DNA of 64,000 nt from Candidatus Limnocylindrales bacterium. Lineage in GTDB: Bacteria > Desulfobacterota > Binatia > UBA1149 > CAITLU01. The notes under the pieces are model-generated. The model was not told where the DNA came from and ran no database searches. It was given only the letters and a program-made list of their open reading frames with translations. The position numbers and the translations under genes were made by a program. Numbering within the stretch: position 1 is the first letter of the stretch; every line of letters starts with the position of its first letter. The stretch lies in assembly GCA_035626395.1 (NCBI GenBank), contig DASPNR010000002.1, positions 469,019-533,018 of the forward strand. The letters are read 5' to 3'. This document shows, piece after piece, positions 1 to 64,000 of the stretch.

Positions 1-276
1 AAGGCCGCAGCCAAAAAGGAAGCCAAGCTGGCGGCCAAGACCGCGCTCAAGGCGGAGCGGCAGGCTCAGCGCGAAGCCGAGAAGAAGGTCCGCGCCGAGG
101 CGAAGGCGCGCAAGAAGGCCGAGCGGGCCGCCGTCGGAAAGAAGCCGCGCCAGGGCAAGACCGGCGGCGCCAAGGATGCGCGCTCCGACAAGCCGCGCCC
201 GGCCAGGCCGCGCGCGGACAAGGCGACGGACGGACGAGATGGCGGCTCGATCCGCGACGCGGGAGGCGATGCGTGA
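1..276 (+). CDS. Partial CDS (C-terminal end), Lys/Ala-rich tail. Its TGA stop overlaps the GTG start of the next gene as GTGA. Possibly the upstream T2SS component (gspL-like), but not recognisable from this fragment.
   Basis: Frame +1 is open from nt 1 to the TGA at 274-276. It translates KAAAKKEAKLAAK...RDAGGDA*. The start/stop overlap with the downstream gspM-like gene suggests translational coupling. Confidence 0.35.
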   Translation, partial: KAAAKKEAKLAAKTALKAERQAQREAEKKVRAEAKARKKAERAAVGKKPRQGKTGGAKDARSDKPRPARPRADKATDGRDGGSIRDAGGDA

Positions 277-827
277 AGCAGTTCCTGCATCAGATCGAGC
301 TGGCGCTTTCGCGGCTGAGCCCGCGCGAGCAGCGGCTGGTCGCCATCTTCGGCGGCCTGCTCGCCGTCGTGGTGGTCTGGTCGTTCCTGCTCGCACCGGT
401 GCTGGCGGGACGCCAGCAGCTTGCCGAAGAGATCGTCACGCTCAGCGAGGACCTCGCCGACCTCGAGAAGCTCAGCCGGCAGATACGCGCGGCGCAGGCC
501 GGCGGCGCCGCCAAGGCGCGGCCGACCGAAAGTGACGCAGGCTTCTCTCTGCTGGCGTTCGTCGACAAGGCAGCGCGCGCATCGCTTCGAGCCGAGTCGA
601 TCGCCGCGATGAGCCCCGGACAGCGTGCGCTCGATCAGGGCCGGCAGGAAAGCATGGTGGAGCTTCGGCTGTCGGCCGTCACGCTGCCGGAGATCGTCGA
701 GCTGCTGCGCAGCATCGAGGACGACGACAGCGCCGTCTACGTCAAGCAGTTCCACATGAAGAAGCGCTACGAGGATCCTTCGCAGTTCGACGTCACGCTG
801 GTAACGGCCACCGTCACGCGCATCTGA
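273..827 (+). CDS. gspM: Type II secretion system protein M-like (GspM/EpsM family): short cytoplasmic N-terminus, single TM, periplasmic domain.
   Basis: 184 aa. The N-terminal motif LSPREQRLV followed by a TM segment (IFGGLLAVVVVWSFLLAPVL) resembles the EpsM/GspM signature TPREQKMV plus TM. It is followed directly by a GspN-like gene. Confidence 0.5.
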   Translation: MKQFLHQIELALSRLSPREQRLVAIFGGLLAVVVVWSFLLAPVLAGRQQLAEEIVTLSEDLADLEKLSRQIRAAQAGGAAKARPTESDAGFSLLAFVDKAARASLRAESIAAMSPGQRALDQGRQESMVELRLSAVTLPEIVELLRSIEDDDSAVYVKQFHMKKRYEDPSQFDVTLVTATVTRI

Positions 828-839
828 TCCGTCCGGCCG

Positions 840-1658
840 ATGCGCATTCTGGCCTTCCTGATCCTGTTCCTGATCTTCGTCGCCGTGACCGCGCCGCTCG
901 AAAAGCTCATCACGCCCTACCTCAGCTCGCTGGCCGCAGCCGGCGTCGACGTGCGCATCGGGAGCGCACGGCTGGCGCTTCCCGCCGGCCTGCGCGTGAG
1001 CGACGTGCGGGCCAGCAGCGAGGACTTCGACTTCGATGTCGGGCTGGACTCTGTCTATGTCGGCATCAACCGCAGTTTCGACATCGACGCCTGCGGCGGC
1101 ACCGTTCGCGGCCGCCTTCAGGGTGACCGCCTGGAGATGTCGATGCGCGGCTTCGACCCGTCACGGTGCCTGCGCATCGGACAGGTGACGCTGGAAAGCC
1201 CCATCGACGGCACCGTCGAGCTCCAGGGCCTGTCCGTCTTCGACCTGCGGCTGCGGCCCGACAGCCGCGCCAGCATCGACCTGCGCTCGGCCGGCGGGAT
1301 CTTCGGCGGGCATCTGCCGTTCATCGGACCGCAGGGACCGACGCTGGTGCCCGTCGGCGACTGGGAGTTCGGCGACGTCGTCATGCGCGGACGGTTCGAG
1401 GGCGGCAGATTGCTGGTCGAGGAAGGCCATGCGCTGACGAGCGGCGTGCAGTGGGAGCTGACGGGCGCCACGCTCAAGCCGGCCGATGGCGATACGGAGG
1501 AGCTGCGCATCGATTTTCGCGCACGCATGGTCGAGGAGTCGCCGCGTGCGAACATGCTGATGGGCCTGTTGCCCAAGGCCACGGCGGACGCCGACGGATG
1601 GCGTCGCTACCGGCTGGTCACGACGGCAGGCGGACCCAAGCTCATCGGTCTGCAGTAG
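840..1658 (+). CDS. gspN: Type II secretion system protein N-like (GspN family), N-terminal TM anchor.
   Basis: 272 aa with an N-terminal hydrophobic anchor (ILAFLILFLIFVAVTAPL). It sits immediately downstream of the gspM-like gene. The call rests on size and architecture only, so the family assignment is tentative. Confidence 0.4.
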   Translation: MRILAFLILFLIFVAVTAPLEKLITPYLSSLAAAGVDVRIGSARLALPAGLRVSDVRASSEDFDFDVGLDSVYVGINRSFDIDACGGTVRGRLQGDRLEMSMRGFDPSRCLRIGQVTLESPIDGTVELQGLSVFDLRLRPDSRASIDLRSAGGIFGGHLPFIGPQGPTLVPVGDWEFGDVVMRGRFEGGRLLVEEGHALTSGVQWELTGATLKPADGDTEELRIDFRARMVEESPRANMLMGLLPKATADADGWRRYRLVTTAGGPKLIGLQ

Positions 1659-2026
1659 CGCGCACGTCCGTCGACCGTCGCCATCGGCCGCGCGCCTCCC
1701 TGTTGTCCCCCGGATACACACACGCGCAGTCATGACACGCCGTATGCAACTTTGCGGCTAAAGAAAGCCGTTGCCATCCCGGCAACCTCGCCCCCACTCA
1801 AGACGAGCGTGCTCGCGATGTGGCCGCTGCACTACGACCGGCCGCGCACAGCCGCTGAGCGTCTCTGACTGCCCAACAACTTTCGCCTGTCGAGTTGCGA
1901 CCGCAGCAGTACGTGGCGGCGGTCGTTGCCCACATCGCGGATCGTACCCGTTGACGGTGACACCACGGCAGACTAGCGCGGGACCTCGACAGGGCTTGTC
2001 ATGCCGCGAGCCCGGAGGGTCTCGTC

Positions 2027-3142
2027 ATGATGGATCGTTTTCCGTGGGCGCGCTCGGCGTGGCGCGATGCGGCTGTGGTGGTCGTGCTGCTCGCTTCTGC
2101 TTCGCCTGTTTCGGCCAGCTGTCCCGAGTTCCGGCGTTTGGCCGAAGCGGCGCTTCCGTCGCAGGTCGGCAACCGTCTGGCTCTCGCCAAGCTGCTCAAC
2201 CCGCCCGTCCATCCGCAGCTGCCGGACTTTCTGGCAGAACCGGCCAACATGCGGCGCACGCTGATCGGCCTTCGCACCGTCGGCCTGAAGCCCGACCGCA
2301 AGAGCTGCGGCCTGAGCAAGGGCAGCCGTCGCTCGGCATCCGCGTCCACCGAGTGCCTGCTGCGCAGCGCCAGGACCGGGGACTCCGGCCGCATCCGTGT
2401 CGCCGAGGGCGAGATCGCGGTCGCCGGCTCGCCGCCGGTGCATGTGGCTTTGCACGGCATCGTCAGCCTCACCAGCGATGCCGCGGTGATCAACACGGCG
2501 CGCGCCGCCGCTCGTTCCTGGGGCGTGCCGGTGGAGGAGATCCAGCGAAGCGATCAGGGGCTGATCGTGCAGCGCCATACCACCGTCTCCGCCCAGCCAT
2601 CCGCTCATGCCGTGCAGGCGCGGGATTCCCCGGTCCGTAGCGTCGCACCGCTCGTCGAGCTGCAGCCGGGGCAGGTTCGTGTGCTCGCCGGCCGGCAGGT
2701 AGCCGGCGTGCCCGTGCTCGGATCGGGGCTGGAGGCCGTGCTGGACGGCGAAGGCCGAATCGTTCGCACCAACATTCGCTGGCCGCGCTTCTGCATCGAC
2801 CCTCAGCTCGTGACCAGGCTGGACGAGAAGCTGGCTGCGCGCCAGCAGGTGATCCAGAAAGTCGTCGACTCGCTGACGGAGAAGAACGCATGCGGCTCGC
2901 TCAGCCGCCTCGGCGCCAGCATTCTCTACGTGCGGTCGGCCTCCGGGCGCTGCTATGTGCCGGCGCTCGCCCTTCATCCCGTGCAGAAGGACGGCGTCAA
3001 CGCCGCCCTGGAAGGCGAGCCGCAGTATCTGATTCCGCTGCTGCGCGAGGATCCGCCAAACGGTCAGGAGAATATCGCGCAGCCGCGCAAGGAAGAACCG
3101 ATGCTGGCGAGCGGCACTACACAGCAGCAGCCGATCAAGTGA
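2027..3142 (+). CDS. Secreted protein of unknown function, paralog A (371 aa) with a Sec signal peptide and six conserved Cys. Paralogous to the CDS at 4471-5595.
   Basis: The signal peptide (AAVVVVLLASASPVSA|SC) is followed by blocks shared with the paralog: SCxxFRxLAEAAxPSxVG, LLNPP, PQLPDFLAxPxNMRR, IRWPRFC, EEVIQKVV, NxCGxLSxL, YVRxS and CYxPALxLH. No known family recognised. Confidence 0.6.
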   Translation: MMDRFPWARSAWRDAAVVVVLLASASPVSASCPEFRRLAEAALPSQVGNRLALAKLLNPPVHPQLPDFLAEPANMRRTLIGLRTVGLKPDRKSCGLSKGSRRSASASTECLLRSARTGDSGRIRVAEGEIAVAGSPPVHVALHGIVSLTSDAAVINTARAAARSWGVPVEEIQRSDQGLIVQRHTTVSAQPSAHAVQARDSPVRSVAPLVELQPGQVRVLAGRQVAGVPVLGSGLEAVLDGEGRIVRTNIRWPRFCIDPQLVTRLDEKLAARQQVIQKVVDSLTEKNACGSLSRLGASILYVRSASGRCYVPALALHPVQKDGVNAALEGEPQYLIPLLREDPPNGQENIAQPRKEEPMLASGTTQQQPIK

Positions 3143-3534
3143 TGAAGAGGATCGCGGCGGATGACCGCACGACGACTCGCGCCGAACGATGCCTGGCGAC
3201 GATGCTCTCCCCCGTCGAGAAAACGGGATCCGCGCGACCGGCACCGCGCGACGGCAGGCACGCACCGACCGTCATCGCATCGGCCGCTCTCGCCCCCACG
3301 CAAGAAGTCGAGTCGTCGTTCCGAGCCGCCTTCGGCTGTTCTTGCGCGGCGCGCCGGCGACGGCGGCGGCTGAAGCCTGCTGAAGTTTCGCTTCGGCCCG
3401 CCCGGCTGTTCCTGCTCCGTTTCGCGATGTCACGTCACGGGATGATTGACGGCAACAGCGCAGCGCAGTAGCCGCGAGCACTGGAGGGGCGCGCATTTTC
3501 GGCGGGCCCGGTGGGTTTCAAGGAGGGTTTGTCC

Positions 3535-4458
3535 ATGACGATCCTGCATCAGTGCGTGCCACGCACGGCGTGGCACGTCCTTCTCGCCATCGCTTCTGTC
3601 TTCGCTTCCGCTTCCCCCGCTCTCGCAAATCATCTCGAAGCGAAGATGTACGGCGTCGACAACTGGGACCTCGACTGTTCGGGCAACAGCCTGAACTGGA
3701 GCGCACAGGTCGACCGCTGGTACAACGAGATGGACGATCACGGCTGGTACACTCGCGACGGTCGCTTCGTCGACACCGGCATGGACCGCAGCCCCTTCTG
3801 CGATCCGGACAGCGGCGCCTCGCCGTGCGTCGACCACAACCGCATGGACGACGGCGACGCCGTGATGGTTTTCTATCACGGCGGTGACAGCGGCAATCAC
3901 TGGCGCGCGCTCGTGCGCAGCGACGGCGGCGCCGCCGTCAACGACTGCTACATCGACTCGCCCGAATCCTCGACGGAAGGCGGCAACGGTGCCGAGCTGT
4001 TCGCCGGCGACATGGACATGGAGTTCCTGCACCTCTCCTCGTGCCAGAGCCTCGACGACGACAACCTCAACCACGCCTGGCGCATGATGCGCGATCCGAT
4101 CGATTCCCCCGCCAGCGGACAGCGCCTGCATCAAGTCGGCGGCTTCCACGGCTGCATGTGGATCGGTTCGAGCTGGCGCGACGACTACGAGGATTTCGCG
4201 GACGATGCCTTCTCGACCTCGATCAAAAACGCATGGCTCGACAACCACTACCGCAACAACGTCGGCGAGGACGACGAGGAGCAATGCCCCGTCGCCATGG
4301 CCATCGGCACCAGTGAGGCCGACTGCTTCAACCGCATAGACAACGAGCGTTACAACAACATCTTCGGCGACCCCGCCGGCAATAACTACTACTGCTACTA
4401 CTTCTTCGACGGCTGTAACCCCGCCTGCGAAGATGCGTTCAACGATCCCAACGACTGA
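3535..4458 (+). CDS. Secreted acidic Cys/Trp/Asp-rich protein of unknown function, about 307 aa if the start is the Met of MTILHQ.
   Basis: ORF 3511-4458. The N-terminal signal is WHVLLAIASVFASASPALA|NH. The mature protein has about 11 Cys, many Asp/Glu and many Trp. It contains a hydrophobic strand plus HG motif (VMVFYHGGDSGNHW) and later GFHGC. The C-terminus is YYCYYFFDGCNPACEDAF. It is flanked by the two paralogous secreted proteins. Confidence 0.5.
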   Translation: MTILHQCVPRTAWHVLLAIASVFASASPALANHLEAKMYGVDNWDLDCSGNSLNWSAQVDRWYNEMDDHGWYTRDGRFVDTGMDRSPFCDPDSGASPCVDHNRMDDGDAVMVFYHGGDSGNHWRALVRSDGGAAVNDCYIDSPESSTEGGNGAELFAGDMDMEFLHLSSCQSLDDDNLNHAWRMMRDPIDSPASGQRLHQVGGFHGCMWIGSSWRDDYEDFADDAFSTSIKNAWLDNHYRNNVGEDDEEQCPVAMAIGTSEADCFNRIDNERYNNIFGDPAGNNYYCYYFFDGCNPACEDAFNDPND

Positions 4459-4470
4459 GGGGAGGAAGCC

Positions 4471-5595
4471 ATGAAGACTGTCGTGACCGTCGCGTTTCTC
4501 TTCTCCGTGGCGCTTCTCGGGTCCGCTCCGGCCGCAGCGCAGCAGAGCTGCGAGGACTTCCGCACGCTCGCCGAAGGCGCCGTTCCATCCACCGTCGGCG
4601 ACCGTAGCGTGATGGACCAGCTCCTGAATCCGCCCATCGCCAAGCCACAGCTTCCCGACTTCCTGGCCGACCCGACGAACATGCGACGAGCCCTCAAGCT
4701 GCTCGGCTCCCGCGGCCTGAGAGCCGACCCGAGCGACTGCAGGTTCGCCGGCAAGCTCCGGAAAGGTGCGGTCGGCCAGGATCCTGGACAGGAGATCGAC
4801 TGCACGCTGCGCAGCCGGCGCGCGAATGAGGCCGCGCGTCTGGATCTCGCCCGAGGCAAGGTCACCTATCTGAATTCGGACCGGAACCACGATGGCGCCG
4901 CGGGCATCGAGAACACGACCAGCGACCAGGACGCCGTCGCGCGCACCATGCAGGCCGCGCTGGCTTGGGGTGTTCCCGGCGAGGAGATCCGCCCGCCGGG
5001 CAACGGCCTGCTGGTTCGTCACTTGATGGCGTCCAGTGTGCCGCTGGTCGACGAGCGGCCGATCACGGAGCAGGCCAAGACGCACACGGCGGAGATTCAC
5101 GTGATCACGGGCCGCCACGTCGGCGGAGTACCGGTCTTCGGATCGCTGCTGAAGACGGCGATCGACGTCAACGGGCAGGTCGCGCGCACGCACATCCGAT
5201 GGCCGCGCTTTTGCCTGGTGCCGGGCCTGCAGCAGAACCTCGACGAGACGCTGATGAGCCGCGAGGAGGTCATCCAGAAGGTCGTCGAAACGCTGGGGGC
5301 GCAGAACAAGTGCGGGACGCTGAGCAAGCTGCGCGCGAACATCATGTACGTGCGCACGTCGCAGGAGTCGGAGGCGGAGGTCAACGACTCGCGCGACGAG
5401 TCGAATACGACGCGCGGCGACGACGATCGCGGCGTCGCCGGCGAGGACCCTGCCGACGGCGGCGAGCCCTGCTACATGCCGGCGCTGACGCTGCACGCAT
5501 TTCCAAATGAGCCGGAACCGGACAGCGGACAGATCGGCATGGGGGCGCCGGAGTACGTCGTGCCCTTGATCCGGGCGGATCCGACACGGGGGTAA
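4471..5595 (+). CDS. Secreted protein of unknown function, paralog B (374 aa), with an extra acidic insertion (SQESEAEVNDSRDESNTTRGDDDRGVAGEDPADGGEP).
   Basis: Signal peptide MKTVVTVAFLFSVALLGSAPAAA|QQSC. It is roughly 50% identical to the 2027-3142 product across the full length, with the same six Cys positions. Confidence 0.65.
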   Translation: MKTVVTVAFLFSVALLGSAPAAAQQSCEDFRTLAEGAVPSTVGDRSVMDQLLNPPIAKPQLPDFLADPTNMRRALKLLGSRGLRADPSDCRFAGKLRKGAVGQDPGQEIDCTLRSRRANEAARLDLARGKVTYLNSDRNHDGAAGIENTTSDQDAVARTMQAALAWGVPGEEIRPPGNGLLVRHLMASSVPLVDERPITEQAKTHTAEIHVITGRHVGGVPVFGSLLKTAIDVNGQVARTHIRWPRFCLVPGLQQNLDETLMSREEVIQKVVETLGAQNKCGTLSKLRANIMYVRTSQESEAEVNDSRDESNTTRGDDDRGVAGEDPADGGEPCYMPALTLHAFPNEPEPDSGQIGMGAPEYVVPLIRADPTRG

Positions 5596-5721
5596 TTCAG
5601 GCGGATCCGCCGCCGAGCGCGCCAGGAGCGGCCGAGGAGGAGAGCGGTGCTTCTGGCGCGCGGTCGGCCTGGGGCGGCGCGAATCGGCACGGCCGATGCA
5701 GCCGCGTGCAGCGCACCGCGC

Positions 5722-7011
5722 TCAAACACCGGCGACATTTCCTACGCGCTCGGCAATCGCCCGCACCATCGCCACGTTGTGCGAATGCCCGGTCTTGCGC
5801 GCGTGGATGTGCGCCCGGATCGGCGCGCCCAGCAGATAGAAGTCGCCCAGGATGTCGAGGATCTTGTGGCGGGCCAGCTCCTCGGGAAAGCGCAGCTCGG
5901 TGTTCACGATGCCGGTCTCGCCGATGAGGATGAAGTTGCTGAGCTGACCGCCCTGCCCCAGCCCCGCGCTCTCCAAAGCCCGAATCTCGTCGACGAAGCC
6001 GAATGTTCTGGCGGGCGCGATCTCGCGCTTGAAGTCCTCGACGCTGCGCATCTCGAAGGTGTAGGTCTGATCGCCGATCGGCGCCGGGTAGGACAGCTCG
6101 TAGGTGATGCGAAGGCCGTCGTAAGGCCGCACCGACAGGAACTGCCCCGGCGCCGGATCGATTCGGATCTCTTCGAGCAGCCCGACCGCGGCAATGTGCG
6201 AGTCCTGCTCTTCGATCCCGGCCTGCTCGACCAGCTCGCACAGCTCGACGGCCGAGCCGTCGAGGATCGGCACTTCGCCTTCGATCTTCACCAGCAGGTT
6301 GGTGATGCCGTAAGCATGCAGCGTGGCCATCAGGTGCTCGACCGTGCGCACCGCCAGACCCTTCTTGTACAGGGTGGTCGCGTAGCCGGTGGAATCGACG
6401 TTCCCGACGACGGCTTCGACCTCGCCGCCACCGGAGACGCTGCTGAAGACGATGCCGCTGCCGGGCGGCATCGGATGCAGGATGATGCCGGTGCGCACCC
6501 CGCTGTGCAGGCCCAGACCGGCGCCGACCACCGAGCGCGCCACCGTGCATTCGCGGACTCGCGGCTCCCAGGCCGCGCCGGATCGCGCAAGCGACGCGAC
6601 GGCCTGTGCCGCGCGCGCCGCCTCACGCTTGCGGCCTCGATCCAGCGCGTTGCCGACCGCATCGACGAGCGCCTCGATGCTGAAGGGCTTCTCGATGAAG
6701 TCGGCCGCGCCGAGCTTGGTCGCGCGCACGGCCGTTTCGATGCTCCCGTGTCCCGAGATCACGATCACCGGAAGGCGCGCGTGCTCGTGCTTGAGCTTCT
6801 CGAGCACCTGGATGCCGTCCATGCCCGGAAGCCACACATCCAGCAGCACCAGGTCCGGACACTGCACGCGCGCCGCGGCCAGCGCCTCCAGGCCGTCGCG
6901 CGCATAACGGACGCGGAAGCCCTCGTCCGTCAGCACCGCGCCGATGGTGTCGCGAACGGTGGAGTCGTCGTCGACGACGAGGATGCTGCGATACACCGGC
7001 GCTGCCCTCAT
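5722..7011 (-). CDS. lpxC: Response-regulator receiver domain fused to UDP-3-O-acyl-N-acetylglucosamine deacetylase (REC-LpxC).
   Basis: 429 aa. The N-terminal roughly 120 aa is a complete REC domain: acidic pocket VVDDDS, phospho-acceptor Asp in LVLLDVWLPGMDG, IVISGHG, and the conserved Lys in FIEKPF. After a linker the sequence aligns along its full length to E. coli LpxC (GLGLHSGVRTGIILHP, RTVEHLMATL, ILDGSA, ARTFGFVDEI, HKILDILGD, HARKTGHSHN). The Zn-ligand His/Asp positions are conserved. The ATG start overlaps the stop of the upstream kinase as ATGA. Confidence 0.85.
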   Translation of the reverse strand: MRAAPVYRSILVVDDDSTVRDTIGAVLTDEGFRVRYARDGLEALAAARVQCPDLVLLDVWLPGMDGIQVLEKLKHEHARLPVIVISGHGSIETAVRATKLGAADFIEKPFSIEALVDAVGNALDRGRKREAARAAQAVASLARSGAAWEPRVRECTVARSVVGAGLGLHSGVRTGIILHPMPPGSGIVFSSVSGGGEVEAVVGNVDSTGYATTLYKKGLAVRTVEHLMATLHAYGITNLLVKIEGEVPILDGSAVELCELVEQAGIEEQDSHIAAVGLLEEIRIDPAPGQFLSVRPYDGLRITYELSYPAPIGDQTYTFEMRSVEDFKREIAPARTFGFVDEIRALESAGLGQGGQLSNFILIGETGIVNTELRFPEELARHKILDILGDFYLLGAPIRAHIHARKTGHSHNVAMVRAIAERVGNVAGV

Positions 7012-9203
7012 GCCCGATGCTGGCCGGACGAAGCCGGGAACTCAATCACGAAGCGCGTTCCCTGCGGCTGATTGGGGCGCACGCGCAGGTAGGCGTGATG
7101 GTCGGCGGCCATCGAGGCGACGATCGCCAGGCCGAGGCCGGTGCCTTCGGGCTTGGTGGAGAAATACGGCTCGAAGATGCGCGAGCGCGACGACGCGGGA
7201 ATGCCGGGGCCGGTGTCGCCAACCTCGAGCACGACCCGCGAAAGATCGGCGTCGTGACGCGTGGTGACCTCGATCGCCCGCGGCGAGCCATTGTTCGAGG
7301 AGACCGCCGAGACGGCGTTGTCGAGCAGATTCATCAGCGAACGCTTGACCGCATCGCGATTGATGCGCACCGGCGGCAGGTCCGTGCCGGCGTGGAAGCT
7401 GAGCGAAATGTCGGGGCGCGACTGGCGGTACAGCGGCAGCGTCTCCTCGACCAGCGGGTTGAGGTCCTGCACCGTCTTGTCGGCGCTGGCGGACTGGGCG
7501 AATTGCGAGAACTCGTTGACGAGCTGCTTGAGGCCGTCGACCTCGTTGACGATGGTGGCCACGCACTCCCGCACCAGCTCGGCATCGCCGCCCGGGAGTT
7601 GCGTGCTCAGGCGCCGGCCCAGGCGCTGCGCGCTCAGCTGGATCGGCGTAAGGGGATTCTTGATCTCGTGCGCGACGCGGCGCGCGACCTCGCGCCAGGC
7701 CTCCATGCGCTGGATCTCCTGGATCTGCGAGACGTCCTCGAAGAACAGCACCGAGCCCATCGGCTCGGCGCGGCCGCGGCGCAGGTTGGCGGCGGTCACC
7801 AGCAGCGTGCGCTCCTGATCGAGCAGCTTGACGTTGATGCCGCTGCCCGGGACCAGCCGTCCCAGCTGCACCTCGCGCAGCATCGTGACGACCTCGCCGA
7901 AGCCTGCCTCCTCGAACACCTCCTCGGCGCTGCGTCCGACGCTGCTCTGCTCGCGCAGACCCAGGAGCTGGAGCGCCGCCGGGTTGATCGTGCCGATGCG
8001 GCCGTCGGGGCCGATGGAGACGACGCCGGCGGCGATGTTGGCCAGCACGTTCTCGATGTACAGCCGCCGCTCCTCCAGCGCGTCGCGGCTGCGCTTGAGC
8101 TCGGCGGTCATGGCGTTGAACGATCGCACCAGCGTGGCCACCTCGTCGCCGCCCTCCTCGGGCAGCGCCACGTCCAGGTGCCCGGCCGCGACCTCGCGCG
8201 TCGCTTCGGCCAGATGTCCGATCGGATCGGTGATCCCACGCGCCATGTAGAGGCCGAGCCAGGTGGCCGAGAACACGACGACGAGCGAGGCCAGCAGCAT
8301 CGTCATCAGATAGATGTTCTTGAACGGCTGCTTGTTGAGCTTGAGGCGGCGGAACTCGCGGAAGGAGTCGAGAATCTGCGCGGCCCACGCCCGCGGGCTT
8401 TCGCCGATCACCTTCTCGACGATGACGACGCCGAGCAGGCTCTCGTCGCCGCCGCGAATGGGCGCGGAGCCGCGGATGATGTCCGTCGTTTCCTGGCTGT
8501 CCACGCGCGTGAGCACCTCGCCGCGGCGCGCCGCCGCCAGCATCTCCTCCTCGCCATGCAGCGGATTGACGTTCGCCGATTCGGCCGCGCCAACGACCAC
8601 CATCGGTTTGCCATTGGCATCCAGGACCTCGATGCGCGCCAGCCCATGCACCTGCTGCTCGGCGCTGAGGCGTGCCCGCAGGCCCTCCTTCTTGTTGCGG
8701 TCGATGAGACCGCCCTGCGAGATGTCGCGCGAGAGCGCCCGCGCATGCGCCACCGCATCATCGGCGGCGTCGCGATAGTAGGAGCGCGCCATGCCGTAGG
8801 CGCCGTCGAGAGCTTCTTCGACTTCGGTGCCCAGCCAGTCGTCGATGCCGTTGGCGACGAACTGATACGACATGATCACCATCACGACCGCAGGGAACAG
8901 CGCGATCGTGACGAAGGCCAGCACCATCGAGGTCCGAAGGTGGCTTCCCATGATGCCGCGGCGGCGCTCGAGCAGCAGCCGCAGCACGTTGCGCACCGTC
9001 AGAAAGGCGACCAGCAACAGCAGGACGATGTTGAGATTGACGAGCAGGAACGAGAGGACGTTGCCGGCCGCGCCCCGCGTCTCGGGATTGCCGATCTCCC
9101 AGATCGCGAAGGCGGCCACGGCCACGCCCGCGGCCACCACCGTCCACATCTCGCGGCGGCGGCGGCGCTGCTCGGAAGTTGGCTCGTTGCCGCCGTTGCT
9201 CAT
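7008..9203 (-). CDS. NtrY-like membrane sensor histidine kinase (TM segments, HAMP, PAS, HisKA, HATPase_c).
   Basis: 731 aa. It has N-terminal TM helices, a second TM followed by a HAMP-like region, and a PAS-like segment (NIAAGVVSIGPDGRIGTINPAA). The H-box is HEIKNPLTPI, the N-box is LMNLLDNAV and the G-boxes are DTGPGI and GTGLGLAIV. The stop overlaps the REC-LpxC start. Confidence 0.85.
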   Translation of the reverse strand: MSNGGNEPTSEQRRRRREMWTVVAAGVAVAAFAIWEIGNPETRGAAGNVLSFLLVNLNIVLLLLVAFLTVRNVLRLLLERRRGIMGSHLRTSMVLAFVTIALFPAVVMVIMSYQFVANGIDDWLGTEVEEALDGAYGMARSYYRDAADDAVAHARALSRDISQGGLIDRNKKEGLRARLSAEQQVHGLARIEVLDANGKPMVVVGAAESANVNPLHGEEEMLAAARRGEVLTRVDSQETTDIIRGSAPIRGGDESLLGVVIVEKVIGESPRAWAAQILDSFREFRRLKLNKQPFKNIYLMTMLLASLVVVFSATWLGLYMARGITDPIGHLAEATREVAAGHLDVALPEEGGDEVATLVRSFNAMTAELKRSRDALEERRLYIENVLANIAAGVVSIGPDGRIGTINPAALQLLGLREQSSVGRSAEEVFEEAGFGEVVTMLREVQLGRLVPGSGINVKLLDQERTLLVTAANLRRGRAEPMGSVLFFEDVSQIQEIQRMEAWREVARRVAHEIKNPLTPIQLSAQRLGRRLSTQLPGGDAELVRECVATIVNEVDGLKQLVNEFSQFAQSASADKTVQDLNPLVEETLPLYRQSRPDISLSFHAGTDLPPVRINRDAVKRSLMNLLDNAVSAVSSNNGSPRAIEVTTRHDADLSRVVLEVGDTGPGIPASSRSRIFEPYFSTKPEGTGLGLAIVASMAADHHAYLRVRPNQPQGTRFVIEFPASSGQHRA

Positions 9204-9216
9204 GGCTGCGAACTGG

Positions 9217-10239
9217 TCAGTCGAAAAGGGAGCGCTGCTCGCGTCGCGGCGTCACGCCGAGGTGCTGGTAGGCGCGCGCGGTGGCAACGCGTCCTCGCGG
9301 CGTCTTCTGCAGGAAGCCGCAGCGGATCAGGTACGGCTCGTACACTTCCTCGAGCGTGTCGGCGTCCTCGCCGAGCGCCGCGGCCATCGTCTCGATCCCC
9401 ACGGGGCCGCCTTCGAACTTCTCGACGAGGATCGAAAGGAACCGCCGGTCCATCGCATCGAAGCCGGCGGCGTCGACGCCGAGGGTCTGCATCGCGGCCT
9501 CCGCCACCTCGGCGGTGATGTGGCCGCGGGCCTTGACCTGCGCATAGTCGCGCAGACGGCGCAGCAGCCGGTTGGCGACGCGCGGCGTGCCGCGCGAACG
9601 CTCGGACACCAGGCGGGCGGCATCGTCATCGATACCGATACCGAGCCGGCGCGCCGAGCGCCGCACGATCTCGGCCAGCTCGAACGGCTCGTAGAACTCG
9701 AGTGTGAACGTGTTGCCGAAGCGTGAGCGCAGCGGGCCGCTGAGCATGCCCGAGCGCGTGGTGGCTCCGATCAACGTGAAGCGTGCCAGCGACAGCGAGA
9801 TCGACCGAGCCGACGGCCCCTCGCCGATGACGATGTCGATGCGGTAGTCCTCCATGGCCGGGTACAGGATCTCTTCGATCGCCTTGCCGAGCCGGTGGAT
9901 CTCGTCGATGAACAGGACGTCGCCGCGCTCGAGCGAAGTCAGGATCGCCGCCAGATCGCCCGCCTTCTCGATGACCGGTCCGCTGGTGGGGTGGATGCGC
10001 CCGCCCATCGCGCGCGCCACGATGTGCGCCAGAGAGGTCTTGCCGAGACCCGGTGGTCCCACCAGAAGCAGATGATCGAGCGTCTCGCCGCGTGCCCGGG
10101 CTGCCGCGATCGCGATCTCCAGGTTCCGGCACACCGCGCCCTGCCCCACGTAGTCGGAGAGTGACTCGGGGCGCAGGCTGACTTCGCCGGGAAGCTCTTC
10201 GGCGGCGGCGACGGGTGTGTTCGGTTGCTGCGTGGTCAT
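9217..10239 (-). CDS. ruvB: Holliday junction branch-migration ATPase RuvB.
   Basis: 340 aa. Walker A is GPPGLGKTS. Full-length RuvB similarity includes LFIDEIHRL and a C-terminal winged-helix domain. Confidence 0.95.
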
Positions 10240-10242
10240 CGG

Positions 10243-10830
10243 CTAGGCCGCGCTCGGTGGCTGCTTGCTCAGCGCGCGACGAATCAGGTCCTCGATGGTC
10301 CCGTCGCTGCTGGCGGCTGCCACCCGCACCATGCGTTCGGCCTCGCCCCGCTTGTAGCCGAGTCCGACGAGAGCCGACACCGCATCCTCTTCTATACCGT
10401 GCGCAGCCGCCGCGCCCGCTGCCGGCTCGGGCGACATCTTGCCGCGAAGATCGAGCAGCACCCGTTCGGCCGTCTTCTTGCCGATGCCGGGGACGGCGAC
10501 GAGCTTGGCAAGATCGGAGGCAGCCACGGCCTTGGCCAGCTCGTCGGGGGCGATGCCGGACAGGATCGAGATGGCCAGGCGCGGGCCGATGCCGCTGACG
10601 CCTCGCAGCAGATTGAAGGCGCTGCGCTCCTCGGCGGTGGCGAACGCGAACAGCTCGAGCGCGTTCTCGCGCATGTTGGTGATGGCGAGCAGTTCCACCG
10701 GCGCACCCGCCGGTGGCAGCGCGTAGAACGTCTGCAGGGAGATCTGGGCCTGGTAGCCGACGCCGCCGCAGTCGATCAGCACCTCGCCCGGCTGTTTGGC
10801 GGCAAGGGTGCCGCGGAGGCGGCCGATCAT
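10243..10830 (-). CDS. ruvA: Holliday junction DNA helicase subunit RuvA.
   Basis: 195 aa. MIGRLRG...VGYQ is a RuvA domain I signature. Helix-hairpin-helix motifs IGPRLA and GIGKKTAERV are present, along with the C-terminal domain III. Confidence 0.9.
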   Translation of the reverse strand: MIGRLRGTLAAKQPGEVLIDCGGVGYQAQISLQTFYALPPAGAPVELLAITNMRENALELFAFATAEERSAFNLLRGVSGIGPRLAISILSGIAPDELAKAVAASDLAKLVAVPGIGKKTAERVLLDLRGKMSPEPAAGAAAAHGIEEDAVSALVGLGYKRGEAERMVRVAAASSDGTIEDLIRRALSKQPPSAA

Positions 10831-10953
10831 TGGTAATCGCCTCCGCCGCAGGCGTCGGCTGTTGGGTAATCGCCTCCGCAGGCGGCGGCTGTTCGGTAAT
10901 CGCCTCCGCAGGCGTCGGCTGTTGGGTAAGCGCCTCCGCAGGCGTCGGCTGTT
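10831..10953. repeat. Direct tandem repeat, four copies of a roughly 30-bp unit (GGTAATCGCCTCCGCAGGCGTCGGCTGTTG). The first copy is 33 bp. It lies between the ruvC stop and the ruvA start.
   Basis: Copies at 10831-10863, 10864-10893, 10894-10923 and 10924-10953, each with 1-3 mismatches or indels. On the coding (minus) strand each unit contains GGAGGCGATTACC, and the copy nearest ruvA supplies its Shine-Dalgarno sequence directly upstream of the ATG. Confidence 0.85.
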
Positions 10954-11023
10954 GGGGCGGCGGGTGTTGTTGCGGCGGGGACGCGGGCGCTGCCTGCTCC
11001 CCAGCGGCGGCGGGCGGGGCTGC

Positions 11024-11575
11024 TCATAGCCTTGCCGTGCGCCAGCTGCGGCCGCGACCTCGGGTCAGGCCTCGCAGGGACAGGGCGTCCGAGACGCGGG
11101 CATCGAAGCGGCCGCTCAGGCCATGGCACAGAGCGGCGGCAAGAGCGTCGGCGGCATCCGTCCTGGGCAGCTCGGCCAGGGAGAGAAGTCGCGCGATGGC
11201 GGCCTGAACCTGTGCCTTGTCGGCCTTCCCATAACCGACGACGGCCTTCTTGATCATCATCGGCGTGTACTCGTTGACGCGAATGCCGCGGGCGGCAGCG
11301 GCGGCCATGGCCACGCCGCGCGCTTCCCCGATGCGAAAGGCGCTCTGGACGTTGCGGGCGACGAAGTTGCGCTCGAGGCTGACGTCGGTCGGAGAGTGCT
11401 GGTCCACGACGGCCAGCAGTTCGGCGTAGACGAGGGAGAGGCGGCAGGCGACGTCGCCGCGTCCGGCCTCGATCGTCCCCGACGCGACGTGCGTCAGCCG
11501 GGCGCCGTCGAGCTCGACGACTCCCCACCCACAAACAATCGTTCCGGGATCGACCCCGAGTACCCGCATCCCCAC
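11024..11575 (-). CDS. ruvC: Crossover junction endodeoxyribonuclease RuvC.
   Basis: 183 aa. GVDPGT is the catalytic Asp motif. Full-length RuvC similarity, with a short C-terminal extension. Confidence 0.9.
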   Translation of the reverse strand: MGMRVLGVDPGTIVCGWGVVELDGARLTHVASGTIEAGRGDVACRLSLVYAELLAVVDQHSPTDVSLERNFVARNVQSAFRIGEARGVAMAAAAARGIRVNEYTPMMIKKAVVGYGKADKAQVQAAIARLLSLAELPRTDAADALAAALCHGLSGRFDARVSDALSLRGLTRGRGRSWRTARL

Positions 11576-11718
11576 CCTCCTCGCCGCCGCACCGAATCTC
11601 GCCGGCGCCGGCCGCTGCCCTGGCGCCGCGCAGTTCGGGCCGGCATCGTGCTACTCCTACGCCTGCTCCGGCACCGTGCGAAACCGCGACCTGTCCGCAG
11701 ATTCCACCAACGACGCGG

Positions 11719-12468
11719 TCATGCCGACAGCCGGCTCAGCTCGTCCTCATCTATATCGAAGTTGGCCGATACGCGCTGCACGTCGTCGTGATCCTCGAGC
11801 GCTTCGATGAGCTTGATCGCCTTGGCGGCATCGGCGCCCGCCAGGCGCACCGTGTTCTGGGGTACAAGAGTGATCTCGGCCTGATCGACCGCGATGCCCG
11901 CAGCCTCCAGGCTGGCGCGCGCATCCTCGAGCGCATCGACCGGAATCGTGATTCGAAGGGCGTCGTCTTCGCCGACGATGTCGGTCGCGCCGGCCTCGAG
12001 CGCGAGCTCGAACACGTGCTCTTCGCCGACGCTGCTCGCGTTGGCCACGACGATCTGACCGACCCGTTCGAACATCCAACGCACGCAATTCGCTTCACCG
12101 AGATTGCCGCCGTGCTTTTGGAAGACGTTGCGCAAGTCCGCGACCGTCCTGTTCTTGTTGTCGGTCAGAGCCTCCAGCATGACGGCCATCCCGCCGGGCC
12201 CGTAGCCTTCGTACGTGGCTTCCTGGTAGTCGCCCTCCAACCCGCCTGCGCCCTTTTTTACAGCCCGTTCGATATTTTCATTCGGCATCGACTGGGCTTT
12301 GGCGGCCGCGATGGCCGTGCGTAAACGCGGGTTGGCACTTGCATCCGCGCCACCCATCCTGGCGGCAACCGTGATCTCGCGAATGAGTTTGGTAAAGACT
12401 TTTCCGCGCTTAGCGTCCTTCGCCGCCTTCTTGTGCTTGATGGTGCTCCACTTCGAGTGGCCCGACAT
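11719..12468 (-). CDS. yebC: YebC/PmpR-family probable transcriptional regulatory protein.
   Basis: 249 aa. MSGHSKWSTIKHKK is the family N-terminal signature. The yebC-ruvCAB order is a classic arrangement. Confidence 0.9.
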   Translation of the reverse strand: MSGHSKWSTIKHKKAAKDAKRGKVFTKLIREITVAARMGGADASANPRLRTAIAAAKAQSMPNENIERAVKKGAGGLEGDYQEATYEGYGPGGMAVMLEALTDNKNRTVADLRNVFQKHGGNLGEANCVRWMFERVGQIVVANASSVGEEHVFELALEAGATDIVGEDDALRITIPVDALEDARASLEAAGIAVDQAEITLVPQNTVRLAGADAAKAIKLIEALEDHDDVQRVSANFDIDEDELSRLSA

Positions 12469-12668
12469 TTTTGCCTCTTATTCGGGCACTCCCCCTTGCC
12501 CTGGTGGCTAAATACGCCCTGCAGTTGATGGTTGCACGCCGCTTTTCGATCAGGAACCTTGAGGCAACCCGGAGGCCGGGGGGCAACGAGGAGGGATGGG
12601 ATGTGCGGCGGGGCCTCAAATTCTCGGGCTAGGAAAAGGGGCGACTCTCGCTACCGAACCAACACTCG

Positions 12669-13412
12669 ATGAAAGTACTCACACTGCTACCACTGCTCTC
12701 GTTGGCAGTAGGCTGCGCTGCGTCAACGTATCCGCTGCGACCTGCCAACACCCTGTTAACAACGGCTCGCGCCACTCACTCCAAGATCTCGCCAACGACC
12801 GGCGCCAGTACCAAAGGAACAGCGGTCCTCCGACAGCAAGGCCACTGTTCCTGGTACGGCAGCGAATTCCACGGCCGCCGCACTTCCAACGGTGAACGCT
12901 TCGACAAGCACGAGCTCACCGCCGCCCACCGCACTCTCCCCTTCGGAACCCTGGTTGAAGTCACCGATCTCGAAACCGGTCGTGACGTCCGCGTTCGCAT
13001 CAACGACCGCGGGCCCTACGCCCGTGGGCGGGTCATCGACATCTCGCATGCAGCTGCCGCCGAGCTCGGCATCCTTCACAAGGGTGTTGCCAAGGTTGAG
13101 GTGCGAGTGGTCGAGCCGCACAAGTCGGACTGGAGCGGTCAGGGCTACGCTCTTCAGGTCGCCAGCTTCGACAGCAGGGCCGAGGCGGAGGGTTTCGTGG
13201 CAGGGCTGACCGACAAGCAGAAGGCGGCGGCGGTCCATTACATCAAGCCGCCCGACCCGACCGCCAAGGCCTACCGCGTCCGCTTCGGCCCGCTGGCGTG
13301 CGAGCAGACGGCCAAGAAAGTGGCCGAGAAACTGCGTCTGGCCGGGCTGGAGTCCAGCGTCATCCAGGAGCAGTTCGTCTCGCAGCGCGTCGTCGCCGAC
13401 GCGAAGCATTGA
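12669..13412 (+). CDS. rlpA: Septal-ring lytic transglycosylase RlpA-family lipoprotein (DPBB domain plus C-terminal SPOR domain).
   Basis: 247 aa. The lipobox is LAVGC. The DPBB motifs are SWYGSEFHGRRTSNGERFD and TAAHRTLPFGTLVEVTDLETGRDVRVRINDRGPY. The C-terminus is a SPOR-like region (YALQVASFDSRAEAE). Confidence 0.8.
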   Translation: MKVLTLLPLLSLAVGCAASTYPLRPANTLLTTARATHSKISPTTGASTKGTAVLRQQGHCSWYGSEFHGRRTSNGERFDKHELTAAHRTLPFGTLVEVTDLETGRDVRVRINDRGPYARGRVIDISHAAAAELGILHKGVAKVEVRVVEPHKSDWSGQGYALQVASFDSRAEAEGFVAGLTDKQKAAAVHYIKPPDPTAKAYRVRFGPLACEQTAKKVAEKLRLAGLESSVIQEQFVSQRVVADAKH

Positions 13413-13418
13413 GATCGG

Positions 13419-13796
13419 CTAGTTCGGTTCTTCGTCCGCTACGGCGTCGATGAGCCAGGAGAGGTAGTGTGACTCCACCTCTTCCGCGCCGAGCGCGACG
13501 ATTTCGGGTGTCTGGTAGGTGTGGAGCTCGCGAATGCGACGCTCCAGCTCCGGCCAGCGGCCGGCGGTGGTCTTGATGACCATGAGGACCTCGGGCTCCG
13601 ACACCACGCTGCCCTCCCAGCGATAGGTCGAGCCTACGGGCGTTCGGCTGACACAGCCTGCCAGGCGCTCTTCGACCAGGGATTTCGCCATGACGTCGGC
13701 GGCTTCGCCGTCGGCCGCCGTGGTGAGCACCACCAGCACGCCATCCCCTTCCACGCTCCCCGCCGTCGCCGCACCTGCGTCACTCTTCACTGCCAT
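13419..13796 (-). CDS. cutA: Divalent-cation tolerance protein CutA.
   Basis: The ORF is 13419-13868. The likely start is the internal Met of MAVKSD at 13796. LVVLTTAADGEAA...SVYRWEGSVVSEPEVLMVIKTTAGRWPELE...TPEIVAL matches the CutA1 family. Confidence 0.7.
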   Translation of the reverse strand: MAVKSDAGAATAGSVEGDGVLVVLTTAADGEAADVMAKSLVEERLAGCVSRTPVGSTYRWEGSVVSEPEVLMVIKTTAGRWPELERRIRELHTYQTPEIVALGAEEVESHYLSWLIDAVADEEPN

Positions 13797-14814
13797 GAAC
13801 GTCCCGGGCCTCCTTGCGTCCTCTATGAGACCACAACGACACCACCCTCTCATAGTCCGGAATTGCATCTGCCTGCGGAAGTCGCAACGGCGGCCGACCC
13901 AGACGCGTCCGCAGCCATACCAGGCCTCGCGGGCCGGCGCCGCCGGGCAGGACGCGTTCGACGAGGCCGGCCTTCATCAGCCGCGTTCGGGCCAGCGTCA
14001 GGTGCTCGCGCCGCAGCCACGGCCAGCGTGAAGCGACCGAATCGAAGCTGGCGCTGAGCTCGCCGATCTCCAGACCGGACGCCAGGGCCACCTCCACCAC
14101 CCCGTCGGCGCGCAGGTAGCCGATGGCGTGCAGGATCAGGGCGCACTCGAAGTAGTTGTCGAACCACAGCAGCCGCCGGCCGAAGGCTTCGAGCTCGGTG
14201 GCGGCACGACCACGTGCGCGCAGAATGAAGATGCCACGAACGTAGCGTGGCGGGCGCCGCTCCTGCAGCGCCCGATGGATGACGTCCCGGTAGTGGGCGT
14301 GGACGCCGGCGCTCGCCAGCCACGGCTCGAGCTGCTCCCAGCCGATGTTGCCGGCCATCAGATCGGCATACAGCGAGTAGATGAGCGGGTCCGACTCCCA
14401 ATCGTCCCCGAACAGCAGCTCTTCGGCGCGGCGCGCGGCGGCGCTGGCGCTGCGCGTCAGCTCCGCGAGCTTGTAGCCGATCTGCTCGCGCAGGACGTCG
14501 AAGTGCCCGCGCACCAGATGGTGAACCTGATCCTTGAACCGGATCTCCTCGTACTCGATGCCGTCGAGCTCGAGCTTTTCGCGGATCGCCCTACCGATCT
14601 GCGGCGGAGAGGCCGAGACGAAGCAGACCGCCGTCTCCATGCCGCGCTGATCGGCGCTGCGCCGCACCGCCTTGATCAGCGCCACGACGCCCGGCACCGC
14701 CCGCTTGTCGGCGGCGCGCTCGAAGGGAATGCGCAGCAGACCGCGCAACGACTCGAAGTTGGAGACGAGGTAGGTCTTGTCGAGGTCCCAGCGCAGGACG
14801 GTGAGGTTTCTCAG
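13780..14814 (-). CDS. HAD-superfamily hydrolase-domain protein of unknown specificity. It appears to need a non-canonical (CTG) start.
   Basis: The track ORF starts at TTG 14748, but the same frame is open upstream and encodes (L)RNLTVLRWDLDKTYL. This contains HAD motif I, DxDxT. Motif II-like SASP and an Asp pair GDDWESD follow. There is no in-frame ATG, GTG or TTG upstream of 14748. CTG at about 14812-14814 overlaps the upstream gene's TGA as CTGA. Confidence 0.5.
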   Translation of the reverse strand: MRNLTVLRWDLDKTYLVSNFESLRGLLRIPFERAADKRAVPGVVALIKAVRRSADQRGMETAVCFVSASPPQIGRAIREKLELDGIEYEEIRFKDQVHHLVRGHFDVLREQIGYKLAELTRSASAAARRAEELLFGDDWESDPLIYSLYADLMAGNIGWEQLEPWLASAGVHAHYRDVIHRALQERRPPRYVRGIFILRARGRAATELEAFGRRLLWFDNYFECALILHAIGYLRADGVVEVALASGLEIGELSASFDSVASRWPWLRREHLTLARTRLMKAGLVERVLPGGAGPRGLVWLRTRLGRPPLRLPQADAIPDYERVVSLWSHRGRKEARDVHGSEE

Positions 14815-15488
14815 AACGTCACTCCCCGGCTGGCCCAGCGCTCCAGCAGCTCCGCGGTCGATTCGGCTTCCGCCAGCCCGTCGCGCAGCCGCAGCGACAA
14901 GCGCAAGAGCGCGCCGGCATCATCGATGTCCTCCCATGCCGGCAGCAGGAAGGGCCGGATCGACTGCTCCTCGAGACGCCGCACCGTAGCCGCAAGAACG
15001 CCGGCGCTGCTCCATGCGGCATCGATGTCGAACAGGCCGGGCACTGGCGAGCCTGCTCCCACCAGGTAGTAGCCGCCGTCACGGCTCGGCCCCAGGACCA
15101 CCGGCTCGCGCGACAGGCAGTCGACCGCCATGGCCACATAGGCGATGGGTAGGTCGGGAGTATCCGCCCCCACCAGCAACACCGGTCTCCCGCTGCCGTG
15201 CCCGCGCGCCATGAGCCCGCCCATCCGGTTCCCCAGATCCCCCTGACCCTGCTCAACCCGTGCCAGACGGAATCGGACGCAAAGCGCATCCAGAATCGGC
15301 CCGCCGCCTGCGGGATCGACCGCCAGCACGACTTCCCACGCAGCACCTGCACAAAGTCGCGCCACCGTGTCGGTCAGAAGCGCCTCGGCGAGCTCGGCAG
15401 CCTGCTGCGGCGTCAGCGGCGGACAAAGCCTCGTCTTGACGCGTCCGGGCTCGGGCTCCTTGGCCAGCACATACACGACCCCGCGCAC
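14811..15488 (-). CDS. DUF2064 (TIGR04282) family glycosyltransferase-like/nucleotidyltransferase-fold protein.
   Basis: 225 aa. The N-terminal VLAKEPEPGRVKTRL is the hallmark of the DUF2064 family. Confidence 0.65.
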   Translation of the reverse strand: MRGVVYVLAKEPEPGRVKTRLCPPLTPQQAAELAEALLTDTVARLCAGAAWEVVLAVDPAGGGPILDALCVRFRLARVEQGQGDLGNRMGGLMARGHGSGRPVLLVGADTPDLPIAYVAMAVDCLSREPVVLGPSRDGGYYLVGAGSPVPGLFDIDAAWSSAGVLAATVRRLEEQSIRPFLLPAWEDIDDAGALLRLSLRLRDGLAEAESTAELLERWASRGVTF

Positions 15489-15546
15489 GCTGGCGCACTA
15501 CCATGAAACCACGCCGAGCCGCGAGCCGCAGTGCGCGCGGCTTACG

Positions 15547-15575
15547 TTGACATCACGATGGGACCGGGCTACTTC
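15547..15575 (+). promoter_or_regulatory. Candidate sigma70-type promoter for rplU-rpmA-obg. -35 TTGACA, 17-nt spacer, weak -10 TACTTC. RBS GAGGAAG sits 7 nt before the ATG.
   Basis: A perfect -35 hexamer at 15547-15552 and a -10-like hexamer at 15570-15575, in the intergenic region upstream of rplU. Confidence 0.35.
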
Positions 15576-15600
15576 GCTGCGCTTTCGAGGAAGACGAACG

Positions 15601-15912
15601 ATGTCGTATGCGGTGATCAGAACTGGTGGCAAGCAGTACCGAGTCAGCCCGGGCGCACGCGTGACCGTCGAGAGGCTCGCGGGCGAGCCGGGCCAGGACG
15701 TGGAGTTTCACGAGGTCCTCCTGCGCGGCGTCGCCGAGCGGGTGGACGTCGGCACCCCGCTGGTCGACGGCGCATCGGTCAAGGGCGTCATCGTGGCGCA
15801 GGACCGCGGGCACCGGATCCTGGTATTCAAGAAGAAGCGCCGGAAGAACTATCGCCGCCGTCAGGGCCATCGGCAGTACGAGACGACGGTCCAGATCACC
15901 TCGGTCGACTAG
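15601..15912 (+). CDS. rplU: 50S ribosomal protein L21.
   Basis: MSYAVIRTGGKQYRV... is a full-length L21. The internal ATG at 15601 is preceded by GAGGAAG. The longer upstream ORF extension is spurious. Confidence 0.95.
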   Translation: MSYAVIRTGGKQYRVSPGARVTVERLAGEPGQDVEFHEVLLRGVAERVDVGTPLVDGASVKGVIVAQDRGHRILVFKKKRRKNYRRRQGHRQYETTVQITSVD

Positions 15913-15930
15913 GCCCGGAGACACCGACCC

Positions 15931-16185
15931 ATGGCTCACAAGAAAGGACAAGGCTCCTCCAAGAACGGCCGCGACTCTCGCGGCCAGCGCCGCGGCGTCA
16001 AGGTCTTCGGCGGCCAGACCGTGGTCGCGGGCAACATCCTGGTCCGCCAGCTCGGCACCAGGATCCATCCTGGCAAGGGCGTGGGCATGGGGCGCGACTA
16101 CACGCTGTTCGCGCTCAGCGACGGCATCGTCAAGTACGAGCCGTTCGGCAAGGACAGAACCCGCGTCAGCGTCTACCCGGCTTAG
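15931..16185 (+). CDS. rpmA: 50S ribosomal protein L27.
   Basis: [24 protein letters not shown] is the L27 N-terminal signature. Confidence 0.95.
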
Positions 16186-16194
16186 CCAAGAACC

Positions 16195-17241
16195 ATGAAC
16201 TTTGTCGACGAGGCGCGCTTGCGCATCGTCGCAGGCGACGGAGGCGACGGTTGCGTCGCATTTCTGCGGGAGAAGTACCGCCCCAAGGGCGGTCCCTCCG
16301 GCGGTGACGGCGGCAACGGCGGCAGCGTGTACGTCGTCGGAGACCTCGGTCTTTCGACGCTCCTCGATCTGCGCTTCCGCAATCTGGTCAAGGCCGGCCG
16401 CGGCGAGGACGGTCGCGGCAAGAACCAGCACGGCAAGAACGGCGGCGACGAGGTTCTGAAGGTCCCGGTCGGGACGATGATCTTCGACGCCCAGACCGGC
16501 GAGCTGCTGGCGGACGTGACCGTTCCCGGCGACATCATTCGGATCGCCGCCGGCGGCGTGGGCGGGCGCGGCAATGCGCGCTTTGCCACGGCCACGCACC
16601 AGGCGCCGCGCCGGGCGGATCCCGGCACGCCCGGTGTCGAGCTGGAAGTGAGGCTCGAGCTGCGCCTGCTCGCCGATGCGGGTCTGGTCGGGCTGCCCAA
16701 CGCCGGCAAGTCGAGCCTGCTCGCGCGCCTGTCGGCCGCCCGTCCCAAGATCGCCGACTACCCTTTCACGACGCTGGTCCCCGTGCTCGGCGTCGTCTCG
16801 TGGGCCGACGAGAAGAGCTTCGTGCTGGCCGACATCCCCGGGCTCATCGAAGGGGCGCACGAAGGCGCAGGCCTGGGCGACCGCTTCTTGCGCCACGTGC
16901 AGCGCACTGCTCTGCTCGTCCACCTGATCGACTGCACCGGCATCAGCGCGCAGGAGGCGCTGGCGAGCTTCGACACCGTCAACCGTGAGCTGGCGGCGTA
17001 TTCGAACGAGCTGGCCGAGCGGCCGCAGATCGTCGTCGCCACCAAGATGGATCTGCCCGAAGTGGCGGAGCGCGTCCCCGAGCTGCGCGCGCTGCTCGAG
17101 CGGCGAGGACTGGAGCTGCACGCGATCTCTTCGGCGACCGGAGCAGGCACGCGCGAGCTGGTCCTTCGCATCGGGCGCGAGGTCGAGAAGCGGCGCAAGC
17201 TGCAGGCTGCGGCTGCGGCCACGAACGAACCCGGCGAGTAA
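16195..17241 (+). CDS. obg: GTPase Obg/CgtA.
   Basis: 348 aa. The Obg fold N-terminus is Gly-rich (FVDEARLRIVAGDGGDGCVAFLREKY). G-motifs are GLPNAGKSS, DIPGLIEGA and VATKMD. Confidence 0.95.
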   Translation: MNFVDEARLRIVAGDGGDGCVAFLREKYRPKGGPSGGDGGNGGSVYVVGDLGLSTLLDLRFRNLVKAGRGEDGRGKNQHGKNGGDEVLKVPVGTMIFDAQTGELLADVTVPGDIIRIAAGGVGGRGNARFATATHQAPRRADPGTPGVELEVRLELRLLADAGLVGLPNAGKSSLLARLSAARPKIADYPFTTLVPVLGVVSWADEKSFVLADIPGLIEGAHEGAGLGDRFLRHVQRTALLVHLIDCTGISAQEALASFDTVNRELAAYSNELAERPQIVVATKMDLPEVAERVPELRALLERRGLELHAISSATGAGTRELVLRIGREVEKRRKLQAAAAATNEPGE

Positions 17242-17258
17242 GCGGAGCTGGACACGAC

Positions 17259-18446
17259 ATGCGCGGCGACGGCACACAGCACGCGAGCCAGAAACGAGCG
17301 GCGATCCTCGCGCGCGCCCGTCGCGTGGTCGTCAAGCTCGGCAGCTCGGTGCTGACGACGACCGGCGGCGTGCGCTCCGATCAGGTCGGCCGCATCAGCG
17401 CCGAGATTGCCGCACTGGCCGATCAGGGCCTGCAGGTCATCGTGGTCACATCGGGAGCGCGCGCCGCCGGCCTGGCGCGCCTCGGCCTGAAGAGCATTCC
17501 CAAGAAGATTCCGGAGCAGCAGGCCGCGGCGGCCATCGGGCAGATCGCGCTGATGGCGCTGTACGAGCGCTACTTCTCCGACTTCCACAAGCACGTGGGC
17601 CAGGTGCTGCTGACGGCCGACGATCTGCGCGATCGCACGCGCTATCTCAACGCCAAGCGCACCTTCGCGCATCTGCTACGACACGGCATCGTTCCCATCG
17701 TCAACGAGAACGACTCGGTGGCCACGCACGAGCTGAAGTTCGGCGACAACGATCGTCTCTCGGCGCTGGTGGCCGGGCTGGTCGACGCCGATCTGCTCGT
17801 GATCCTCAGCGACGTCGAGGGCCTCTACGCCACCGATCCACGCCTGGGCGCCGCGCCGCTGATCGAGGTCGTCGAAGACGTCGATGCGATGATCGCCTCC
17901 GGAATTGCCGGCGGCTCGGGTTCGGCGGTCGGCACCGGCGGGATGTCGAGCAAGCTGGCCGCCGCGCGCAGCGCCGCGCATCGCGGCATCGCGACCATCG
18001 TCGCCAGCGGCATGGAGCCGGGCGTTCTGCCGCGCATCTTCGAAGGGCCCCCAGGCGTCGGGACCCTGTTCCTGCCCTACGACAGCCCCATCCGCAGCCG
18101 CAAGCACTGGATCGCCTACGGGCTGCCGCTTCGCGGCGCGCTGGTGCTCGACGACGGCGCGGCGCGCGCGGTGGCACACAAGGGCAGCAGCCTGCTCGCG
18201 GCGGGCATCGCCGAGGTGCAGGGCAATTTCGCCAGCGGCGACTGCGTCAGCTGCCTGGCCATGGACGGCAGCGAGCTTGCGCGGGGGCTGGTCAACTACG
18301 ACTCCTCCGAGTGCAGCCGCATCCGCGGCCACGCCAGCGCGCGCATCCAGGAAGTGCTCGGTTACCACGCCGGCGATGAAGTGATACACCGGGACGACCT
18401 CGTCCTTCTCTCCGACATCGAAGAGGAGCGGGAGACGGCATCATGA
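17259..18446 (+). CDS. proB: Glutamate 5-kinase with C-terminal PUA domain.
   Basis: 395 aa. [10 protein letters not shown] and the amino-acid kinase fold are present, plus a C-terminal PUA domain ([11 protein letters not shown]...GDCVSC). The stop overlaps the proA start as ATGA. Confidence 0.9.
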
Positions 18447-19747
18447 GCACGAGCGCCACAGCGCAGAGCGAAGAGCGCACGACCGACGAGAGCGCCCGCA
18501 TCGAGGCCGACGTGCGCGAGCTGTGCCGCGCCGCCAAGGCCGCGGCGCGGAGGCTCGCGCTGGTCGGTGATGCCGAGCGCAGCGCGCTGCTGCGAGCGAT
18601 CGCCGCACGCATCCGTCAGGATCAGGCACGCATCCGATCCGAGAACGAGGCCGACGTCGCAGCCGGACGCCACGCAGGATTGACCTCGGCGCTTCTCGAC
18701 CGGCTGACGCTGACGCCCACGCGCATCGAAGCAATGGCCGCCGGCGCCGAGGCCGTGGCCGCCCTGCCCGATCCGCTGCGCGAACCGATGAACGAGTGGA
18801 CCACCCAGCGCGGCCTGCGCATTGCGCAGGTGCGCATCCCGATCGGCGTGGTCGGCATGATCTACGAATCTCGACCCAACGTGACCATCGACGTGGCGGC
18901 GCTGTGCCTGAAATCCGGCAACGCCTGCGTCCTCAAGGGCGGCAAGGAAGCATTGCGCTCCAACGCCGCGCTCGCCGACATCGTTGCCGCGGAGCTCGTC
19001 GCGGCCGGTCTGCCCGCGGCCGCGGTCCAGCTCATCCGCTCGACCGACCGCCGCGCAACCGAAGCAATGCTGCGTCAGGAAGAGTCGCTCGACGTCATCG
19101 TGCCTCGCGGCGGGCCCGGCCTGGTGCGCGCGATCGCGGAGCATTCCCGCGTGCCGGTGATCCGCCATTACGAAGGCGTCTGTCACACCTATGTCGATGC
19201 CGACGCCGATCTGGCCATGGCCGCCGACATCGCCGTCAACGCCAAGTGCGATCGCCCCGGCGTCTGCAACGCGATGGAGAACCTGCTGGTCCACTCGGCC
19301 GTGGCACGGCCCTTCCTCGACGTGCTGGCGCCGCGCCTGCTCGAGAAAGGCGTGGAGCTGCGCGGGGACGAGCGCGTGCGTGCGCTCGTGCCTGCGGCCA
19401 GGATCGCCAGCGAAGAGGACTGGCGCACCGAGTATCTCGATCTGATCCTGGCCATCAAGGTGGTGGACTCGGTGGAGGAAGCCATCGACTTCATCAACAC
19501 CCACGGCTCCGGCCACTCCGATGCCATCGTCACTCGCTCGCGCGAGAACGCCGATCGTTTCCTGAGGGAGGTGGATTCGGCCGCCGTCTACGAGAACGCC
19601 TCCACCCGCTTCACCGACGGTTACGAGTTCGGCTTCGGAGCCGAGGTCGGCATCTCCACCAACCGCATCCACGCGCGCGGCCCGATGGGACTGCGCGAGC
19701 TGACGACGTACAAGTACGTGGTGCGGGGTCAGGGGCAGACGCGCTGA
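18443..19747 (+). CDS. proA: Gamma-glutamyl phosphate reductase.
   Basis: 434 aa. Aldehyde-dehydrogenase family, with the catalytic Cys in VCNAMENLLVH. Confidence 0.95.
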   Translation: MSTSATAQSEERTTDESARIEADVRELCRAAKAAARRLALVGDAERSALLRAIAARIRQDQARIRSENEADVAAGRHAGLTSALLDRLTLTPTRIEAMAAGAEAVAALPDPLREPMNEWTTQRGLRIAQVRIPIGVVGMIYESRPNVTIDVAALCLKSGNACVLKGGKEALRSNAALADIVAAELVAAGLPAAAVQLIRSTDRRATEAMLRQEESLDVIVPRGGPGLVRAIAEHSRVPVIRHYEGVCHTYVDADADLAMAADIAVNAKCDRPGVCNAMENLLVHSAVARPFLDVLAPRLLEKGVELRGDERVRALVPAARIASEEDWRTEYLDLILAIKVVDSVEEAIDFINTHGSGHSDAIVTRSRENADRFLREVDSAAVYENASTRFTDGYEFGFGAEVGISTNRIHARGPMGLRELTTYKYVVRGQGQTR

Positions 19748-20442
19748 GCGATCCCAGGCGCAGCGGGCCGACGGAGCGACGGCCGCGCATCGGCGTGCAC
19801 GGCGGCACCTTCGATCCGGTACACATCGGTCACCTCACCAGTGCACGCGAGCTGGCGGCGGCCTTCGACCTGCAGAAGGTGCTGATGGTGGTGTCGGCCA
19901 ATCCGCCGCACAAGCCGCAGGAGCAGGCGCCGGCCGAGCTTCGCCTGGCCATGCTCGAGGCGGCGGTGCGCGGCGATCCCGTGCTGGAGCCTTGCGGTAT
20001 CGAGCTCGGACGCCACGGCCCTTCCTACACGGTCGACACGATCGCGCAGATCGCGCGAGAGCATTCCGATGCGGAGCTGTTCCTTTCGATGGGCATCGAC
20101 GCCTACGAGGAGATCGATACCTGGAGCCGGCCGCACGAGCTCCTGGAGCTGTGCAACATCATCGTCACCAGCCGACCCGGATGCGAATTTTCGGAGAAAG
20201 CGCTCCGACCGCCCGTTGCCGCCCACCAGGACGGTTGTTATGATCCGGCCATCGGCTGTTTCGTTCACAAGAGCGGTCACGTCATCGTCGGCCACAGGAT
20301 CACCGGAGTCGAGGCTTCCTCGTCCGAGGTCCGGCGGCGCGTGCGGCTCGGCCTCCCCTTCGAGGGGCTCACCGGCTTCGCCGTCGCTCGTATCATTCGC
20401 GAACATTGCCTCTACGGAGCACCAGCACACACGACATGCTGA
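19744..20442 (+). CDS. nadD: Nicotinate-nucleotide adenylyltransferase. Start codon uncertain: no canonical in-frame start lies between the proA stop and the conserved GGTFDP motif.
   Basis: RIGVHGGTFDPVHIGHL and SANPPHK are the (H/T)xGH nucleotidyltransferase motifs. The frame is open through proA. The candidate start is CTG at 19744, overlapping the proA TGA. Confidence 0.75.
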   Translation: MSDPRRSGPTERRPRIGVHGGTFDPVHIGHLTSARELAAAFDLQKVLMVVSANPPHKPQEQAPAELRLAMLEAAVRGDPVLEPCGIELGRHGPSYTVDTIAQIAREHSDAELFLSMGIDAYEEIDTWSRPHELLELCNIIVTSRPGCEFSEKALRPPVAAHQDGCYDPAIGCFVHKSGHVIVGHRITGVEASSSEVRRRVRLGLPFEGLTGFAVARIIREHCLYGAPAHTTC

Positions 20443-20819
20443 ACGTCGCCTCGCGCGAGCTCGCCACCACTGCGGCCGACATGGCCGCAGATCGGAAAGC
20501 AAACGACATCGTCGTCCTGGAACTGGGAAGCGTTTCGTCGCTCGCCGACTACTTCGTGGTCTGCAGCGGACGCTCGCACATCCAGGTGGACGCGATCTGC
20601 CAGCGTGTCGACGAGGGCATGCAGGAGCGCTTCGGGCTGACGCCCCTTTCGGTCGAGGGCCTGGAGAACGGCCGCTGGGCGGTGATCGATTACGGTGCCG
20701 TGGTCGTGCACGTCTTCCAGCAGAGCGTGCGCGAGATCTACGACCTGGAGCGACTGTGGAGCTCGGCACCGCGTTGGAACTACACGGAGGGGTTCGATAA
20801 ACAATCGGCTCAGGCCTAG
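20436..20819 (+). CDS. rsfS: Ribosomal silencing factor RsfS (Iojap family).
   Basis: DIVVLELGSVSSLADYFVVCSGRSHIQVDAI and WAVIDYGAVVVHVF fit RsfS. nadD-rsfS is a conserved gene pair. Confidence 0.85.
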   Translation: MLNVASRELATTAADMAADRKANDIVVLELGSVSSLADYFVVCSGRSHIQVDAICQRVDEGMQERFGLTPLSVEGLENGRWAVIDYGAVVVHVFQQSVREIYDLERLWSSAPRWNYTEGFDKQSAQA

Positions 20820-20822
20820 CCG

Positions 20823-22016
20823 ATGCTGCGTCGAACCCTGACTTTCCTGGCAGCCGTCGCGCTCATCGCGGCTGTCGCCACTCTCGTCTGGTTCAATTCC
20901 CAGCCCACCACGTTCAAGCTCGCGCCCGACCGCGAATACACGCTTCCTCTGGCATGGCTCCTTGTCGGCGCCGTCACCGCCGGCCTGCTGCTCGGCCTGA
21001 TCGCGCTCATCGCACGCGAAGGACACTGGGCGCTGCGGCAGTGGCGCGTCGAGCGCGCGCGGCGCAGCGCCGAGCGAGCCATCGCCCGCAAGACCGAAGC
21101 ACGCAGCCTGGTGCTGGCCGGACAGTACGGCAAGGCGCGCGCGCTTCTGACCAAGGCCGTCAAGAGCCCTGGGGCCGACGTCGGAGACGTCGTCGATCTG
21201 GCCGACAGCTACGTGGCCGAGGGCGACTGGACGCACGCACGACAGGTTCTCGAGGAGGGACTCAAGGATTTCGGCAGCGATCCGCTGCTGCTGCATGCTC
21301 TGGCTCGCTGCTGCCGCGCACTCGGTGACGACGCGGCGGCAGCGTCGGCGCTCGACCGCGCCGTCGATGCCTTTCCCGCCAGCATCACGCTCAACCGCAT
21401 GCTGCGCGACACGCTCGTCGACCTGCAGCGCTGGAAGCGCGCCGAAAAAGTGCAGCAGCGGCTGGTCGAGCTGCTGCCCGACGATCCGCGCGAGCGGGCA
21501 TCGCTCGTGGAGATCCGCATGGAAGCCGCCGGCGTCGACGAGCCCGCGCAGCGCGAGGCCAGCCTGCGCTCGGTGCTCGCGCTCGATCCGGCCTTCGCGC
21601 CAGCGGCTGCCGAAAGCGCACGCATACTGGACACGCAGGGGCGCCACCGCGCGGCGGTGAGGCTGCTGTACAAGGCTGCCAAGCGCCGTCCCGACACCAG
21701 GACGCTGGCCGCGCTGGACGAGCTGCTCGCGGAGAAGGAGCTGCCGCGCCTCCTCAAGATCTACGGCAAGCTGCGCGCACGCCATCCCGGCAACGGCGAG
21801 CTGCAGCTGCACTACGCCCAGCTGATGATGAGCCTCGGACGCGAGGACGACGGCGAGCGTGCGCTCGATCAGCTCGACGGCAGCGGCGGGCCCTACGCCG
21901 TGGCAGCCGAGAGGCTGCGCGCCGAGCTGTACCGCAAGCGCGAGGACCTCGAACATGCCAACGAGGCGCTGCAGCGCGCGCTCGAGTGCTCGTTGCGCAC
22001 CGGCTCCAAGAGCTAG
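20823..22016 (+). CDS. Inner-membrane protein with an N-terminal LapA-like two-TM module (DUF1049-like) and a C-terminal TPR-repeat region. LapB/YciM-like, but without the rubredoxin-type Cys cluster.
   Basis: 397 aa. The N-terminus is TM, then FNSQPTTFKL, then a second TM (LapA-type pattern). The remainder is Ala/Leu/Arg/Asp-rich helical repeats with a TPR character. No CxxC pairs near the C-terminus. Confidence 0.55.
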   Translation: MLRRTLTFLAAVALIAAVATLVWFNSQPTTFKLAPDREYTLPLAWLLVGAVTAGLLLGLIALIAREGHWALRQWRVERARRSAERAIARKTEARSLVLAGQYGKARALLTKAVKSPGADVGDVVDLADSYVAEGDWTHARQVLEEGLKDFGSDPLLLHALARCCRALGDDAAAASALDRAVDAFPASITLNRMLRDTLVDLQRWKRAEKVQQRLVELLPDDPRERASLVEIRMEAAGVDEPAQREASLRSVLALDPAFAPAAAESARILDTQGRHRAAVRLLYKAAKRRPDTRTLAALDELLAEKELPRLLKIYGKLRARHPGNGELQLHYAQLMMSLGREDDGERALDQLDGSGGPYAVAAERLRAELYRKREDLEHANEALQRALECSLRTGSKS

Positions 22017-23146
22017 TCTTTCAGGAACTCGCCGAGCCGGGCCAGCTCGGCCAGGTCGTGCACGTCGCCGCGCTGCTCGGGAACCACGGTGACGAGCACG
22101 TCGGTCGGAAGGTTGGCCTCGAAATCCTCGCGCCGCACCTCTTCGGCCGCCGCCTGCACCATGAGGTTGCGCACGGTGTGCCCGAGCCACTCGCGGATCC
22201 TGACGTTGTCAGCCGCCACCAGGTCCAGCACACGCTCGATGGCCGCGCCTGCCTCGGCACCGTCCAGCCCCGGCGGCGGAAGGTGGACGCGGTTCATGAC
22301 CACGCCCTTGAGCGGCATGCCGAGGCCGCGCATCTTGGCGTAGAGGTCGTCGGCCTCTTCGAGCACCTGCTCATCGGGTCCCGAGACCAGCACGAAGGCC
22401 GTCTTGTCGCCCTGAAGGAGCGCGCGCACCCTGCGGCCGCGCTCGGTGATGCCGTCGACCAGATGCTCGATGGCCGTGAAGAAGTCGGCGATCTGCGCCA
22501 GCGCCTGCACGCCGGTGGCTTCCTCGACCTTCTCGAACAGGAAGCGGACGCCGCGGCTGGCCGTCTTCCAGGCCATCCACCCTGCCGTCATCGACGGGCG
22601 CAGCAGCCAGGAGAGCATGCCGCGATCGAAGAAGTCTTCCAGTCGCGCCGGCGCCTCCAGGAAATCCAGCGCATGGCCGGTCGGCGGCGTGTCCAGGACG
22701 ATGAGGTCGAACTGCCCCGACTCGTCGATGCGCGCCAGCTCCTCGATGGCCATGTATTCGGTGGATCCGGCAAAGGAGCGCGACAGATGCTGGTAGAACT
22801 CGTTCTGCAGAATCGTCTCGCGCACCTGCTCGTTCGGCGAGTGGCGGGCAATGAACTCATCCCATGCGCTCTTCTGGTCGAGCATGCCGGCCGACAGGGA
22901 GCCCCGGATGTCGAGTCCTTGGGCGCTGAGGCGCTCGGGCGCGATCCGCTCGCCGCCGGCGCGCAGCGTGTCCAGGCCCAGCGACTGCGCCAAACGTCGC
23001 GCGGGATCGATCGTCAGAACCATCGCGCGCTTTCCCGCCAATGCGCCCTGCAGCGCCAACGCCGCCGCCACGGTGGTCTTGCCGACGCCGCCGCTTCCCA
23101 CGCACACGACGATGCGGTGACTGTCGAGCAGGCGCGCGACGCTCAT
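22013..23146 (-). CDS. ArsA/GET3-family anion-transporting ATPase-like protein.
   Basis: 377 aa. Deviant Walker A is GSGGVGKTT. LDTPPTGH is the ArsA signature. Confidence 0.8.
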   Translation of the reverse strand: MSVARLLDSHRIVVCVGSGGVGKTTVAAALALQGALAGKRAMVLTIDPARRLAQSLGLDTLRAGGERIAPERLSAQGLDIRGSLSAGMLDQKSAWDEFIARHSPNEQVRETILQNEFYQHLSRSFAGSTEYMAIEELARIDESGQFDLIVLDTPPTGHALDFLEAPARLEDFFDRGMLSWLLRPSMTAGWMAWKTASRGVRFLFEKVEEATGVQALAQIADFFTAIEHLVDGITERGRRVRALLQGDKTAFVLVSGPDEQVLEEADDLYAKMRGLGMPLKGVVMNRVHLPPPGLDGAEAGAAIERVLDLVAADNVRIREWLGHTVRNLMVQAAAEEVRREDFEANLPTDVLVTVVPEQRGDVHDLAELARLGEFLKD

Positions 23147-24123
23147 CGCTGCACCTGGCCCATGAGCGCGGCGGCAATCGAGTCCACTTCAGGAAGCCCG
23201 AACTCCTCGCGCACCAGGAGCGGCACCCGCACCGGCGCAAGCGCGGTTTCCTCGGCCAGCCGCGCCAGTCCCTGGTCCTGGATGCGATGCCATCCAAGGG
23301 CCACCTGCGCGGCGTCGACCACGGCCGCACGCACGGGCTCGTCGCCGGGAGACACGCGGGCATTCTCGAGGCTCGCTACCGCCCGCTCGATCCCTTCCGG
23401 CGCCGGCGGTCGCACGCGATTGACGAAGAGCGTGCCGATCGGCAGCGCAAGCGGCGTGCGCAGGCGCTCGACGATGCCGACGGCTTCGGTGATGGGCATC
23501 TCCTCGGGAATGGCCACCACGTGCACGCAGGTCGTGGACGCGTCACGCAGCAGCGCGAGCACTCGTAGGGATTCGCGATGGACCAGGCCGCTGCGGAACG
23601 TGTCGGCAGCCGCCGCCGGCATCTGCAGGTACTGCAGACTGTGGCCCGAAGCGCCGGCATCCACGATGATGCGCTCCCACAGCGGCCGCCCGTCAGGGCC
23701 CTTCTTCTGCGCCTCGTACCAGATCTTGCCGATCGTCATCAGCTCCTTGAGGCCGGGCGCCGCAGCCACGAAGACTCGGTAGAAGCGATTGCCGAGCACG
23801 GTGCGGACCAGACGCTTGATCGGCAGCGCCAGCGTCAGGTACTCGGCCAGCGCCGTCTCGCCCTGGATGCACAGCAGGCTCAGTCCGGGCCGCACCGGGA
23901 CCGGATCGGTGGAGCATTGATCGGCGATATCGAACAGGCGCGCGAGCCCGCCAGGCGATCCGATCTCGACCACGAGCGTGCGCAGGCCGCGACGCGCGCA
24001 TGCCACGGCGAGCGCGGCGGTGATGGTGGACTTGCCGACGCCACCCTTGCCCACCACGAACTGCAACCGCACGTCGGGTATCACCGTGCGAGCCTGCCCG
24101 CGGCCGTGGACGTTGGCAATCAC
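23143..24123 (-). CDS. ArsA/GET3-family ATPase-like protein, second tandem paralog.
   Basis: 326 aa. GKGGVGKST and DAGASGHSL are present. The stop overlaps the downstream paralog's start. Confidence 0.75.
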   Translation of the reverse strand: MIANVHGRGQARTVIPDVRLQFVVGKGGVGKSTITAALAVACARRGLRTLVVEIGSPGGLARLFDIADQCSTDPVPVRPGLSLLCIQGETALAEYLTLALPIKRLVRTVLGNRFYRVFVAAAPGLKELMTIGKIWYEAQKKGPDGRPLWERIIVDAGASGHSLQYLQMPAAAADTFRSGLVHRESLRVLALLRDASTTCVHVVAIPEEMPITEAVGIVERLRTPLALPIGTLFVNRVRPPAPEGIERAVASLENARVSPGDEPVRAAVVDAAQVALGWHRIQDQGLARLAEETALAPVRVPLLVREEFGLPEVDSIAAALMGQVQR

Positions 24124-24149
24124 GACGGCATGCGGCAGACTCGCGCCAC

Positions 24150-25484
24150 TTGAGGCTTCGTCGCCAACGTCAGCGCGCGTGCGCGCTCTTTCTTGTCGCG
24201 CTCACCTGCGCAGTGGCGATCGCGCCGGGTTGCGCGCGCGAGCCCAAGCCGGCGGGCAAGCCGCCGCGCGTGGTCGTGCTCGGCCTGGATGCGGGCACCT
24301 GGCAACTTCTCGACAAGTACTTCGCCCGCGGCATCCTGCCCAACCTCGCGCGCCTGCGCTCACAAGGCGCCAGCGCCGTCCTCAACTCGATCGAGCCGAG
24401 CAGCTCGCCGGTCATCTGGACATCGATCGCCACGGGCAAGGTTCCCGACAAGCACGGCATCACCTGGTTCGTGCGCTTTCCCCAAGGAGCCGGCAAACCG
24501 GTGCCGGTCGACCGGCGCATGCGCAAGACCAGCGCGATCTGGAACATGCTGAGCGAGCGCGGCTTCGATGTCGCCGTCGTCGGCTGGTTCGTCACCTGGC
24601 CGGCCGAGGCGGTCAACGGCCGCATGATCAGCGACATCGCCCACTACGGCGACGTCGAGGAGGAATCGTTCCCGCCCTTCTATCTTCGACAGCTGGCGCC
24701 GGTGGAGCAGAGCGAAGCGATTCGGGCGATGCCCTCGTTCATGGATTTTCCGTACGACGCGCGGCGGGCCAATAAGCATCCGGCCGGGCAGCCGCCCGAG
24801 CTCGACTATCTCGTCTACGACAGGTTCATCCGCGCCTACACGCGCGACCTCTTCTACCTGCGCGCCACCGAGAGGATCCTGAGCGAGCCGCCGCTGCCCG
24901 ACGTCCTGTTCGTCTATCTGCGCGGCACCGACGACGTGCAGCACGGGTTCTGGAAGTTCATGGACCCCGAACCGTTCGGCGACGTTCCTGCCGAGCAGGT
25001 CCGCCAGCTCGGCAAGGTCATCGAAAACTACTGGATCTGGGTCGACAAGCGCGTCGGCGACATCCTCTCGCGCTACAAGCAGGATCCTCTGGTGCTGGTC
25101 GCCTCCGATCACGGAGCCGGTCCCGCCGTGGGCCAGTTCGCGGTGGAGGTGCCCGAGTACCTGCACCTGTCGGGCTCGCATCGCTCCGACGGCATTCTGA
25201 TCCTGAACGGCCCGGGCGTCCGAAAAGGCGCGCGCCTGGAGCCGGCCTCGATCATGGACGTGACGCCGACGCTGCTCCACTACCTTCGCCTGCCGGTCGG
25301 CGAGGACATGGACGGCACCGTGCGTACCGACTTCTTCGAAGATTCGCTGGCCGAGCGCGAAATCGAGCGCATCAAGACGTACGACAAGACCGACGCGGCC
25401 GCGGCCCCCGGGCCCGCCCCCATGGAGCCGGCGGTCGAGAACAAGGTCCTCGAGCACCTGCGGTCGCTCGGCTACATCGAATAG
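24150..25484 (+). CDS. Alkaline phosphatase/type I phosphodiesterase-nucleotide pyrophosphatase family protein, probable lipoprotein.
   Basis: 444 aa. The lipobox is IAPGC. VLGLDAGTWQ is the metal-site Asp/Thr motif. SSPVIWTSIATG and SDHGAG are characteristic of the AlkP-core superfamily. Confidence 0.7.
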   Translation: MRLRRQRQRACALFLVALTCAVAIAPGCAREPKPAGKPPRVVVLGLDAGTWQLLDKYFARGILPNLARLRSQGASAVLNSIEPSSSPVIWTSIATGKVPDKHGITWFVRFPQGAGKPVPVDRRMRKTSAIWNMLSERGFDVAVVGWFVTWPAEAVNGRMISDIAHYGDVEEESFPPFYLRQLAPVEQSEAIRAMPSFMDFPYDARRANKHPAGQPPELDYLVYDRFIRAYTRDLFYLRATERILSEPPLPDVLFVYLRGTDDVQHGFWKFMDPEPFGDVPAEQVRQLGKVIENYWIWVDKRVGDILSRYKQDPLVLVASDHGAGPAVGQFAVEVPEYLHLSGSHRSDGILILNGPGVRKGARLEPASIMDVTPTLLHYLRLPVGEDMDGTVRTDFFEDSLAEREIERIKTYDKTDAAAAPGPAPMEPAVENKVLEHLRSLGYIE

Positions 25485-25550
25485 CGGTCAGGCGCGGTGT
25501 GCACGCGGGCCGGTGGAACCGCCCCGACGCCGCCGCTAGGTTCTGGCGAC

Positions 25551-26234
25551 ATGACGAAAATCGCGTCCCTGCTCCGAACCGGTCTGGTCCTGCTGGCGAC
25601 GGCCGGCACCTTGAGCGCCTGTGGTGCCGGGCCCGTGCGGCCCGAGGACGAGCTGTATCGAGAAGCCTCGCTGGCCTTCGAGGAGGAGAGCTACAACTCG
25701 GCCATCGAGGACTACAAGAAGATGCTCGAGGAGTACCCGTTCTCGGACAAGGCCGAGACGGCGGGCTTCAACATCGCCTACGCCTACTACGTCACCGAGA
25801 AATATCCGGAGGCCATTGAAGCGTTCAGCGACTTCGAGCGCCTCTATCCGGTGAGCCCCCTGCTGCCGTTCGTCAGCTACACGATCGGCATGTGCTATCT
25901 CGGACAGGCCAAGTCCGATGACCGCGACCCGTCGGCCTCCGAGGCTGCGCTGCGCCAGTTCGAGCGTATGGCGCAGCAGTTCCCCAAATCGATCTACGCC
26001 GACCTGGCGCGCTACCGCGCGCACGAAGCGCGCGAGAACCTGGCGCTGCACGAGCTGGTGGTGGGCGACTTCTATCGCGAAAAGCAGCGGCACGACGCCG
26101 CCGCCGCGCGCTATCGCTACGTGCTCACGCACTATCCGACGACCGAAGCCGCGGCCCGCGCCAATCAGCGACTCGGCGAGCTGAGCGCCAATCCGCCGGC
26201 GCAGGCGGCCGGGGACGCTTCAAAGGGCTCCTGA
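25551..26234 (+). CDS. bamD: Outer membrane protein assembly factor BamD (lipoprotein, TPR-like).
   Basis: The likely start is the internal Met of MTKIASLL, with lipobox LSAC. The remainder matches the BamD/ComL family (YNSAIEDYKKMLEEYPFSDKAE). Confidence 0.8.
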   Translation: MTKIASLLRTGLVLLATAGTLSACGAGPVRPEDELYREASLAFEEESYNSAIEDYKKMLEEYPFSDKAETAGFNIAYAYYVTEKYPEAIEAFSDFERLYPVSPLLPFVSYTIGMCYLGQAKSDDRDPSASEAALRQFERMAQQFPKSIYADLARYRAHEARENLALHELVVGDFYREKQRHDAAAARYRYVLTHYPTTEAAARANQRLGELSANPPAQAAGDASKGS

Positions 26235-26235
26235 G

Positions 26236-27075
26236 CTAGCCGACCAAGCGTCTGCGCAGGCGCGCGAGCGTCTCGGCGCGCACGCCGATCTCGGCCAGAT
26301 AGCCTTCCGCCGATCGCCAGCGCACGTCCATGCCCGTCAGCATGTGCACCATCCGCTCGGGCGGGCTGCCGAACAGGTACAGTACGGCCGCAGGATCCAG
26401 GCCGCCCGCCATCAGCTCGTCGCGGTAGGTGGCGTGCAGCGGCTCGAGGTTGCGCTCGGACTGCGCGTAATCCTCCACGATGATCTCATCGGGCACGCCG
26501 AGCGCGCGCAGCAGGACGGCCGCGACCACGCCGGTGCGGTCCTTTCCGCCGGTGCAGTGAAAGACGGTGGGCGGCGCCTTATCATCGGCCAGGTGCTCGA
26601 TGAGTGCGCGAATGGCGTGCGCGCCCTGCTCGAGCATCTCGAGGTAGCGGTTCTGCAGGTCGATCTTCTTCCAGTCGATGGTCTGGTCGCCCGGGTGGAG
26701 CGACACCTCCACCAGAGGAAGGTGGCGGTGAAACGGCGAGCCGATGCCGAACTCGCACTGCGTATCGGCGGCGAGCTCGGCCTGGCTGCGCAGGTCGAAG
26801 ACGCTGCCGATCTTGAGCTCGCGCAGCAGGGAGAGATCGGCAGCAGTCAGACGGCTGAGCCGGTCGGACCGGAACACGAGCCCCTTGGCCACGCAGCGCC
26901 CACCGCCGCAGGCAAGACCGCCGAGGTCTCGGAAGTTGTACGCGCCTTCCAGTGGAATCAGTCGGGTCAAGATGTGGTTCCCGTTCGTGCAGGATGAAGG
27001 AGCACTTCGTGACACGGCCGGGCGGCGTAAGGAAGCAGCAAACTTCGACGCACCCGGCTGGCACGGCCGTCGCAA
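26236..27075 (-). CDS. Protein-tyrosine/dual-specificity phosphatase family protein.
   Basis: The CX5R active site is HCTGGKDRTG. The N-terminal pattern is LEGAYNFRDLGG. The start is uncertain within the first roughly 35 codons. Confidence 0.65.
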   Translation of the reverse strand: MRRPCQPGASKFAASLRRPAVSRSAPSSCTNGNHILTRLIPLEGAYNFRDLGGLACGGGRCVAKGLVFRSDRLSRLTAADLSLLRELKIGSVFDLRSQAELAADTQCEFGIGSPFHRHLPLVEVSLHPGDQTIDWKKIDLQNRYLEMLEQGAHAIRALIEHLADDKAPPTVFHCTGGKDRTGVVAAVLLRALGVPDEIIVEDYAQSERNLEPLHATYRDELMAGGLDPAAVLYLFGSPPERMVHMLTGMDVRWRSAEGYLAEIGVRAETLARLRRRLVG

Positions 27076-27112
27076 TTTTGACAGCCTCTGCCCCGCCCGT
27101 TATAAGCGCCGC

Positions 27113-27292
27113 AACCTTATTGCGAGTGGCTGAGGGATCGGGCCCTACGACGCCACAGCAACCGGCCGGCCGCAAGGCTCGGAGGCAGGTGCTAAATCCC
27201 ACATTCGGATCGAGAGGTTCGAATGGAAGATAAGGTCGAGCTCCAGCGCCTCCTGCTGAACCTCTTCCTCATCTTCCGGAAGAGGTTTTTTT
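27113..27292 (+). ncRNA. SAM-I (S-box) riboswitch with a terminator-type expression platform, in the leader of the thiF-like, cysO-like, cysM operon.
   Basis: The sequence CCUUAUUGCGAGUGGCUGAGGGAUCGGGCCCUACGACGCCACAGCAACC...GGUGCUAAAUCC...GGAUCGAGAGG matches the SAM-I consensus cores (GAGGGA, GGCCC, GAnGA, GCAACC, GGUGCnAAUUCC, GAUnAGAG). The 3' strand of P1 (GAGAGG) and the 3' half of the terminator (GGAAGAGG) compete for the same CCUCUUCC segment. Confidence 0.8.
27261..27292 (+). terminator. Rho-independent terminator of the SAM-I expression platform.
   Basis: CCTCTTCC-loop-GGAAGAGG is an 8-bp GC-rich stem followed by TTTTTTT, immediately upstream of the thiF-like start. Confidence 0.8.
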
Positions 27293-27305
27293 GTATCGCA
27301 CGGCC

Positions 27306-28010
27306 ATGACAGACACGCCGAACGTCCTGCTGATCGGAGCGGGCGCTCTCGGCTGCGCAGCGGCGCGGGCTCTGGCCGCAACGCGTACCGTCGCGCTGAC
27401 GCTCGTCGATGACGACGTCGTGGAGCTCTCGAACCTGCAGCGCCAGGTCCTCTACGACGGGGGTGACATCGGCGAGCCCAAGGTCGAGGCCGCGGCGGCA
27501 CGGCTGCGAACCGAGTTCGGCACCGCCGTCACGGCTCGCAACGAGCGCGCGGGTGCCTCCAACGCCGCAGCGCTGCTGGCCGGCGCAGACATCGTCATCG
27601 ATGCCTGCGACGACCCCGACACCAAGTTCCTGCTCAACCGCGAATGCGTCCAGGCACGCCTTCCGCTGATCTACGGCGGCGTCGCGCGCACCGGCGGCCA
27701 GTGGATGCTCATCGAGCCCGGCCGCTCGTGCTGCCTGGCGTGCGTGTTCCCGCCGCAGGGCAGCGAGAGCGCGCAGGGATGCTCGGCGATGGGCATCCTG
27801 GCGCCGGTGGCGGGCCTGGTCGGAACCATGCAGGCGTTGATGGCGCTGAGCTGGCTTGCGCGGCCGTCGCGCAGCCGCTCCGGACGCCTCTTCCTCTACG
27901 AGCTGACGCGCGCACGGCTGCGCTACGTCGATTTCCCGCGAAGCCCCGGCTGCGACTGCCGCGCGGCCGCGAGCGATCCGTGTGCCCGATCAGACAGAGG
28001 ACTTTCATGA
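27306..28010 (+). CDS. ThiF/MoeB/HesA-family E1-like sulfur-carrier adenylyltransferase.
   Basis: The Rossmann motif is LLIGAGALGCAAA. LSNLQRQ is present, with Cys pairs near the C-terminus (SCCLAC...GCDC). The ORF begins at TTG 27291 inside the U-tract. ATG at 27306 is the more likely start. Confidence 0.75.
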   Translation: MTDTPNVLLIGAGALGCAAARALAATRTVALTLVDDDVVELSNLQRQVLYDGGDIGEPKVEAAAARLRTEFGTAVTARNERAGASNAAALLAGADIVIDACDDPDTKFLLNRECVQARLPLIYGGVARTGGQWMLIEPGRSCCLACVFPPQGSESAQGCSAMGILAPVAGLVGTMQALMALSWLARPSRSRSGRLFLYELTRARLRYVDFPRSPGCDCRAAASDPCARSDRGLS

Positions 28011-28119
28011 CGGTGCGGCTCGCTCGAGAGCCGCGGGGCGGCGGCGGGCGCGGCCTAGAGTTGTTCGACCGCTGGTGCTACGCGGGGGCGAGCGCACAAG
28101 GCGCAGGAGGTAATGCAGA

Positions 28120-28422
28120 ATGTCGGTTCGGGTGAGAATTCCTACTCCCCTTCGAAAGTACACGGGCGGCAAGGACGCCGTCACGGCCGAAGGCACCTCG
28201 ATCGCTGCCGTGCTGGCCGATCTCGACAGATCGTGCCCCGGCCTCCGCGAGCGCATCTGCGAAGCGGACGGGTCGGTGCGGCGGTTCGTCAATCTGTACG
28301 TCAACGGCGACGACATCCGCTTTCTCGACAACGTCAACTCGCCGGTCAAGGACGGTGACGAGGTGAGCATCGTCCCGGCCATCGCCGGTGGCACGCCGGC
28401 GATGACGGGACGTGCGCGGTAG
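28120..28422 (+). CDS. cysO: MoaD/ThiS/CysO-family sulfur-carrier protein with a 9-residue C-terminal extension beyond the Gly-Gly.
   Basis: 100 aa. It has the beta-grasp pattern, and ...VSIVPAIAGG is followed by TPAMTGRAR*. It sits immediately upstream of cysM. Confidence 0.7.
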   Translation: MSVRVRIPTPLRKYTGGKDAVTAEGTSIAAVLADLDRSCPGLRERICEADGSVRRFVNLYVNGDDIRFLDNVNSPVKDGDEVSIVPAIAGGTPAMTGRAR

Positions 28423-28431
28423 CGCCCGATC

Positions 28432-29424
28432 GTGAGCACCTCCGCCCTTGCCGACGCACGACCGTGCCAGCCCGGCACGGGTCCGCACGGCTATCCGCGG
28501 ATCGTCGACCTGATCGGCAATACGCCGCTCGTGCAGCTCAACTGCCTGCGCGGACGCATTCCCGAAGGCGTGCGGATTTTCGGCAAGGTCGAAGGGTTCA
28601 ATCCGGGCGGATCGGTCAAGGCACGCGCAGCATGGAACATGCTGCGCCGCGGCCTCAACAGCGGTGCGCTTCGGCCCGGCAAGACCATCCTCGATTCGAC
28701 TTCGGGCAATACCGGCATCGCTCTGGCGATGATCGGCGCTGCGCTCGGCTATCCGGTGACGCTGGTGATGCCCGAGAACGTCTCGCTCGAACGAAAGCGC
28801 GTACTCGCCGCCTACGGCGCCCGCATCGTCTACTCGAGCCCGTTCGAAGGCAGCGACGGTGCGATCCTGCTGTGTCGCGAGCTGCTCGCCGAAGATCCCG
28901 ACCGCTACTTCAAGCCCGACCAGTACAACAACGAGGCCAACGCCGAGGCACACTACCTGACCACCGGCCCCGAGATCTGGCGGCAGACGCAAGGCACGGT
29001 CACGCATCTGGTCGCGACCATCGGCACCAGCGGCACCGTCATGGGCACGGGCCGCTTCCTCAAGGAACTCAACGCCGGCATCGAGGTGGTCGCCGCCGAA
29101 CCGGAAGACGCGTTTCACGGCATCGAAGGCCTCAAGCACATGGCCAGCTCGATCGTGCCGGGCATCTGGCACCGGGATCAGGTCGATCGCGTGATCGGCG
29201 TGGAGACCGAAGGCTCCTACGACATGGTCTACCACATCGCGGCCAAGGACGGTTTGCTGCTGGGCCAGTCCTCCGGCGCAGCGGTGCTGGCGGCCCTGGA
29301 GGTGGCGCAGGGCCTGAAGGAAGGTTGCATCGCCGTCATCCTGCCCGACTTCGGCGATCGCTACCTTTCGACCAATCTGTGGGTCGGCTGGCGCGATCGC
29401 CATCAGCTGGCGTCCGGCGCTTGA
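28432..29424 (+). CDS. cysM: Cysteine synthase (CysK/CysM family, PLP-dependent), probably using thiocarboxylated CysO as the sulfur donor.
   Basis: 330 aa. The PLP Lys is in GGSVKARAA, and the Gly loop is TSGNTGIALA. Full-length similarity to O-acetylserine/O-phosphoserine sulfhydrylases. Confidence 0.85.
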   Translation: MSTSALADARPCQPGTGPHGYPRIVDLIGNTPLVQLNCLRGRIPEGVRIFGKVEGFNPGGSVKARAAWNMLRRGLNSGALRPGKTILDSTSGNTGIALAMIGAALGYPVTLVMPENVSLERKRVLAAYGARIVYSSPFEGSDGAILLCRELLAEDPDRYFKPDQYNNEANAEAHYLTTGPEIWRQTQGTVTHLVATIGTSGTVMGTGRFLKELNAGIEVVAAEPEDAFHGIEGLKHMASSIVPGIWHRDQVDRVIGVETEGSYDMVYHIAAKDGLLLGQSSGAAVLAALEVAQGLKEGCIAVILPDFGDRYLSTNLWVGWRDRHQLASGA

Positions 29425-29451
29425 CGCGCCTGACCCCATGGAACGCCACGC

Positions 29452-30015
29452 ATGCCGTTGAGCAATGAGGACATCGAGCGATACGCGCGTCAGATCGTCA
29501 TTCCGGGCATAGGCGCGAGCGGACAGGAGGCGCTGCTCGCGGCAACGGTGGCGGTGGTCGGCGATGAGGCCGGCGTCGAGCAGGTCGAGCTGTATCTGCG
29601 CGCGGCCGGACCGCGGGTGGTTCGAGACATGGAGTCGGCGACTGGCGCGGTCGTGGTGGCAGGCGTGTCGTCCATCGACGACCGAACGCGCGAGCGCATC
29701 CTGCGCAGCGGCGTGCCCGCACTCTGGTACGAGCTCACCGGCCGCGGCTTCGTCTGCGGCGTGCATCCAGATGCACGCCTGGAAGAGGCGGCGACTTCGC
29801 GTCGAGCGGCCGATGACGGGACGAGGGCGACGCAGCATGTGGCGACGCGAGATGACGCAACGACGTCGACGCAGCATCGAGCCCCCGCAGACGATGACGC
29901 GGTCAGGTCGCTGCTGCACCGCGTGGCGGCGTGTGATGCCGCTGCCGCGGCGTGCGCGGTCATTCTGCGCCTGCCCTTTCGCAGCGGCCGGCAGACGGTC
30001 GATGTTCTTGGGTGA
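29452..30015 (+). CDS. Degenerate ThiF/MoeB-like protein (E1-like N-terminal region only, no intact GxGxxG).
   Basis: 187 aa. IERYARQIVIPGIGASGQEAL matches the E1 N-terminal consensus (RYSRQ..L..IG..GQ..L), but the nucleotide-binding Gly motif is replaced by VVGDEAG. The C-terminal half is low-complexity. Confidence 0.4.
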   Translation: MPLSNEDIERYARQIVIPGIGASGQEALLAATVAVVGDEAGVEQVELYLRAAGPRVVRDMESATGAVVVAGVSSIDDRTRERILRSGVPALWYELTGRGFVCGVHPDARLEEAATSRRAADDGTRATQHVATRDDATTSTQHRAPADDDAVRSLLHRVAACDAAAAACAVILRLPFRSGRQTVDVLG

Positions 30016-30021
30016 TAGCGC

Positions 30022-30351
30022 TCAGAACCGAGCGTCAGGATTGAGCGCCAGCTCGTAGCCGAAGACTTCGCTGAGAAGGAACCAGATCAGCGCCAGCGCG
30101 GCCATCATCACGGCAAACGCCGCGATGGCCACGCCGCAAAGCGCGATCATCGCTGCCGCGCCCGCAGCGCCGATAATGGGCGCGAGAAACGACCAGCGAT
30201 TGTAGGGCTCGACCGGCCGCAGCAGCGTCGAGAGACTTGCCGGCCGGCCCGTATCGTCGGTGGCGCCACCAGCCCACGAAAAGGTGGCGCCAAATGCATC
30301 GAAAGCGCCGTTTCGCGCGTTGCGCAGGAACTCTTCGAAGCTCACGTCCAT
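30022..30351 (-). CDS. Small membrane protein, hypothetical (109 aa, one or two TM helices).
   Basis: The hydrophobic stretch is FLAPIIGAAGAAAMIALCGVAIAAFAVMMAALALIWFLL. It is the last gene of the ECF sigma operon on the minus strand. Confidence 0.35.
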   Translation of the reverse strand: MDVSFEEFLRNARNGAFDAFGATFSWAGGATDDTGRPASLSTLLRPVEPYNRWSFLAPIIGAAGAAAMIALCGVAIAAFAVMMAALALIWFLLSEVFGYELALNPDARF

Positions 30352-30357
30352 CGTCGC

Positions 30358-30954
30358 TCAGTTCGAGGGCTTGGCTGCCTGCGCGGGCATCGGAGCCGTC
30401 GCTTCGTTCTTCTTCTCGGCCTTCTCACCGGCCTTGTCGCCGCCACCGGCGGCTGCCGCCTTCTTGCCGCGGCCCGAGCGCGCGTTGCGTCCCCTCGGCT
30501 CCTCGGCGGCCTGCTTGGCACCGATGGTGATGATGAGCGTGCCGTCGGGCCCGCGCGGCCCGCCCAGCAGCACGACCGATCCCGGCTCCAGCTTGATGTC
30601 GGTGTTGATGAGCGGCCGGTTCGATTCGTTCAGCAGCACGTGCATTCGCAGGTGATCGCGCGTGTGGTCGCGGGTCGTGATGTGCAGGTAGCGGTCGTGC
30701 GGCAGCTGGATGCCGCACTGGTCGCCCGTGCCCTTGATCAGGCGCGACTCGGTGTCGACCAGGCGGTAGCTCTTGAAGCGCAGCGAGCGCAGCTCACTGC
30801 GCAGGTCGGTCAGCTTCGGATCGAAGTTGCGGCTCTGGTTGGACGCCAGAACCGTCGAGATCGTGATGACGGTGCGAGGCTCGCCGCCGGAGGCTCCGGT
30901 GGCGAACGTGGCGGCCAAGGCCGCCGCCATCGCGACCCGAGCCGCCGAAATCAT
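30358..30954 (-). CDS. Secreted/periplasmic hypothetical protein with a Lys/Ala/Gly-rich C-terminal tail, co-transcribed with the ECF sigma and anti-sigma factor.
   Basis: The start is the internal Met of MISAARVAMAAALAATFATGAS (signal-like). Its ATG overlaps the anti-sigma stop as ATGA. No family recognised. Confidence 0.45.
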   Translation of the reverse strand: MISAARVAMAAALAATFATGASGGEPRTVITISTVLASNQSRNFDPKLTDLRSELRSLRFKSYRLVDTESRLIKGTGDQCGIQLPHDRYLHITTRDHTRDHLRMHVLLNESNRPLINTDIKLEPGSVVLLGGPRGPDGTLIITIGAKQAAEEPRGRNARSGRGKKAAAAGGGDKAGEKAEKKNEATAPMPAQAAKPSN

Positions 30955-31592
30955 CTGCCGAAGTCCACGTTCTCGATCGGTGTACGGTTCTCCACCCAGA
31001 TCACCCGCGCCTTGCTCCTGGGATGGACCCAGGTCGAAACCATGTGGCCGGGTGCCGCTTCGATGGCATCGACGTCCGTGGCCTTCTCGTCCACCGCAGG
31101 CGGCGAGTAGTCGGAAGATGCCAGAGCGATCGTGGACTCGATGGGCTCGGGAGCTTCGGCGAGCCTGACCGGCGTCTTGACCGGGCTCATCAGCACGACG
31201 AACAACGCCGCGGCGGCAGCCGAAACGCTCGCAGCCGCTCCCACCCGCCACCATGCCGAGCCCGAGCGCGCCGAACGCTGCGCTGCCACGCGTCCGGCGC
31301 TGCGGCCGGAGCGGCTCGACGGAGCGCGGTCGTAGGCAGCCGGACGGACGGAAGAGCCGCGATCCGGATCGAGTGCTGCGTGTACGTGAGACGCGAGATC
31401 GGAAACGTCAACGGCCGTGGCAACTTCTGCTACGGCCGTCGAAAGGAGGATTCTCGTCTGCTGCCATCGGGTGACCGAGCGGTCGCACGTCGTGCAGCAC
31501 GCCAGGTGGGCGCGGGCGGCGGCGGCCTCGGTCTTGTCGAGAAGACCGTCTACGTAACGGTCGAACGATTCTTCGAACTGAATACAGGTCAT
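30951..31592 (-). CDS. Anti-sigma factor (zf-HC2 type), single TM.
   Basis: HLACCTTCDR is the zinc-finger anti-sigma motif. The TM is WWRVGAAASVSAAAAALFVVLMS. It lies immediately downstream of the ECF sigma. The start is probably the Met of MTCIQFEESFDRYVDG. Confidence 0.6.
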   Translation of the reverse strand: MTCIQFEESFDRYVDGLLDKTEAAAARAHLACCTTCDRSVTRWQQTRILLSTAVAEVATAVDVSDLASHVHAALDPDRGSSVRPAAYDRAPSSRSGRSAGRVAAQRSARSGSAWWRVGAAASVSAAAAALFVVLMSPVKTPVRLAEAPEPIESTIALASSDYSPPAVDEKATDVDAIEAAPGHMVSTWVHPRSKARVIWVENRTPIENVDFGR

Positions 31593-31629
31593 CGGCGGAG
31601 AGGCTCCTACACGCGTCGTCAAGCCAAGG

Positions 31630-32226
31630 TCACATCATCTCCTGCAGACGCGCCTGAAGCTTCTTGCGCGCGTAGTGGAGACGACTCATCACTGTTCCCA
31701 TGGAGCACTGCAGGACTTCGCTGATTTCTTCGTAGGAAAGGCCGTCGATCTCGCGCAGAAGTATGACCGCGCGGTGGTCGGGCGTCAAACTTTCGATCGC
31801 CTCGAAAATCTTCTGTCCGAGCTCGCGACTACGCACCCTGTCGAAAGGATCCGTTCCGATGACCGCCGATCCCCGCCCCACCGATTCTTCGGTGTGAGCG
31901 ACGCCCTCGTCGAACTCGACGGAAGGACGCTTGCCTTCACGGCGCTGGTGGTCGATGGCCAGGTTCATCGCGATACGGTACAGCCACGTGTAGAACGACG
32001 AATCGCCTTTGAACGAGTCCAGGCTCCGAAAGACTCGTACGAAGGTCTCCTGAATGATCTCTCTTGCATCATCCGGGTTGCGGACCATGCCGACGACAAC
32101 GCCGAGAAGCCGGCGCTGATATCGCTGCAGGAGAACGTCAACCGCTTCACGGTCCCCGGCTCGGGCCCGCTCCACGAGTTCGCCGTCGGTCGGCTCCACA
32201 CGCCGTTCTCCATGGTCCTGGGCCAT
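31630..32226 (-). CDS. ECF-subfamily RNA polymerase sigma-70 factor.
   Basis: 198 aa. Region 2 is FVRVFRSLDSFKGDSSFYTWLYRIAMNLAIDHQRR. Region 4 is LSYEEISEVLQCSMGTVMSRLHYARKKL. Confidence 0.85.
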   Translation of the reverse strand: MAQDHGERRVEPTDGELVERARAGDREAVDVLLQRYQRRLLGVVVGMVRNPDDAREIIQETFVRVFRSLDSFKGDSSFYTWLYRIAMNLAIDHQRREGKRPSVEFDEGVAHTEESVGRGSAVIGTDPFDRVRSRELGQKIFEAIESLTPDHRAVILLREIDGLSYEEISEVLQCSMGTVMSRLHYARKKLQARLQEMM

Positions 32227-32301
32227 AGACGGGACCCTGCCCAGGCGTATTCAGCGAGGACCGGGACTAACTCCGCTTTCGATCAAAGAATTCTGCCGGG
32301 C

Positions 32302-35025
32302 TCAGTGCGCCTCGGCCCAGCTCCGCCCGCTGCCGACGTCGACGACGACCGGCACCAGAAGGTCCGCTGCCTGGACCATGGTCTTCGCGACCAGGGCCGA
32401 GGCATCTTCCACCTGATCGGCAGGGCTTTCGAGTAACAATTCATCATGAATCTGTAAAACCAGCCTCGCCGCCAGCTTGCTCGCCGACAGGGCCTCGTCC
32501 AGCGCGACCATCGCGCGCTTGATGATATCGGCGGCGCTCCCCTGGATTGGGGTATTGGTGGCGACCCGCTCTGCCAGCTGCCGGCGGCCGCCGTGCTCGC
32601 TGGCGATGTCCGGCAGATAGCGGCGCCGGCCGTAGAGCGTGGCCACGTAGCCGTTGGAATGCGCACACTCGAGCATTCTTCCGTAAAACCGCCTCACTCC
32701 AGGATACCGATCGAAGTATCGCTTGATGTAGTCTTCCGCGTCGGCCCGGCTGATGCCGAGCTCGCGCGACAGCCGCACCGGCCCCATGCCGTAGACGATG
32801 CCGTAGTTGACGACCTTGGCGTCGCGGCGCATCGAAGGCGTGACCTTGTCGGCCGGCAGGTCGAACAGCTCGGCCGATGTGGCCGTGTGGATGTCGAGGC
32901 CGCTGCGGAACGCTTCGATCAGGCTGGCGTCCTCGGACAGATGGGCCAGGACCCGCAGCTCGATCTGGTTGTAGTCGGCCGAGATCAGCCGGCAGCCGTC
33001 CGGGGCGATGAATGCCCCGCGGATCAAGGCGCCCTCCTCGGTCCGGATCGGGATGTTCTGGAGGTTGGGATCGCTCGAGGACAGGCGGCCGGTGGCCGCC
33101 ACCGTCTGGTTCAGGCGCGTATGAATGCGGCCGGCTCCATCGACCATGCGCCCGAGCGCATCGACGTAGGTCGATTTCAGCTTCGACATTCCCCGGTACT
33201 CCAGGACCAGGGCCGGCAGCGGATGCAGGCGAGCCAGCAGCTCCAGGGAATCGCTGTCGGTGGAGGGGCCGGACTTGGTCGTCTTGATCCCTTTGACCGG
33301 CAGCGCCAGGCGCTTGAAGAGCACGTCGCGCAGCTGGACCGGCGACAGGATGTTGAACTCACAGCCGGCGGCCTCGTAGACCCTTTCGACCAGCGTGGCC
33401 ATGCGCCCTTCCAGGCTCTTGGACATGCGCGCCAGGCTGCCCGTGTCCAGCAGCAGGCCGTAGGCTTCCATTCCCGCCAGAATGCTCAGGAGCGGATGCT
33501 CGAGGGCGCGGTAGAGCTCCATCTGCTCGCGCGCCGTCAGCTGGGCCTCCAGCATCTGTGCGGCCCGCCGTACCTGGTCCAGCGCCGCCTCGCCGTGCCC
33601 CGGCTCGGCCGGCTGCTCGTGCAGGAAGCGTCGCACCACGTCGAAGCGGCTGTGATCGCCGGCTTCGGGATCGCAAAGGTAGGAGGCAAGACCGAGGTCG
33701 AGGCCGCGCCGACCTGGAACCGCGCCGAGCTCGCGCGCCAGCACCTTGAGGTCGAATCCGACCAGTGACGCGCCGGCAGCGGCCAGCCCTTGCAACGCCT
33801 GGCGCGCATGCGCTTCGCCGTGAACGCGCACGACGGCGGCGTCGCTGGCGAGCGTCAGCGACCATTCCTCGAGCGGCCCGCGCGACCACGCGACGTAAAG
33901 CGCTCCCGAACCGAGATCGCGCCAGTCGCCGACCGACTCCGGCTCCGGCGCGGCGGCGATCTGCTCGGCGCGTGCCGCGGCCTCGGCCGCCGCGCGCGCG
34001 CGGCTGCCGCGGCGTGGCGCGGGAGCCGCAGGATCCTGCGCGCGCAGCGTGAGCACCTCGCCCGACTCGGCCGCACCGCCGAGGATGCGCATGCGCTGCA
34101 CCAGGCGGGGCATCTCCAGCTCCTCGGCCAGCCGCTCCAGCTCGTCGGTGGCCAGGCGCCCGAGCTGCAGTTCGTGCGGCTCCACTTCCACGGGCACGTC
34201 GCTGCGGACCTTGGCCAGCTGGCGGCAAAGACGCACCAGATCCGCGCATTCCTCGATCTTCCTGCGCACGCCGGCGGCGCCCCGCAGCCCCGGGATCTTC
34301 TCGATCTCCTCGCTGCGCTCGAGCATCGCGTCGACCGAGCCGAAATGCGCGATGAGGCAGCTCGCGGTCTTCTGCCCGATGCCCTTGACCCCGGGAATGT
34401 TGTCCGAGGAATCGCCCATCAGGCCGAGCACGTCCGGCACGGCGCGCGGCGGCACGCCGAATTTCTCGAGCACCTCCTTCTCGGTGATGCGGCCCTCGCG
34501 CATGGGGTCCAGGAGAGAGACCGACGCCGTCACGCATTGCATGAGGTCCTTGTCGGCGGTGACCAGAATCACGTCGTATCCGGCCTCCTCGTACTGCCGC
34601 GCCAGCGTGGCCAGGATGTCGTCGGCCTCGAAGCCCTCGCGGTCCAGGATCGGGATCTGCAGCGCCGAGATCAGGCGGCGGACGTAGGGAAACTGCACCT
34701 GCAGGTTCTCTTCGGGCTGGATTCGGTTCGCCTTGTACTCGGGGTACAGCGTCTGGCGGAAGGTATCGCGCGTCGTGTCGAAGCAGCAGCCCATCAGGCA
34801 CGGCTTCTGCTCGCGGATCAGCTTCTCCAGCGTGGTGGCCACGCCGTGGATGGCGTTGGTCGGCAGCCCCTTGGAAGTGCTCAGCGGCGGCAGCGCGTGA
34901 TAGGCCCGAAAGATGAAGTAGCTCGTGTCCAGCAGGTAGACGCAGCGCTCCGGAGGTCTGGGCACGGCGGCACGGTCGGCCAGTCGCGCGGTCGATGCAA
35001 CTGCTGGCATGCGCAGCTTCAGCAT
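32302..35025 (-). CDS. polA: DNA polymerase I.
   Basis: The 5'-3' exonuclease N-terminus is YLLDTSYFIFRAYHA. A 3'-5' exonuclease domain is present. Polymerase motifs are DYSQIELR-like (ADYNQIELRVL) and the C-terminus ...QIHDELLLE. The start is uncertain among in-frame Mets at 35088, 35025 and 35010. Confidence 0.95.
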   Translation of the reverse strand: MLKLRMPAVASTARLADRAAVPRPPERCVYLLDTSYFIFRAYHALPPLSTSKGLPTNAIHGVATTLEKLIREQKPCLMGCCFDTTRDTFRQTLYPEYKANRIQPEENLQVQFPYVRRLISALQIPILDREGFEADDILATLARQYEEAGYDVILVTADKDLMQCVTASVSLLDPMREGRITEKEVLEKFGVPPRAVPDVLGLMGDSSDNIPGVKGIGQKTASCLIAHFGSVDAMLERSEEIEKIPGLRGAAGVRRKIEECADLVRLCRQLAKVRSDVPVEVEPHELQLGRLATDELERLAEELEMPRLVQRMRILGGAAESGEVLTLRAQDPAAPAPRRGSRARAAAEAAARAEQIAAAPEPESVGDWRDLGSGALYVAWSRGPLEEWSLTLASDAAVVRVHGEAHARQALQGLAAAGASLVGFDLKVLARELGAVPGRRGLDLGLASYLCDPEAGDHSRFDVVRRFLHEQPAEPGHGEAALDQVRRAAQMLEAQLTAREQMELYRALEHPLLSILAGMEAYGLLLDTGSLARMSKSLEGRMATLVERVYEAAGCEFNILSPVQLRDVLFKRLALPVKGIKTTKSGPSTDSDSLELLARLHPLPALVLEYRGMSKLKSTYVDALGRMVDGAGRIHTRLNQTVAATGRLSSSDPNLQNIPIRTEEGALIRGAFIAPDGCRLISADYNQIELRVLAHLSEDASLIEAFRSGLDIHTATSAELFDLPADKVTPSMRRDAKVVNYGIVYGMGPVRLSRELGISRADAEDYIKRYFDRYPGVRRFYGRMLECAHSNGYVATLYGRRRYLPDIASEHGGRRQLAERVATNTPIQGSAADIIKRAMVALDEALSASKLAARLVLQIHDELLLESPADQVEDASALVAKTMVQAADLLVPVVVDVGSGRSWAEAH

Positions 35026-35179
35026 GCTCGCACGATGGGCCGGTGTACGGCCGACGTCATGCACGCGGGCCTGGAGCGAGCCGCGCACGCGCCCGAGCCG
35101 CAGCCACGTTGACAGCGGTTTTCACCGTGTTTAGATGGCGCGCGTTCGCGGGCGATCTGCCTGCGATACGAACCAACGC

Positions 35180-35935
35180 ATGATCGAAGTCTCCAACCTG
35201 ACGAAGACCTACGGGTCCATCACCGCCGTCGACGGCGTTTCCTTCATGGTCGCCACCGGGCAGGCCGCGGGCTTTCTGGGCCCCAACGGCGCGGGCAAGA
35301 CCACGACCATGCGGATCATCACCGGGTTCATGCCGGCGACCGCCGGCACGGTGACGGTCGACGGCTTCGACGTCTTCGACGATTCCTTCGAGGTACGCCG
35401 GCGCATCGGATACCTCCCCGAAACGCCGCCGCTGTACCTGGAGATGACGGTGCGCAGCTACCTGCGCCACGTCGGCAAGCTCAAGGGCATCGTCCGCAAC
35501 CGCATCGCCTCGGCTGCCGACCGCGCCATCGAGGAGTGCAGCCTGGAGAACGTGGCCGGCCGTCTCTGCGGCCATCTCTCCAAGGGCTACCGCCAGCGCG
35601 TCGGCCTGGCACAGGCGCTCATCCACGAGCCGGCCGTGCTGATCCTGGACGAGCCGACGATCGGCCTGGATCCGGCACAGATCATCGAGATTCGCGCGCT
35701 GATCCGGCGCCTGGCCACGGAACGCACCGTCATCCTGTCCACGCACATCCTGCCCGAGGTGGCGCAGATCTGTCAGAAGGTCGTCATCATCAACCAGGGA
35801 CGCATCGCGCTGGAGTCGGACATCGCCGACCTGGTGCGCGAGCGCAGCCTCGAAGAGGAATACCTGCGCCACGTCAGCGGTGAGGCGCTCGGCGCCGGCC
35901 AGCCCGAGGCGAGCACCGGCGGAGGAGGCATCTGA
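35180..35935 (+). CDS. ABC transporter ATP-binding protein (GldA-like).
   Basis: Walker A is GPNGAGKTT. The ABC signature is LSKGYRQRVGLAQAL. Walker B is LILDEPT. Confidence 0.85.
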   Translation: MIEVSNLTKTYGSITAVDGVSFMVATGQAAGFLGPNGAGKTTTMRIITGFMPATAGTVTVDGFDVFDDSFEVRRRIGYLPETPPLYLEMTVRSYLRHVGKLKGIVRNRIASAADRAIEECSLENVAGRLCGHLSKGYRQRVGLAQALIHEPAVLILDEPTIGLDPAQIIEIRALIRRLATERTVILSTHILPEVAQICQKVVIINQGRIALESDIADLVRERSLEEEYLRHVSGEALGAGQPEASTGGGGI

Positions 35936-35936
35936 C

Positions 35937-36707
35937 ATGCGCAACGTTGCCGCCATCGCGTGGCGCGACATCCGCGCCGTCTTCGTCTCGCCGATCGCCT
36001 ACGTCGTGCTGACGGGCTTCACGCTGCTGTCGGGGTGGTTCTTCTTCAACATGCTTGCGCAGTTCAATCGCCTCGTCGCGCAGTACTCGATGCTGCAGGG
36101 CATGGACACGACCTGGCTGAACCTGAACGACGCCGTCATCACCCCGCTCCTGCACAACATGCTGGTGGTTCTGCTGATCGTCATTCCGATGATCACGATG
36201 CGAAGCTGGTCGGAGGAGAAAGGAGCGGCCACGTTCGAGCTGCTCTTCACCTCGCCCGTGCGCGTGGGCGAGATGGTGCTCGGCAAGTACCTGGCGGGCG
36301 CCGCGCTGGTGACGCTGATGCTGGCGCTGGCCATGATCTTTCCCGCACTGCTGTTCTGGTACGGCAATCCGGAATTCGGCATGACCGCCGCCGGCTTCCT
36401 CGGCCTCTACCTGACGGCCCTGGCGTTCGTCGCGGCGGGCAATTTCACGTCGTCGCTGACTTCCAACCAGATCATCGCCACCATCAGCGCGCTCGTGATC
36501 CTGCTGCTGCTGTTCGTCATCAGCTGGCCGGCCGAGGGCGCCAACGAGACGCTGCGAGGCATCCTGACCTATCTCTCGGTCACCGAGCACTTCCGCAACA
36601 TGGCCAAGGGGACGATCGAGACGCGCGACTTCGTCTACTTTCTCAGCCTGATCGCCACGTTCCTGTTCCTGACCCACCGCGCGGTGGAATCGAATCGGTG
36701 GAAGTAG
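35937..36707 (+). CDS. ABC-2 type transporter permease (GldF-like).
   Basis: Six predicted TM segments. The fold resembles ABC-2 family permeases. It is adjacent to the ATPase, and its stop overlaps the next gene's GTG. Confidence 0.8.
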   Translation: MRNVAAIAWRDIRAVFVSPIAYVVLTGFTLLSGWFFFNMLAQFNRLVAQYSMLQGMDTTWLNLNDAVITPLLHNMLVVLLIVIPMITMRSWSEEKGAATFELLFTSPVRVGEMVLGKYLAGAALVTLMLALAMIFPALLFWYGNPEFGMTAAGFLGLYLTALAFVAAGNFTSSLTSNQIIATISALVILLLLFVISWPAEGANETLRGILTYLSVTEHFRNMAKGTIETRDFVYFLSLIATFLFLTHRAVESNRWK

Positions 36708-38269
36708 TGGGCAAGCGCGCTCCCATTCTCGGCATTCTCGGCCTGGTCTTCATCCTGTTCGGCGTCATCGAACACTGGATGACGCTGATGCCGCAGCAGG
36801 GCTTTTTCGAGTTCGGCTGGTTCGCGCTGTCGCACATCCTGGCCGGCGTCGTCTGCATCATCTGGTACCTGTCCTCGGGCAGCGGGTCGCTGCTGGAGTT
36901 CGTCCAGCGCCGCTCCACCCGCTACGGCACCAACGCCATCGTCTACTCGATCGTGTTCGTGGCGGTGGTGGCGATGCTCAACTTCATCGGCGTGCGCTAC
37001 AACAAGCGCTGGGACCTCTCCTCCGCCGCCGTCAACAGCCTGACCGATGCGTCGCGACAGGTGCTCGACAAGATCGAGGGCGAGGTCGAGATCCTGGCCT
37101 TCGTCGGGCCGCAGGACAAGGACTTCGTGCGCGAGGTGTCGGAGACCTACGGCTACTACACCGACAAGGTGAAGTGGAAGATCATCGACCCGCAGGTCAG
37201 CCCGGAGATCGCGCAGCGCGAGCTGATCTCCACGATTCCGACGATCAAGATCAAGCACGGCGAGCGCAATACGACCGTCTCCAAGATCGATGAGGAATCG
37301 ATCACCAACGGCATCCACAAGGTCGTCAGCAGCGAGCAGAAGAAGATCTATTTCCTCGAAGGGCACGGCGAGCCGCCGATGGAGGACAAGCAGGGCCCCG
37401 GCGGCATGGGCATGTTCGCCGACACGCTGCGCAACCAGAACTACGAGGTGGCCAGCCTCTTCGCGGCCGAAAAGCCCATCCCCGACGACGCCGCGGCGAT
37501 CATCGTCAGCACCGGCAACCGCGATCACTTTCCCGCGGAGATCGCGCAGATCAAGGAGTACCTGAAGAAGGGCGGCAGCATGCTGCTGCTCCTGGAGCCG
37601 CAGAAGGACGCCGAGCTGGTCAACTTCGCTCGCAGCTTCGGCGCACTCATCGGCGACGACGTCGTGCTCGATCAGCAGATGCGGCTGTTCCAGGGCGTCA
37701 CCATAGGCGTGGACGTGGTCGTCACCGAGTACGGCAAGCATCCGTCGACCTCGGCGATGACCGATCGAACGCTGTTCACGGTGGCGCGCTCGACGGCGCC
37801 GGCGCCGACGCCCGTCCAGGGCATCACGCTGGAGCCGCTCGCGTTCAGCTCGCACGCGAGCTGGGCCGAGACCGACGTCGCCGGCATCTTCGATCGCGGC
37901 GAGGCCGAGCTGCAGCAGGGCCAGGACACCCCGGGCCCGATCCCGCTCGCGGTCGCGGGCGGAGGCGCCGCCAGCGCCCTCGGCGGCGCGCCCGACAAGC
38001 AGTTCAAGATCGCGATCTTCGGCGACACCAGCTTCCTGACCAACCAGTACCTTCGCCAGCTCTACAACGACGCGCTCGGCCAGAGCGTGATCGGCTGGCT
38101 TGCCGGTGAGGAGGAGCTGATCTCGATCGCGCCGCGAGTGGTGCGCGCCTCGCGCGCCTACCTGGACGAAGACTCGGCGCGCACCGTCTTCTACCTGTCG
38201 GTGCTGGTGCTGCCCGAGCTGATCCTGCTCGTCGGCATCGCCGTCTGGTGGAGGCGCTCCTCGCTGTGA
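36707..38269 (+). CDS. GldG-like ABC-transporter-associated protein, with N- and C-terminal TM anchors and a large periplasmic domain.
   Basis: GTG start overlapping the upstream stop. The architecture fits the GldG/Gldg family (N-terminal TMs, periplasmic domain, C-terminal TM LPELILLVGIAVWW). Confidence 0.7.
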   Translation: MGKRAPILGILGLVFILFGVIEHWMTLMPQQGFFEFGWFALSHILAGVVCIIWYLSSGSGSLLEFVQRRSTRYGTNAIVYSIVFVAVVAMLNFIGVRYNKRWDLSSAAVNSLTDASRQVLDKIEGEVEILAFVGPQDKDFVREVSETYGYYTDKVKWKIIDPQVSPEIAQRELISTIPTIKIKHGERNTTVSKIDEESITNGIHKVVSSEQKKIYFLEGHGEPPMEDKQGPGGMGMFADTLRNQNYEVASLFAAEKPIPDDAAAIIVSTGNRDHFPAEIAQIKEYLKKGGSMLLLLEPQKDAELVNFARSFGALIGDDVVLDQQMRLFQGVTIGVDVVVTEYGKHPSTSAMTDRTLFTVARSTAPAPTPVQGITLEPLAFSSHASWAETDVAGIFDRGEAELQQGQDTPGPIPLAVAGGGAASALGGAPDKQFKIAIFGDTSFLTNQYLRQLYNDALGQSVIGWLAGEEELISIAPRVVRASRAYLDEDSARTVFYLSVLVLPELILLVGIAVWWRRSSL

Positions 38270-39831
38270 GCTTCGTCCGCACGCTGATCTTCGCGCTCGT
38301 CGCGGTCGCGCTCGGCGCCTACATCTACCTCTACGAAACGCCCAAGGCGGAGAAGGAGGCCAAGGGCGAAGGCGTGGTCGAGTTCGACGCGGCCAAGGCC
38401 TCCAGAGTCCGCCTCTCCTACCCCGACGACAGCACCATCGAGCTCGAGAAGGATGGCGGGCAGTGGAAGCTGGTGGCGCCCATTGCCGCGCCCGCCGACA
38501 ACAATGCGGTCGACCGCTTTCTCGAAGGCGTGCGCGATACCAGAATCGAGCGCCGCCTGAAGAAGGAGGAGGTCGAGAGCCTGGCCGCCTACGGCCTGGA
38601 CAAGCCCACCGGAACCCAGGGCCGCCTGGAGATCACGCTCGAGGACGGCACAACCGTGCCGCCGGTGATCATGGGCAACACCACGCCGGTCGATCACTTC
38701 GCGTTCGGCCGCGTCGAAGGCAGCGATGACGTGCTCGTGACGCCGCTGCTCATCCACACTTCGATCAAGAAGACGCCGTTCGATTTCCGGAAGAAGCGCC
38801 TGTTCGACGTGCAGCCCGACCAGATCGGCCGCATCAGCATTCACAAAGGCGCCGATCGCATCGAGCTCGAGCGCAGCGGCGAGAAGAACTGGAACCTGAT
38901 CCTGCCCAAGAACGACGCGGCCGATTCGCAGGCGGCCGAGTCGATCGCGGGGGCCTTCGATACCATCGAGGCGCTGGCCTATTTCGACGGCCCCGGCGTC
39001 AATCTGGACAGTCTCGGCCTGTCCGAGCCGACGCTGACGGTGACGGCGCATCTGGCCGGCGGCGAGCAGGTGGGATTCAAGCTCGGCAAGGAGGCGGCCG
39101 ATCAGCCTGCCGGCTTCTACCTGCAGCGCAGCAGCGACGGCCAGGTCGCCAAAGTCGCCGATTGGGTTGCGCAGAAGTTCGGGCCGTCCCTGGACGATCT
39201 GCGCAGCCGCGCTCTGACGGCTTGCAAGCCCGATGACGTCGTCAAGATCACGTTCACGCAGGGCCAGGACAGCTACTCGCTCCTGCGCGAGGCAGCCGGC
39301 AAGGCGTGGACGATGGAGCCGGCGCCGCAGGAGGGACACACGGTCAAGCAGCGCATCGTCGACAACCTCCTGCGCGGCCTCGTCGACATGAAGGGCGACA
39401 AGATCGCGGGCGACGCGGCCGGCGACGCCGACAAGGCGCGCTTCGGGCTGGACGCGCCGCAGGCACGCGTGGAGCTCGCCACCAAGACCGGCGTCTGCGG
39501 CGTCATCACCGCGGCCAAGGCACCGGAGGCAAAAGCGGAGGCGGCGGAAGGTGCTGCGGCGACGGCCGGCACCAAGGACGCGAGCGCGCCCGCCGATGCA
39601 GCCGATCCCGCCGCAGCGACCGAAGACGAAGCGCTGGCGCAGGCCCTTGGCCGCGCAGCACCGCCGCCCAAGCCCGCCGCTCCGGCGCCGCAGTACTATC
39701 TGCAGGGCCGAGACCGCAGCGCGGTCGTGACGGCAGGGGCCCACCTGTTCTCGCGCCTGGCCATGAAGCGCGACGAGCTCGTCGATGCGCCGCCCGAGCC
39801 GGCGCCCGCCAAGCAAGACGCCGGCGACTGA
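38248..39831 (+). CDS. DUF4340-like protein (N-terminal TM plus repeated periplasmic domains), commonly encoded after GldG-type genes.
   Basis: 527 aa with an N-terminal TM and the DGGQWKLVAPIAAPADNNAVDRFL motif typical of DUF4340. Assignment is by architecture and context. Confidence 0.55.
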   Translation: MEALLAVSFVRTLIFALVAVALGAYIYLYETPKAEKEAKGEGVVEFDAAKASRVRLSYPDDSTIELEKDGGQWKLVAPIAAPADNNAVDRFLEGVRDTRIERRLKKEEVESLAAYGLDKPTGTQGRLEITLEDGTTVPPVIMGNTTPVDHFAFGRVEGSDDVLVTPLLIHTSIKKTPFDFRKKRLFDVQPDQIGRISIHKGADRIELERSGEKNWNLILPKNDAADSQAAESIAGAFDTIEALAYFDGPGVNLDSLGLSEPTLTVTAHLAGGEQVGFKLGKEAADQPAGFYLQRSSDGQVAKVADWVAQKFGPSLDDLRSRALTACKPDDVVKITFTQGQDSYSLLREAAGKAWTMEPAPQEGHTVKQRIVDNLLRGLVDMKGDKIAGDAAGDADKARFGLDAPQARVELATKTGVCGVITAAKAPEAKAEAAEGAAATAGTKDASAPADAADPAAATEDEALAQALGRAAPPPKPAAPAPQYYLQGRDRSAVVTAGAHLFSRLAMKRDELVDAPPEPAPAKQDAGD

Positions 39832-39882
39832 GCGCATGTCCGTCGCCATGACCGGCGCCGGTCGCTAGAATCCGGCGTTCCC

Positions 39883-42078
39883 ATGGCCGACAGCAGCGAG
39901 CAGACCAGCTTTCAGGCAGGACAGCGTGCGGCACGGCGGCTTCGCCGCATCGGCCTGATGCTGTCGGCGGCGGTGGTGCTGGCCGGCATCTCGGCCATCG
40001 TCAGCGACCCCGCCATCGATCTGGTCATGTCGATCCGCAACGCCGTGTTCGACGGCTACCAGCGCTCGATGCCGCGCAAGTACGAGCCGGCGCCGGTGCG
40101 AATTCTCGACATCGATGAGGAGAGCCTCGCGCGCCTTGGCCAGTGGCCTTGGCCGCGCACACGCATCGCGGAGATCGTTGCGCGGCTGCGCGAGCTCGGG
40201 GCGGCTTCGATCACGTTCGACATCCTGTTCGCCGAGCCCGACCGCATGTCGCCGCGCCAGCTGGTGAGCGAGTGGGCCGAGCGCGACGACGTCCGCGCCG
40301 TCCTCGAGCATCTTCCCGACAGCGACGAGGTGCTGGCAGCCGAGCTGGCACGCGGCAACGTCGTCACGGCCTTTGCACTGACCGAAGGCGGCGGGCCCGA
40401 GCGGCCGCCGCTCGAGAAGGCCCGCTTCGTGCGCATCGGCAGCGAAGGAAAGCTGCTGCTCAGCCATCATCAAGGCGCGGTGGCGACGCTGCCGAACCTG
40501 GAAGCGGCCGCCTCGGGGAATGGCGCCATCAATTTTCAGCCCGACCGCGACGGCGTGGTGCGGCGCGTGCCGCTCCTCCTGGAGATGGGCGGCAAGACCT
40601 ATCCGAGCCTGCTCGTCGAAGCGCTGCGCGTGGCCGTCGGCCAGGGCAACGTCACGGTCCTGACTGCACCGGGCCGGTCCGAGTCGACCGCTCAGCTGAC
40701 GGGATTGCGAATCGCCGAGCACGTGCTCCCGACCGACTCCACGGGTCGCATGCAGGTCTACCTGACGCGCCCGATGCCCGAGCGCTACGTTCCTGCGTGG
40801 AAGGTGCTGTCGGGCCAGGCCGAAGGGCTCATTCCCAAGGGGGCGATCGTCTTTCTCGGGTCTTCGGCGACCGCGCTCATGGATCTGCGCTTCAGTCCGC
40901 TCGGTACGGCGCTGCCCGGAGTGGAGATTCATGCGCAGCTGGTCGAGCAGATCCTGCACAAGGTGCACTCGAGCCGGCCCGATTGGGCGCGCGGCAGCGA
41001 GGTGCTGCTGGTGGTCCTGAGCTGGCTCGGCATGCTCGCCGTCGGCAATCAGCCGCGCGTGCTGCCGCTGGCGCTGGTGACCGCGCTCGGCGTGGCGCTG
41101 GCGTTCAGCGTCTCCTGGCAGTCCTGGAACCTCAGCCTGCTGCTGGTCGATCCGATCACGCCGTCGGTGACGGTGCTGGCCGCGTTTCTGGCCTACGTCG
41201 TGCCCCGACAGCTCGCCACGGAGAGCGAGGAGCGCTGGATCCGCAGCGTGTTCGCCAACTACCTCTCTCCCAACCTCGTCGAGCACCTGATCCGCAATCC
41301 CTCGGAACTGCGCGTCGGAGGCGAGCGCCGCGAGTGCTCGTTCGTGCTGACCGACGTCGCCGGCTTCACCAGCGTCGTCGAGAACATGGATCCGGCCGAG
41401 CTGACCGGAGTCATCAACGATTATCTCGACGGCATGGTGCGCATCGCATTCTCCCACGACGCCACGCTCGATCGCATCGTCGGCGACGCCGTGGCGGTGC
41501 TGTTCTCGGCCCCGGTGACGCAGGCCGACCACGCCCAGCGGGCAGTCGCGTGCGCGCTGGACATGGACGCGTTCGCCAGCGACTACGCCAGGCGCTGCAA
41601 GGAAAACGGCATCGACTTCGGCCACACCCGCATCGGCGTCCACACCGGGGAAGTGGTGGTGGGAAACTTCGGCGGCAGCCAGCACTTCGACTATCGCCCG
41701 CTCGGAGATCCCATCAATACGGCGGCGCGGCTGGAGACCGCCAACCGCCAGCTCGGCACGCGCATCTGCATCAGCGCGGCGACCGTCGCCGCGTGCACCG
41801 GCAACGGTGTTCCGCTGCGGCCGGTCGGCAGCCTGCTCCTGAAGGGAAAGACGCGGGGCGTGGACGTTTTCGAGCCGGTGCGCACCGACGCCAACGGCGT
41901 GGCGCCATTCGACGCGTACAAGCACGCGTTCGACATGCTCGAGAAGGACGGCGACGGGGCTCTGCAGGCGTTTCGCAAGCTGGCCGAGCAGCATCCCGAG
42001 GACGGGCTGGTTAGCTTCCACCTGCGGCGCCTGGAACGCGGCGAACGCGGGACGCTGATCGTTTTTACCGAGAAATAG
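39883..42078 (+). CDS. CHASE2-domain class III adenylate/guanylate cyclase.
   Basis: 731 aa. It has an N-terminal TM, then a periplasmic CHASE2-like domain, then three TM segments. The cyclase catalytic domain contains RRECSFVLTDVAGFTSV, VGDAVAVLFSAP and GVHTGEVVVGNFG. Confidence 0.85.
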   Translation: MADSSEQTSFQAGQRAARRLRRIGLMLSAAVVLAGISAIVSDPAIDLVMSIRNAVFDGYQRSMPRKYEPAPVRILDIDEESLARLGQWPWPRTRIAEIVARLRELGAASITFDILFAEPDRMSPRQLVSEWAERDDVRAVLEHLPDSDEVLAAELARGNVVTAFALTEGGGPERPPLEKARFVRIGSEGKLLLSHHQGAVATLPNLEAAASGNGAINFQPDRDGVVRRVPLLLEMGGKTYPSLLVEALRVAVGQGNVTVLTAPGRSESTAQLTGLRIAEHVLPTDSTGRMQVYLTRPMPERYVPAWKVLSGQAEGLIPKGAIVFLGSSATALMDLRFSPLGTALPGVEIHAQLVEQILHKVHSSRPDWARGSEVLLVVLSWLGMLAVGNQPRVLPLALVTALGVALAFSVSWQSWNLSLLLVDPITPSVTVLAAFLAYVVPRQLATESEERWIRSVFANYLSPNLVEHLIRNPSELRVGGERRECSFVLTDVAGFTSVVENMDPAELTGVINDYLDGMVRIAFSHDATLDRIVGDAVAVLFSAPVTQADHAQRAVACALDMDAFASDYARRCKENGIDFGHTRIGVHTGEVVVGNFGGSQHFDYRPLGDPINTAARLETANRQLGTRICISAATVAACTGNGVPLRPVGSLLLKGKTRGVDVFEPVRTDANGVAPFDAYKHAFDMLEKDGDGALQAFRKLAEQHPEDGLVSFHLRRLERGERGTLIVFTEK

Positions 42079-42132
42079 CGGTGAGCGCTCCAGCCACCGC
42101 CGTGGCTCGGTGGCGTCCGGCGGCTCGTTCCG

Positions 42133-42735
42133 TCAGCGGATCATCACTTCGACGCGACGGTTCCTCGGTTCTCGCACGCCGTCGGGCGTGGGAACGACCG
42201 GTCGGGTCTCGCCGTAGGAACGGACGTCGATCTTGATGATGTCCATTCCCGCGTTGACCAGAATGCCGCGGACCTTGAGGGCGCGGGCGTAGGAGAGCGC
42301 ATCGTTGGTGCGCTCGTCGGCGAACAGGTCGGTGTGGCCTTCGACGTCGGCGTCGGGTGCGGGCCGCGCCCGCACTGCCTCGATCATCGCTCGCACCGTG
42401 GCCTCGGACTCTTCGGTCAGCTCGACGTTGTCCTGCTCGAAGTAGAGCGTGAAATGCTCGGGCCGGTCCGGACGCGCACCGAAGGCGCGGGCGAATACCT
42501 CCTCGAGCTTCTCCCATTCCACGCGCCAGGGCTTGCTCGGCGCGCGGTTGGCGCGGTTGATGGTGGTGGCGTCGTTGGCGTTGTTGAGAACGCGCTCGCC
42601 CTTTGCGGTGCTGACGGTGACTTCGCCGGTGCCGCCCTCGGGGTTTTCCAACAGGACTACGTAGTTTTTCGGGGCGCAGGCCGCGGCACAGAGCGCCACG
42701 GCCAGCACCCAACCCGACAGGAGCGGCTTGTGCAT
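42133..42735 (-). CDS. OmpA-family peptidoglycan-binding lipoprotein.
   Basis: The lipobox is AAAC. The OmpA_C motifs are VEGHTDLFADERTNDALSYARA and NRRVEVMI. Confidence 0.8.
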   Translation of the reverse strand: MHKPLLSGWVLAVALCAAACAPKNYVVLLENPEGGTGEVTVSTAKGERVLNNANDATTINRANRAPSKPWRVEWEKLEEVFARAFGARPDRPEHFTLYFEQDNVELTEESEATVRAMIEAVRARPAPDADVEGHTDLFADERTNDALSYARALKVRGILVNAGMDIIKIDVRSYGETRPVVPTPDGVREPRNRRVEVMIR

Positions 42736-42740
42736 GCGTC

Positions 42741-43220
42741 TCAGCTTTCCGACTTCTCGGTCACTTCCGCAAACTTCTGGCCCGGGGCCACCTTGACGAC
42801 GAAGTGGGTTCCGCGAAGGCCGATGACGCCGGTCGGCGTGACCACCGATACCGTCTCGGGTGCCATCTTGCCGATCAGGCCGGAGACGAAATCGAGCGTG
42901 CCCTGCGAAACGCGGGCGATCAGGCCGAGCTGCTGGTCGTGCGGAGCGTAGGCGTAATCGTCCAGCGACAGGACCGTGTCAGGGCCGGCAGCCAGGGTCG
43001 TCCCGTCCTTCAACGTGACGCCGAGGGAGCTTTCGGCCCTGGTCTTGATGGTATCGTTCTCGAACACAGGATCGCCGACCGCGATCGGCTGCTCGGCGCC
43101 GCCGCGAACCACCGTCGTCGCGCCGGTGGCGGTCTTCACGTAGCCGATCGGCTCGGCGGCCAGGGCATGGATCGGTGCTGCGAGGATCAGCAGCAGGGCA
43201 AGCTTGGTCGACATTTGCAT
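42741..43220 (-). CDS. FecR-domain protein, periplasmic.
   Basis: The start is the internal Met of MQMSTKLALLLILAAPIHALA (signal peptide). The FecR-like core is GYVKTATGATTVVRGGAEQPIAVGDPVFENDTIKT. Confidence 0.7.
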   Translation of the reverse strand: MQMSTKLALLLILAAPIHALAAEPIGYVKTATGATTVVRGGAEQPIAVGDPVFENDTIKTRAESSLGVTLKDGTTLAAGPDTVLSLDDYAYAPHDQQLGLIARVSQGTLDFVSGLIGKMAPETVSVVTPTGVIGLRGTHFVVKVAPGQKFAEVTEKSES

Positions 43221-43427
43221 GAGAGCCTCCTTACGGCCCGCGCCTCGAGGCGCTGCACCGGATCGGCCTTGCCGTCCGGATTCGGAGCACCCCGCCAGTC
43301 CGGTGCTCGGCTGAACCACCCATACGACCTATAGCGGTCCCCGAAGACTTGGCCAAGGGGCGCAACCCACCTACGATGCAGAGGCGTGCGGGAGGGCCGG
43401 CCCGAGACGACGGGAGGGAACCAGGGC

Positions 43428-45314
43428 ATGAGTCAGAGGGAATCGGGCGGAGGACGGGGCGGAGACCTGGAGCGACTCTCCATCCACCATCCGCTGGCGA
43501 CGTATCTCGAGGAGCTTCACCGCCGCCACGCCGGCTGCAGCGACGGGGAGGTCGCCAGCTACATTCCGGAGCTGGCCAAGGCCAATCCTGGCCATTTCGG
43601 CATCGCCCTGGCCACCATCGACGGCCAGGTCTACGAAGCCGGCGACAGCCGGGTCCAGTTTTCCATCCAGTCGATCTCCAAGCCGTTCGTCTACGCGCTG
43701 GCGCTCCATGACGAAGGCCTGGAGCGCGTGCTCGAGAAGATCGGCGTGGAGCCGACCGGCGACGCGTTCAACTCGATCAGCCTGCACGAGGATACGGGGC
43801 GGCCGTTCAACCCGATGATCAATGCAGGTGCCATCGCGTCCACCGGGCTCATTCGCGGCAAGGACGAGAACGAGAAGATGCAGCGCATCCTCGAGATGTT
43901 CTCGCGCTGCGCCGGCCGCGAGCTGTCCATCGACGATTCGATCTACCACTCCGAGCACGACACGGGCTACCGCAACTTCGCGATCGGCTACATGCTGCGA
44001 AACTTCGGCATCGTCGGCTCGGCGCCGGAGCCGGTGCTCGACCTTTATTTCCGGCAGTGTTCGATCACCGTCACCTGCCGCGACCTGGCCATCATGGCCA
44101 CGACGCTGGCCAACGGCGGGATCTGTCCACTGACCGGCGAGCGGGCGATCGACGCCGCCTACGTCCCGCGCGTGCTCAGCGTCATGGCCACCTGCGGCAT
44201 GTACGACTACGCCGGCGAATGGATCTACCGCATCGGCATGCCGTCCAAGAGCGGCGTGGGTGGCGGCATCATCGGCGTGCTGCCGGGCCACATGGGCATC
44301 GCCGTCTTCTCTCCGCCGCTGGACGCGCGCGGCAACAGCGTGCGCGGCATCCGCGTGTTCAACGATCTTTCGGAGGATTTCGGGCTGCACCTGTTCCAGA
44401 CGCCGAGCCCGGTCAAGTCGGTGGTGCGACGGCGCTTCGATGCGGCCTCCGTGGCCTCCAAGCGCATCCGGCGCCGATCGGACGCCAACGCGCTGGCCGA
44501 GCATGGCCATCGCATCGTCGTCTTCGAGCTGCAGGGCGAGCTGACGCTGTTCTCGGTCGAACGCGTCGTGCGAAACATCCTGACGCTGCCGGAGGCGGTC
44601 AGCTACCTCATCATCGACTTCAAGCGCGTGTTCGGCGCCGACCGGCCGGCCCTCGATCTGTGGGTGACGTTCCTCGAGAGCATCGAGGGCCGATACAAGG
44701 AAGTCATCCTGACCGAGCTCGACAGCAACCCCACCCTGGCCGCGTACTTCGAGATGGCGCTCGAGAACCGGCCGCCCTCCTCGCTCGGGATCCTGCGTGA
44801 AGCCGACGCCGCACTGGAGCTGTGCGAGAACAGGCTGCTCCAGGAGCTCGGCAGCGCCACCGATCCGGACGCGACGGTGCCGCTCGACGAATTCGAGATC
44901 TGCGACGGCCTGGACGAATCGCGCATCGAGACGCTGCGCAGCTACCTCGAGAAGCGCTCGTATCGGCAGAGCGAGATGATCTTCGAGATGGGCGACGATG
45001 CCAACGCGCTCTACTTCCTGACGCGAGGCCAGGTCAGCATCACCATCGACGTGCTACCGGGCACCTCCAAGCGTCTGACCACCTGCACGCCGGGCATGCT
45101 GTTCGGCGAGATGGCGATCCTGGAGCGGCAGCCACGCTCGGCCGCCGTGCGCGCCGACACGCCGGTGGAATGCTACCTGCTGTCGATGGAGAACTTCGAT
45201 CGCCTCACCGAAGCCCACCCCGACATCAAGGCCAAGCTGATGGAGAACTTCGCACGCTCGCTCTCCCTGCGCGTGCGCAGGTTGACCGAAGAGGTGCGGG
45301 CACTGAGCGAGTAG
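43428..45314 (+). CDS. glsA: Glutaminase A fused to a STAS-like region and a C-terminal cyclic-nucleotide-binding (cNMP) domain.
   Basis: The glutaminase serine-protease-like signature is FSIQSISKPF. MINAGAI and GVGGGI are present. The C-terminal CAP-family cNMP-binding domain includes FGEMAIL...RSAAVRA. Confidence 0.85.
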   Translation: MSQRESGGGRGGDLERLSIHHPLATYLEELHRRHAGCSDGEVASYIPELAKANPGHFGIALATIDGQVYEAGDSRVQFSIQSISKPFVYALALHDEGLERVLEKIGVEPTGDAFNSISLHEDTGRPFNPMINAGAIASTGLIRGKDENEKMQRILEMFSRCAGRELSIDDSIYHSEHDTGYRNFAIGYMLRNFGIVGSAPEPVLDLYFRQCSITVTCRDLAIMATTLANGGICPLTGERAIDAAYVPRVLSVMATCGMYDYAGEWIYRIGMPSKSGVGGGIIGVLPGHMGIAVFSPPLDARGNSVRGIRVFNDLSEDFGLHLFQTPSPVKSVVRRRFDAASVASKRIRRRSDANALAEHGHRIVVFELQGELTLFSVERVVRNILTLPEAVSYLIIDFKRVFGADRPALDLWVTFLESIEGRYKEVILTELDSNPTLAAYFEMALENRPPSSLGILREADAALELCENRLLQELGSATDPDATVPLDEFEICDGLDESRIETLRSYLEKRSYRQSEMIFEMGDDANALYFLTRGQVSITIDVLPGTSKRLTTCTPGMLFGEMAILERQPRSAAVRADTPVECYLLSMENFDRLTEAHPDIKAKLMENFARSLSLRVRRLTEEVRALSE

Positions 45315-45362
45315 GCGGCGACGAGCCGGCCATCGCTGCGGCCTTGCGCCCGCGCAGGCGGC

Positions 45363-46445
45363 TCAGAAGTGCCATGACAGCCCTCCGCGCAGCCGATAGT
45401 CGGCCACCACCTGCCGCCCCGAGTTGTTCTGGATCACCGGAAGCTCGGCCACCAGGTCGAACGACAGCGACTGCTTCCACGTCAGCGACACGCCGGGTCC
45501 GAGATTGACGGACGTCAGCGCCGTGTCGCCGAGCGTGGCGGCGCCCTGCCTGTCATTGCCCTTGGTTTCGCCGCTGACGACCAGCTGCAGCGCGGTCGTG
45601 TAGTCATGGCCGAGCAGCGGGTAGACGCCGGGGCCCGCCGACCACAGCAGATCGTCGGCGTACTCGTAGCCGAACGCGCCGTTGCCACGCAGCGCGTATT
45701 GCGCAGCGGCCGAGAAGAACAGTCGCTTCCAGCTCGCAAACAGCGACAGGCCGAAGGACCCGTCGACCGATCCGGAGCCCAGCGCCAGGTCGTGCCCGTG
45801 GACACCGCTGGCGTGCTCGTGCTCGTCGTGGTGCGGCCGGTGCGGCGGCCGCGCCATCGCCGCGCGGGCCGGCACCGAGCGAGCAAGCGCGTGGTGTTCG
45901 TCCTCATCGTCGTGGTCGTCTTCGGCAAGCTCCTCGGCCAGGCGGTCGGAATCGCCGGTGGGCAGCTTGACGCCGGCCAACACCTCGGCGTGCAGCACGC
46001 CGTACGTATAGGCGCGCGTCAGCGGCACCAGCCGCAGCAGCACCGACAGGTCGCCGAGGCCCCCTTCGTCTCCACGCGTGGCAACGCCATCTTCGAGCCG
46101 TCGGTATTCGCGCGAGATCAGCGGGACGCTGACCTGAACGCCGATCCACGAGGCGAACGTGTAGCCGCCGACGATCTGCGTGATCGAGCTGCGCATCCAT
46201 TCGTCGTCGGGATTGGCGATGTCATCGCCGTCTTCCTTGAGGTTTCCGTAGTGCGTGTACTGCTCGGCAATGCCGATCCAGGCCCCGGTTCGGTCGGCCC
46301 GCATGATGGTGCCCGTGTAGATTGCGCACAGGTCGCAGGCCGCCGCCGGCTGGGCGACGGCTGCAGCCGCTGCGAAGGCGGCCGCGGCCACGACACGCAC
46401 GATGAGCGCACGGGCGCCGGCCCGTACGCATTTCCAGTTGCTCAC
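45363..46445 (-). CDS. Outer-membrane beta-barrel protein with an internal His/Asp/Glu-rich loop. Putatively metal-associated.
   Basis: The GTG start at about 46445 is preceded by AGGAGA. It has a signal peptide and a C-terminal aromatic residue (...GGLSWHF). The His-rich segment is DDHDDEDEHH...PHRPHHDEHEH. The protein opens with CDLCAIY. Confidence 0.5.
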   Translation of the reverse strand: MSNWKCVRAGARALIVRVVAAAAFAAAAAVAQPAAACDLCAIYTGTIMRADRTGAWIGIAEQYTHYGNLKEDGDDIANPDDEWMRSSITQIVGGYTFASWIGVQVSVPLISREYRRLEDGVATRGDEGGLGDLSVLLRLVPLTRAYTYGVLHAEVLAGVKLPTGDSDRLAEELAEDDHDDEDEHHALARSVPARAAMARPPHRPHHDEHEHASGVHGHDLALGSGSVDGSFGLSLFASWKRLFFSAAAQYALRGNGAFGYEYADDLLWSAGPGVYPLLGHDYTTALQLVVSGETKGNDRQGAATLGDTALTSVNLGPGVSLTWKQSLSFDLVAELPVIQNNSGRQVVADYRLRGGLSWHF

Positions 46446-46595
46446 GATCTGTCTCCTTTCCTGCGCCGATGCGGCGGCGCGCACGCTCGCGCACACGCCG
46501 GATCGACGGCAGCGCGCACGGGCAAGCCTGCGCTCGCACCACGCGCGACACCACGGCCGGCGACGCCGCACGGCAATGCCGGCAACGTCTCGTCT

Positions 46596-47008
46596 TCAGG
46601 CTGAAAGGGACAGATTCGGCTCGGGCGGAGGAAGTTCGGGAGGATCCGCTCCGATCGGCACCACGACCTCGTGCCGCACGCTCAGCGCCTGGGCGCCGGA
46701 CGGCGTCGCGGCCACGCCGTCCAGGCGCGCGGGCATGGCCTGATCGCGCACGACCGGCCACGCGCCCTCGCCGCCGTGATGGCAGCCGCAGTTGCGCGCG
46801 GACAGCGTCGGAGTGCGCTTGCAGCAGCATCCCTGCTTTGCGGCTTGCGACTTGTCGCTCTTGTCTTCGTGGCAGCGAAGCTGCGGCTTGGCGGCCGCCT
46901 TGGAAGTGCCGGCGGCAAGGCAGGTGGCGCGGCCGATCGGCGCCAGCGGCACCCACAGTGCGAGGAAGAGCGCACAGACGGCGCGCAAGGCTGACCCTGT
47001 CCGGATCG
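46596..47008 (-). CDS. Small Cys/His-rich putative periplasmic protein. Very tentative.
   Basis: GTG start with a signal-like N-terminus (ALRAVCALFLALWVPLAPIG). CHEDK...GCCCK...NCGCHH is suggestive of metal binding. In this GC content it could be a spurious ORF. Confidence 0.25.
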
Positions 47009-47115
47009 GTCGCACTTCGAAGCCTTGTACCGGCGGGAGGGCCTGGTGCAAGCCGCTGCGCGCGCCATCGCCGAGCCGGTCGCTCCGGCGTGCAGACGCA
47101 CCCGCCGCGAGCACG

Positions 47116-47745
47116 TCACGTCAGCGCAGCGCCGAACCTCTCCCCGAACACGATCTCGTCCAGAGGCTTTCGCGCCAGCTTCTTCGGGAACCCGTGCAGC
47201 GGGTAGCCCATGGGAATCATGGCCGCGGTCAGCATCCCTTCCGGGATGGCGAGCAACTCCTTCACCTTCGGCTCGACCGCGCACAGCAGCGTGGTCAGCG
47301 CGGTGCCGAGCCCCTCGGTGCGCGCCGCGACAAGGAGGTTCTGCACCGCCGGATAGACCGATGCGCCCGCCACGATCGAGACGCGATCGAGATGACGATC
47401 GGTGGCCATGAGATCCGAGGTCTGTGCGCAGACCACGACGTGCACCGGGATCTCGTGCAGATGCCGCGCCATGTGGTCGGCATTGGCGAGCAGGGCCGGC
47501 AGCGGCGCACCGGGCCGGGCCGTGGCGCGCGAGGCGTACTGCTCCCACAGCGGCAGATACAGGTCGCGAAGCGCACGCCGCGTGGCCTCGTCGCGGACGA
47601 CCAGGAAGCGCACGCCCTGGCGGTTGCCGCCGGTGGGTGCGTACCGCGCCGCATCCAGCACCCGCCGCAGCACATCGAGCGGGACGGGATCGCGGCGATA
47701 GAAGCGGCACGTGCCGGTCGTCGATATCGCCTCGCGAAATTCCAT
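47116..47745 (-). CDS. Nitroreductase-family protein.
   Basis: 209 aa. RFYRRDPVP and APTGGNRQ are nitroreductase-fold motifs. Confidence 0.8.
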   Translation of the reverse strand: MEFREAISTTGTCRFYRRDPVPLDVLRRVLDAARYAPTGGNRQGVRFLVVRDEATRRALRDLYLPLWEQYASRATARPGAPLPALLANADHMARHLHEIPVHVVVCAQTSDLMATDRHLDRVSIVAGASVYPAVQNLLVAARTEGLGTALTTLLCAVEPKVKELLAIPEGMLTAAMIPMGYPLHGFPKKLARKPLDEIVFGERFGAALT

Positions 47746-47770
47746 GGCTGCTTTCTCCTTGGCCGTGATC

Positions 47771-49129
47771 TCAGCCGTCTTCGTCGGCGTGGTCGTCGAG
47801 GCGGCCCGACCACAGATACCTGTCGGTCTCGCTGACGAGGACGCGCTGGAGCACCAGCAGCGAGATCAGGTTGGGCACGGCCATCAGGCCATTGGCGATG
47901 TCGGCGAATGCCCACACCGACGGCAGCGACGCCACCGATCCCACCATCACCGCAGCCACCCACAGCCAGCGGTACGGAACGATCGCGCGGGGCCCGGCCA
48001 GATATTCGGCCGCCTTCTCGCCGTAGTACGACCAGCCGAGGATCGTCGAGAAGACGAACGTCAGCAGGCCGATCGTCAGTACGATGCTGCCCACGTACGG
48101 GACGTCCTCGAACGCCGCGTTGGTCAGGGCGGCGCCCTTGAGGCCCTTGGTCCAATCGCCGGAGTTGACGACGACCAGACCGGTGAGGGCGCAGACGACG
48201 ACCGTGTCCCAGAACGTGCCCGTCGACGACACCAGCGCCTGTCGCACCGGGTTCCGGGTCTGTGCCGCGGCCGCCACGATCGGCGCGCTGCCGAGCCCCG
48301 ATTCGTTCGAGAAGAGGCCGCGCGCGATGCCGAAGCGCATCGCTTCGCGCACGCCGGCGCCGACAAACCCTCCAGTGGCAGCCTGCGGCGTGAACGCGCC
48401 GCTGACGATGAGATAGAGCGTCTCCGGAATCTGCGCGAAGTTCATCACCAGCAGCACGGTGCAGCCGGCGACGTAGAAGATCGCCATGAACGGCACCAGC
48501 GCTTCACACACCGCCGCGATCGACTTGATGCCACCGAGAATGACGAATGCAGTCAGTGCCGTCATCACGATGCCGCTGAGCCATGGCGAGACTCCCATGG
48601 AGTCGTGCAGCAGCGAGCTGATGGAGTTGGCCTGCACCATGCAGCCGATGCCGAAGGCGGCAACGGCCGTCAGCGCAGCGAAAACCAGCGCAAGCCAGCG
48701 CTGGCCCGTGCCCCGCTCGAGCGCGTACATCGGGCCGCCGGCCATCGTGCCGTCGGCGGTGCGGACGCGGTATTTCACCGCCAGGAGCGCTTCGGCGTAC
48801 TTGGTGGCGATGCCGAACACGCCGGTCAGCCACATCCAGAACACGGCGCCGGGCCCGCCCGCGGCAACGGCGGTGGCCACGCCGACGATGTTGCCGGTGC
48901 CGATCGTGGCGGCCAGAGCCGTGGCCAGCGCACCGAACTGGCTGACGTCGCCCTGCCCTTCGCCCGATGTCTTCCACGACAGGCGGATCGCCGTGCGAAG
49001 ATGACGCTGGATGAAACGCAGGCGGAAGGTCAGGAAGACGTGCGTCCCGAAAAGCAGGATCAGCAGCGGCGGCCCCCAGACGAAATCGCTGATCGAACCG
49101 AGCAGCTTCTCGAGTCCTTCCACCGTCAA
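47771..49129 (-). CDS. agcS: Alanine/glycine:cation symporter (AGCS family).
   Basis: 452 aa and polytopic. GALATALAATIGTGNIVGVATA is the AGCS signature. Confidence 0.9.
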   Translation of the reverse strand: MTVEGLEKLLGSISDFVWGPPLLILLFGTHVFLTFRLRFIQRHLRTAIRLSWKTSGEGQGDVSQFGALATALAATIGTGNIVGVATAVAAGGPGAVFWMWLTGVFGIATKYAEALLAVKYRVRTADGTMAGGPMYALERGTGQRWLALVFAALTAVAAFGIGCMVQANSISSLLHDSMGVSPWLSGIVMTALTAFVILGGIKSIAAVCEALVPFMAIFYVAGCTVLLVMNFAQIPETLYLIVSGAFTPQAATGGFVGAGVREAMRFGIARGLFSNESGLGSAPIVAAAAQTRNPVRQALVSSTGTFWDTVVVCALTGLVVVNSGDWTKGLKGAALTNAAFEDVPYVGSIVLTIGLLTFVFSTILGWSYYGEKAAEYLAGPRAIVPYRWLWVAAVMVGSVASLPSVWAFADIANGLMAVPNLISLLVLQRVLVSETDRYLWSGRLDDHADEDG

Positions 49130-49159
49130 CCTCCCCCGGCGATCACGCCGTTCGTCGCG

Positions 49160-50206
49160 CTACGCCGCCGCCAGCACCGACAGGGCACGGTCCATCTGGT
49201 CGTCGGTTCCGATGCTGATGCGAATCCCCTCGCGCAGACCTTCCTGATCGAAGAAGCGCACGAGCACACTGGCCTGTCGCAGGCGCTCATAGATGGCCTT
49301 GCCGCCACCGTGGGCGCTGCAATCGATCCACAGGAAGTTGGCGCTGGAGTCGCGCACGCCGTAGCCCGCCGCGCGTAGCCGCGCCGTGACGCGAGCACGC
49401 GTGGCACGCACGCGCGCGACGTTGCTGCGCATCCAGTCGTAGTCCTCGAGAGCGGCAACGCCCGCGGCGATGGCCAGCCGCGAGACGTTGTAGGAGTCCT
49501 TGATCTTGACCAGCTCCTCGACGAGCTCCGCGTGCGCGAAGCCGAGGCCCAGTCGCAGGCCCGCCAGCGAGAAGGACTTCGAGAACGTGCGCAGCACCAT
49601 CATGTTCGGATGCTGCTGCAGGATGGACAGCGCAGTGGCGTCGCCGAAATCGACGTACGCTTCGTCGACCACGACCACGCCGCGAGCCTGGCGGGTAAAC
49701 GCCGCGATCTCGTCGAGAGGCAGCGCAAGACCGGTTGGCGAGTTGGGCGAGCACAGGAACGTCAGGCGTGCATCGGCCTCGGCGAGCGATGCCGGCAGCG
49801 CCTGCCCCTGCCACGGCAGCTCGATCGTGCGGGCGCCCGCCGCTTCGGCCAGAGTGCGATACAGCGAGTACGTGGGCACCGGATACGCCACCGCGTCGCC
49901 GGGCTGCGTGCAGGCGCGCACCAGGATCGAGAGCAGCTCATCGGAGCCGTTGCCGACCAGGACCTGATCTTCGCGCACGCCGTAGATCTGCGCGGCCTTG
50001 CGGCGCAGCGCATCGGCGCACGGCGACGGGTACAGGTGCAGCCGGCGCGCCTCGGCCTGGATCGCCTCGGCCACCAGCGGCGAGCATGCGTAGGGGTTCT
50101 CGTTCGTGTTGAGCTTGACGAGCCGCGCATCCGACGGCTGCTCGCCGGGCACGTAGCCCTGCATCGCCGCCGTGCGCGGCGAGACCAGATCCTTCCCGCG
50201 CGTCAT
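49160..50206 (-). CDS. hisC: Histidinol-phosphate aminotransferase.
   Basis: 348 aa. KLNTNENP is present, and the PLP Lys is in TFSKSFSLAGLR. Confidence 0.9.
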   Translation of the reverse strand: MTRGKDLVSPRTAAMQGYVPGEQPSDARLVKLNTNENPYACSPLVAEAIQAEARRLHLYPSPCADALRRKAAQIYGVREDQVLVGNGSDELLSILVRACTQPGDAVAYPVPTYSLYRTLAEAAGARTIELPWQGQALPASLAEADARLTFLCSPNSPTGLALPLDEIAAFTRQARGVVVVDEAYVDFGDATALSILQQHPNMMVLRTFSKSFSLAGLRLGLGFAHAELVEELVKIKDSYNVSRLAIAAGVAALEDYDWMRSNVARVRATRARVTARLRAAGYGVRDSSANFLWIDCSAHGGGKAIYERLRQASVLVRFFDQEGLREGIRISIGTDDQMDRALSVLAAA

Positions 50207-50207
50207 C

Positions 50208-51653
50208 TCAGCGCCCTCCCGGCCCGGGCAGGCGGCGGCTCGGCGGAGGAATGCCCGGCTCGAGCGTGCCTTCGCGGCGCCGCTCTTCCCTCTCCTCGCG
50301 GATCTCGTCGCCGAGCTCCTTGCCGCGCTTGACGATCTTCTCGCGCAGCGGGTCGTCGGCGGGCAACGCGTCCATGGCGCGGCGGTAGTAGACCATCGCC
50401 TGCGGGAGCTGTCCCTGGATCTCGGCCGTGCGAGCGAACCAGTAGAAGCCTGCGCCCTCCTTTCCGGTCTTGCCGAGCGCGCGCGCCAGGGTCTGCAGAA
50501 CGTCGGGCCGGTAGCTTTCGGCGTCCACCGACGCCTGCAGCCGCTCGACGGCCTGCTTCATGCGGCCTTCCTGGTAGTCGATGGTTCCGAGCTCGGCGAG
50601 AACGTCCCAGTCGGCAGGGTCCTTCTTGTGCGCCCGCTCCAGGCGCGTCCTGGCCTCATCGAGCCGGCCGCTGCGCAACGCGACGCGCCCCATTTCTCGG
50701 TCGACGTTGCGGCCGGCCGCTTCGGCCTCGCGAAGATACTTCTCGGCCAGGCCCCAGTCCTCACCCGCCGTCATCAGCACGCCGATGAGCTCGAGCGCTT
50801 CGGGCCGCTGCTGCGGCGTGGCCTGCGCCAGCGCGCGCTCGTAGTCGGGAATGGCCTCTTCGCGCGTCTGCGCGTATCCGCGCGCGATGGCCTGCGCGCG
50901 CTTCAGGCGCAGCGTCGGCTGCAGGCGCTCGGCCGAATATTCCTTCTTGCCGAGCACCGCCTCCAGGTTGGACAGGCGCTCTCCCGAGAGCGGATGCGAC
51001 TGGAAGTAGGGCGGGATCAGCGTCGGGTTGAGCTGCTGCTCGGTGTAGATCTTGCGCAGCAGGTGCGTCAGCGCGATCGGCTCGTAACCGGCCTTGCGCG
51101 CGTACTCGATGCCGAGAAAGTCCGCCTCGCGCTCGAAATCGCGCTGATACTTGAGCTGCGCCGCCTGCCCCGCGGCCAGTGCGCCGGCGGCGAGCACCGG
51201 ATTGATGATGCCCAGGAAGATTCCGAGCAGCGAGGCGTAGCCGGCGGCCGCACCCTTCTGCTGCTGGCGCACCATGTGATGGGCATGCGCGTGGCCGATC
51301 TCGTGCCCCATGACGCCGGCCAGCTCGTCCTCGCTCTCGGCGCGCGCGATCAATCCGGCATGGACGAAGACCTTGCCGCCCGGCACCGCGAACGCGTTGA
51401 TGCTGTTCTCGCGGATGACGAAGAACTCGAAGTCGAAGGGCTGCGGGCCCAGCGTCTTCACCATCTTGTTGCCCATCGACCGCACGAAGCTGACCACTTC
51501 GTAGTCGTGGATGAGCGGCAGATGCGGCATGGCCTGCGCCATGAACTCGGCAGCGAGCTTCTTCTCCTCGGCCACCGACGCCAGCGCGCGGCCGACGAGC
51601 GCCGGAGGCGCCGCCAGATTGATCGCCAGCACGATCGCCAGAAGTCGGCGCAT
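50208..51653 (-). CDS. bepA: M48-family metallopeptidase with C-terminal TPR repeats (BepA/YfgC-like periplasmic protease/chaperone).
   Basis: HEIGHAHAHH is the HExxH motif. The downstream Glu is in GIEYARKAGYEP. The C-terminus has TPR-like repeats. The start is taken at the Met of MRRLLAIVLA (signal). Confidence 0.75.
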   Translation of the reverse strand: MRRLLAIVLAINLAAPPALVGRALASVAEEKKLAAEFMAQAMPHLPLIHDYEVVSFVRSMGNKMVKTLGPQPFDFEFFVIRENSINAFAVPGGKVFVHAGLIARAESEDELAGVMGHEIGHAHAHHMVRQQQKGAAAGYASLLGIFLGIINPVLAAGALAAGQAAQLKYQRDFEREADFLGIEYARKAGYEPIALTHLLRKIYTEQQLNPTLIPPYFQSHPLSGERLSNLEAVLGKKEYSAERLQPTLRLKRAQAIARGYAQTREEAIPDYERALAQATPQQRPEALELIGVLMTAGEDWGLAEKYLREAEAAGRNVDREMGRVALRSGRLDEARTRLERAHKKDPADWDVLAELGTIDYQEGRMKQAVERLQASVDAESYRPDVLQTLARALGKTGKEGAGFYWFARTAEIQGQLPQAMVYYRRAMDALPADDPLREKIVKRGKELGDEIREEREERRREGTLEPGIPPPSRRLPGPGGR

Positions 51654-51661
51654 GCGCTCGC

Positions 51662-52630
51662 TCAGAGCCGGCCCGCCACGGACAAGGCGAAATAGGTGAT
51701 GATGAAATCCGCCCCGGCGCGGCGGATGGAGAGCAGCGTCTCGTCGACGATTCGCTGCTCGTCGAGCCACCCCGCCCTGGCCGCCGCCTTGATCATCGAA
51801 TACTCGCCGCTGACCTGGTAGGCGGCCACGGGGCAGTCGAACGTATCCTTGGCGCGGCGCACGATGTCCAGGTACGGCAGCGCCGGCTTGACCATGACCA
51901 TGTCGGCGCCTTCGTCCAGGTCCATGGCGATCTCGCGCATGGCCTCGGCGGCGTTGCCTGGATCCATCTGATAGGCGCGGCGGTCGCCGAACTGCGGCGC
52001 GGACTCGGCTGCCTCACGAAAGGGACCGTAGAAGCCGGAGCAGTACTTGGCCGCGTACGAGAGAATGGCGACGTGGTCGAAGCCTTCCTCGTCCAGCACG
52101 GAGCGAATGCGCCCGACGCGCCCGTCCATCATGTCGGAGGGCGCAACGATGTCGGCGCCGGCGCGCGCGTGCGACAGCGCTTCCTGCGCGAGCACCTCGA
52201 GCGTGGGATCGTTGGCCACGTCCTGCCCGTCCAGAAGCCCGCAGTGCCCGTGGTCGGTGTACTCGCAAAGACAGACGTCGGTGATGACGAGCAGATCGGG
52301 CACCGCCTGCCCGATCGACCGGACCAGCGTCTGCACGGGGCCGTCGGCTCGCGCGCTGTCGCTGCCGACGGCGTCCTTCTTCTCGGGAATGCCGAAGAGC
52401 AGCACCGCGGGAATGCCGAGATCGCGCGCGCGGATGGCGGTGTCGGTGGCCTTGTCGACCGACTGCTGGAAAACGCCCGGCATCGAGCCGATCTCCTTCT
52501 CCACGCCGGTGCCGGGCACGACGAAGAGCGGCAGCACCAGATCCTCTCGCGACAGGCGCGTCTCGCGCACCATGCGTCGGATCGTCTCGTTGCGGCGCAG
52601 CCGGCGCGGCCGCTGATCGGGAAATCCCAC
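51662..52630 (-). CDS. hemB: Porphobilinogen synthase (delta-aminolevulinic acid dehydratase).
   Basis: 322 aa. The active-site Lys regions are [15 protein letters not shown] and [13 protein letters not shown]. The metal-site region is [15 protein letters not shown]. Confidence 0.95.
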
Positions 52631-52693
52631 GCGGCGATGCTAGCAGGCCGAGGCTAAAAAACCACTTGCCGCGGCCGGCGCGTGCACGTTCCG

Positions 52694-54197
52694 TCAGGCC
52701 TTGCGGGTGCCGCTGCCGAGGTGCGCGATGATGGCTTCGGCCAGCGCATCGATCGTGTAGTCGCCGGGCATCACCGCGACGTGCATGCCCAGATCGGCGA
52801 TCGTCTGGGCGGTGACGGGACCGATGGCGGCGATGGCGGCGTCGCCGATGATCTCTCGCGTGCGGCCCTCGCACAGACGATCGAAGTTGGTCACGGTGCT
52901 CGAGCTCGTGAACGTGATCACGTCGAAGGAGCCGAGCGAGTCGGCCGGCTCGGGCGCGGACGGCAAGCCGGTGCGATAGACCGGCACCACATCGACGCAG
53001 GCGCCGCGCGCCCGCAGCTCCTCGGGCAGCACCTCGCGTGCGACTTCCGCGCGCGCCAGCAGGATCCGCTTTCCGTCGACCTCGCCGAGCGCATGCAGCA
53101 GCGCCTCGGCCCGAAACTCGGCCGGCTGCGCCGCCACCAGCACGCCGTGCGCTTCGATCGCGGCCGCGGTGACCGGACCGATGGCGGCTACGCGTACGCC
53201 GGCAAGCTGGCGCACATCGCACCGCGCCGCCTTCATCTGATCGAAGAACGAAGCCACGCCGTTCGTGCTCGTCAGCACCAGCCAGTCGTACGTCGCCAAA
53301 CGATCGAAGACGTCGCGGCCGATCGGCAGCTCGGTCAGCTCGATGGTGGGATACTCGATCACCCAGGCACCGGCGCGCTCGAGCAGGGACGCCAGCGCCC
53401 CGGCCTGCGCGCGGGCGCGCGTGACGACGACGCGGCGGCCGAAAAGCGGCAGCCGTTCGTACCAGGCCAGCTCGTCCGCCAGCGCGGCGACCTGGCCGAC
53501 CACGAAGATCACGGGCGGCCGCTTCAGGTCCTCGCCGGCCTTCGAGCCGATGTCTTTCAGCGTCGCGAGCACGCTCTGCTGCCTCGGCAGCGTGCCCCAT
53601 CGAATCGCGGCAACCGGCGTAGCGGGGTCCATCCCCGCCGCGATCAGACGCGCCGCGATGTGCTCGATCCGCGTCATGGCCATGAGGAACACCAGCGTAC
53701 CGCCGCTGCGCGCCAGGAAGTCCCAGTCCGGCTCGAACTCGGGGCGCGTGGAGCCGGGCTGGCCGGTGACGAACGTGACCGACGAGGAATGCTCGCGGTG
53801 CGTCAGCGGGATGCCCGCATAGGCGGGCACGGCGATGGCGGAGGTCACGCCCGGAACGATCTCGAAATCGATGCCGGCGGCGCGGCACGCCTGCGCTTCC
53901 TCGCCGCCGCGTCCGAAGATGTACGGGTCGCCGCCCTTGAGGCGCACCACGTTCTTCCCCTGCCGTGCCAGAGCGACCAGCATGGCCTCGATCTCTTCCT
54001 GCTCGACGCTGGTGCGGCCGTGGCGCTTGCCGACCAGGATCCGCTGCGCCGAGGGCGGCGCATGGTCGAGAAGACGGGCGTTGGCCAGCGAGTCGTAGAG
54101 CACGACGTCGGCCTGCTCGAGCACCTCCTTTCCGCGCAGCGTCAGAAGGCCCGGATCGCCGGGCCCGGCGCCGACCAGGTAGACGCGCCCGCTCACG
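52694..54197 (-). CDS. cobA/hemD: Bifunctional uroporphyrinogen-III C-methyltransferase / uroporphyrinogen-III synthase (CobA-HemD fusion).
   Basis: The likely GTG start is at about 54197 (VSGRVYLVGAGPGD is the SAM-MT N-terminus). The remaining CobA motifs are VVRLKGGDPYIFGRGGEE and VPGVTSAIA. A C-terminal HemD-like domain follows (RVVVTRARAQAG...). The upstream extension in the track ORF is probably spurious. Confidence 0.85.
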
Positions 54198-55119
54198 ATG
54201 GCTCTGCGGCAGCGATGATCTCGGCGGCGCCGCGATCGAAGAAGCCCCGCGCGAGCCGCTCGCCCAGGATCGCGCCGTGCTCGGCGGGGCCGATGGCCTG
54301 CTCGCGCAACACGCGCTGTCCGTCGGGCGACGACAGCAGCCCGGTGAGCGTGACGCGCGTGCCGGTGACCTCCGCGAACGCGGCCAGCGGCAGATGGCAG
54401 CCGCCGCCGAACGCGCGTGCGAAGGCACGCTCGGCATCGATGGCGGCGTGCGACGGAGGGTGATCGAGCGGGCGCAGCGCAGCGATGGTGGCCTCGTCGT
54501 CGGCGCGCGCGGTGATGGCCAGGGCACCCTGCCCCGGCGCCGGTACGAACACCGACGGATCGAGCACGACGCCGTGCGCGGGCGCCAGCGCCAGGCCGAG
54601 GCGCGCGATGCCGGCGGCCGCCAGGAACGTTGCCGCGCACTCGCCCGCCAGCAGCTTCTTCACTCGCGTCTCGATGTTGCCGCGCAGCATCCTGACACGC
54701 GCTTTCGGGCGGCGCGCGAGCAGCTGGCAGGAGCGCCGCAGGCTGGTGGTGCCGACGAGCACGTCGGCGGGAAGCTCATCGAGCGTGCGCCCGTCGGTGG
54801 TCACGAGCAGGTCGCGCGGGTCGGCGCGCTCGAGCACCGCGGCGATGGCGATGCCGGGAGCGAGCTCGGAAGGAACGTCCTTGAGCGAGTGCACGGCGCA
54901 GTCGATGCGGCCGTCCAGCAGCGCTTCGTCCAGCTCCTTGATGAACAGGCCCTTGCCGCCCGACTCGCGCAGAGGGCGGTCCTGTATTCGGTCGCCGCTG
55001 GTGACGATCTCCACCAGCTCGTAGGAGAGCGAGGCGTCGTGCACGGCCAGGGCGCGCATCGACTGCCGGGTCTGCGTCAGCGCCAGAGGGCTTCGCCGCG
55101 TTCCCACTCGCAGCTTCAC
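54193..55119 (-). CDS. hemC: Hydroxymethylbilane synthase (porphobilinogen deaminase).
   Basis: 308 aa. LRVGTRRSPLALTQT is present. The dipyrromethane cofactor Cys region is GGGCHLP. Confidence 0.9.
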   Translation of the reverse strand: MKLRVGTRRSPLALTQTRQSMRALAVHDASLSYELVEIVTSGDRIQDRPLRESGGKGLFIKELDEALLDGRIDCAVHSLKDVPSELAPGIAIAAVLERADPRDLLVTTDGRTLDELPADVLVGTTSLRRSCQLLARRPKARVRMLRGNIETRVKKLLAGECAATFLAAAGIARLGLALAPAHGVVLDPSVFVPAPGQGALAITARADDEATIAALRPLDHPPSHAAIDAERAFARAFGGGCHLPLAAFAEVTGTRVTLTGLLSSPDGQRVLREQAIGPAEHGAILGERLARGFFDRGAAEIIAAAEPS

Positions 55120-56414
55120 CGGCTTTCTCCCAGTCCGAACAGACGCCTGACCGCGGTCAGCAGGCGCGACTCCTCGGTCGACGATTCCTCCTGCTTGAGC
55201 ACGCTGGTGGGATGGTGGAGCAGCTTGTTGACGATGGCCTTGGTCATCTGGTGGATGCGCTCACGGTCTTCCTCGGACAGCGAGCGCATCTTCGCCAGCG
55301 TCTTCTCCACTTCGCCGCGCCGGATCGTGTCCGCGTACTCGCGCAGCTCGACGATCGTCGGCACGACGTCGAGCTTCTCGAACCACTGCCAGAACTGCTC
55401 GACCTCGCTTTCGACCATCGCCTCGGCGCGCACCGCTTCGCGGCGCCGCTCTCCGAGGTTGTCGTCGATGACGGCACCGAGCTCGTCGATGTCGTAGAGG
55501 TAGGCGCCGTCGAGCTGGTTGATCGCCGGCTGGAAGTTGCGCGGCACCGCAAGGTCGATGAAGAACACCGGCTTTCCGCGCCGCTCGCGCAGCGAAGTCC
55601 TGACGTCGTCGGCGGTCAGCAGCTCGCCGCCGCCCGCCGAGCCCACCACCAGGTCCGCCAGCGGCAGGTACGTACGGAAGCGCTCGAGCGGAAGCGGCGT
55701 AGCCGACAGCTCGCGCGCCAGCTCCACCGCCGTCTCGAAAGTGCGATTGACGACCATGAGCTGCCCGACGCCGGCGGCAAGGAAGTAACGGGCCGCGGTC
55801 TCGCCGGTATCGCCCGCGCCGATCAGCATCACGACCTTGCCCTCGAGCGTGTCGAAGATGTGGCGCGCCAGGTCGACGGCTGCCCCGGCCACCGATACCG
55901 ACCGTGAGGCAATGCCGGTCTCGGTGCGCACGCGCTTGGCGACGGAGAAGCTCTTGTTGAAGACGCGGAACAGCACCGGTCCCACCGCCGCCATCGTGGC
56001 GGCCGCGTCGAACTGCTGCTTCATCTGGCCGAGGATCTGCGGCTCGCCCACGACCATGGAGTCCAGGCTGGAGGCCACGCGGAAGACGTGACGAACGGCG
56101 TCGCGGCCGCTCATCGCGGCGACGACCTCGGAGTGGCCCTCTGCGATGCCGCCCGACTCCAGCAGCAGCGAGCCGATGCGCGCGGCCGCGCCCTGCGACG
56201 ACGCCGCGCACACCACGACCTCGATGCGATTGCAGGTGCTGAGCAGAACCGCCTCCTGCACGCCCTCCAGCGAGAGCACGCGCGAGAGAAACGCCGCCGC
56301 GTCCTCGCACGCAGCCGCCAGCCTCTCGCGCACCGCCACCGGAGCGTTGTGGTGATTGACGCTGACCACCGTCAGCTCACGACCGGCGGCGCCCTTGTGC
56401 GCGGAAGCGCTCAA
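55116..56414 (-). CDS. hemA: Glutamyl-tRNA reductase.
   Basis: 432 aa. The catalytic Cys is in LSTCNRIEV. The NADPH site is IGAGDTGE. Confidence 0.9.
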   Translation of the reverse strand: MSASAHKGAAGRELTVVSVNHHNAPVAVRERLAAACEDAAAFLSRVLSLEGVQEAVLLSTCNRIEVVVCAASSQGAAARIGSLLLESGGIAEGHSEVVAAMSGRDAVRHVFRVASSLDSMVVGEPQILGQMKQQFDAAATMAAVGPVLFRVFNKSFSVAKRVRTETGIASRSVSVAGAAVDLARHIFDTLEGKVVMLIGAGDTGETAARYFLAAGVGQLMVVNRTFETAVELARELSATPLPLERFRTYLPLADLVVGSAGGGELLTADDVRTSLRERRGKPVFFIDLAVPRNFQPAINQLDGAYLYDIDELGAVIDDNLGERRREAVRAEAMVESEVEQFWQWFEKLDVVPTIVELREYADTIRRGEVEKTLAKMRSLSEEDRERIHQMTKAIVNKLLHHPTSVLKQEESSTEESRLLTAVRRLFGLGESR

Positions 56415-57242
56415 CTACCCGACCTGCCCCAGCCCATGACGCACGCCGATACCGAGGATGTTGACCGCCAGATACGAGACCAGCAGGAAGGAGAAGGCGG
56501 CGATGGTCCAGTGCGCGGCACGGCGGCCGCGAAGGTCGCCCAGCATGCGCAGCTGCAGGAGGCCCGCGTAGAGAATCCAGGTCAGCACGGCGAGCACTTC
56601 GCGCGGCTCCCAGCTCCAGAAATGGCCCCACGCGTTCATGGACCAGATGCCGCCGGTGACGATGCCGAGCGTCAGCAGCGGGAATCCCCACAGCAGGAAG
56701 ACGTGGTTGAGGCGGTCGAGCCGCTCCAGCGCCGGCAGGCGCCGGATGAGCGCGCCGCTGCGGTGGGTCTTGAGCAGGTTCTCCTGCAGCAGGTAGATGG
56801 CGCTGACGGCGAAGGCCAGAGCGAAGACCGCGTTGCCAAGGAACGCCAGCGTGACGTGCACCGGCAGCCACGGGCTTCGCAGCCCCTGCGGCAGCGCCGC
56901 ATCGCTGGCGCCCACCAGCGCGTCGCCGAGGACGGCGATGAAGGCCAGCGGCGCGACCAGCGCGCCGGCCGCCGCCAGCGGCAGACGCGACTGCAGCGCA
57001 AGGTACAGCCCCACCAGCAGCCAGGCGAAAAAGGAGAACCCGCCGGCGAAGCTCGCGACAGGCGGAGCGCCGCCGACCATGAACGCGCGCAGCAGATCGA
57101 ACGTGTGCATGGCAAAGCCGGCGGCCAGCAGCCATGGCGCCAGCCGCGTGCCGGCTGCCTCGGGCGAGGCGATAGCGCGCGAGAAGCTGAACGACGCGGT
57201 CACGTAGCAGAGGGCCGCCAACAGAAGCATCAGGCTGTGCAC
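56415..57242 (-). CDS. CcsA/ResC-like cytochrome c assembly family membrane protein (HemX-like, as in hemAXCDBL operons).
   Basis: 275 aa, polytopic. The Trp-rich motif (WGHFWSWEPRE) is characteristic of the CcsA/HemX-type heme-handling family. Confidence 0.7.
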   Translation of the reverse strand: MHSLMLLLAALCYVTASFSFSRAIASPEAAGTRLAPWLLAAGFAMHTFDLLRAFMVGGAPPVASFAGGFSFFAWLLVGLYLALQSRLPLAAAGALVAPLAFIAVLGDALVGASDAALPQGLRSPWLPVHVTLAFLGNAVFALAFAVSAIYLLQENLLKTHRSGALIRRLPALERLDRLNHVFLLWGFPLLTLGIVTGGIWSMNAWGHFWSWEPREVLAVLTWILYAGLLQLRMLGDLRGRRAAHWTIAAFSFLLVSYLAVNILGIGVRHGLGQVG

Positions 57243-57940
57243 GGGTCGACCTCGCTCATCGTCTCCCTCGTCGTTGCGCTCTGGCCATCATCGAGAGGCT
57301 CGGCCGCAGCGCGCGTGGCCGCCTCCGCCACGAGCGCCTCCGCTTCCGCGCTGCGGCCCTCGCGCAGGAGCTGCACGAGCCCGCGCTCCAACACGCTTCG
57401 CAGCGCGGTGGCGCGCTGCGCCTGCGAGGACGGCGTCGCTCGCAGCAGCGTTCGCATGTGGGCGAGGAGCTCGGCCGCCCGTCCGTACTCTTCGCCGACC
57501 GTTTCGGCGACGGCGTCTCGCGCACGCGCGGCCAGCGCGGGACTGGCGCCGCCGCTGGAGACGGCCACGCACAGCGTCCCGCGCCGCAGCACGGCGGCGC
57601 TGGAAAAATCCCCGGCTTCGGCGTCGTCGGCCCGGCAAAGCAGTGCGCCGCCGGCGTGGGCATCCGACTCGATCTCCGCCTGAGCCTCCGGCGAGGAAGT
57701 GCAGGCAAAGACGAGGAGCGCGCCGCGTGTGTCGTGCTTCTGGAAGTTGCGGGCAAGAATGCGAACGTTGTCGGCGCGTGCGGCAAGTGCGCGAAGGTTC
57801 GCGCAGGGCTCGGCATCGATGACCGTGACCAGCGCGCCCGCCTGCGCCAACGCCTCGGCCTTGGCCAGCCCGACGCTGCCGGCCCCCACCACGACACAGC
57901 GCTTGCCCTGGAGACGGAGAAAGACGGGGAACAAATGCAC
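57230..57940 (-). CDS. sirC: Precorrin-2 dehydrogenase / sirohydrochlorin ferrochelatase (SirC/Met8/CysG N-terminal-like).
   Basis: The N-terminal Rossmann motif is FLRLQGKRCVVVGAGSVGLAKAEAL. Confidence 0.75.
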   Translation of the reverse strand: MHLFPVFLRLQGKRCVVVGAGSVGLAKAEALAQAGALVTVIDAEPCANLRALAARADNVRILARNFQKHDTRGALLVFACTSSPEAQAEIESDAHAGGALLCRADDAEAGDFSSAAVLRRGTLCVAVSSGGASPALAARARDAVAETVGEEYGRAAELLAHMRTLLRATPSSQAQRATALRSVLERGLVQLLREGRSAEAEALVAEAATRAAAEPLDDGQSATTRETMSEVDPCTA

Positions 57941-57994
57941 GACGGCCCGACGTATAGCACGCCGGGCCGTCGTTTCCGAAGGAGGCTTCGGTGG

Positions 57995-60193
57995 TTAGAG
58001 CGGAACCTTGATGGTCTGCCCGACTTTGACCTTGGAGGGATCGCTGATGCGGTTGATCTTCTTGATCGTGTCGACCGAGGTGCCGTACTGCCGTGCGATC
58101 GCCGACAGCGTCTGCCCCGGCTTGACCTTGTGCATGCCGTAATCGGCCGCCTTGGCTGCGGCCTTCGATGCCGTCGAGGTCGCGCTGCCGGTCGGCAGCT
58201 TGATCGTGCTGCCGACCTTGAGGTTGTCGGTGCCGGGGTTGAGACGCCTGAGCGTCTCCACCGAGGTGTCGTTGGCCTTGGCCACGCTCCAGAGAGTGTC
58301 GCCGCTCTTGACCTTGTAGCTGCCGGTGGCCGGCGCCGACGAGGCGATCTGCGTGGCGCTCGCCTTCACCTTCAGCTCCTGGCCCTGGCGGACCCTGGCG
58401 GCACTCTTGATGCCGTTGATGCGCATCAGCTCGGGCACCGTCGTCTTGTACATCGCCGCGATCTGCGTGAGCGTCTGACCGCGACCGACCTTGTGCGTGG
58501 TCGTCAGCACCGCATCCTCGTCTGCGCTCTTCTTGGCGGCCGTTTCGACCGGTCGGGGCTCGGTGGCCTCGTCGCTGCTCTTGGCGACGACGGCCGCCGG
58601 CATCGCGGCAACAGCCGTCTTGGCAGCCAGAACCGTTGCCGATGCAGCACCTGCGGGCTCGGCCGCGGAGGGCTTGGCCGGCGCGCTCGCCGCCGCCGGG
58701 ACCGCAGCAGCAGCGGCTGCCGCAGCCTTGGCGTCTTCGACGTCCTTGGCCGCGGCCTTGGCGGCCTCGACCGCTTGGCTGGTCTTGCTCGACGAAGCCA
58801 CCACCGCCGGCTCGACCTCGATGACCTTGGGCCCGCCCGGAATCTTCAGCGTCTGCCCGACCTTGACCGACTTGCTGCTCTTGAGCCCGTTGAGCTTCTG
58901 CAGCGAGGACACCGAGGTGCCGTAGCGGCTGGCGATCTGCGAGAGTGTCTGGCCGCGCGAAACCTTGTGCGTGCGGGTGCCCGAGGACGCGACCATCGTC
59001 GGGGCCGTGCTGCGATCCAGGCGCGCGTACGCGACGGCGAAGTCATTGCGCGCGCCGCGCGGCAGATTCAGCCGATAGCCCTTGGGCACGCGCGCACCGC
59101 CCTTGACGACGCGGTCGCCGAGCGCCGGGTTCATCGCTGCCAGATCCTCGACCGACACGCCGGCCGCCCGCGCCAGGTCCTTCAGCGACGTGTGCGCGTC
59201 GATGACGAAATCGTCGGGCATGTAGGTGTCGACGGCGATGACGCCGCAGATCTCCGGCGCGCGCTCGAGCGAGTCGTGGGCAGCGAGGAACTCGGCGTAG
59301 AAGTTGCGCGAGGCAAAGCCGAAGGTCTTGCCCTTGTAGTGACGGGCGATGACGCCGAAGTGCGTCGTCCCCATCGTCTTGACCGCATTGGCCACGCCGC
59401 CGAGGCCATGGTTGTAGGAGGTGATGGCCAGCGGCCAGGAACCCAGGGCGTCATAGCTCTTGCGCAGGTAGCGCGCAGCGCCTTCGGTGGCGCGGACCGG
59501 GTCGCGACGATCGTCGTAGAGGTCGTTGACCTCCATGTAGAGGCGGCCGGTGCTGGGCATGAACTGCCAGATGCCGGCGGCGCCGACGCTGGAGCGGGCG
59601 CCGATCTGGTAGCCGGACTCCACCAACGGCAGCGCGACGAGCTCTTCGGGCACGCCCTGGCTGCGCAGGATGGACTTCATCATCGGCATGTAGGCGGCGG
59701 CGCGCTTGTAGGCGTCGCAGAACTTGTCGCCGAGGCCGCGCTGGGAGCGGATCTGAGAGGCCAGCGTCTTGGCGTAGACCGGCTCGTGCCCGATCTTGGC
59801 GATGGCCTTGACGATGTTCTTTTCTTCCTCGGTGCGGGCGTGGCCCTCGCCGATCCGGTTGAGCATCGCTTCGATGCGCTCACCCTCGGCCTTGCGGCGG
59901 GCCGTGATGGCGGCATCCTGCTGGGGATATGGCAGGCGCGTGACGATGTCTTCGACCGACAGGACCGAGTACACCAGGTCCAGGTGCTCGACGTCGTGGA
60001 AGGCGATCTGCTTGCTCGTCCACTTCGTGAAGACGTTGCGCCAGAAGGCGACGTTGGATTCCAGCTCCTTGTATCTCGGGAAGTGCGAGCTGCCGGGAGT
60101 CGACCCCGGAGCCGCCGTCGCTGGAGCGATCGAACAAACCGACAAAGCCACCGCCGCCGCCGCAGCCGCCACTGCCCCACCAAATTTCCGCAT
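57995..60193 (-). CDS. mltD: Membrane-bound lytic murein transglycosylase D-like (SLT domain plus four LysM repeats).
   Basis: The signal peptide is followed by an SLT catalytic motif (LVESGYQIGARSSVGAAGIWQFMPSTG). There are four LysM-like modules (e.g. HKVSRGQTLSQIASRYGTSVSSLQKLN), separated by Ala/Pro/Lys-rich linkers. Confidence 0.85.
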   Translation of the reverse strand: MRKFGGAVAAAAAAVALSVCSIAPATAAPGSTPGSSHFPRYKELESNVAFWRNVFTKWTSKQIAFHDVEHLDLVYSVLSVEDIVTRLPYPQQDAAITARRKAEGERIEAMLNRIGEGHARTEEEKNIVKAIAKIGHEPVYAKTLASQIRSQRGLGDKFCDAYKRAAAYMPMMKSILRSQGVPEELVALPLVESGYQIGARSSVGAAGIWQFMPSTGRLYMEVNDLYDDRRDPVRATEGAARYLRKSYDALGSWPLAITSYNHGLGGVANAVKTMGTTHFGVIARHYKGKTFGFASRNFYAEFLAAHDSLERAPEICGVIAVDTYMPDDFVIDAHTSLKDLARAAGVSVEDLAAMNPALGDRVVKGGARVPKGYRLNLPRGARNDFAVAYARLDRSTAPTMVASSGTRTHKVSRGQTLSQIASRYGTSVSSLQKLNGLKSSKSVKVGQTLKIPGGPKVIEVEPAVVASSSKTSQAVEAAKAAAKDVEDAKAAAAAAAAVPAAASAPAKPSAAEPAGAASATVLAAKTAVAAMPAAVVAKSSDEATEPRPVETAAKKSADEDAVLTTTHKVGRGQTLTQIAAMYKTTVPELMRINGIKSAARVRQGQELKVKASATQIASSAPATGSYKVKSGDTLWSVAKANDTSVETLRRLNPGTDNLKVGSTIKLPTGSATSTASKAAAKAADYGMHKVKPGQTLSAIARQYGTSVDTIKKINRISDPSKVKVGQTIKVPL

Positions 60194-60214
60194 TCCGAAG
60201 GACCTCCTGAAGGC

Positions 60215-61808
60215 GATAGGCGGTCATGGTACCAAACCGACCACCGGCCTTCTAATCAAAAAGGCTCATTTTCCTGCCCATTTACTCACCACCGGTGCGT
60301 TACTCGCCGTATTTTCCGCATCCTCCTGCCGCACTGCCCCAAGCTTGGTGGGCGATGTGTTTCAAATCGGGATCGAGTCGGCACCAGGAAACCTCGATCC
60401 GCGCATGGCCACCGACGCCAACGCCTCCCGGATCGCCGGACTCGTCTTCTGCTCCCTCGTCGAAGCCGATGAGAGCGGCGGCTATCGGCCTTCCTTGGCG
60501 GAGTCATGGTCGCGCCTGGACGATCAGACCTATGAGTTTCGGCTCCGCGCTGGGGCGTTTTTCCACGACGGCACGCCGGTAACCGCCGACGACGTCGTGG
60601 CTACGTATCGATCGGTGCTCGACGGCGCGGTGGCCTCGCCGAAACGGGCGGCGATGTCTTCGATCGGAACGGTCGAAAGCGATGGCATCGATGTGGTGCG
60701 GATGCGTCTGACGCAGCGCTCCGCGGCGGTGCTCGAGGCGGCCGGGCTCGGCATCCTGCCTCGAGCGCTGGCCGGCCGTTCAAATTTGAACGCGCGCGAG
60801 CTCGTTGGCTGCGGTCCCTATCGCATCCTCGCCGTCGATGAAGATCAGGGCGTCCAGCTCGAAGCCTTCCCGGGCTGGTACGGCGGCACGCCCGCTCTCG
60901 CCTCGCTTCGATTCCGCGTGGTGCCCGATTCCATCATGCGCGTCCTGGAGCTGCGCTACGGCAGCCTTCACCTGGTGCAGAACGCGCTGGAGCCGGACGC
61001 GGTGGCGTATCTTGCCGAGCACGAGCCCTCGCTGCGCGTGCTGCTCGGCCCGTACGACGCCGTGCAGTATCTGAGTTTTCGACACGACCACCCGGCCCTG
61101 CGCGACCTGCGCGTGCGGCGGGCGATCGCGCATGCCGTCGATGGCAAGGCCATCGTCACGCACGTGCTGCGAGGACAGGCCCGCGTGGCCACAGGGCTGC
61201 TGCCGCCGCATCACTGGGCGTTCCATGGCAACGTCCGCACCTACGATCACGATCCGTCTCTGGCGCGCGCGCTTCTCGACAGCGCAGGGATTCGGGACGC
61301 CGACGGTGATGGTCCGCAGCCGCGCCTTCGCCTGCGCTACCGTACGAGCACCGTCGAGCTTCGCCGCCGGATCGGCGAGGTGCTGGCGGCGCAGCTCGCC
61401 GAGGTCGGCATCGAGCTGGAGGTGCAGAGTCATGAATGGGGAACGTTCTTCGAGGACGTTCGCCGGGGCGATTTCGACCTGCACTCGCTGGCGTGGATCG
61501 GCATCCGCGATCCCGACCTGTTCCGCCTAGCGTTCCATTCGAAGATGACGCCGCCTGCGGGCAGCAATCGCGGCCGCTTCGCCGACCGCGTCGTCGACAG
61601 GCTCAGCGAGCGCGGCCAGAGCACGCTCGACCCTGCTCGACGGAGGCGCATCTACGCGCGTCTGCAAAGGCGCACGGCGCGCCTGCTGCCGTACGTGATG
61701 CTCTGGTGGCCGAACAACGTCGTGGTCGCGTCGGCGCGCCTCGACGGATTCACGCCGCATCCGACGGGCGATCTCACCGGTCTGGCGCGGGCGCGGATGC
61801 GGCCATGA
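60215..61808 (+). CDS. ABC transporter substrate-binding protein, family 5 (peptide/nickel type), probable lipoprotein. The start codon is unclear.
   Basis: Family-5 SBP similarity runs throughout (FHDGTPVTADDVV, GCGPYRI, LVQNALEPD). There is a signal/lipobox-like LLAVFSASSC. No in-frame ATG, GTG or TTG lies just upstream of the signal peptide, so a non-canonical start or a short upstream frameshift is possible. Confidence 0.7.
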
Positions 61809-61844
61809 TGGCCTGGCTCACCGGCCGTGCAGCGCGCAGCTGGC

Positions 61845-63566
61845 TCACTCGCTCTGGCAGTCCGCGCTGCAGCCGTCGCCGTCCTCGACGTTGCCGTCGT
61901 CGCACGTTTCGTACTGGTCGATCTCGGAGTTGCCGCAGACCGGACATCCGCTGAGCGAGGCGTCAACCGACACTTGCGCCGCCGGCATCACTTGCCCGAG
62001 CAGAACCGGAGGCTTGGCGGCGTCGCGGTGGACGATGCGGGTTGAGCTTTCGGCCTTGTTGAGAATCTTCGTCTCCGGTCCAGCGTACATGCTCTCACCG
62101 ATGTAGAAGTTCGTGTAGCCCTTGTCCTCGTACTGCTGCCCGAACCGGCCGTCGAGCGTCGCCCGCTCCTGCAGGCGCACACGGCACGCATCGAGCTCGA
62201 TCTGACCTCCATACTCGGTCCCGCCCGTGACGAGGTCACCAGTGACGATGACGTTTTCTGCATCGATGCGCAGCAGGCCGCCGTTGCCGCTCGGGTATCC
62301 GTAAGATCGCCCGATGCCGCGCGCGTCGAGCCTGCCGTCGATGGTGACGTTGCGCCCGTACAGCGCAATCGGGCCCGCTACGCTCGCGGAGGTGGTGGTC
62401 ATCAGCCCTCCTTCCGCGATGCGGATGTCTCCGTCGGCGTAGACCGGAATGCGCAGGCCGTAGCCTCCCGAGCCGATGCCGCGGCTGGTGACGATGCCGT
62501 GGATGTCGACGTCGCCGCCGGCCTCGAAGTACCAGTTGGCGGAGAACGGAAGATCGTCGGTGTTGCCGCGGCTCGGGCCGCTGTCGCCGAGCAGCGCCAC
62601 CTTGGGCCCCAGCACCAGGTCGCGGCCGGAGAAAAGGAAGCCGTAGCCGCCCGGCCCTGCATAGGTTCCTCCGTAGTATCGGCTGCGCTCACTTCCGCCG
62701 GTGATGTTCAGACGGGTGCCGCCCGCTCCCGGCGCATCGATGATGAGGAGGTCGCGGCCGGCGGTAAGCTCGAGCGTCCCGCCGATCCAGTCCTCATTCT
62801 TCGGCCCCTGAGCGAAGATGGCAGCGCCGATGGCGACGTCCTGCCCAGATTCGATGTCGATCTCGGCGGCTCCGCCCACGGCGCGGACGCGATTGCGAAG
62901 GGTGATGTTGCCCGGCGCGCGCAGCACCAGGCTGCCGCTCAGGCCGGTCCCGCCGTAGTCGTCGTTGCGGCCCGCACTGATGTCGATGGGCCCGGCCACG
63001 TCGATGACGCCCATTCCGGACACGACCTCCACGGCGCCGCCGTAGCCTTCGGGCGCAATGCCCCTGGCACGAATGCTCCCCTCCAGGAGCACGTCTCCCG
63101 CCGCGCGCAGCATGATGCTGGGTGAAGCGCCAGAAAGGCGCCCAGACAGGAAGATGTTGCCGCTTCCCTGCGTGCACGTTCCCTGGCTCGCGGCGGCGCA
63201 GGAAGCGTCGTCCAGACACGGTGTCGAGGGCGAGAGCGAGCATCCGCGGCGAGCGGCGATGGCGACGCTGCCGGTACCGTCGGCCGGCCGCACCACCATC
63301 CACTGATCGCTCGGGTCCACCACGCTCTCGAAGGTGCCGCAGGCAAGTTCGAGGCTACCGACGAAACCGCCGGTGCCGCTCACTCGCACGGTGCGCAATC
63401 CGAAATCCAGTGGAGCGCTCGTGTCCACCTCGTACGTGCCGGTCACCAGGCACGGATCGGCGCTCGCTGGACAGATCTCCTCGGGCGATGTCACCACGGC
63501 CGCGTACGCGGCAACGACCCCAGCCAGTTGCGTGCAGATCGCCAGAAACATCGACCATGTGATCAT
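61845..63566 (-). CDS. Secreted Gly-rich repeat (beta-helix-like) protein ending in a Myxococcales-type cysteine-rich repeat.
   Basis: The start is the Met of MITWSMFLAICTQLAGVVAAYA (signal). The body has Gly-rich repeats. The C-terminal CPVCGNSEIDQYETCDDGNVEDGDGCSADC matches the Myxococcus cysteine-rich repeat pattern (CGNG...E.CDDGN...GDGCS..C). Its ATG overlaps the upstream gene's stop as ATGA. Confidence 0.6.
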   Translation of the reverse strand: MITWSMFLAICTQLAGVVAAYAAVVTSPEEICPASADPCLVTGTYEVDTSAPLDFGLRTVRVSGTGGFVGSLELACGTFESVVDPSDQWMVVRPADGTGSVAIAARRGCSLSPSTPCLDDASCAAASQGTCTQGSGNIFLSGRLSGASPSIMLRAAGDVLLEGSIRARGIAPEGYGGAVEVVSGMGVIDVAGPIDISAGRNDDYGGTGLSGSLVLRAPGNITLRNRVRAVGGAAEIDIESGQDVAIGAAIFAQGPKNEDWIGGTLELTAGRDLLIIDAPGAGGTRLNITGGSERSRYYGGTYAGPGGYGFLFSGRDLVLGPKVALLGDSGPSRGNTDDLPFSANWYFEAGGDVDIHGIVTSRGIGSGGYGLRIPVYADGDIRIAEGGLMTTTSASVAGPIALYGRNVTIDGRLDARGIGRSYGYPSGNGGLLRIDAENVIVTGDLVTGGTEYGGQIELDACRVRLQERATLDGRFGQQYEDKGYTNFYIGESMYAGPETKILNKAESSTRIVHRDAAKPPVLLGQVMPAAQVSVDASLSGCPVCGNSEIDQYETCDDGNVEDGDGCSADCQSE

Positions 63567-64000
63567 CGAGGAACCTCTCGGGGCGACATGCGTATACGGT
63601 CGGAGCCGTCGACTCGGGCCGCGTGCGTGCACGAGCCGCGCACCAATACGCCGTCGCGGCCGTTGTCGCGGGCCGATGCGGCAGCCAGATCGTTGTCGGC
63701 ACCATCGACGATGATGCCGCTGCGCGCATTTCGCACAGCAATCGCGTCCACCGCCATGCCGCGCGTGAACAGGCGAATTCCGTTCTGTCCGTTCTCTTCG
63801 CTGCGCACGCCGACCAGGCGCCCACCGGTGCCTCGCAGGTACAGGCCATCACCGCGATTGTGTCTGGCCACCACGTCCTCGAGCAGAGTTCCGGCAATGC
63901 GGAGCCTTGCACCTTCGAACCGATTGTCGCGTAGCTCGAGGCGGCTGACGCGCGCAACGCGGTTGCCCGCGTCGGCGCGCAGGCCGGTGCCAAAGCCTGC
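63563..64000 (-). CDS. Partial CDS (C-terminal part; the start lies beyond the window): a protein containing right-handed parallel beta-helix repeats.
   Basis: The minus-strand frame is open from nt 64000 to the stop at 63563. Repeats such as LELRDNRFEGARLRIAG, GLYLRGTGGRLVGVRSEENGQNGIRLF and GIIVDGADNDLAAASARDNGRDGVLV are typical of parallel beta-helix repeats. Confidence 0.5.
   Translation of the reverse strand, partial: AGFGTGLRADAGNRVARVSRLELRDNRFEGARLRIAGTLLEDVVARHNRGDGLYLRGTGGRLVGVRSEENGQNGIRLFTRGMAVDAIAVRNARSGIIVDGADNDLAAASARDNGRDGVLVRGSCTHAARVDGSDRIRMSPREVPR

Follow-up and report, generated by a model that had tools for sequence, protein, structure and literature searches.

In thermolysin and fungalysin zymogens the FTP/PepSY fold serves as both an intramolecular chaperone and an inhibitor, and propeptides and inhibitors typically evolve fast. 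An operon-based counterpart is found in the PepSY domains of YpeB, which act as chaperone-inhibitors on SleB, the enzyme encoded in the same operon (PMC13556211). Among cysteine peptidases, the hallmark of clan CD is a His and then a Cys ending consecutive central strands, with a Gly following the His (PMC4357240); a caspase-like fold has been predicted, with no solved structure, for the secreted protease PrtH/FDF of Tannerella forsythia (PMC3925233, PMC4357240). Vesicles of T. forsythia contain a 536-aa, 60-kDa protein with DUF6345 (PMC10682907), a domain of unknown function. No functional study of DUF6345 was found in the literature searched.

The locus described here lies in a window of 64,000 nucleotides, by which we mean the whole stretch of DNA that was analysed, and has the following features:

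1..276, + strand, 3′ end of gspL (context; phmmer against a 621-aa GspL-like protein of L008, E 1e-44)
273..827, + strand, gspM (context; Pfam T2SSM, E 1.1e-11, 45.7 bits against a cutoff of 27.8)
840..1658, + strand, gspN (context), final gene of the gsp operon (NCBIfam TIGR04411 T2SS_GspN_Lepto, 57.9 bits against a cutoff of 50)
1659..2026, + strand, intergenic region 5′ of gene A, about 369 nt
2027..3142, + strand, gene A, additional, diverged paralog in the partner family (38% identity to C; partner-HMM)
2027-2116, + strand, predicted signal peptide of A (inspection)
3143..3534, + strand, intergenic region 5′ of gene B, 392 nt
3535..4458, + strand, gene B, DUF6345, predicted exported clan CD (caspase-fold) cysteine peptidase (Pfam, AF2 model)
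3535-3627, + strand, predicted signal peptide of B (inspection)
3877-3882, + strand, codons for His123-Gly124 of B
4039-4044, + strand, codons for Ser177-Cys178 of B
4471..5595, + strand, gene C, putative cognate partner, tandem FTP/PepSY-like alpha/beta protein (fold matches)
4471-4539, + strand, predicted signal peptide of C (inspection)
4867-4884, + strand, conserved YLNSDR loop of C
5068-5211, + strand, FTP-like hairpin region of C
5359-5469, + strand, disordered acidic insert of C

An earlier note on this DNA, made from the letters alone, had described three consecutive same-strand genes for signal-peptide proteins directly downstream of gspM and gspN, and this description is confirmed in part. 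The three open reading frames, 2027-3142 (371 aa), 3511-4458 (315 aa) and 4471-5595 (374 aa), follow one another on the + strand with a GC content at third codon positions of 0.82-0.86, which is usual for genes of the window, and the profile matches to T2SSM and TIGR04411 confirm gspM and gspN just upstream. On inspection, A, B and C all have Sec-type N-termini with an AxA-like site (VSA↓S, ALA↓N and AAA↓Q, respectively), predicted signal peptides of the kind expected for Sec/Tat export to the periplasm, and no lipobox or twin-arginine motif was seen in any of them. For B the most likely start is the ATG at 3535, which agrees with the NCBI gene call, has AAGGAGG 8 nt upstream (a Shine-Dalgarno sequence at about 3520-3526) and yields a protein of 307 aa; residues of B are numbered here from the GTG at 3511. 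The word "directly" needs qualification: the gene order is as described, but a 369-nt gap separates gspN from A and a 392-nt gap separates A from B. Tight spacing is found only between B and C, at 12 nt. The gsp genes belong to a complete gspG-N operon that lies upstream of the window, with gspG-L genes visible in L008 and L076, and the gspL stop codon overlaps the gspM start. An NCBIfam scan left A, B and C without a match, and Rfam gave none within 1500-5800. The REC-LpxC gene and the NtrY-like kinase nearby were considered as linked genes and rejected, since neither is kept beside the pair elsewhere.

Gene B has a recognisable family. It scores 31.7 bits against DUF6345 (PF19872), above the Pfam gathering cutoff of 26.9, and most of its more than 220 homologs carry precomputed PF19872. 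The view that none of the three proteins could be placed is therefore wrong for B, and holds for A and C only in the sense that neither has a Pfam or NCBIfam match at threshold. Searches of PDB sequences with single sequences and with profiles A2 and A4 returned nothing meaningful. The AlphaFold (AF2) model of B (pLDDT 93, pTM 0.87) adopts the caspase-hemoglobinase fold of clan CD, an alpha/beta/alpha sandwich with a caspase-type central sheet, in which His123-Gly124 come directly after strand 117-121 and Ser177-Cys178 after strand 172-176. Among 93 sequences His123 and Gly124 are conserved in 100% and Cys178 in 99%, and conservation and modelled strands together give B the placement of His and Cys that defines the clan. 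The mature protein is indeed very acidic and rich in Cys and Trp, as had been remarked (pI 4.13, 11 Cys, 9 Trp); ten of its cysteines make up five conserved or co-occurring (co-varying) pairs, and Cys178 is the odd one out. The clan CD fold and the intact, conserved His123/Cys178 dyad of B are shown in this way, and from them we infer that the predicted exported protein has proteolytic activity. Acidic residues kept around the dyad (D113, D116, D182 and D183) offer a hint, and only a hint, of a preference for basic residues at P1. For DUF6345 as a whole, the clan CD assignment and the intact dyad provide a testable function.

The conserved unit at this locus is a pair of genes. A C-type gene lies directly after DUF6345 in 66 of 67 genomes, drawn from many phyla; 63 of the 67 were identified by HMM (immediately downstream, same strand) and three more by hhalign, with a probability of 98.6%. 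The median gap from the DUF6345 stop to the partner start is about 24 nt, and DUF6345 itself ranges over Binatia, Acidobacteriota, Gamma- and Betaproteobacteria, Planctomycetota, Nitrospirota, Verrucomicrobiota, Gemmatimonadota and others; Marinibactrum halimedae, Marimonas arenosa and Pseudoalteromonas sp. NBT06-2 are examples of carriers that can be cultivated. A second, upstream paralog is absent from all 67 related loci, so that the arrangement of paralog, effector and paralog, which had reminded the earlier note of enzyme/inhibitor or toxin/chaperone systems, does not hold up as the functional unit. Because the C-type gene accompanies DUF6345 in nearly every genome, the true unit is a pair of protease and partner, widespread and uncharacterised, and not a triad tied to type II secretion. 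Fusions of a complete DUF6345 with the partner core occur in P0191, P0208, P0228, P0232, P0263 and P0249; the partner core is C-terminal to the protease in these proteins, and is followed by Ca-binding TSP_3 repeats and more C-terminal sequence. In 13 of the 67 genomes a third co-directional gene right after the pair encodes a product with a PEP-CTERM sorting tail. Such a product would be a plausible dedicated substrate if B were a transpeptidase or processing enzyme for specific envelope or surface proteins and not a degradative protease, comparable to the clan CD enzymes GPI transamidase, legumain-type ligases or the T9SS sortase PorU, with C as its scaffold or first substrate. We consider this very improbable: neither the window nor most loci have the third gene, PEP-CTERM processing is generally attributed to exosortase, and nothing at this level of evidence separates a ligase from a hydrolase.

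The partner family of C is previously undescribed. A word-indexed homolog search brought up no more than one or two relatives for A and C, and only with an exhaustive profile search did a real family of 158 representatives emerge, to which both proteins belong. The fold of C is most like that of the FTP/PepSY propeptides of M4/M36 metalloproteases and of YpeB, YycH and YycI. Its best functionally annotated matches, by two methods, are the propeptides of vibriolysin MCP-02 (3nqz_A) and fungalysin (4k90_B), and these same two propeptides account for the top three Foldseek matches, at probabilities of 0.98-0.99; C is thus similar in fold to solved FTP-PepSY propeptides. At the level of sequence profiles the signal is fainter. 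Sub-threshold matches to Pfam FTP (PF07504) fall in the same place in 18 of 63 family members, the best score among ten members scanned individually being 17.3 bits against a cutoff of 21, and the partner-family scan gave no matches to PepSY (PF03413), so that neither profile reached its gathering cutoff; A and C themselves matched neither. Mean column identity is 23% for the partner and 41% for the enzyme, and the faster change of the partner fits what is seen in propeptides and inhibitors.

The explanation we favour, and hold with moderate confidence, is that B and C form a self-contained two-gene operon for an exported cysteine protease and a prodomain-like chaperone or inhibitor supplied as a separate gene. 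B would be an exported, disulfide-rich and very acidic clan CD peptidase, with the caspase/gingipain/clostripain fold, that uses His123 and Cys178. C, built of FTP/PepSY-like modules, would be exported along with B and would bind it in the periplasm as a prodomain provided in trans, helping B to fold and/or keeping it inactive until release of the complex or degradation of C; both the physical contact and the direction of the effect, chaperone or inhibitor, are inferred. The enzyme/inhibitor or chaperone-like layout that had been suspected here is thereby retained in part, through the clan CD fold of B, the propeptide-like fold of C and the near-constant pairing, and is lost in its triad form. 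Two observations argue against a prodomain: the partner core is C-terminal in the fusions, whereas M4/M36 propeptides are N-terminal, and PepSY/YycH-like folds have non-inhibitory roles too. These diverse roles would also accommodate C as a non-catalytic accessory module for substrate recognition, surface anchoring or oligomerisation that was split from the protease polypeptide. The order of catalytic domain, partner core and TSP_3 repeats in the fusions is typical of surface or adhesive proteases, and the Ig-like and adhesin domains behind gingipain catalytic domains offer a parallel. We nevertheless regard an accessory role as unlikely, given that protease propeptides and YpeB, all of them inhibitors or chaperones, are the nearest solved folds with a known role, that the partner changes much faster than the enzyme, and that C has a predicted cleavable signal peptide and no anchor motif.

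Gene A stands apart from this pair. Its paralogy to C, with six shared cysteines, was correctly recognised from the start: the two proteins are 38% identical over 373 columns (E 3e-76) with the six Cys aligned, and A matches the partner-HMM at E 4e-67. The identical blocks that had been listed are present except for EEVIQKVV, which reads QQVIQKVV in A. Mature A is basic (pI 9.76), has six Cys and lacks the acidic insert; of the 25 highly conserved columns, 5 no longer show the family consensus in A, with Y133V, N135G and R138P among the changes, and the protein is without the conserved YxNxxR loop. The one orthologue of A, P0127, is 51% identical to it, and just one other Binatia genome (L076) has an A-type gene, after gspN and without B-C, which implies that A has no need of B. 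A is a lineage-specific, fast-evolving duplicate of C, probably neofunctionalised or decaying and outside the conserved machine; it comes with an upstream region of its own, no longer has the conserved loop motif and has turned basic. That it is simply decaying, and functionless by itself, seems somewhat unlikely. The consensus departures, the near-invariant Arg138 among them, speak for decay, as does the 51% identity to the orthologue when neighbouring genes encode proteins that are 75-93% identical. Against it, the frame is intact in two genomes, its third-position GC is normal (0.82), a signal peptide and a good Shine-Dalgarno sequence are present, neither the six Cys nor the five residues invariant in the family have been lost, and A persists in L076 after loss of B-C or before its arrival.

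The regions upstream of A and B have two short elements in common. A 17-mer, CTCGCCCCCACTCAAGA, lies 5′ of A at 1787-1803 and is identical at 16 of 17 positions to CTCGCCCCCACGCAAGA at 3289-3305, 5′ of B; an element TTGACGG-N16-TAGC follows at 1951-1978 and at 3446-3473, respectively. The 17-mer and the TTGACGG element are also found upstream of the A-type gene in L076. Across the two regions as wholes, global alignment gave z 2.3, local alignment p ~0.06 and shared 8-mers p ~0.03. Since only the 17-mer and TTGACGG-N16-TAGC stand out, homology of the two regions, as a duplicated promoter and signal peptide, is suggestive and not established. A scan for the sigma-70 consensus called no site, and a terminator scan was not above background. 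A sigma-54-like promoter precedes DUF6345 in L009, L010 and L041, and the window has none.

These shared elements, together with the Sec-type signal peptides, the common strand behind gspM-gspN and the A-type gene at the same post-gspN position in a second genome, are what can be said for A, B and C as a cargo or toxin-partner triad linked to type II secretion, in which B would be an effector and the flanking paralogs its chaperones or immunity proteins. We find this reading quite improbable. No homolog of gspJ, gspK, gspL, gspM or gspN occurs within 8 kb at the 67 B-C loci, no T2SS Pfam family is present among 123 flanking genes, and the nearest relatives (L009, L010, L011 and L001) have unrelated neighbours; adjacency to gsp is therefore no trait of B-C. 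The lack of a second paralog at the related loci, the long gaps between gspN, A and B, and the A-type gene without B-C in L076 all weigh against the triad as well. Synteny with gsp in relatives is thus seen for A alone, and the L076 genome, whose flanking proteins are those 75-93% identical to the ones here, is so close a relative that this is weak evidence. We know of no recognisable sequence signal in T2SS substrates. On the reading we favour, the place of these genes beside the gsp operon is an accident of gene position in a Binatia-like lineage, and an inference of T2SS cargo from the gsp neighbourhood alone, tempting as it is, is unsupported for B-C and is corrected here. We mention as a long shot a more ambitious combination, in which an ancient "zymogen in two genes", made up of DUF6345 and its partner, would span more than 10 bacterial phyla and provide the first FTP/PepSY-type chaperone-inhibitor of a caspase-fold cysteine protease rather than of a metalloprotease or cell-wall hydrolase, and in which A, basic, without the inhibitory-loop motif, under its own promoter and located in two genomes where the gsp operon ends, would be a specialised escort that hands the very acidic B to the T2SS.

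Several described systems come close to this locus. With T2SS substrates encoded next to gsp genes it shares Sec signal peptides, many disulfides and a complete gsp operon alongside, and differs in that B-C is linked to gsp in 0 of 67 other genomes. The gingipain zymogen (MEROPS C25; RgpB prodomain-catalytic complex, PDB 4ief) has no detectable sequence similarity to B (9% identity); its prodomain is N-terminal, covalent and of another fold, whereas the candidate regulator here is a separate, FTP/PepSY-like gene product, and unlike gingipains B has no T9SS C-terminal domain. [quoted passage not shown] Compared by description, the DUF6345 and PrtH/C84 families may overlap, in view of the DUF6345 protein in T. 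forsythia vesicles, which is larger than B and of different architecture. SleB-YpeB of Bacillus offers the likeness of an enzyme and a PepSY chaperone-inhibitor in one operon, although the enzyme in that case, SleB, is no protease but a lytic transglycosylase, YpeB is anchored in the membrane and confined to spore-formers, and neither has sequence homology to B-C. The M4/M36 propeptides (3nqz_A and 4k90_B), chaperones and inhibitors of secreted proteases, are like C in fold, but they belong to zinc metalloproteases, with which they share one polypeptide as its N-terminal part; C is a protein of its own, of 350 aa, encoded downstream of the gene for the cysteine peptidase with which it is paired. 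The near-obligate pairing suggests a general control of exported cysteine proteases through a separately encoded, propeptide-like regulator and, if this is true, the PepSY/FTP chaperone-inhibitor principle reaches past metalloproteases and SleB-YpeB.

The conserved unit in this region is a pair of adjacent genes, B and C. The earlier note had described three consecutive genes with Sec-type signal peptides, A, B and C, as a paralog-effector-paralog triad and possible cargo of the type II secretion system (T2SS). All three open reading frames are present on the plus strand, with signal peptides recognized by inspection and third-position GC of 0.82-0.86, like other genes in the window (68% GC). 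A and C are indeed paralogs (38% identity, E 3e-76); their six shared Cys align, and the sequence blocks reported as common to both were found.

Features of the window
1787-1803 and 3289-3305: 17-mer shared upstream of A and B, CTCGCCCCCAC[T/G]CAAGA
1951-1978 and 3446-3473: TTGACGG-N16-TAGC, at -76 and -89 upstream of A and B
2027-3142, plus strand: A, 371-aa open reading frame
3511-4458, plus strand: B, 315-aa open reading frame
4471-5595, plus strand: C, 374-aa open reading frame
5722-7011, minus strand: receiver domain-LpxC (REC-LpxC) fusion gene
7008-9203, minus strand: NtrY-like HAMP/PAS histidine kinase gene, overlapping the preceding gene by 4 nt

The start of B is most likely the ATG at 3535 (307 aa), which is preceded at 8 nt by AAGGAGG and is also used by the deposited gene call; residues are numbered here from the GTG at 3511. 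The gspN-A and A-B gaps are 369 and 392 nt long, and the 12-nt B-C gap, which contains a Shine-Dalgarno sequence, is the sole tight linkage among the three. In 63 of 67 genomes of different species encoding a B-like protein, an HMM of the partner family, to which C and A belong, matched the open reading frame directly downstream on the same strand. At three further loci (L024, L034 and L042) this frame encodes a diverged partner (hhalign probability 98.6%, E 8e-16). Estimated stop-to-start distances have a median of ~24 nt and are ≤66 nt at 61 of 62 loci, and metagenomic contigs carry the same pair among unrelated neighbours. Six representative proteins join a full DUF6345 domain, the family of B, to the partner core in one polypeptide, with TSP_3 repeats added in five. 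These five (P0191, P0208, P0228, P0232 and P0263; 676-808 aa) carry thrombospondin type 3 (Ca-binding) repeats and end in an uncharacterised C-terminal domain of ~150 aa.

The T2SS triad stays among the rival readings; our results support neither the triad nor the view of its products as T2SS cargo. Locally, gspM and gspN lie 5′ of A, with gspG-L further 5′, outside the window edge. At none of the 67 loci does a second partner paralog lie upstream. When these loci with 8-kb flanks were searched by phmmer with GspG-N of this organism, GspJ, K, L, M and N were found at none, two weak pilin-like matches being the only ones to any Gsp query, and Pfam annotation of the 123 genes directly beside the loci revealed no T2SS family and nothing conserved. 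The one recurrent neighbour of the pair, absent from the window, is a third co-directional gene following it at 13 of 67 loci, all in Gamma- or Betaproteobacteria (L019:10111-10857, L053:9975-10850, L075:9952-10824, L038:10162-10947 and nine more). Its products (~250-295 aa) make up a single family characterized by a signal peptide and, at the C terminus, a PEP-CTERM-type sorting tail; such a protein might be a dedicated substrate.

With a Pfam score above the gathering cutoff, B belongs to DUF6345, and upwards of 220 homologs were recovered for it; no paper on what this family does emerged from our literature search. The mature protein is acidic (pI 4.13; 11 Cys, 9 Trp, 41 Asp). Among 93 family sequences, His123-Gly124 is invariant and Ser177 and Cys178 are conserved in 100% and 99%, the two motifs following hydrophobic strands at 117-121 and 172-176, respectively. 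This arrangement, in which the His and the Cys of a dyad each stand at the end of one of two consecutive strands and a Gly adjoins the His, is characteristic of clan CD (PMC4357240). B displays the testable defining features of the clan, at 6-13% identity to solved families, none of them close. Of the remaining ten Cys, which sort into five classes, four (C56, C146, C259 and C302) never vary; C97/C106 and C272/C295 are each found in 61-62 of the 93 sequences (~66%), and C215/C306 each in 24%. This pattern fits an exported enzyme with five disulfides and a single free thiol, the catalytic one. A rival reading makes B a transpeptidase acting on envelope proteins.

The partner is far less conserved than the enzyme. 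Word-indexed searches with C and A gave almost no matches; an exhaustive profile search recovered 158 representatives, 72 with E below 1e-10. Of 63 members of the family, 18 give sub-threshold Pfam FTP matches, located where C has residues ~200-240, and six match DUF4901; C itself did not register as a member of the Pfam FTP/PepSY families. In its AlphaFold2 model (pLDDT 85), disorder is confined to an acidic insert (residues 300-328), and on this predicted structure C is a tandem FTP/PepSY-like protein, the likeness being structural. Mature C has a pI of 5.4, lowered from 7.8 by the disordered insert; mature A is basic (pI 9.76). The low-complexity insert (window 5359-5469, residues 297-333, pLDDT below 50) is missing in A and variable across the family.

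A appears to be a diverged copy. At the 25 columns of ≥80% conservation C always has the consensus residue of the family and A departs from it at five, including Y133V, N135G and R138P, so that the YxNxxR loop motif is lost. Its one orthologue, P0127 (51% identity), lies in a Candidatus Binatia MAG (L076) in the order gspE-F-G-H-I-J-K-L-M-N, A-type gene, REC-LpxC, NtrY-like kinase, ruvBAC. The genes from REC-LpxC onward are those of the window; REC-LpxC stands directly 3′ of the A-type gene, and there is no B-C pair. Window positions 3143-5721, comprising B-C and the upstream region, are therefore an insertion or deletion relative to L076. Flanking proteins are 75-93% identical, indicating that the genomes are close relatives and that A is evolving unusually fast. 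The 17-mer upstream of A and B (16/17 identical, at -240 and -246) accompanies overall upstream homology that is statistically weak (p ~0.03-0.06); A could be the remnant of a duplicated B-C cassette after loss of B. The signal peptides of A and B are alike (R[ST]AW...ASASPxxA), and that of C differs.

A perfect 7-bp hairpin (GTTGCCatcccGGCAAC) at 1770-1786, 3′ of gspN, has a T-run on the minus strand only and scores as a minus-strand terminator, with no minus-strand gene upstream of it. Sigma-54-type promoter matches (TGGTAT-N5-TTGC, TGGTAC-N5-TTGC) precede the DUF6345 gene in the closest relatives, L009 (~7840-7855) and L010 (~7830-7845), and at one other locus, L041; the window has none. 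LpxC performs the committed step of lipid A synthesis. In the fusion a response-regulator receiver domain is N-terminal to it (Pfam Response_reg 7.6e-32, LpxC 8.8e-80). It and the kinase are 88-92% identical in L076, and a search of the literature turned up no paper describing a fusion of this kind. The NCBI label of the source MAG, Candidatus Limnocylindrales (Chloroflexota), looks doubtful: LpxC and a full T2SS are encoded here, and for these genes the closest relatives are MAGs of Candidatus Binatia (L010, L076; proteins P0001, P0121 and P0123).

We give about an even chance to the proposal that B is an exported clan CD cysteine peptidase and C its cognate prodomain-like partner in trans, where C would serve B as a foldase and/or latency factor. 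The enzyme/partner intuition of the earlier note is supported. What the analysis shows is the fold and the dyad, together with the gene linkage and the fusions; we infer that B is active, that it binds C and the direction in which C acts. That C is a non-inhibitory accessory module remains an alternative. In the literature searched we found no description of a caspase-fold cysteine peptidase paired with an FTP/PepSY-like protein that has a gene of its own. B may overlap MEROPS C84 (PrtH), the lead being a 60-kDa DUF6345 protein of T. forsythia (PMC10682907); PrtH, like B, is predicted to be caspase-like and is without a solved structure (PMC3925233, PMC4357240). For the proposed mechanism, the closest precedents are the FTP-PepSY propeptides of M4/M36 proteases and YpeB, the co-operonic PepSY chaperone-inhibitor of SleB (PMC13556211), and gingipain prodomains (PDB 4ief) offer a functional parallel.

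What the first reader, a model, noticed from the sequence alone, without database searches (positions are those of the whole stretch)
5722..9203. Two-component pair whose output domain is LpxC: an NtrY-like sensor kinase translationally coupled to a REC-LpxC fusion
The gene at 5722-7011 encodes an intact receiver domain joined by a roughly 30-aa linker to a full-length LpxC. The receiver has its acidic pocket, phospho-acceptor Asp and conserved Lys. The LpxC part has its catalytic His/Asp/Glu and zinc-ligand positions intact. The kinase stop overlaps the fusion's start as ATGA, so the two are almost certainly a cognate pair. LpxC catalyses the committed step of lipid A synthesis. In model organisms it is controlled mainly by proteolysis (FtsH/LapB), so direct phospho-control of the enzyme would be a different regulatory logic and may be undescribed. 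The pair lies at the end of the same-strand yebC-ruvCAB array.
Basis: partly seen in the sequence, partly recalled or inferred. Interest (0 to 1): 0.8.

Follow-up and report, generated by a model that had tools for sequence, protein, structure and literature searches.

The report
Receiver domain fused to LpxC enzyme
A membrane sensor kinase sits next to a gene in which a phospho-receiver domain is fused to LpxC, the enzyme that commits cells to making lipid A. This suggests that outer-membrane lipid synthesis is switched directly by phosphorylation, a control mode not mentioned in two recent reviews of LpxC regulation.

Summary
Window 5722-7011(-) encodes a 429-aa REC-LpxC protein. It has an intact phospho-acceptor pocket (D14, D15, D58, S86, K108) and intact LpxC zinc and catalytic residues (E225, H226, H382, K383, D386, D390, H409). 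Window 7008-9203(-) encodes an NtrY-type kinase whose stop overlaps the fusion's start (ATGA). Both genes follow yebC-ruvCAB.

The fusion is not a one-off:
- At least 120 protein clusters, mostly from Binatia-labelled MAGs, share the architecture.
- 20 of 21 related loci with upstream sequence keep the kinase directly upstream.

Related loci form an evolutionary series:
- Separate genes: lpxC-DUF4390-NtrY-like kinase-sigma54 regulator.
- REC-AAA+-(HTH)-LpxC, with GAFTGA and the Walker-B Glu lost (Nitrospinota).
- REC-HTH-LpxC.
- REC-LpxC.

All fused LpxC domains are monophyletic (98% bootstrap).

Most likely, a two-component system that once controlled lpxC transcription was rewired into direct phospho-control of the enzyme. 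The sign and mechanism of that control are inferred, not shown. I could not test whether this is the genome's only lpxC.

I found no description of the fusion in the literature, including the 2025 and 2026 LpxC-regulation reviews. It is a new variant of a known kind (enzymatic response regulators). Cultured Desulfobulbales carry a related form.

The parts
5722..7011 (-). REC-LpxC fusion gene (429 aa)
   Evidence: ORF, translation, Pfam and NCBIfam hits. The identical protein is P0001 in public databases.
6655..6984 (-). Receiver (REC) domain, aa 10-119. Phospho-acceptor D58 is at 6838-6840; the acidic pocket D14/D15 is at 6967-6972; S86 is at 6754-6756; K108 is at 6688-6690.
   Evidence: Pfam PF00072, 110 bits. 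Codons read. These residues are invariant in 118-120 of 120 related clusters. The best NCBIfam match for the REC part is NtrX.
6562..6630 (-). Inter-domain linker, about aa 128-150. It is variable in sequence and predicted to be disordered.
   Evidence: AF2 pLDDT is below 50 for residues 127-146. The 65-sequence alignment has no consensus residues here.
5752..6546 (-). LpxC deacetylase domain, aa 156-420. Zinc ligands are H226, H382 and D386. Catalytic residues are E225 and H409 (paired with D390), plus T336 and K383.
   Evidence: Pfam PF03331, 268.5 bits. TIGR00325 scores 228.5 against a cutoff of 187. PDB alignment. Foldseek TM 0.83 to A. aeolicus LpxC. Residues are invariant.
7008..7011 (-). 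ATGA overlap of the kinase stop (TGA) and the fusion start (ATG)
   Evidence: Sequence read.
7008..9203 (-). NtrY-type sensor histidine kinase gene (731 aa). It has four hydrophobic segments (aa 19-38, 44-79, 89-120, 293-321) and an extracytoplasmic loop of about 170 aa.
   Evidence: Pfam NtrY_N, HAMP, PAS, HisKA and HATPase_c. Hydropathy. Colinear with the kinases of split loci over all regions.
7491..7697 (-). HisKA (DHp) domain, aa 503-571. The phospho-His H512 is at 7668-7670 within an H-E-x-x-N motif.
   Evidence: Pfam. Codons read.
7032..7358 (-). HATPase_c catalytic domain of the kinase, aa 616-724
   Evidence: Pfam, 74.5 bits.
9217..10239 (-). ruvB. Its stop lies 13 nt before the kinase start, so it is probably in the same transcription unit.
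   Evidence: Pfam RuvB_N, lid and C domains. Gap read. No terminator-like site lies in the gap.
10243..12468 (-). yebC (11719-12468), ruvC (11024-11575) and ruvA (10243-10830), upstream on the same strand
   Evidence: Pfam. The same yebC-ruvCAB-kinase-fusion order is found in L002, L003, L005, L007, L008, L012 and L082.

Best explanation
**What it is.** The two genes form a two-component system whose output is the enzyme LpxC itself.

**Proposed mechanism.**
- The NtrY-type membrane kinase senses an extracytoplasmic or envelope cue.
- It autophosphorylates on H512 and transfers the phosphate to D58 of the receiver domain fused to LpxC. The HExxN motif suggests it can also dephosphorylate D58.
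- The phosphorylation state of the receiver then sets how much UDP-3-O-acyl-GlcNAc is deacetylated, and so the flux into lipid A.
- The linker is short to long, unconserved and disordered across the family, and the AAA+ and HTH modules were dispensable. The receiver therefore most likely acts as a tethered module.
- That module either docks on LpxC and is released by phosphorylation (CheB-like), or drives phospho-dependent dimerisation through its NtrX-like alpha4-beta5-alpha5 face.

**Proposed origin.**
- The system descends from a conserved lpxC-linked NtrY-like kinase plus sigma54-type regulator module that controlled lpxC transcription.
- The regulator gene fused to lpxC and the sigma54-activating AAA+ domain decayed.
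- The AAA+ and HTH were then deleted, leaving REC-LpxC.

**Shown here:** the architecture, residue integrity, family-wide conservation, kinase adjacency, the series of intermediate architectures, and monophyly of the fused LpxC domains.

**Inferred:** phosphotransfer, any effect on activity and its sign, the nature of the signal, and the direction of the evolutionary series.
For: **Architecture and intact residues:**

**The family is real and conserved:**
- At least 120 clusters at 60-92% identity share REC+LpxC.
- The REC residues (D14, D15, D58, S86, K108) and the LpxC catalytic residues are invariant, apart from truncated fragments and one or two single substitutions, in three sets of 120 clusters: Binatia-type, Nitrospinota REC-AAA-LpxC and Desulfobulbales-type. 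The one systematic change is T336 to Ser in all 120 of the Desulfobulbales-type set.

**The kinase is linked to the fusion:**
- It lies directly upstream in 20 of 21 Binatia-type loci with upstream sequence, with gaps of -28 to +128 nt.
- The fusion-linked kinase has the same domain order as kinases of split loci, with 52-60% identity in HisKA.

**Split loci show the unfused state:**
- Split loci were found in NC10/Methylomirabilota, Acidobacteriota, Syntrophobacteraceae, Desulfarculaceae and others.
- In the loci examined in detail, the order is lpxC-DUF4390-NtrY-like kinase-regulator.
- The regulator has REC + Sigma54_activat (240-253 bits) + HTH_8.

**Intermediate architectures exist:**
- REC-AAA+-lid-LpxC single ORFs are found in L024 (still preceded by DUF4390 and the kinase) and in Nitrospinota.
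- Their AAA+ domains score only 29-141 bits and have lost GAFTGA and the Walker-B Glu. Several retain an HTH_8-like stretch directly before the LpxC N-terminus.
- REC-HTH_8-LpxC (P0249, P0251) and long-linker forms also exist.

**Phylogeny:** in an NJ tree of the LpxC domain, all fused forms are monophyletic in 98% of 200 bootstraps.

**Literature link between this signalling family and lpxC:**
- In D. vulgaris the NtrC-type regulator DVU2934 has lpxC as its single target. In S. fumaroxidans lpxC lies next to the orthologous operon (PMC3333781).
- NtrYX controls lpxC transcription in R. sphaeroides and C. crescentus (PMC12444477).

**Other support:**
- The C-terminal tail after the catalytic His is only 11-24 residues and is variable. 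From established knowledge, this differs from the longer E. coli tail that carries the FtsH degron.
- AF2 gives pTM 0.81 with both domains confident.
Against: - No biochemical data exist. Phosphotransfer and any effect on LpxC activity are untested.
- The sign of regulation is unknown. NtrYX represses lpxC in alphaproteobacteria, whereas a sigma54 activator would induce it.
- The AF2 output gave no inter-domain error map, so docking of REC on LpxC is not demonstrated. Residues 338-373, a conserved LpxC region, were modelled with low confidence.
- The immediate unfused precursor with the order kinase-regulator-lpxC was not among the 80 loci. All 13 split loci have lpxC upstream of the kinase.
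- Two of the three fused lineages (Nitrospinota 0 of 4 loci, Desulfobulbales-type 0 of 5) have no adjacent kinase, and one Binatia-type locus (L016) lacks it too.
- The REC-domain tree is unresolved.
- Whether the genome has another, stand-alone lpxC could not be checked.
Confidence: 0.65

Rival explanations
1. The receiver controls the abundance of LpxC rather than its catalysis. Phosphorylation exposes or hides a degron, or recruits a protease, so the system is a two-component version of the regulated proteolysis seen in E. coli.
For: From established knowledge, regulated proteolysis is the dominant known mode of LpxC control, and receiver domains can act in proteolytic targeting (RssB, CpdR). 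The E. coli-type long C-terminal tail is absent, so another handle for turnover would be needed. The disordered linker could serve as an initiation site.
Against: No degron or adaptor feature was identified. The linker and C-terminus are not conserved. Nothing in the neighbourhood encodes a protease.
Confidence: 0.15
2. The fusion is an accessory, condition-specific second LpxC. A stand-alone housekeeping lpxC elsewhere in the genome carries bulk lipid A synthesis.
For: A second copy could not be excluded. Only the 64-kb window and flanks of 10 kb or less around relatives were searchable. The fused LpxC domains score lower against Pfam LpxC (240-288 bits) than the two stand-alone LpxCs of split loci that were scored, L037 and L038 (326 and 348 bits). 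The fused clade spans several phyla, which could reflect horizontal spread.
Against: - The fusion occupies the same neighbourhood as a stand-alone lpxC elsewhere: ruvB-lpxC-DUF4390-kinase-regulator in L038 against ruvB-kinase-REC~LpxC here.
- It recurs across Binatia-, Nitrospinota- and Desulfobulbales-type sequences, with at least 120 clusters in each set.
- It is very conserved (84-95% identity among the Desulfobulbales-type hits).
- All catalytic residues are invariant.
- TIGR00325 passes its equivalog cutoff.
- One apparent close stand-alone relative (P0280) turned out to be a frameshifted fused locus.
Confidence: 0.2
3. The receiver is a vestige of the gene fusion with no regulatory role. 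LpxC is constitutive, and the adjacent kinase signals to some other regulator.
For: The AAA+ and HTH parts clearly decayed after fusion, so parts of the ancestral regulator can become relics. Two of the three fused lineages lack an adjacent kinase.
Against: The five phospho-chemistry residues are essentially invariant across three deeply diverged lineages and 360 clusters. The neighbouring AAA+ motifs were lost over the same time. The kinase stays adjacent in 20 of 21 Binatia-type loci, and in the window it overlaps the fusion gene.
Confidence: 0.07
4. Information flows the other way. Substrate or product occupancy of the LpxC domain modulates the receiver's phosphorylation or dephosphorylation. 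The fusion would then act as a metabolite-sensing phosphate sink that tunes the kinase's signalling to another regulator.
For: From established knowledge, single-domain and enzyme-linked receivers can act as phosphate sinks. The kinase carries an HExxN phosphatase-type motif.
Against: No second regulator gene lies in the operon or within the window near the pair. The ancestral logic, a regulator acting on lpxC, points from kinase to LpxC.
Confidence: 0.05

Closest known systems
CheB (REC-methylesterase) and other enzymatic response regulators (PleD/WspR REC-GGDEF, RpfG REC-HD-GYP)
   Same: An N-terminal receiver is joined by a flexible linker to an enzyme, and phosphorylation of the receiver Asp is expected to switch the enzyme. 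The tolerance of variable tethers fits a CheB-like docking and release model.
   Different: The output is a zinc amidase of an essential biosynthetic pathway (lipid A), not a signalling or second-messenger enzyme. There is no homology between LpxC and those output domains. The mechanism is untested.
D. vulgaris DVU2931/DVU2934 system and its orthologues (PMC3333781)
   Same: A kinase plus an NtrC-type regulator is dedicated to lpxC. The paper reports lpxC next to the orthologous operon in S. fumaroxidans, which matches the split loci found here (for example L037 from a Syntrophobacteraceae MAG).
   Different: Control there is transcriptional, by a separate REC-AAA+-HTH regulator. Here the REC is covalently joined to LpxC, and the AAA+ and HTH are gone. 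Orthology to DVU2931/DVU2934 is inferred from synteny, not from sequence comparison.
NtrY/NtrX of alpha- and betaproteobacteria
   Same: The kinase has the NtrY_N-HAMP-PAS-HisKA-HATPase_c architecture. The REC is most similar to NtrX and is close to the Brucella NtrX structures. NtrYX regulates lpxC transcription and the envelope in R. sphaeroides and C. crescentus (PMC7240162, PMC12444477).
   Different: NtrX is a DNA-binding regulator with a large regulon. Here the partner has no AAA+ or HTH and a single built-in target. No NCBIfam equivalog cutoff is reached.
E. coli/Salmonella LpxC homeostasis by FtsH-LapB-YejM(PbgA)
   Same: It has the same control point (the committed step of lipid A synthesis), and a membrane protein with a periplasmic domain acts as the likely sensor.
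   Different: That system works by regulated proteolysis through a C-terminal degron. The fused protein has only a short, variable tail and instead carries a phospho-receiver.
LpxC-FabZ bifunctional fusion (NCBIfam PRK13188)
   Same: This is another natural fusion of LpxC with a second domain. It appeared among the hits.
   Different: The partner there is a C-terminal metabolic enzyme, not an N-terminal signalling domain.

Membership tests
LpxC (UDP-3-O-acyl-GlcNAc deacetylase; PF03331 / TIGR00325) | Profile score above the curated cutoffs over the full domain | tested here: met
   PF03331 scores 268.5 bits (cutoff 27), covering profile positions 3-267 of 268. TIGR00325 scores 228.5 bits (cutoff 187.25).
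LpxC (UDP-3-O-acyl-GlcNAc deacetylase; PF03331 / TIGR00325) | Zinc ligands His/His/Asp, the catalytic Glu and the His-Asp pair, plus the Thr and Lys of the active site | tested here: met
   H226, H382 and D386; E225; H409 with D390; T336; K383. These align to the P. aeruginosa LpxC motifs, their codons were read directly, and they are invariant in the family.
LpxC (UDP-3-O-acyl-GlcNAc deacetylase; PF03331 / TIGR00325) | LpxC two-domain fold | tested here: met
   The AF2 model matches A. aeolicus LpxC at TM 0.83 and P. aeruginosa LpxC at 0.72-0.79. Residues 338-373 were modelled with low confidence.
LpxC (UDP-3-O-acyl-GlcNAc deacetylase; PF03331 / TIGR00325) | Deacetylase activity, and being the organism's lipid A committed-step enzyme | not testable with these tools
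   This needs an enzyme assay or complementation, plus a whole-genome search for other PF03331 genes.
Response regulator receiver domain (PF00072) | Profile match, plus the acidic pocket DD, the phospho-acceptor Asp, the Ser/Thr, the aromatic switch residue and the Lys | tested here: met
   110 bits (cutoff 30.2). D14, D15, D58, S86, F105 and K108 are present and conserved in 118-120 of 120 clusters.
Response regulator receiver domain (PF00072) | Cognate histidine kinase and phosphotransfer | tested here: inconclusive
   The kinase is adjacent with an ATGA overlap, and adjacency holds in 20 of 21 related loci. Phosphotransfer itself is not testable here.
NtrY-type sensor kinase | NtrY_N membrane region + HAMP + PAS + HisKA + HATPase_c, in that order | tested here: met
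   All five are above Pfam cutoffs (NtrY_N 29.9 against 23.2). Four hydrophobic segments and a loop of about 170 aa are present.
NtrY-type sensor kinase | Equivalog-level match to a named kinase family | tested here: not met
   The best NCBIfam hits are the LIC_11548 family at 248.5 bits (cutoff 750) and AtoS at 223 bits (cutoff 646).
NtrX / NtrC-family response regulator | REC followed by an AAA+ (sigma54-interaction-type) domain and a Fis-type HTH | tested here: not met
   Only the REC part matches (NtrX model 138 bits against a cutoff of 600, model positions 3-129). No AAA+ or HTH is present in the window protein. Both are present, in decayed form, in the longer relatives.
CheB-type phospho-activated enzyme (mechanistic analogy only) | The receiver occludes the active site of the fused enzyme until it is phosphorylated | not testable with these tools
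   The AF2 output gave no coordinates or inter-domain error map.

The most novel reading that the evidence does not exclude
REC-LpxC is the only LpxC of these bacteria. Together with its NtrY-type kinase it forms a minimal two-protein homeostat for lipid A. The kinase's membrane and periplasmic module reads envelope or LPS status and sets LpxC activity directly by phosphorylation. In Binatia, Nitrospinota and Desulfobulbales this would replace the FtsH/LapB/YejM proteolytic circuit. It would also be a documented case of a pathway-specific transcription factor being converted into a covalent allosteric switch of its own target enzyme.
Probability: 0.35. Interest if true: 0.85.

Novelty: new variant of a known kind. 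Interest (0 to 1): 0.72.

Why it matters
**Why the control point matters.** LpxC catalyses the committed step of lipid A synthesis and is a long-standing antibiotic target. From established knowledge and the reviews read here, its known regulation is proteolytic in enterobacteria and, in a few alphaproteobacteria and Desulfovibrio, transcriptional. A receiver domain fused to LpxC would add a third logic: direct, reversible phospho-control of the enzyme by a membrane sensor.

**Why the family is useful for evolution.** The related architectures run from separate genes, through REC-AAA+-HTH-LpxC with a decayed AAA+, to REC-LpxC. This is an unusually complete natural record of a transcriptional circuit being rewired into a post-translational one.

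**Why it is testable.**
- Related fusions occur in cultured Desulfobulbales (Desulfoprunum benzoelyticum, Desulfopila sp.).
- They also occur throughout Nitrospinota, which from established knowledge are major marine nitrite oxidisers.
- The proteins are soluble, and LpxC and phosphotransfer assays are standard.

**A practical point for annotation.** Hundreds of database entries named simply 'LpxC' hide a signalling domain.

Tried and rejected
**Second lpxC.** Only the 64-kb window (no second LpxC or REC relative) and flanks of 10 kb or less around related loci could be searched. The question stays open.

**Apparent stand-alone close relative.**
- P0280 (292 aa, 54% identical to the window protein) looked like a stand-alone LpxC.
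- Its contig (L082) carries yebC-ruvCAB-kinase-REC-LpxC, with RuvB, RuvC, the kinase and the fusion all broken across reading frames.
- It is therefore an assembly frameshift artefact, not a stand-alone gene.

**REC-domain NJ tree.** It was unresolved (all fused forms together in 1% of bootstraps). It neither supports nor refutes a single origin.

**Bootstrap labels.** The values printed on the rerooted tree were unreliable. They were recomputed as bipartition frequencies.

**Promoter and terminator scan of 5400-13000.** Nothing interpretable was found.

**DUF4390.** This is the accessory gene of split loci. It was not found in the window or in Binatia-type loci by tblastn.

**Structure.**
- Foldseek against the AlphaFold database was not available.
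- The PDB search returned only LpxC-domain matches and no REC+LpxC structure.
- The AF2 output gave no coordinates or error map, so the REC-LpxC interface could not be examined.

**Literature.** Galperin's 2006 response-regulator classification (PMC1482966) is not held. A bare listing of this architecture in a census or in InterPro cannot be excluded.

**Taxonomy labels.** Labels of relatives are inconsistent. The source MAG is labelled 'Candidatus Limnocylindrales', and relatives are labelled Binatia, Deltaproteobacteria, Myxococcales and even Enterobacteriaceae. I did not rely on them beyond 'Binatia-like'.

Full report
**1. The observation**

The fusion gene, window 5722-7011(-), encodes 429 aa:
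- A Pfam receiver domain covers aa 10-119 (110 bits).
- A full-length Pfam LpxC domain covers aa 156-420 (268.5 bits, profile positions 3-267 of 268).
- The NCBIfam lpxC equivalog model TIGR00325 scores 228.5 bits against a curated cutoff of 187.

The kinase gene, window 7008-9203(-), encodes 731 aa:
- Its domains are NtrY_N, HAMP, PAS, HisKA and HATPase_c.
- It has four hydrophobic segments and an extracytoplasmic loop of about 170 residues.

Gene junctions and context:
- The kinase stop and the fusion start overlap as ATGA at 7008-7011.
- ruvB ends 13 nt before the kinase start. ruvA, ruvC and yebC precede it on the same strand.

Reading the codons directly gives:
- REC: D14, D15, D58, S86, F105, K108.
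- LpxC: E225, H226, T336, H382, K383, D386, D390, H409.
- Kinase: H512-E-x-x-N.

Alignment to solved P. aeruginosa LpxC structures (E about 1e-45) places these LpxC residues on the known zinc-ligand and catalytic motifs. An AlphaFold2 model (pLDDT 82.9, pTM 0.81) has a confident REC fold and a confident LpxC fold, with TM 0.83 to A. aeolicus LpxC. The linker at residues 127-146 is disordered.

**2. It is a family, not an accident**

- The identical protein is already public, from a MAG contig of 968,870 bp. At least 120 clusters at 60-92% identity have the same REC+LpxC architecture. All are named only 'UDP-3-O-acyl-GlcNAc deacetylase', and most carry a Candidatus Binatia or 'Deltaproteobacteria' label.
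- A scan of one genome per GTDB species returned 22 Binatia-type fused loci, including two complete Binatia chromosomes.
- In 20 of the 21 such loci that have upstream sequence, a full-length homologue of the kinase lies directly upstream, with gaps of -28 to +128 nt.
- The yebC-ruvCAB array precedes the kinase in the subclade that contains the window (L002, L003, L005, L007, L008, L012; also L082). It does not in the Binataceae subclade.

**3. Related architectures**

The same scan and an exhaustive profile search revealed other arrangements.

*(a) Split loci.*
- These occur in NC10/Methylomirabilota, Acidobacteriota, Syntrophobacteraceae, Desulfarculaceae and others.
- In the loci examined in detail, the order is stand-alone lpxC, DUF4390, an NtrY-like kinase colinear with the window's, then a classical sigma54-type regulator.
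- That regulator has REC, Sigma54_activat at 240-253 bits, an AAA lid and HTH_8.
- One such locus (L038) reads ruvB-lpxC-DUF4390-kinase-regulator. This is the same neighbourhood as in the window.

*(b) REC-AAA+-lid-LpxC single ORFs of 660-770 aa.*
- One is in a Thermodesulfobacteriota MAG (L024), still preceded by DUF4390 and the kinase.
- Others are found throughout Nitrospinota, with at least 120 clusters.

*(c) REC-HTH_8-LpxC* (P0249, P0251) and forms with 50-110-residue linkers.

*(d) A second short REC-LpxC clade with no adjacent kinase.*
- It occurs in Desulfobulbales, Desulfocapsaceae and some 'Nitrospirae'-labelled MAGs.
- It includes the cultured Desulfopila sp. IMCC35006 and Desulfoprunum benzoelyticum.

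**4. What happened to the regulator after fusion**

An alignment of the AAA+ regions shows a clear contrast.
- The unfused regulators keep Walker A (GxxGxGKE), the sigma54-contact loop GAFTGA, Walker B (DE) and the Fis-type HTH.
- Every fused protein has lost GAFTGA and the Walker-B glutamate. Their Sigma54_activat scores drop to 29-141 bits.
- Several fused proteins (L024, P0246, P0160, P0234, P0245) still carry a recognisable HTH_8-homologous stretch immediately before the LpxC N-terminus (QKTLKRSVVL...). A whole regulator gene therefore became joined to lpxC.

In contrast, the receiver's phospho-chemistry residues and the LpxC catalytic residues are essentially invariant in all three fused lineages, in three sets of 120 clusters. 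The only systematic change is T336 to Ser in the Desulfobulbales type. So the AAA+ and HTH decayed or were deleted, while the receiver stayed under selection.

**5. Phylogeny**

- A neighbour-joining tree of the LpxC domain used 50 sequences and 262 columns.
- It groups all fused forms to the exclusion of 18 stand-alone LpxCs in 98% of 200 bootstraps.
- The kinase-less short clade has 100% support, and it groups with the REC-AAA-LpxC forms in 82%.
- This fits one fusion event followed by at least two independent losses of the AAA+ module.

Caveats:
- NJ was used on a limited and non-random sample of stand-alone LpxCs.
- The REC tree is unresolved.
- The direct precursor with the order kinase-regulator-lpxC was not found. 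All 13 split loci have lpxC upstream of the kinase.

**6. How it most likely works**

*Shown:* an intact kinase, an intact receiver, an intact LpxC, tight and conserved linkage, and descent from a module linked to lpxC.

*From the literature:*
- In D. vulgaris the NtrC-type regulator DVU2934, in an operon with kinase DVU2931, has lpxC as its only target. In S. fumaroxidans lpxC lies next to the orthologous operon (PMC3333781).
- NtrYX regulates lpxC transcription in R. sphaeroides and C. crescentus (PMC12444477; PMC7240162).

*Inferred:*
- The kinase phosphorylates D58, and this sets LpxC output.
- Linkers range from about 20 to more than 100 residues, are unconserved and are predicted to be disordered. 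The AAA+ and HTH were dispensable.
- Signal transmission through a rigid linker is therefore unlikely.
- A tethered receiver that docks on LpxC and is released by phosphorylation (CheB-like), or phospho-dependent dimerisation via the NtrX-like receiver, is more plausible.
- The sign of regulation cannot be deduced.
- The tail after the catalytic His is short (11-24 residues) and variable. The protein therefore lacks the longer E. coli-type C-terminal region that carries the FtsH degron (established knowledge; the reference is cited in PMC3333781).

**7. Rivals**

- Control of turnover rather than catalysis.
- An accessory second LpxC.
- A vestigial receiver.
- Reverse signalling, with the fusion acting as a phosphate sink.

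The vestigial-receiver rival is the weakest, given. The accessory-paralogue rival could not be excluded because no tool let me search a whole genome. Synteny with a housekeeping-type lpxC (L038), recurrence across the three sampled lineages and high conservation argue against it. One apparent close stand-alone relative (P0280) proved to be a frameshifted fused locus in an error-prone assembly.

**8. Known or new**

- Seven literature searches were run. The four aimed at the fusion found nothing on a receiver-LpxC fusion. The others located census papers and reviews.
- Two recent reviews contain no instance of 'receiver', 'fusion' or 'fused': 'The regulation of lipid A biosynthesis' (2025, PMC12444477) and 'Control of the committed step in lipopolysaccharide biosynthesis' (2026, PMC13333357).
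- The architecture is present in public databases under the plain name LpxC. One JGI entry is called NtrX.
- I could not check older response-regulator censuses or InterPro.
- Enzymatic response regulators are a known kind. LpxC as the output, and the documented conversion of a pathway-specific regulator into a covalent switch on its target, appear to be new.

**Verdict**

The mechanism is inferred. It is a new variant of a known kind, with interest 0.72.

Noticed in passing
window 39883-42078 (+) and 43386-45314 (+): A CHASE2-adenylate/guanylate cyclase membrane protein lies about 1.3 kb upstream of a glutaminase fused to a C-terminal cyclic-nucleotide-binding domain (Pfam Glutaminase 411 bits plus cNMP_binding 69 bits). 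This could be a cNMP-regulated glutaminase paired with its own cyclase.
   Followed up: no
window 27114-27236 (+): A SAM riboswitch (Rfam RF00162, 72.7 bits) lies upstream of ORFs 27291-28010 and 28432-29424. The latter is a PLP-dependent (PALP) enzyme.
   Followed up: no
window 2027-3142 (+), 3511-4458 (+), 4471-5595 (+): Three ORFs converge on the fusion gene. Two have no Pfam hit and are paralogues of each other (38% identity over about 370 aa). A weak DUF6345 protein lies between them. The same trio follows the fusion in L081.
   Followed up: partly
window 22013-23146 (-) and 23143-24123 (-): Two adjacent ArsA/ParA-like ATPase genes overlap by 4 nt.
   Followed up: no
window 25497-26234 (+) and 50208-51770 (-): A BamD/YfiO lipoprotein and a BepA-like M48 peptidase with TPR repeats are present, which indicates an outer membrane. 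This conflicts with the 'Candidatus Limnocylindrales' (Chloroflexota) label that NCBI gives the source MAG. The labels of related MAGs are also inconsistent (Binatia, Myxococcales, Enterobacteriaceae).
   Followed up: partly
L024:7222-9531; L025:1278-3284; L027:8891-10888; P0121-P0240: In Nitrospinota and one Thermodesulfobacteriota MAG, LpxC is the C-terminal domain of a 660-770-aa REC-AAA+-(HTH remnant)-LpxC protein. Its AAA+ has lost GAFTGA and the Walker-B Glu. It is annotated only as LpxC.
   Followed up: yes
L037:11026-11661, L038:2611-3201, L079:8845-9435, L024:4497-5024: A DUF4390 gene sits immediately upstream of the NtrY-like kinase in split loci and in L024. It was not detected in the Binatia-type loci or the window. 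It may be an accessory periplasmic partner of the sensor.
   Followed up: partly
L082 (ENA contig_25414): This error-prone assembly breaks RuvB, RuvC, the kinase and the fusion across reading frames. That created an apparent stand-alone LpxC (P0280) in the protein databases.
   Followed up: yes
window 12001-13000: GC content dips to 0.61, against about 0.68 elsewhere, in the region upstream of yebC. Overlapping ORFs lie on both strands at 12669-13412. No tRNA or Rfam hit was found there.
   Followed up: no

Follow-up and report, generated by a model that had tools for sequence, protein, structure and literature searches.

A SAM-I riboswitch upstream of a four-gene sulfur-carrier operon in a Binatia-like bacterium, and its predicted action as a transcriptional OFF switch

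The leader of a sulfur-carrier operon in an uncultivated Binatia-like bacterium carries a SAM-I riboswitch which, very probably, acts as an OFF switch on the four genes that follow it; this is the explanation that best accounts for the locus as a whole. The identity of the aptamer and the families to which the genes belong are established, as are the two folds, which exclude one another, and their conservation. The RNA itself is a textbook SAM-I OFF switch, already detected by the existing Rfam model, and what is new is the protein content of the operon rather than the RNA. Coordinates are those of the window, by which we mean the whole 64-kb stretch of DNA analysed (about 68% G+C), and the features described below lie on its forward (+) strand.

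A first-pass annotation had placed the element in the SAM-I class, and a covariance-model search bears this out. In a scan with Rfam 15, RF00162 (SAM-I) matches positions 27114-27236 with 72.7 bits (E 4.4e-15), against a gathering score of 44.4; the match is untruncated (model positions 1-108/108) and is the sole Rfam match above the gathering score in the whole window. The aptamer is a four-way junction made of P1 (27114-21/27229-36, with GAUAAGGU, 27229-36, as its true 3' strand), P2 (27126-36/27143-56), P3 (about 27157-27193) and P4, a 10-bp stem (27202-11/27216-25). A pseudoknot between the P2 loop and J3-4 (27140-27200), which lies beyond what the covariance model can represent, pairs G27140-42 with C27198-27200; three of its four pairs are present in the window, the fourth (C27139/A27201) being mismatched. 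The motifs that had been listed as conserved cores were recovered in part. GAGGGA (27132-37), GGCCC (27141-45), GCAACC (27158-63) and GGUGCUAAAUCC (27188-99) occur where they had been placed. There is no GAnGA core between GGCCC and GCAACC, the sole copies of GAAGA being at 27226 and 27279, and GAUCGAGAG (27208-16) is not a conserved core either: it belongs to the variable apical loop of P4, which is different in every relative. In the cmscan alignment, the junction and internal-loop bases GAGGGA, GCAACC, GGUGCUAA and AGAUAAG fall on positions written in upper case in the consensus, and they are invariant across the 14 leaders considered below. The kink-turn and the ligand pocket of SAM-I riboswitches are formed by these bases.

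Thirteen related loci, all on metagenomic contigs, were available for comparison (L002, L003, L082, L083, L085, L086, L088, L089, L090, L151, L211, L212 and L213). Their ThiF homologues show 45-68% identity, and the syntenic relatives are labelled Binatia, Binatota or Deltaproteobacteria. The window itself recurs unchanged within a metagenomic contig of 827 kb (ENA ERZ27257312), and the MAG to which it corresponds bears the NCBI label Candidatus Limnocylindrales. RF00162 is found directly upstream of thiF in all nine of the relatives scanned with Rfam, with 70.8-79.8 bits; L084 and L087, which duplicate the contigs L083 and L086, match as well. At the remaining 4 of the 13 loci, a pattern search found the aptamer motif with a U tract downstream of it. 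A scan of the genome collection with the ThiF alignment yielded mostly generic MoeB/ThiF genes among 80 loci; ten loci were scanned with Rfam in one batch, and only L002 and L003 from the ThiF-alignment scan had the riboswitch. A metagenome scan for GGAAGATAAGGTYGAG gave one true leader (L151) among the 120 matches listed.

The window and its 13 relatives together make an alignment of 14 leaders (A2), on which the structure formed by P1-P4 and the terminator has 92.2% of its cells paired, as compared with 36-50% in slid controls. In this structure 19 pairs change on both sides, a number reached by none of 500 shuffles. P2 never varies in the set and is thus uninformative for covariation. The pseudoknot is paired in 94.6% of cells across the family, versus 29-73% when the partner is slid, and compensatory variants (AGGG:CCCU, CGGG:CCCG and UAGG:CCUA) are found among the relatives. 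Judged by its match to the model and by this covariation, the element is a genuine but ordinary SAM-I riboswitch, the ligand of which would, by class, be SAM.

A sigma-70-like promoter can be read from the sequence upstream of P1 (27078-27106), with TTGACA at 27078-83, a 17-nt spacer and TATAAG at 27101-06; the consensus scan passed over it on account of the final G of the -10 hexamer. In 13 of 13 relatives, TTGAC(A/C)-N17-TATA(A/C)N stands at the identical distance from P1, and the predicted start of transcription is likely to be at about 27112-27114, the first base of P1. On the other side of the aptamer, folding predicts an intrinsic terminator, the OFF state (27258-27292), in which GAACCUCUUCC (27258-68) pairs with GGAAGAGGUUU (27278-88) around a 9-nt loop (27269-77), with a U7 tract at 27286-92 and the ATG of the thiF-like gene at 27306. 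The 8-bp GC hairpin followed by U7 that had been noticed at the outset is the core of this structure (CCUCUUCC, 27261-68, with GGAAGAGG, 27278-85), and its stem extends to 11 bp. A simple terminator scan overlooked the hairpin, since the loop limit of that scan is 8 nt. The same arrangement, CCUCUUCC...GGAAGAGG-U7, is present in all the relatives' leaders (full sequences, 13 loci). None of the 14 leaders departs from this core, so that most terminator pairs are uninformative; the basal pair changes from A-U to G-C, in a compensatory way, in L090 and L211.

When the transcript is folded only as far as the loop of the terminator, its minimum-free-energy structure contains an antiterminator (27226-27276), the helix of the ON state. 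The 5' side of this helix, GGAAGAUAAGGUCGAG (about 27225-40), is made of J4/1, the 3' strand of P1 and the linker, and its 3' side (about 27262-77) of the 5' arm and the loop of the terminator. The pairs are GAAGAU (27226-31) with AUCUUC (27271-76), AGG (27233-35) with CCU (27267-69) and GAG (27238-40) with CUC (27262-64), and the structure is closed by an apical hairpin, CAGCG (27244-48) with UGCUG (27254-58). An antiterminator had been proposed earlier, and the principle of that proposal stands, in that the terminator does compete with a helix using the 3' strand of P1; the bases named for it (GAGAGG) are not the right ones, as will be seen below. Each of the 14 leaders was folded up to the last base before the 3' arm of the terminator. 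Such folds retain P2-P4 and swap P1 for the antiterminator in 12 of the 14 leaders, the window included, L090 and L211 being the exceptions. As a common structure, the antiterminator is 88.5% paired, versus 40-59% when slid, and its apical hairpin shows compensatory changes. The geometry of the duplex is alike in all 14 leaders, and its energy in the window is -16.4 kcal/mol. The outer helix is formed in most relatives by GAUAAGG with CCUU(G/A)UC; in L003 it is shifted to AGGCAAGGAA with UUCCUUGCCU.

In the window, the fold with P1 and the terminator enforced has an energy of -69.8 kcal/mol, and the fold with the antiterminator (terminator 3' arm blocked) -65.5 kcal/mol. These comparable ON and OFF energies fit, in our reading, a kinetically controlled transcriptional OFF switch. 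The unconstrained fold of the full leader (-72.4 kcal/mol) does not reproduce the aptamer exactly and contains a long-range helix (27183-93/27245-54), which was not taken as functional because it coexists with the terminator. We infer SAM binding and termination in vivo, as we do the chemistry of the enzymes, and the switch would then operate as follows. A constitutive sigma-70-type promoter would start the transcript at about 27113, right at P1. With SAM bound, P1 and the P2-loop/J3-4 pseudoknot would be locked and the segment 27226-40 made unavailable, which would let the hairpin 27258-68/27278-88 and its U7 tract form and stop RNA polymerase before 27306. With SAM scarce, P1 would not hold; 27226-40 would pair with 27262-76, the terminator would be blocked by this antiterminator, and the four-gene operon would be transcribed.

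The genes placed under this control had been described as thiF-like, cysO-like and cysM-like, and matches to profiles and to structure databases confirm all three; a fourth conserved gene of the operon (29452-30015) had been left out. The first gene (27306-28010) encodes a ThiF/MoeB-family adenylyltransferase of 234 residues (Pfam PF00899, E 7e-56). It aligns only with residues 33-246 of E. coli MoeB (positions 34-247 of the NCBIfam profile) and, since the alignment starts at MoeB residue 33, it is devoid of the N-terminal RYxRQ helix. It carries no rhodanese domain: PF00899 is its sole domain, and the MoeZ model gives 89.5 against a cut-off of 647. The sequence before ATG 27306 holds no Shine-Dalgarno sequence, which makes the start codon of thiF, and any translational layer of control, uncertain. 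The second gene (28120-28422) encodes a CysO-like sulfur carrier of the ThiS/MoaD fold (100 residues, Pfam PF02597); among solved structures, its best match is M. tuberculosis CysO (3dwg_C, E 2.9e-22). A tail of nine residues, TPAMTGRAR (1-12 residues in the relatives), extends beyond the Gly-Gly of the carrier (residues 90-91), so that processing of the carrier would be required. The third gene (28432-29424) encodes a PLP enzyme of the CysM/CysK family (330 residues, Pfam PALP), which matches cysteine synthases of the PDB with an E of 1e-68. It scores 346.4 bits with TIGR01136 (cysKM), above the cut-off of 344.15, and 354.9 bits with TIGR01138 (cysM), below the cut-off of 394.2. The CysM of E. 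coli (2bhs, 232 bits) is nearer to it than that of M. tuberculosis (3dwg_A, 202 bits), and its substrate would be O-phosphoserine or O-acetylserine. The fourth gene (29452-30015), the last conserved one of the operon, encodes a reduced E1-like protein of 187 residues that corresponds to positions 4-55 of the NCBIfam MoeB profile. A consensus scan for loops of at most 8 nt finds no terminator-like site in 27300-29985. A motif search of the 64 kb for HxHx(6-9)[SP]xxD in ORFs of more than 100 residues gives no JAMM/Mec candidate, and the operons of the relatives have no Mec-type JAMM gene either. Going by these gene families, the operon would most likely make cysteine, from a carrier-protein thiocarboxylate. 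Two partners that such chemistry would call for were not found in the window: a JAMM/Mec protease (motif search) that would trim the tail of the carrier, and a rhodanese domain on ThiF, the sulfur donor in MoeZ-type E1s.

The fourth-gene protein has some features of its own. It starts with IERYARQIVIPGIGASGQ, keeping an N-terminal ERYARQ helix, and its glycine-rich nucleotide-binding loop is degenerate. It has no Pfam match, and a profile of its family matches the N-termini (about 60 residues) of Uba4, ThiF and MoeB in the PDB (E 2e-12). The best Foldseek matches of an AF2 model (pLDDT 84, pTM 0.78) are ThiF, Uba4, MoeB and the inactive subunits SAE1 and APPBP1, with a TM of about 0.5. The family has 13 members in a collection of 5.8 billion proteins, every named one being labelled hypothetical, and orthologues were located in the operons of the relatives.

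The operon is longer in the relatives. Directly after thiF, every relative with sequence past this gene (all 13) has a ThrC/MetM-like gene, whose product, of 412-419 residues, belongs to the threonine-synthase family, has an N-terminal zinc ribbon (NF006050, 313 bits; TIGR00260, 286 bits) and is 79-92% identical among the relatives. It is encoded beside the ThiS-fold carrier, as in the MetM/MetO arrangement, and may be a MetM or a ThrC by function. In the 11 loci that extend far enough, the genes that come next encode the carrier, the CysM-like enzyme, a NIL-domain protein of 79 residues and a homologue of the fourth-gene protein. The window has no ThrC/MetM-like gene (no tblastn match at E <1e-3), and at the two junctions (27900-28200 and 29380-29500) searches for what might remain of the MetM-like and NIL genes gave noise only. 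An assembly error seems unlikely, because there would be two separate clean losses with the carrier and CysM-like genes still adjacent between them. The comparison of loci shows, as far as synteny can tell, that the ancestral regulated unit also held the ThrC/MetM-like enzyme and the NIL protein, and that the lineage of the window is one that has lost both. In the relatives, the same riboswitch would also control a putative homocysteine synthase, the ThrC/MetM-like protein, and the NIL protein. Since the ancestral unit contained these two, SAM control probably evolved for the supply of homocysteine and methionine. More precisely, it is likely to have arisen for a carrier-thiocarboxylate operon making both homocysteine and cysteine, of which the window retains the CysM branch alone.

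Other explanations of the leader start from its alternative pairings and from the short reading frame within it. The antiterminator as drawn in the first-pass annotation opposes GAGAGGUU, that is GAGAGG(UU) at 27212-19, to AACCUCUU (27259-66) in the 5' arm of the terminator. The complementarity is real, amounting to 8 bp including one G-U pair (-11.4 kcal/mol). However, GAGAGG (27212-17) is not the 3' strand of P1: it belongs to P4, with bases in both the apical loop and the 3' arm, so that the pairing needs the 10-bp P4 stem to be melted. The loop of P4 is not conserved, duplexes between P4 and the terminator have no common geometry in the relatives, and the partner formed by the P1 3' strand and linker is stronger (-16.4 versus -11.4 kcal/mol), with a shape that is alike in 14 of 14 leaders; with no conserved counterpart for it, this version of the switch is highly improbable. 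It could also be that the hairpin 27258-88 hides a ribosome-binding site instead of ending transcription, since its purine-rich 3' arm, GGAAGAGG (27278-85), resembles a Shine-Dalgarno sequence and there is none other before ATG 27306. This translational riboswitch is nevertheless very unlikely: with its end 20 nt short of the ATG, GGAAGAGG is too remote to be a Shine-Dalgarno sequence, the relatives differ widely in the spacing between the U tract and the coding region of thiF, and the U7 that directly follows the hairpin in 14 of 14 leaders is the signature of an intrinsic terminator. An ORF of 28 codons (27223-27309), correctly reported at the outset together with its peptide, overlaps the P4 3' arm, the P1 3' strand, the antiterminator and the terminator, and its translation might therefore control the terminator by attenuation. 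Such a role is hardly credible for a frame that has no ribosome-binding site and no run of regulatory Met or Cys codons, and at whose start position most relatives have GUG. In the relatives, the peptide agrees just over the invariant RNA (VEDKVE; GGAAGAUAAGGUCGAG), after which frame and sequence diverge, and outside these RNA-constrained bases neither is conserved, which supports the earlier view of the ORF as incidental.

The loss of genes raises the further question of whether the riboswitch of the window is a decaying relic or has changed its ligand: SAM sensing may no longer operate there because the operon has lost the ThrC/MetM-like and NIL genes of the methionine branch that the relatives have, and the mismatched fourth pair of the pseudoknot points the same way. 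Against this, the score of the window (72.7 bits) is inside the range of the relatives (70.8-79.8), and the promoter, the terminator, the antiterminator and every conserved position of the core are intact, so that decay or a change of ligand seems very unlikely. The reading that we retain is that of a SAM-responsive transcriptional OFF switch in which the 3' strand of P1 is shared with the antiterminator.

In MoeB and ThiF, the RYxRQ helix gives an arginine to the ATP site of the partner subunit, as seen in the MoeB-MoaD structure. The catalytic ThiF of the window (27306-28010) may have lost its own arginine-finger helix, which the pseudo-E1 (29452-30015), retaining only the helix and a degenerate Rossmann core, would supply in trans. 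Such a two-subunit E1 would parallel the inactive/active subunit pairs of the eukaryotic SUMO and NEDD8 E1s, and a heterodimeric bacterial E1 would be plausible. In a broader and more speculative scheme, the E1 of the relatives would charge one carrier feeding both the MetM-like homocysteine synthase and the CysM-like cysteine synthase, and deletion of the homocysteine branch and of NIL in the lineage of the window would leave the SAM signal governing cysteine synthesis alone. Taken in its entirety, with the helix-donating subunit, the shared carrier and the deletion, this scheme is tentative and rather doubtful. Riboswitch biology gains little from the element of the window. Its modest value is as a functional label, which ties an unannotated set of Binatia genes (ThiF, ThrC/MetM-like, ThiS-fold carrier, CysM-like, NIL and reduced E1-like) to the supply of sulfur amino acids and supports the spread of thiocarboxylate-dependent homocysteine and cysteine synthesis beyond Actinobacteria. 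If confirmed, a helix-less ThiF beside a pseudo-E1 that keeps the helix would be relevant to the evolution of heterodimeric E1s.

The association of such genes with a SAM riboswitch already has a reported precedent in Streptomyces: a SAM riboswitch lies upstream of S. albulus metM according to a statement in PMC12172450, which cites Hasebe et al. 2024. An outline of the MetO/Mec/MoeZ/MetM pathway, in which S. albulus MetM makes homocysteine from O-phosphohomoserine and MetO-thiocarboxylate, is given in bioRxiv 10.1101/2024.10.14.618325. A full-text literature search found no paper joining "SAM riboswitch" and "thiocarboxylate". As the precedent is described, the riboswitch of metM-metO precedes a ThiS-fold carrier and its PLP partner, which is also the case in the window; the ThrC/MetM-like gene stands beside the carrier in the relatives, whereas the window has none. 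Unlike that of S. albulus, the operon of the window encodes a ThiF of its own together with a CysM-like enzyme and the reduced E1-like protein, to which the relatives add the NIL protein. With the mec-cysO-cysM genes of M. tuberculosis (Rv1334-1336) and MoeZ, the likeness lies in the carrier, which among solved structures is closest to CysO, and in the adjoining CysM-family gene. In contrast to M. tuberculosis, the window has no Mec/JAMM gene in the operon or, by motif search, in its 64 kb, its E1 has no rhodanese domain, its carrier bears a 9-residue tail after Gly-Gly, and its operon is under the predicted control of a SAM riboswitch. Membership of the M. tuberculosis CysO/CysM system thus appears incomplete, as far as gene content indicates. 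A protein-thiocarboxylate pathway to methionine, HcyS/HcyF/HcyD/MetY, was reportedly described in Wolinella succinogenes by Krishnamoorthy and Begley in 2011. It is said to share with the window a tailed ThiS-fold carrier, which needs trimming, and a dedicated ThiF-like enzyme, but its cluster reportedly includes a JAMM protease as well as a sulfhydrylase of the MetY type (fold type I), neither of which is in the window. As for the RNA, the leaders of B. subtilis yitJ and Thermoanaerobacter tengcongensis metF, both of the SAM-I/S-box type, have P1-P4, the cores, the pseudoknot and a terminator/antiterminator OFF switch using the P1 3' strand in common with the window. The window differs from them in its host, an uncultivated and GC-rich (about 68%) Binatia-like bacterium, in its antiterminator, whose main partner is the loop of the terminator together with the upper part of the 5' arm, and in the regulated genes, which are those of a sulfur-carrier-protein pathway.

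In all 13 related metagenomic loci that carry an orthologous thiF, the gene immediately 3' of thiF encodes a ThrC/MetM-like protein, strongly conserved (79-92% identity) and bearing a zinc ribbon at its N-terminus. In addition, a gene for a 79-residue NIL-domain protein lies 3' of the cysM-like gene in every related locus available at full length (11/11). In contrast to these loci, the window contains neither gene, and no remnants of them were found in the corresponding intervals, 28010-28120 and 29424-29452. The joint loss of the two genes suggests that the NIL protein works together with the MetM-like enzyme.

ThiF (27306-28010) has no RYxRQ (arginine-finger) helix at its N-terminus, and its alignment to MoeB is confined to residues 33-246. 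Precisely this missing element is retained, as ERYARQ, by the product of the last gene of the operon (29452-30015, annotated as hypothetical), whose E1-like fold is reduced and whose GxGxxG loop is degenerate. The two proteins may form a two-subunit bacterial E1, for which SAE1/SAE2 and APPBP1/UBA3 would be analogues. At the C-terminus of the CysO-like carrier (28387-28422), Gly-Gly occupies residues 90-91 and is followed by TPAMTGRAR; in the relatives, the tail beyond Gly-Gly is variable, ranging from 1 to 12 residues. The presence of these additional residues implies a protease that processes the tail. A motif search covering the 64-kb window and the operons of the relatives detected no ORF with a JAMM motif.

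ORF and gene callers place the start of thiF at a TTG (27291) situated within the U tract of the terminator, and in several related loci the called start is likewise a TTG in the U tract, at position 3501. The plausible start in the window is the ATG at 27306, which has no Shine-Dalgarno sequence and lies just 13 nt downstream of the end of the U tract. Unconstrained folding of the leader also predicted a helix (27183-27193/27245-27254) in which the 3' strand of P3 and J3-4 (AGG, AGGUGCU) pair with the linker (AGCGCCU, CCU). Such a helix would disrupt the aptamer and leave the terminator intact; it may reflect chance or a folding trap.

The source MAG is labelled Candidatus Limnocylindrales (Chloroflexota) at NCBI. 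All the syntenic relatives, which share the gene order ArsA-like, phosphodiesterase, YfiO/BamD-like, tyrosine phosphatase, thiF, are labelled Binatia, Binatota or Deltaproteobacteria, and the BamD-like lipoprotein points to a diderm host. The Limnocylindrales label therefore looks doubtful.
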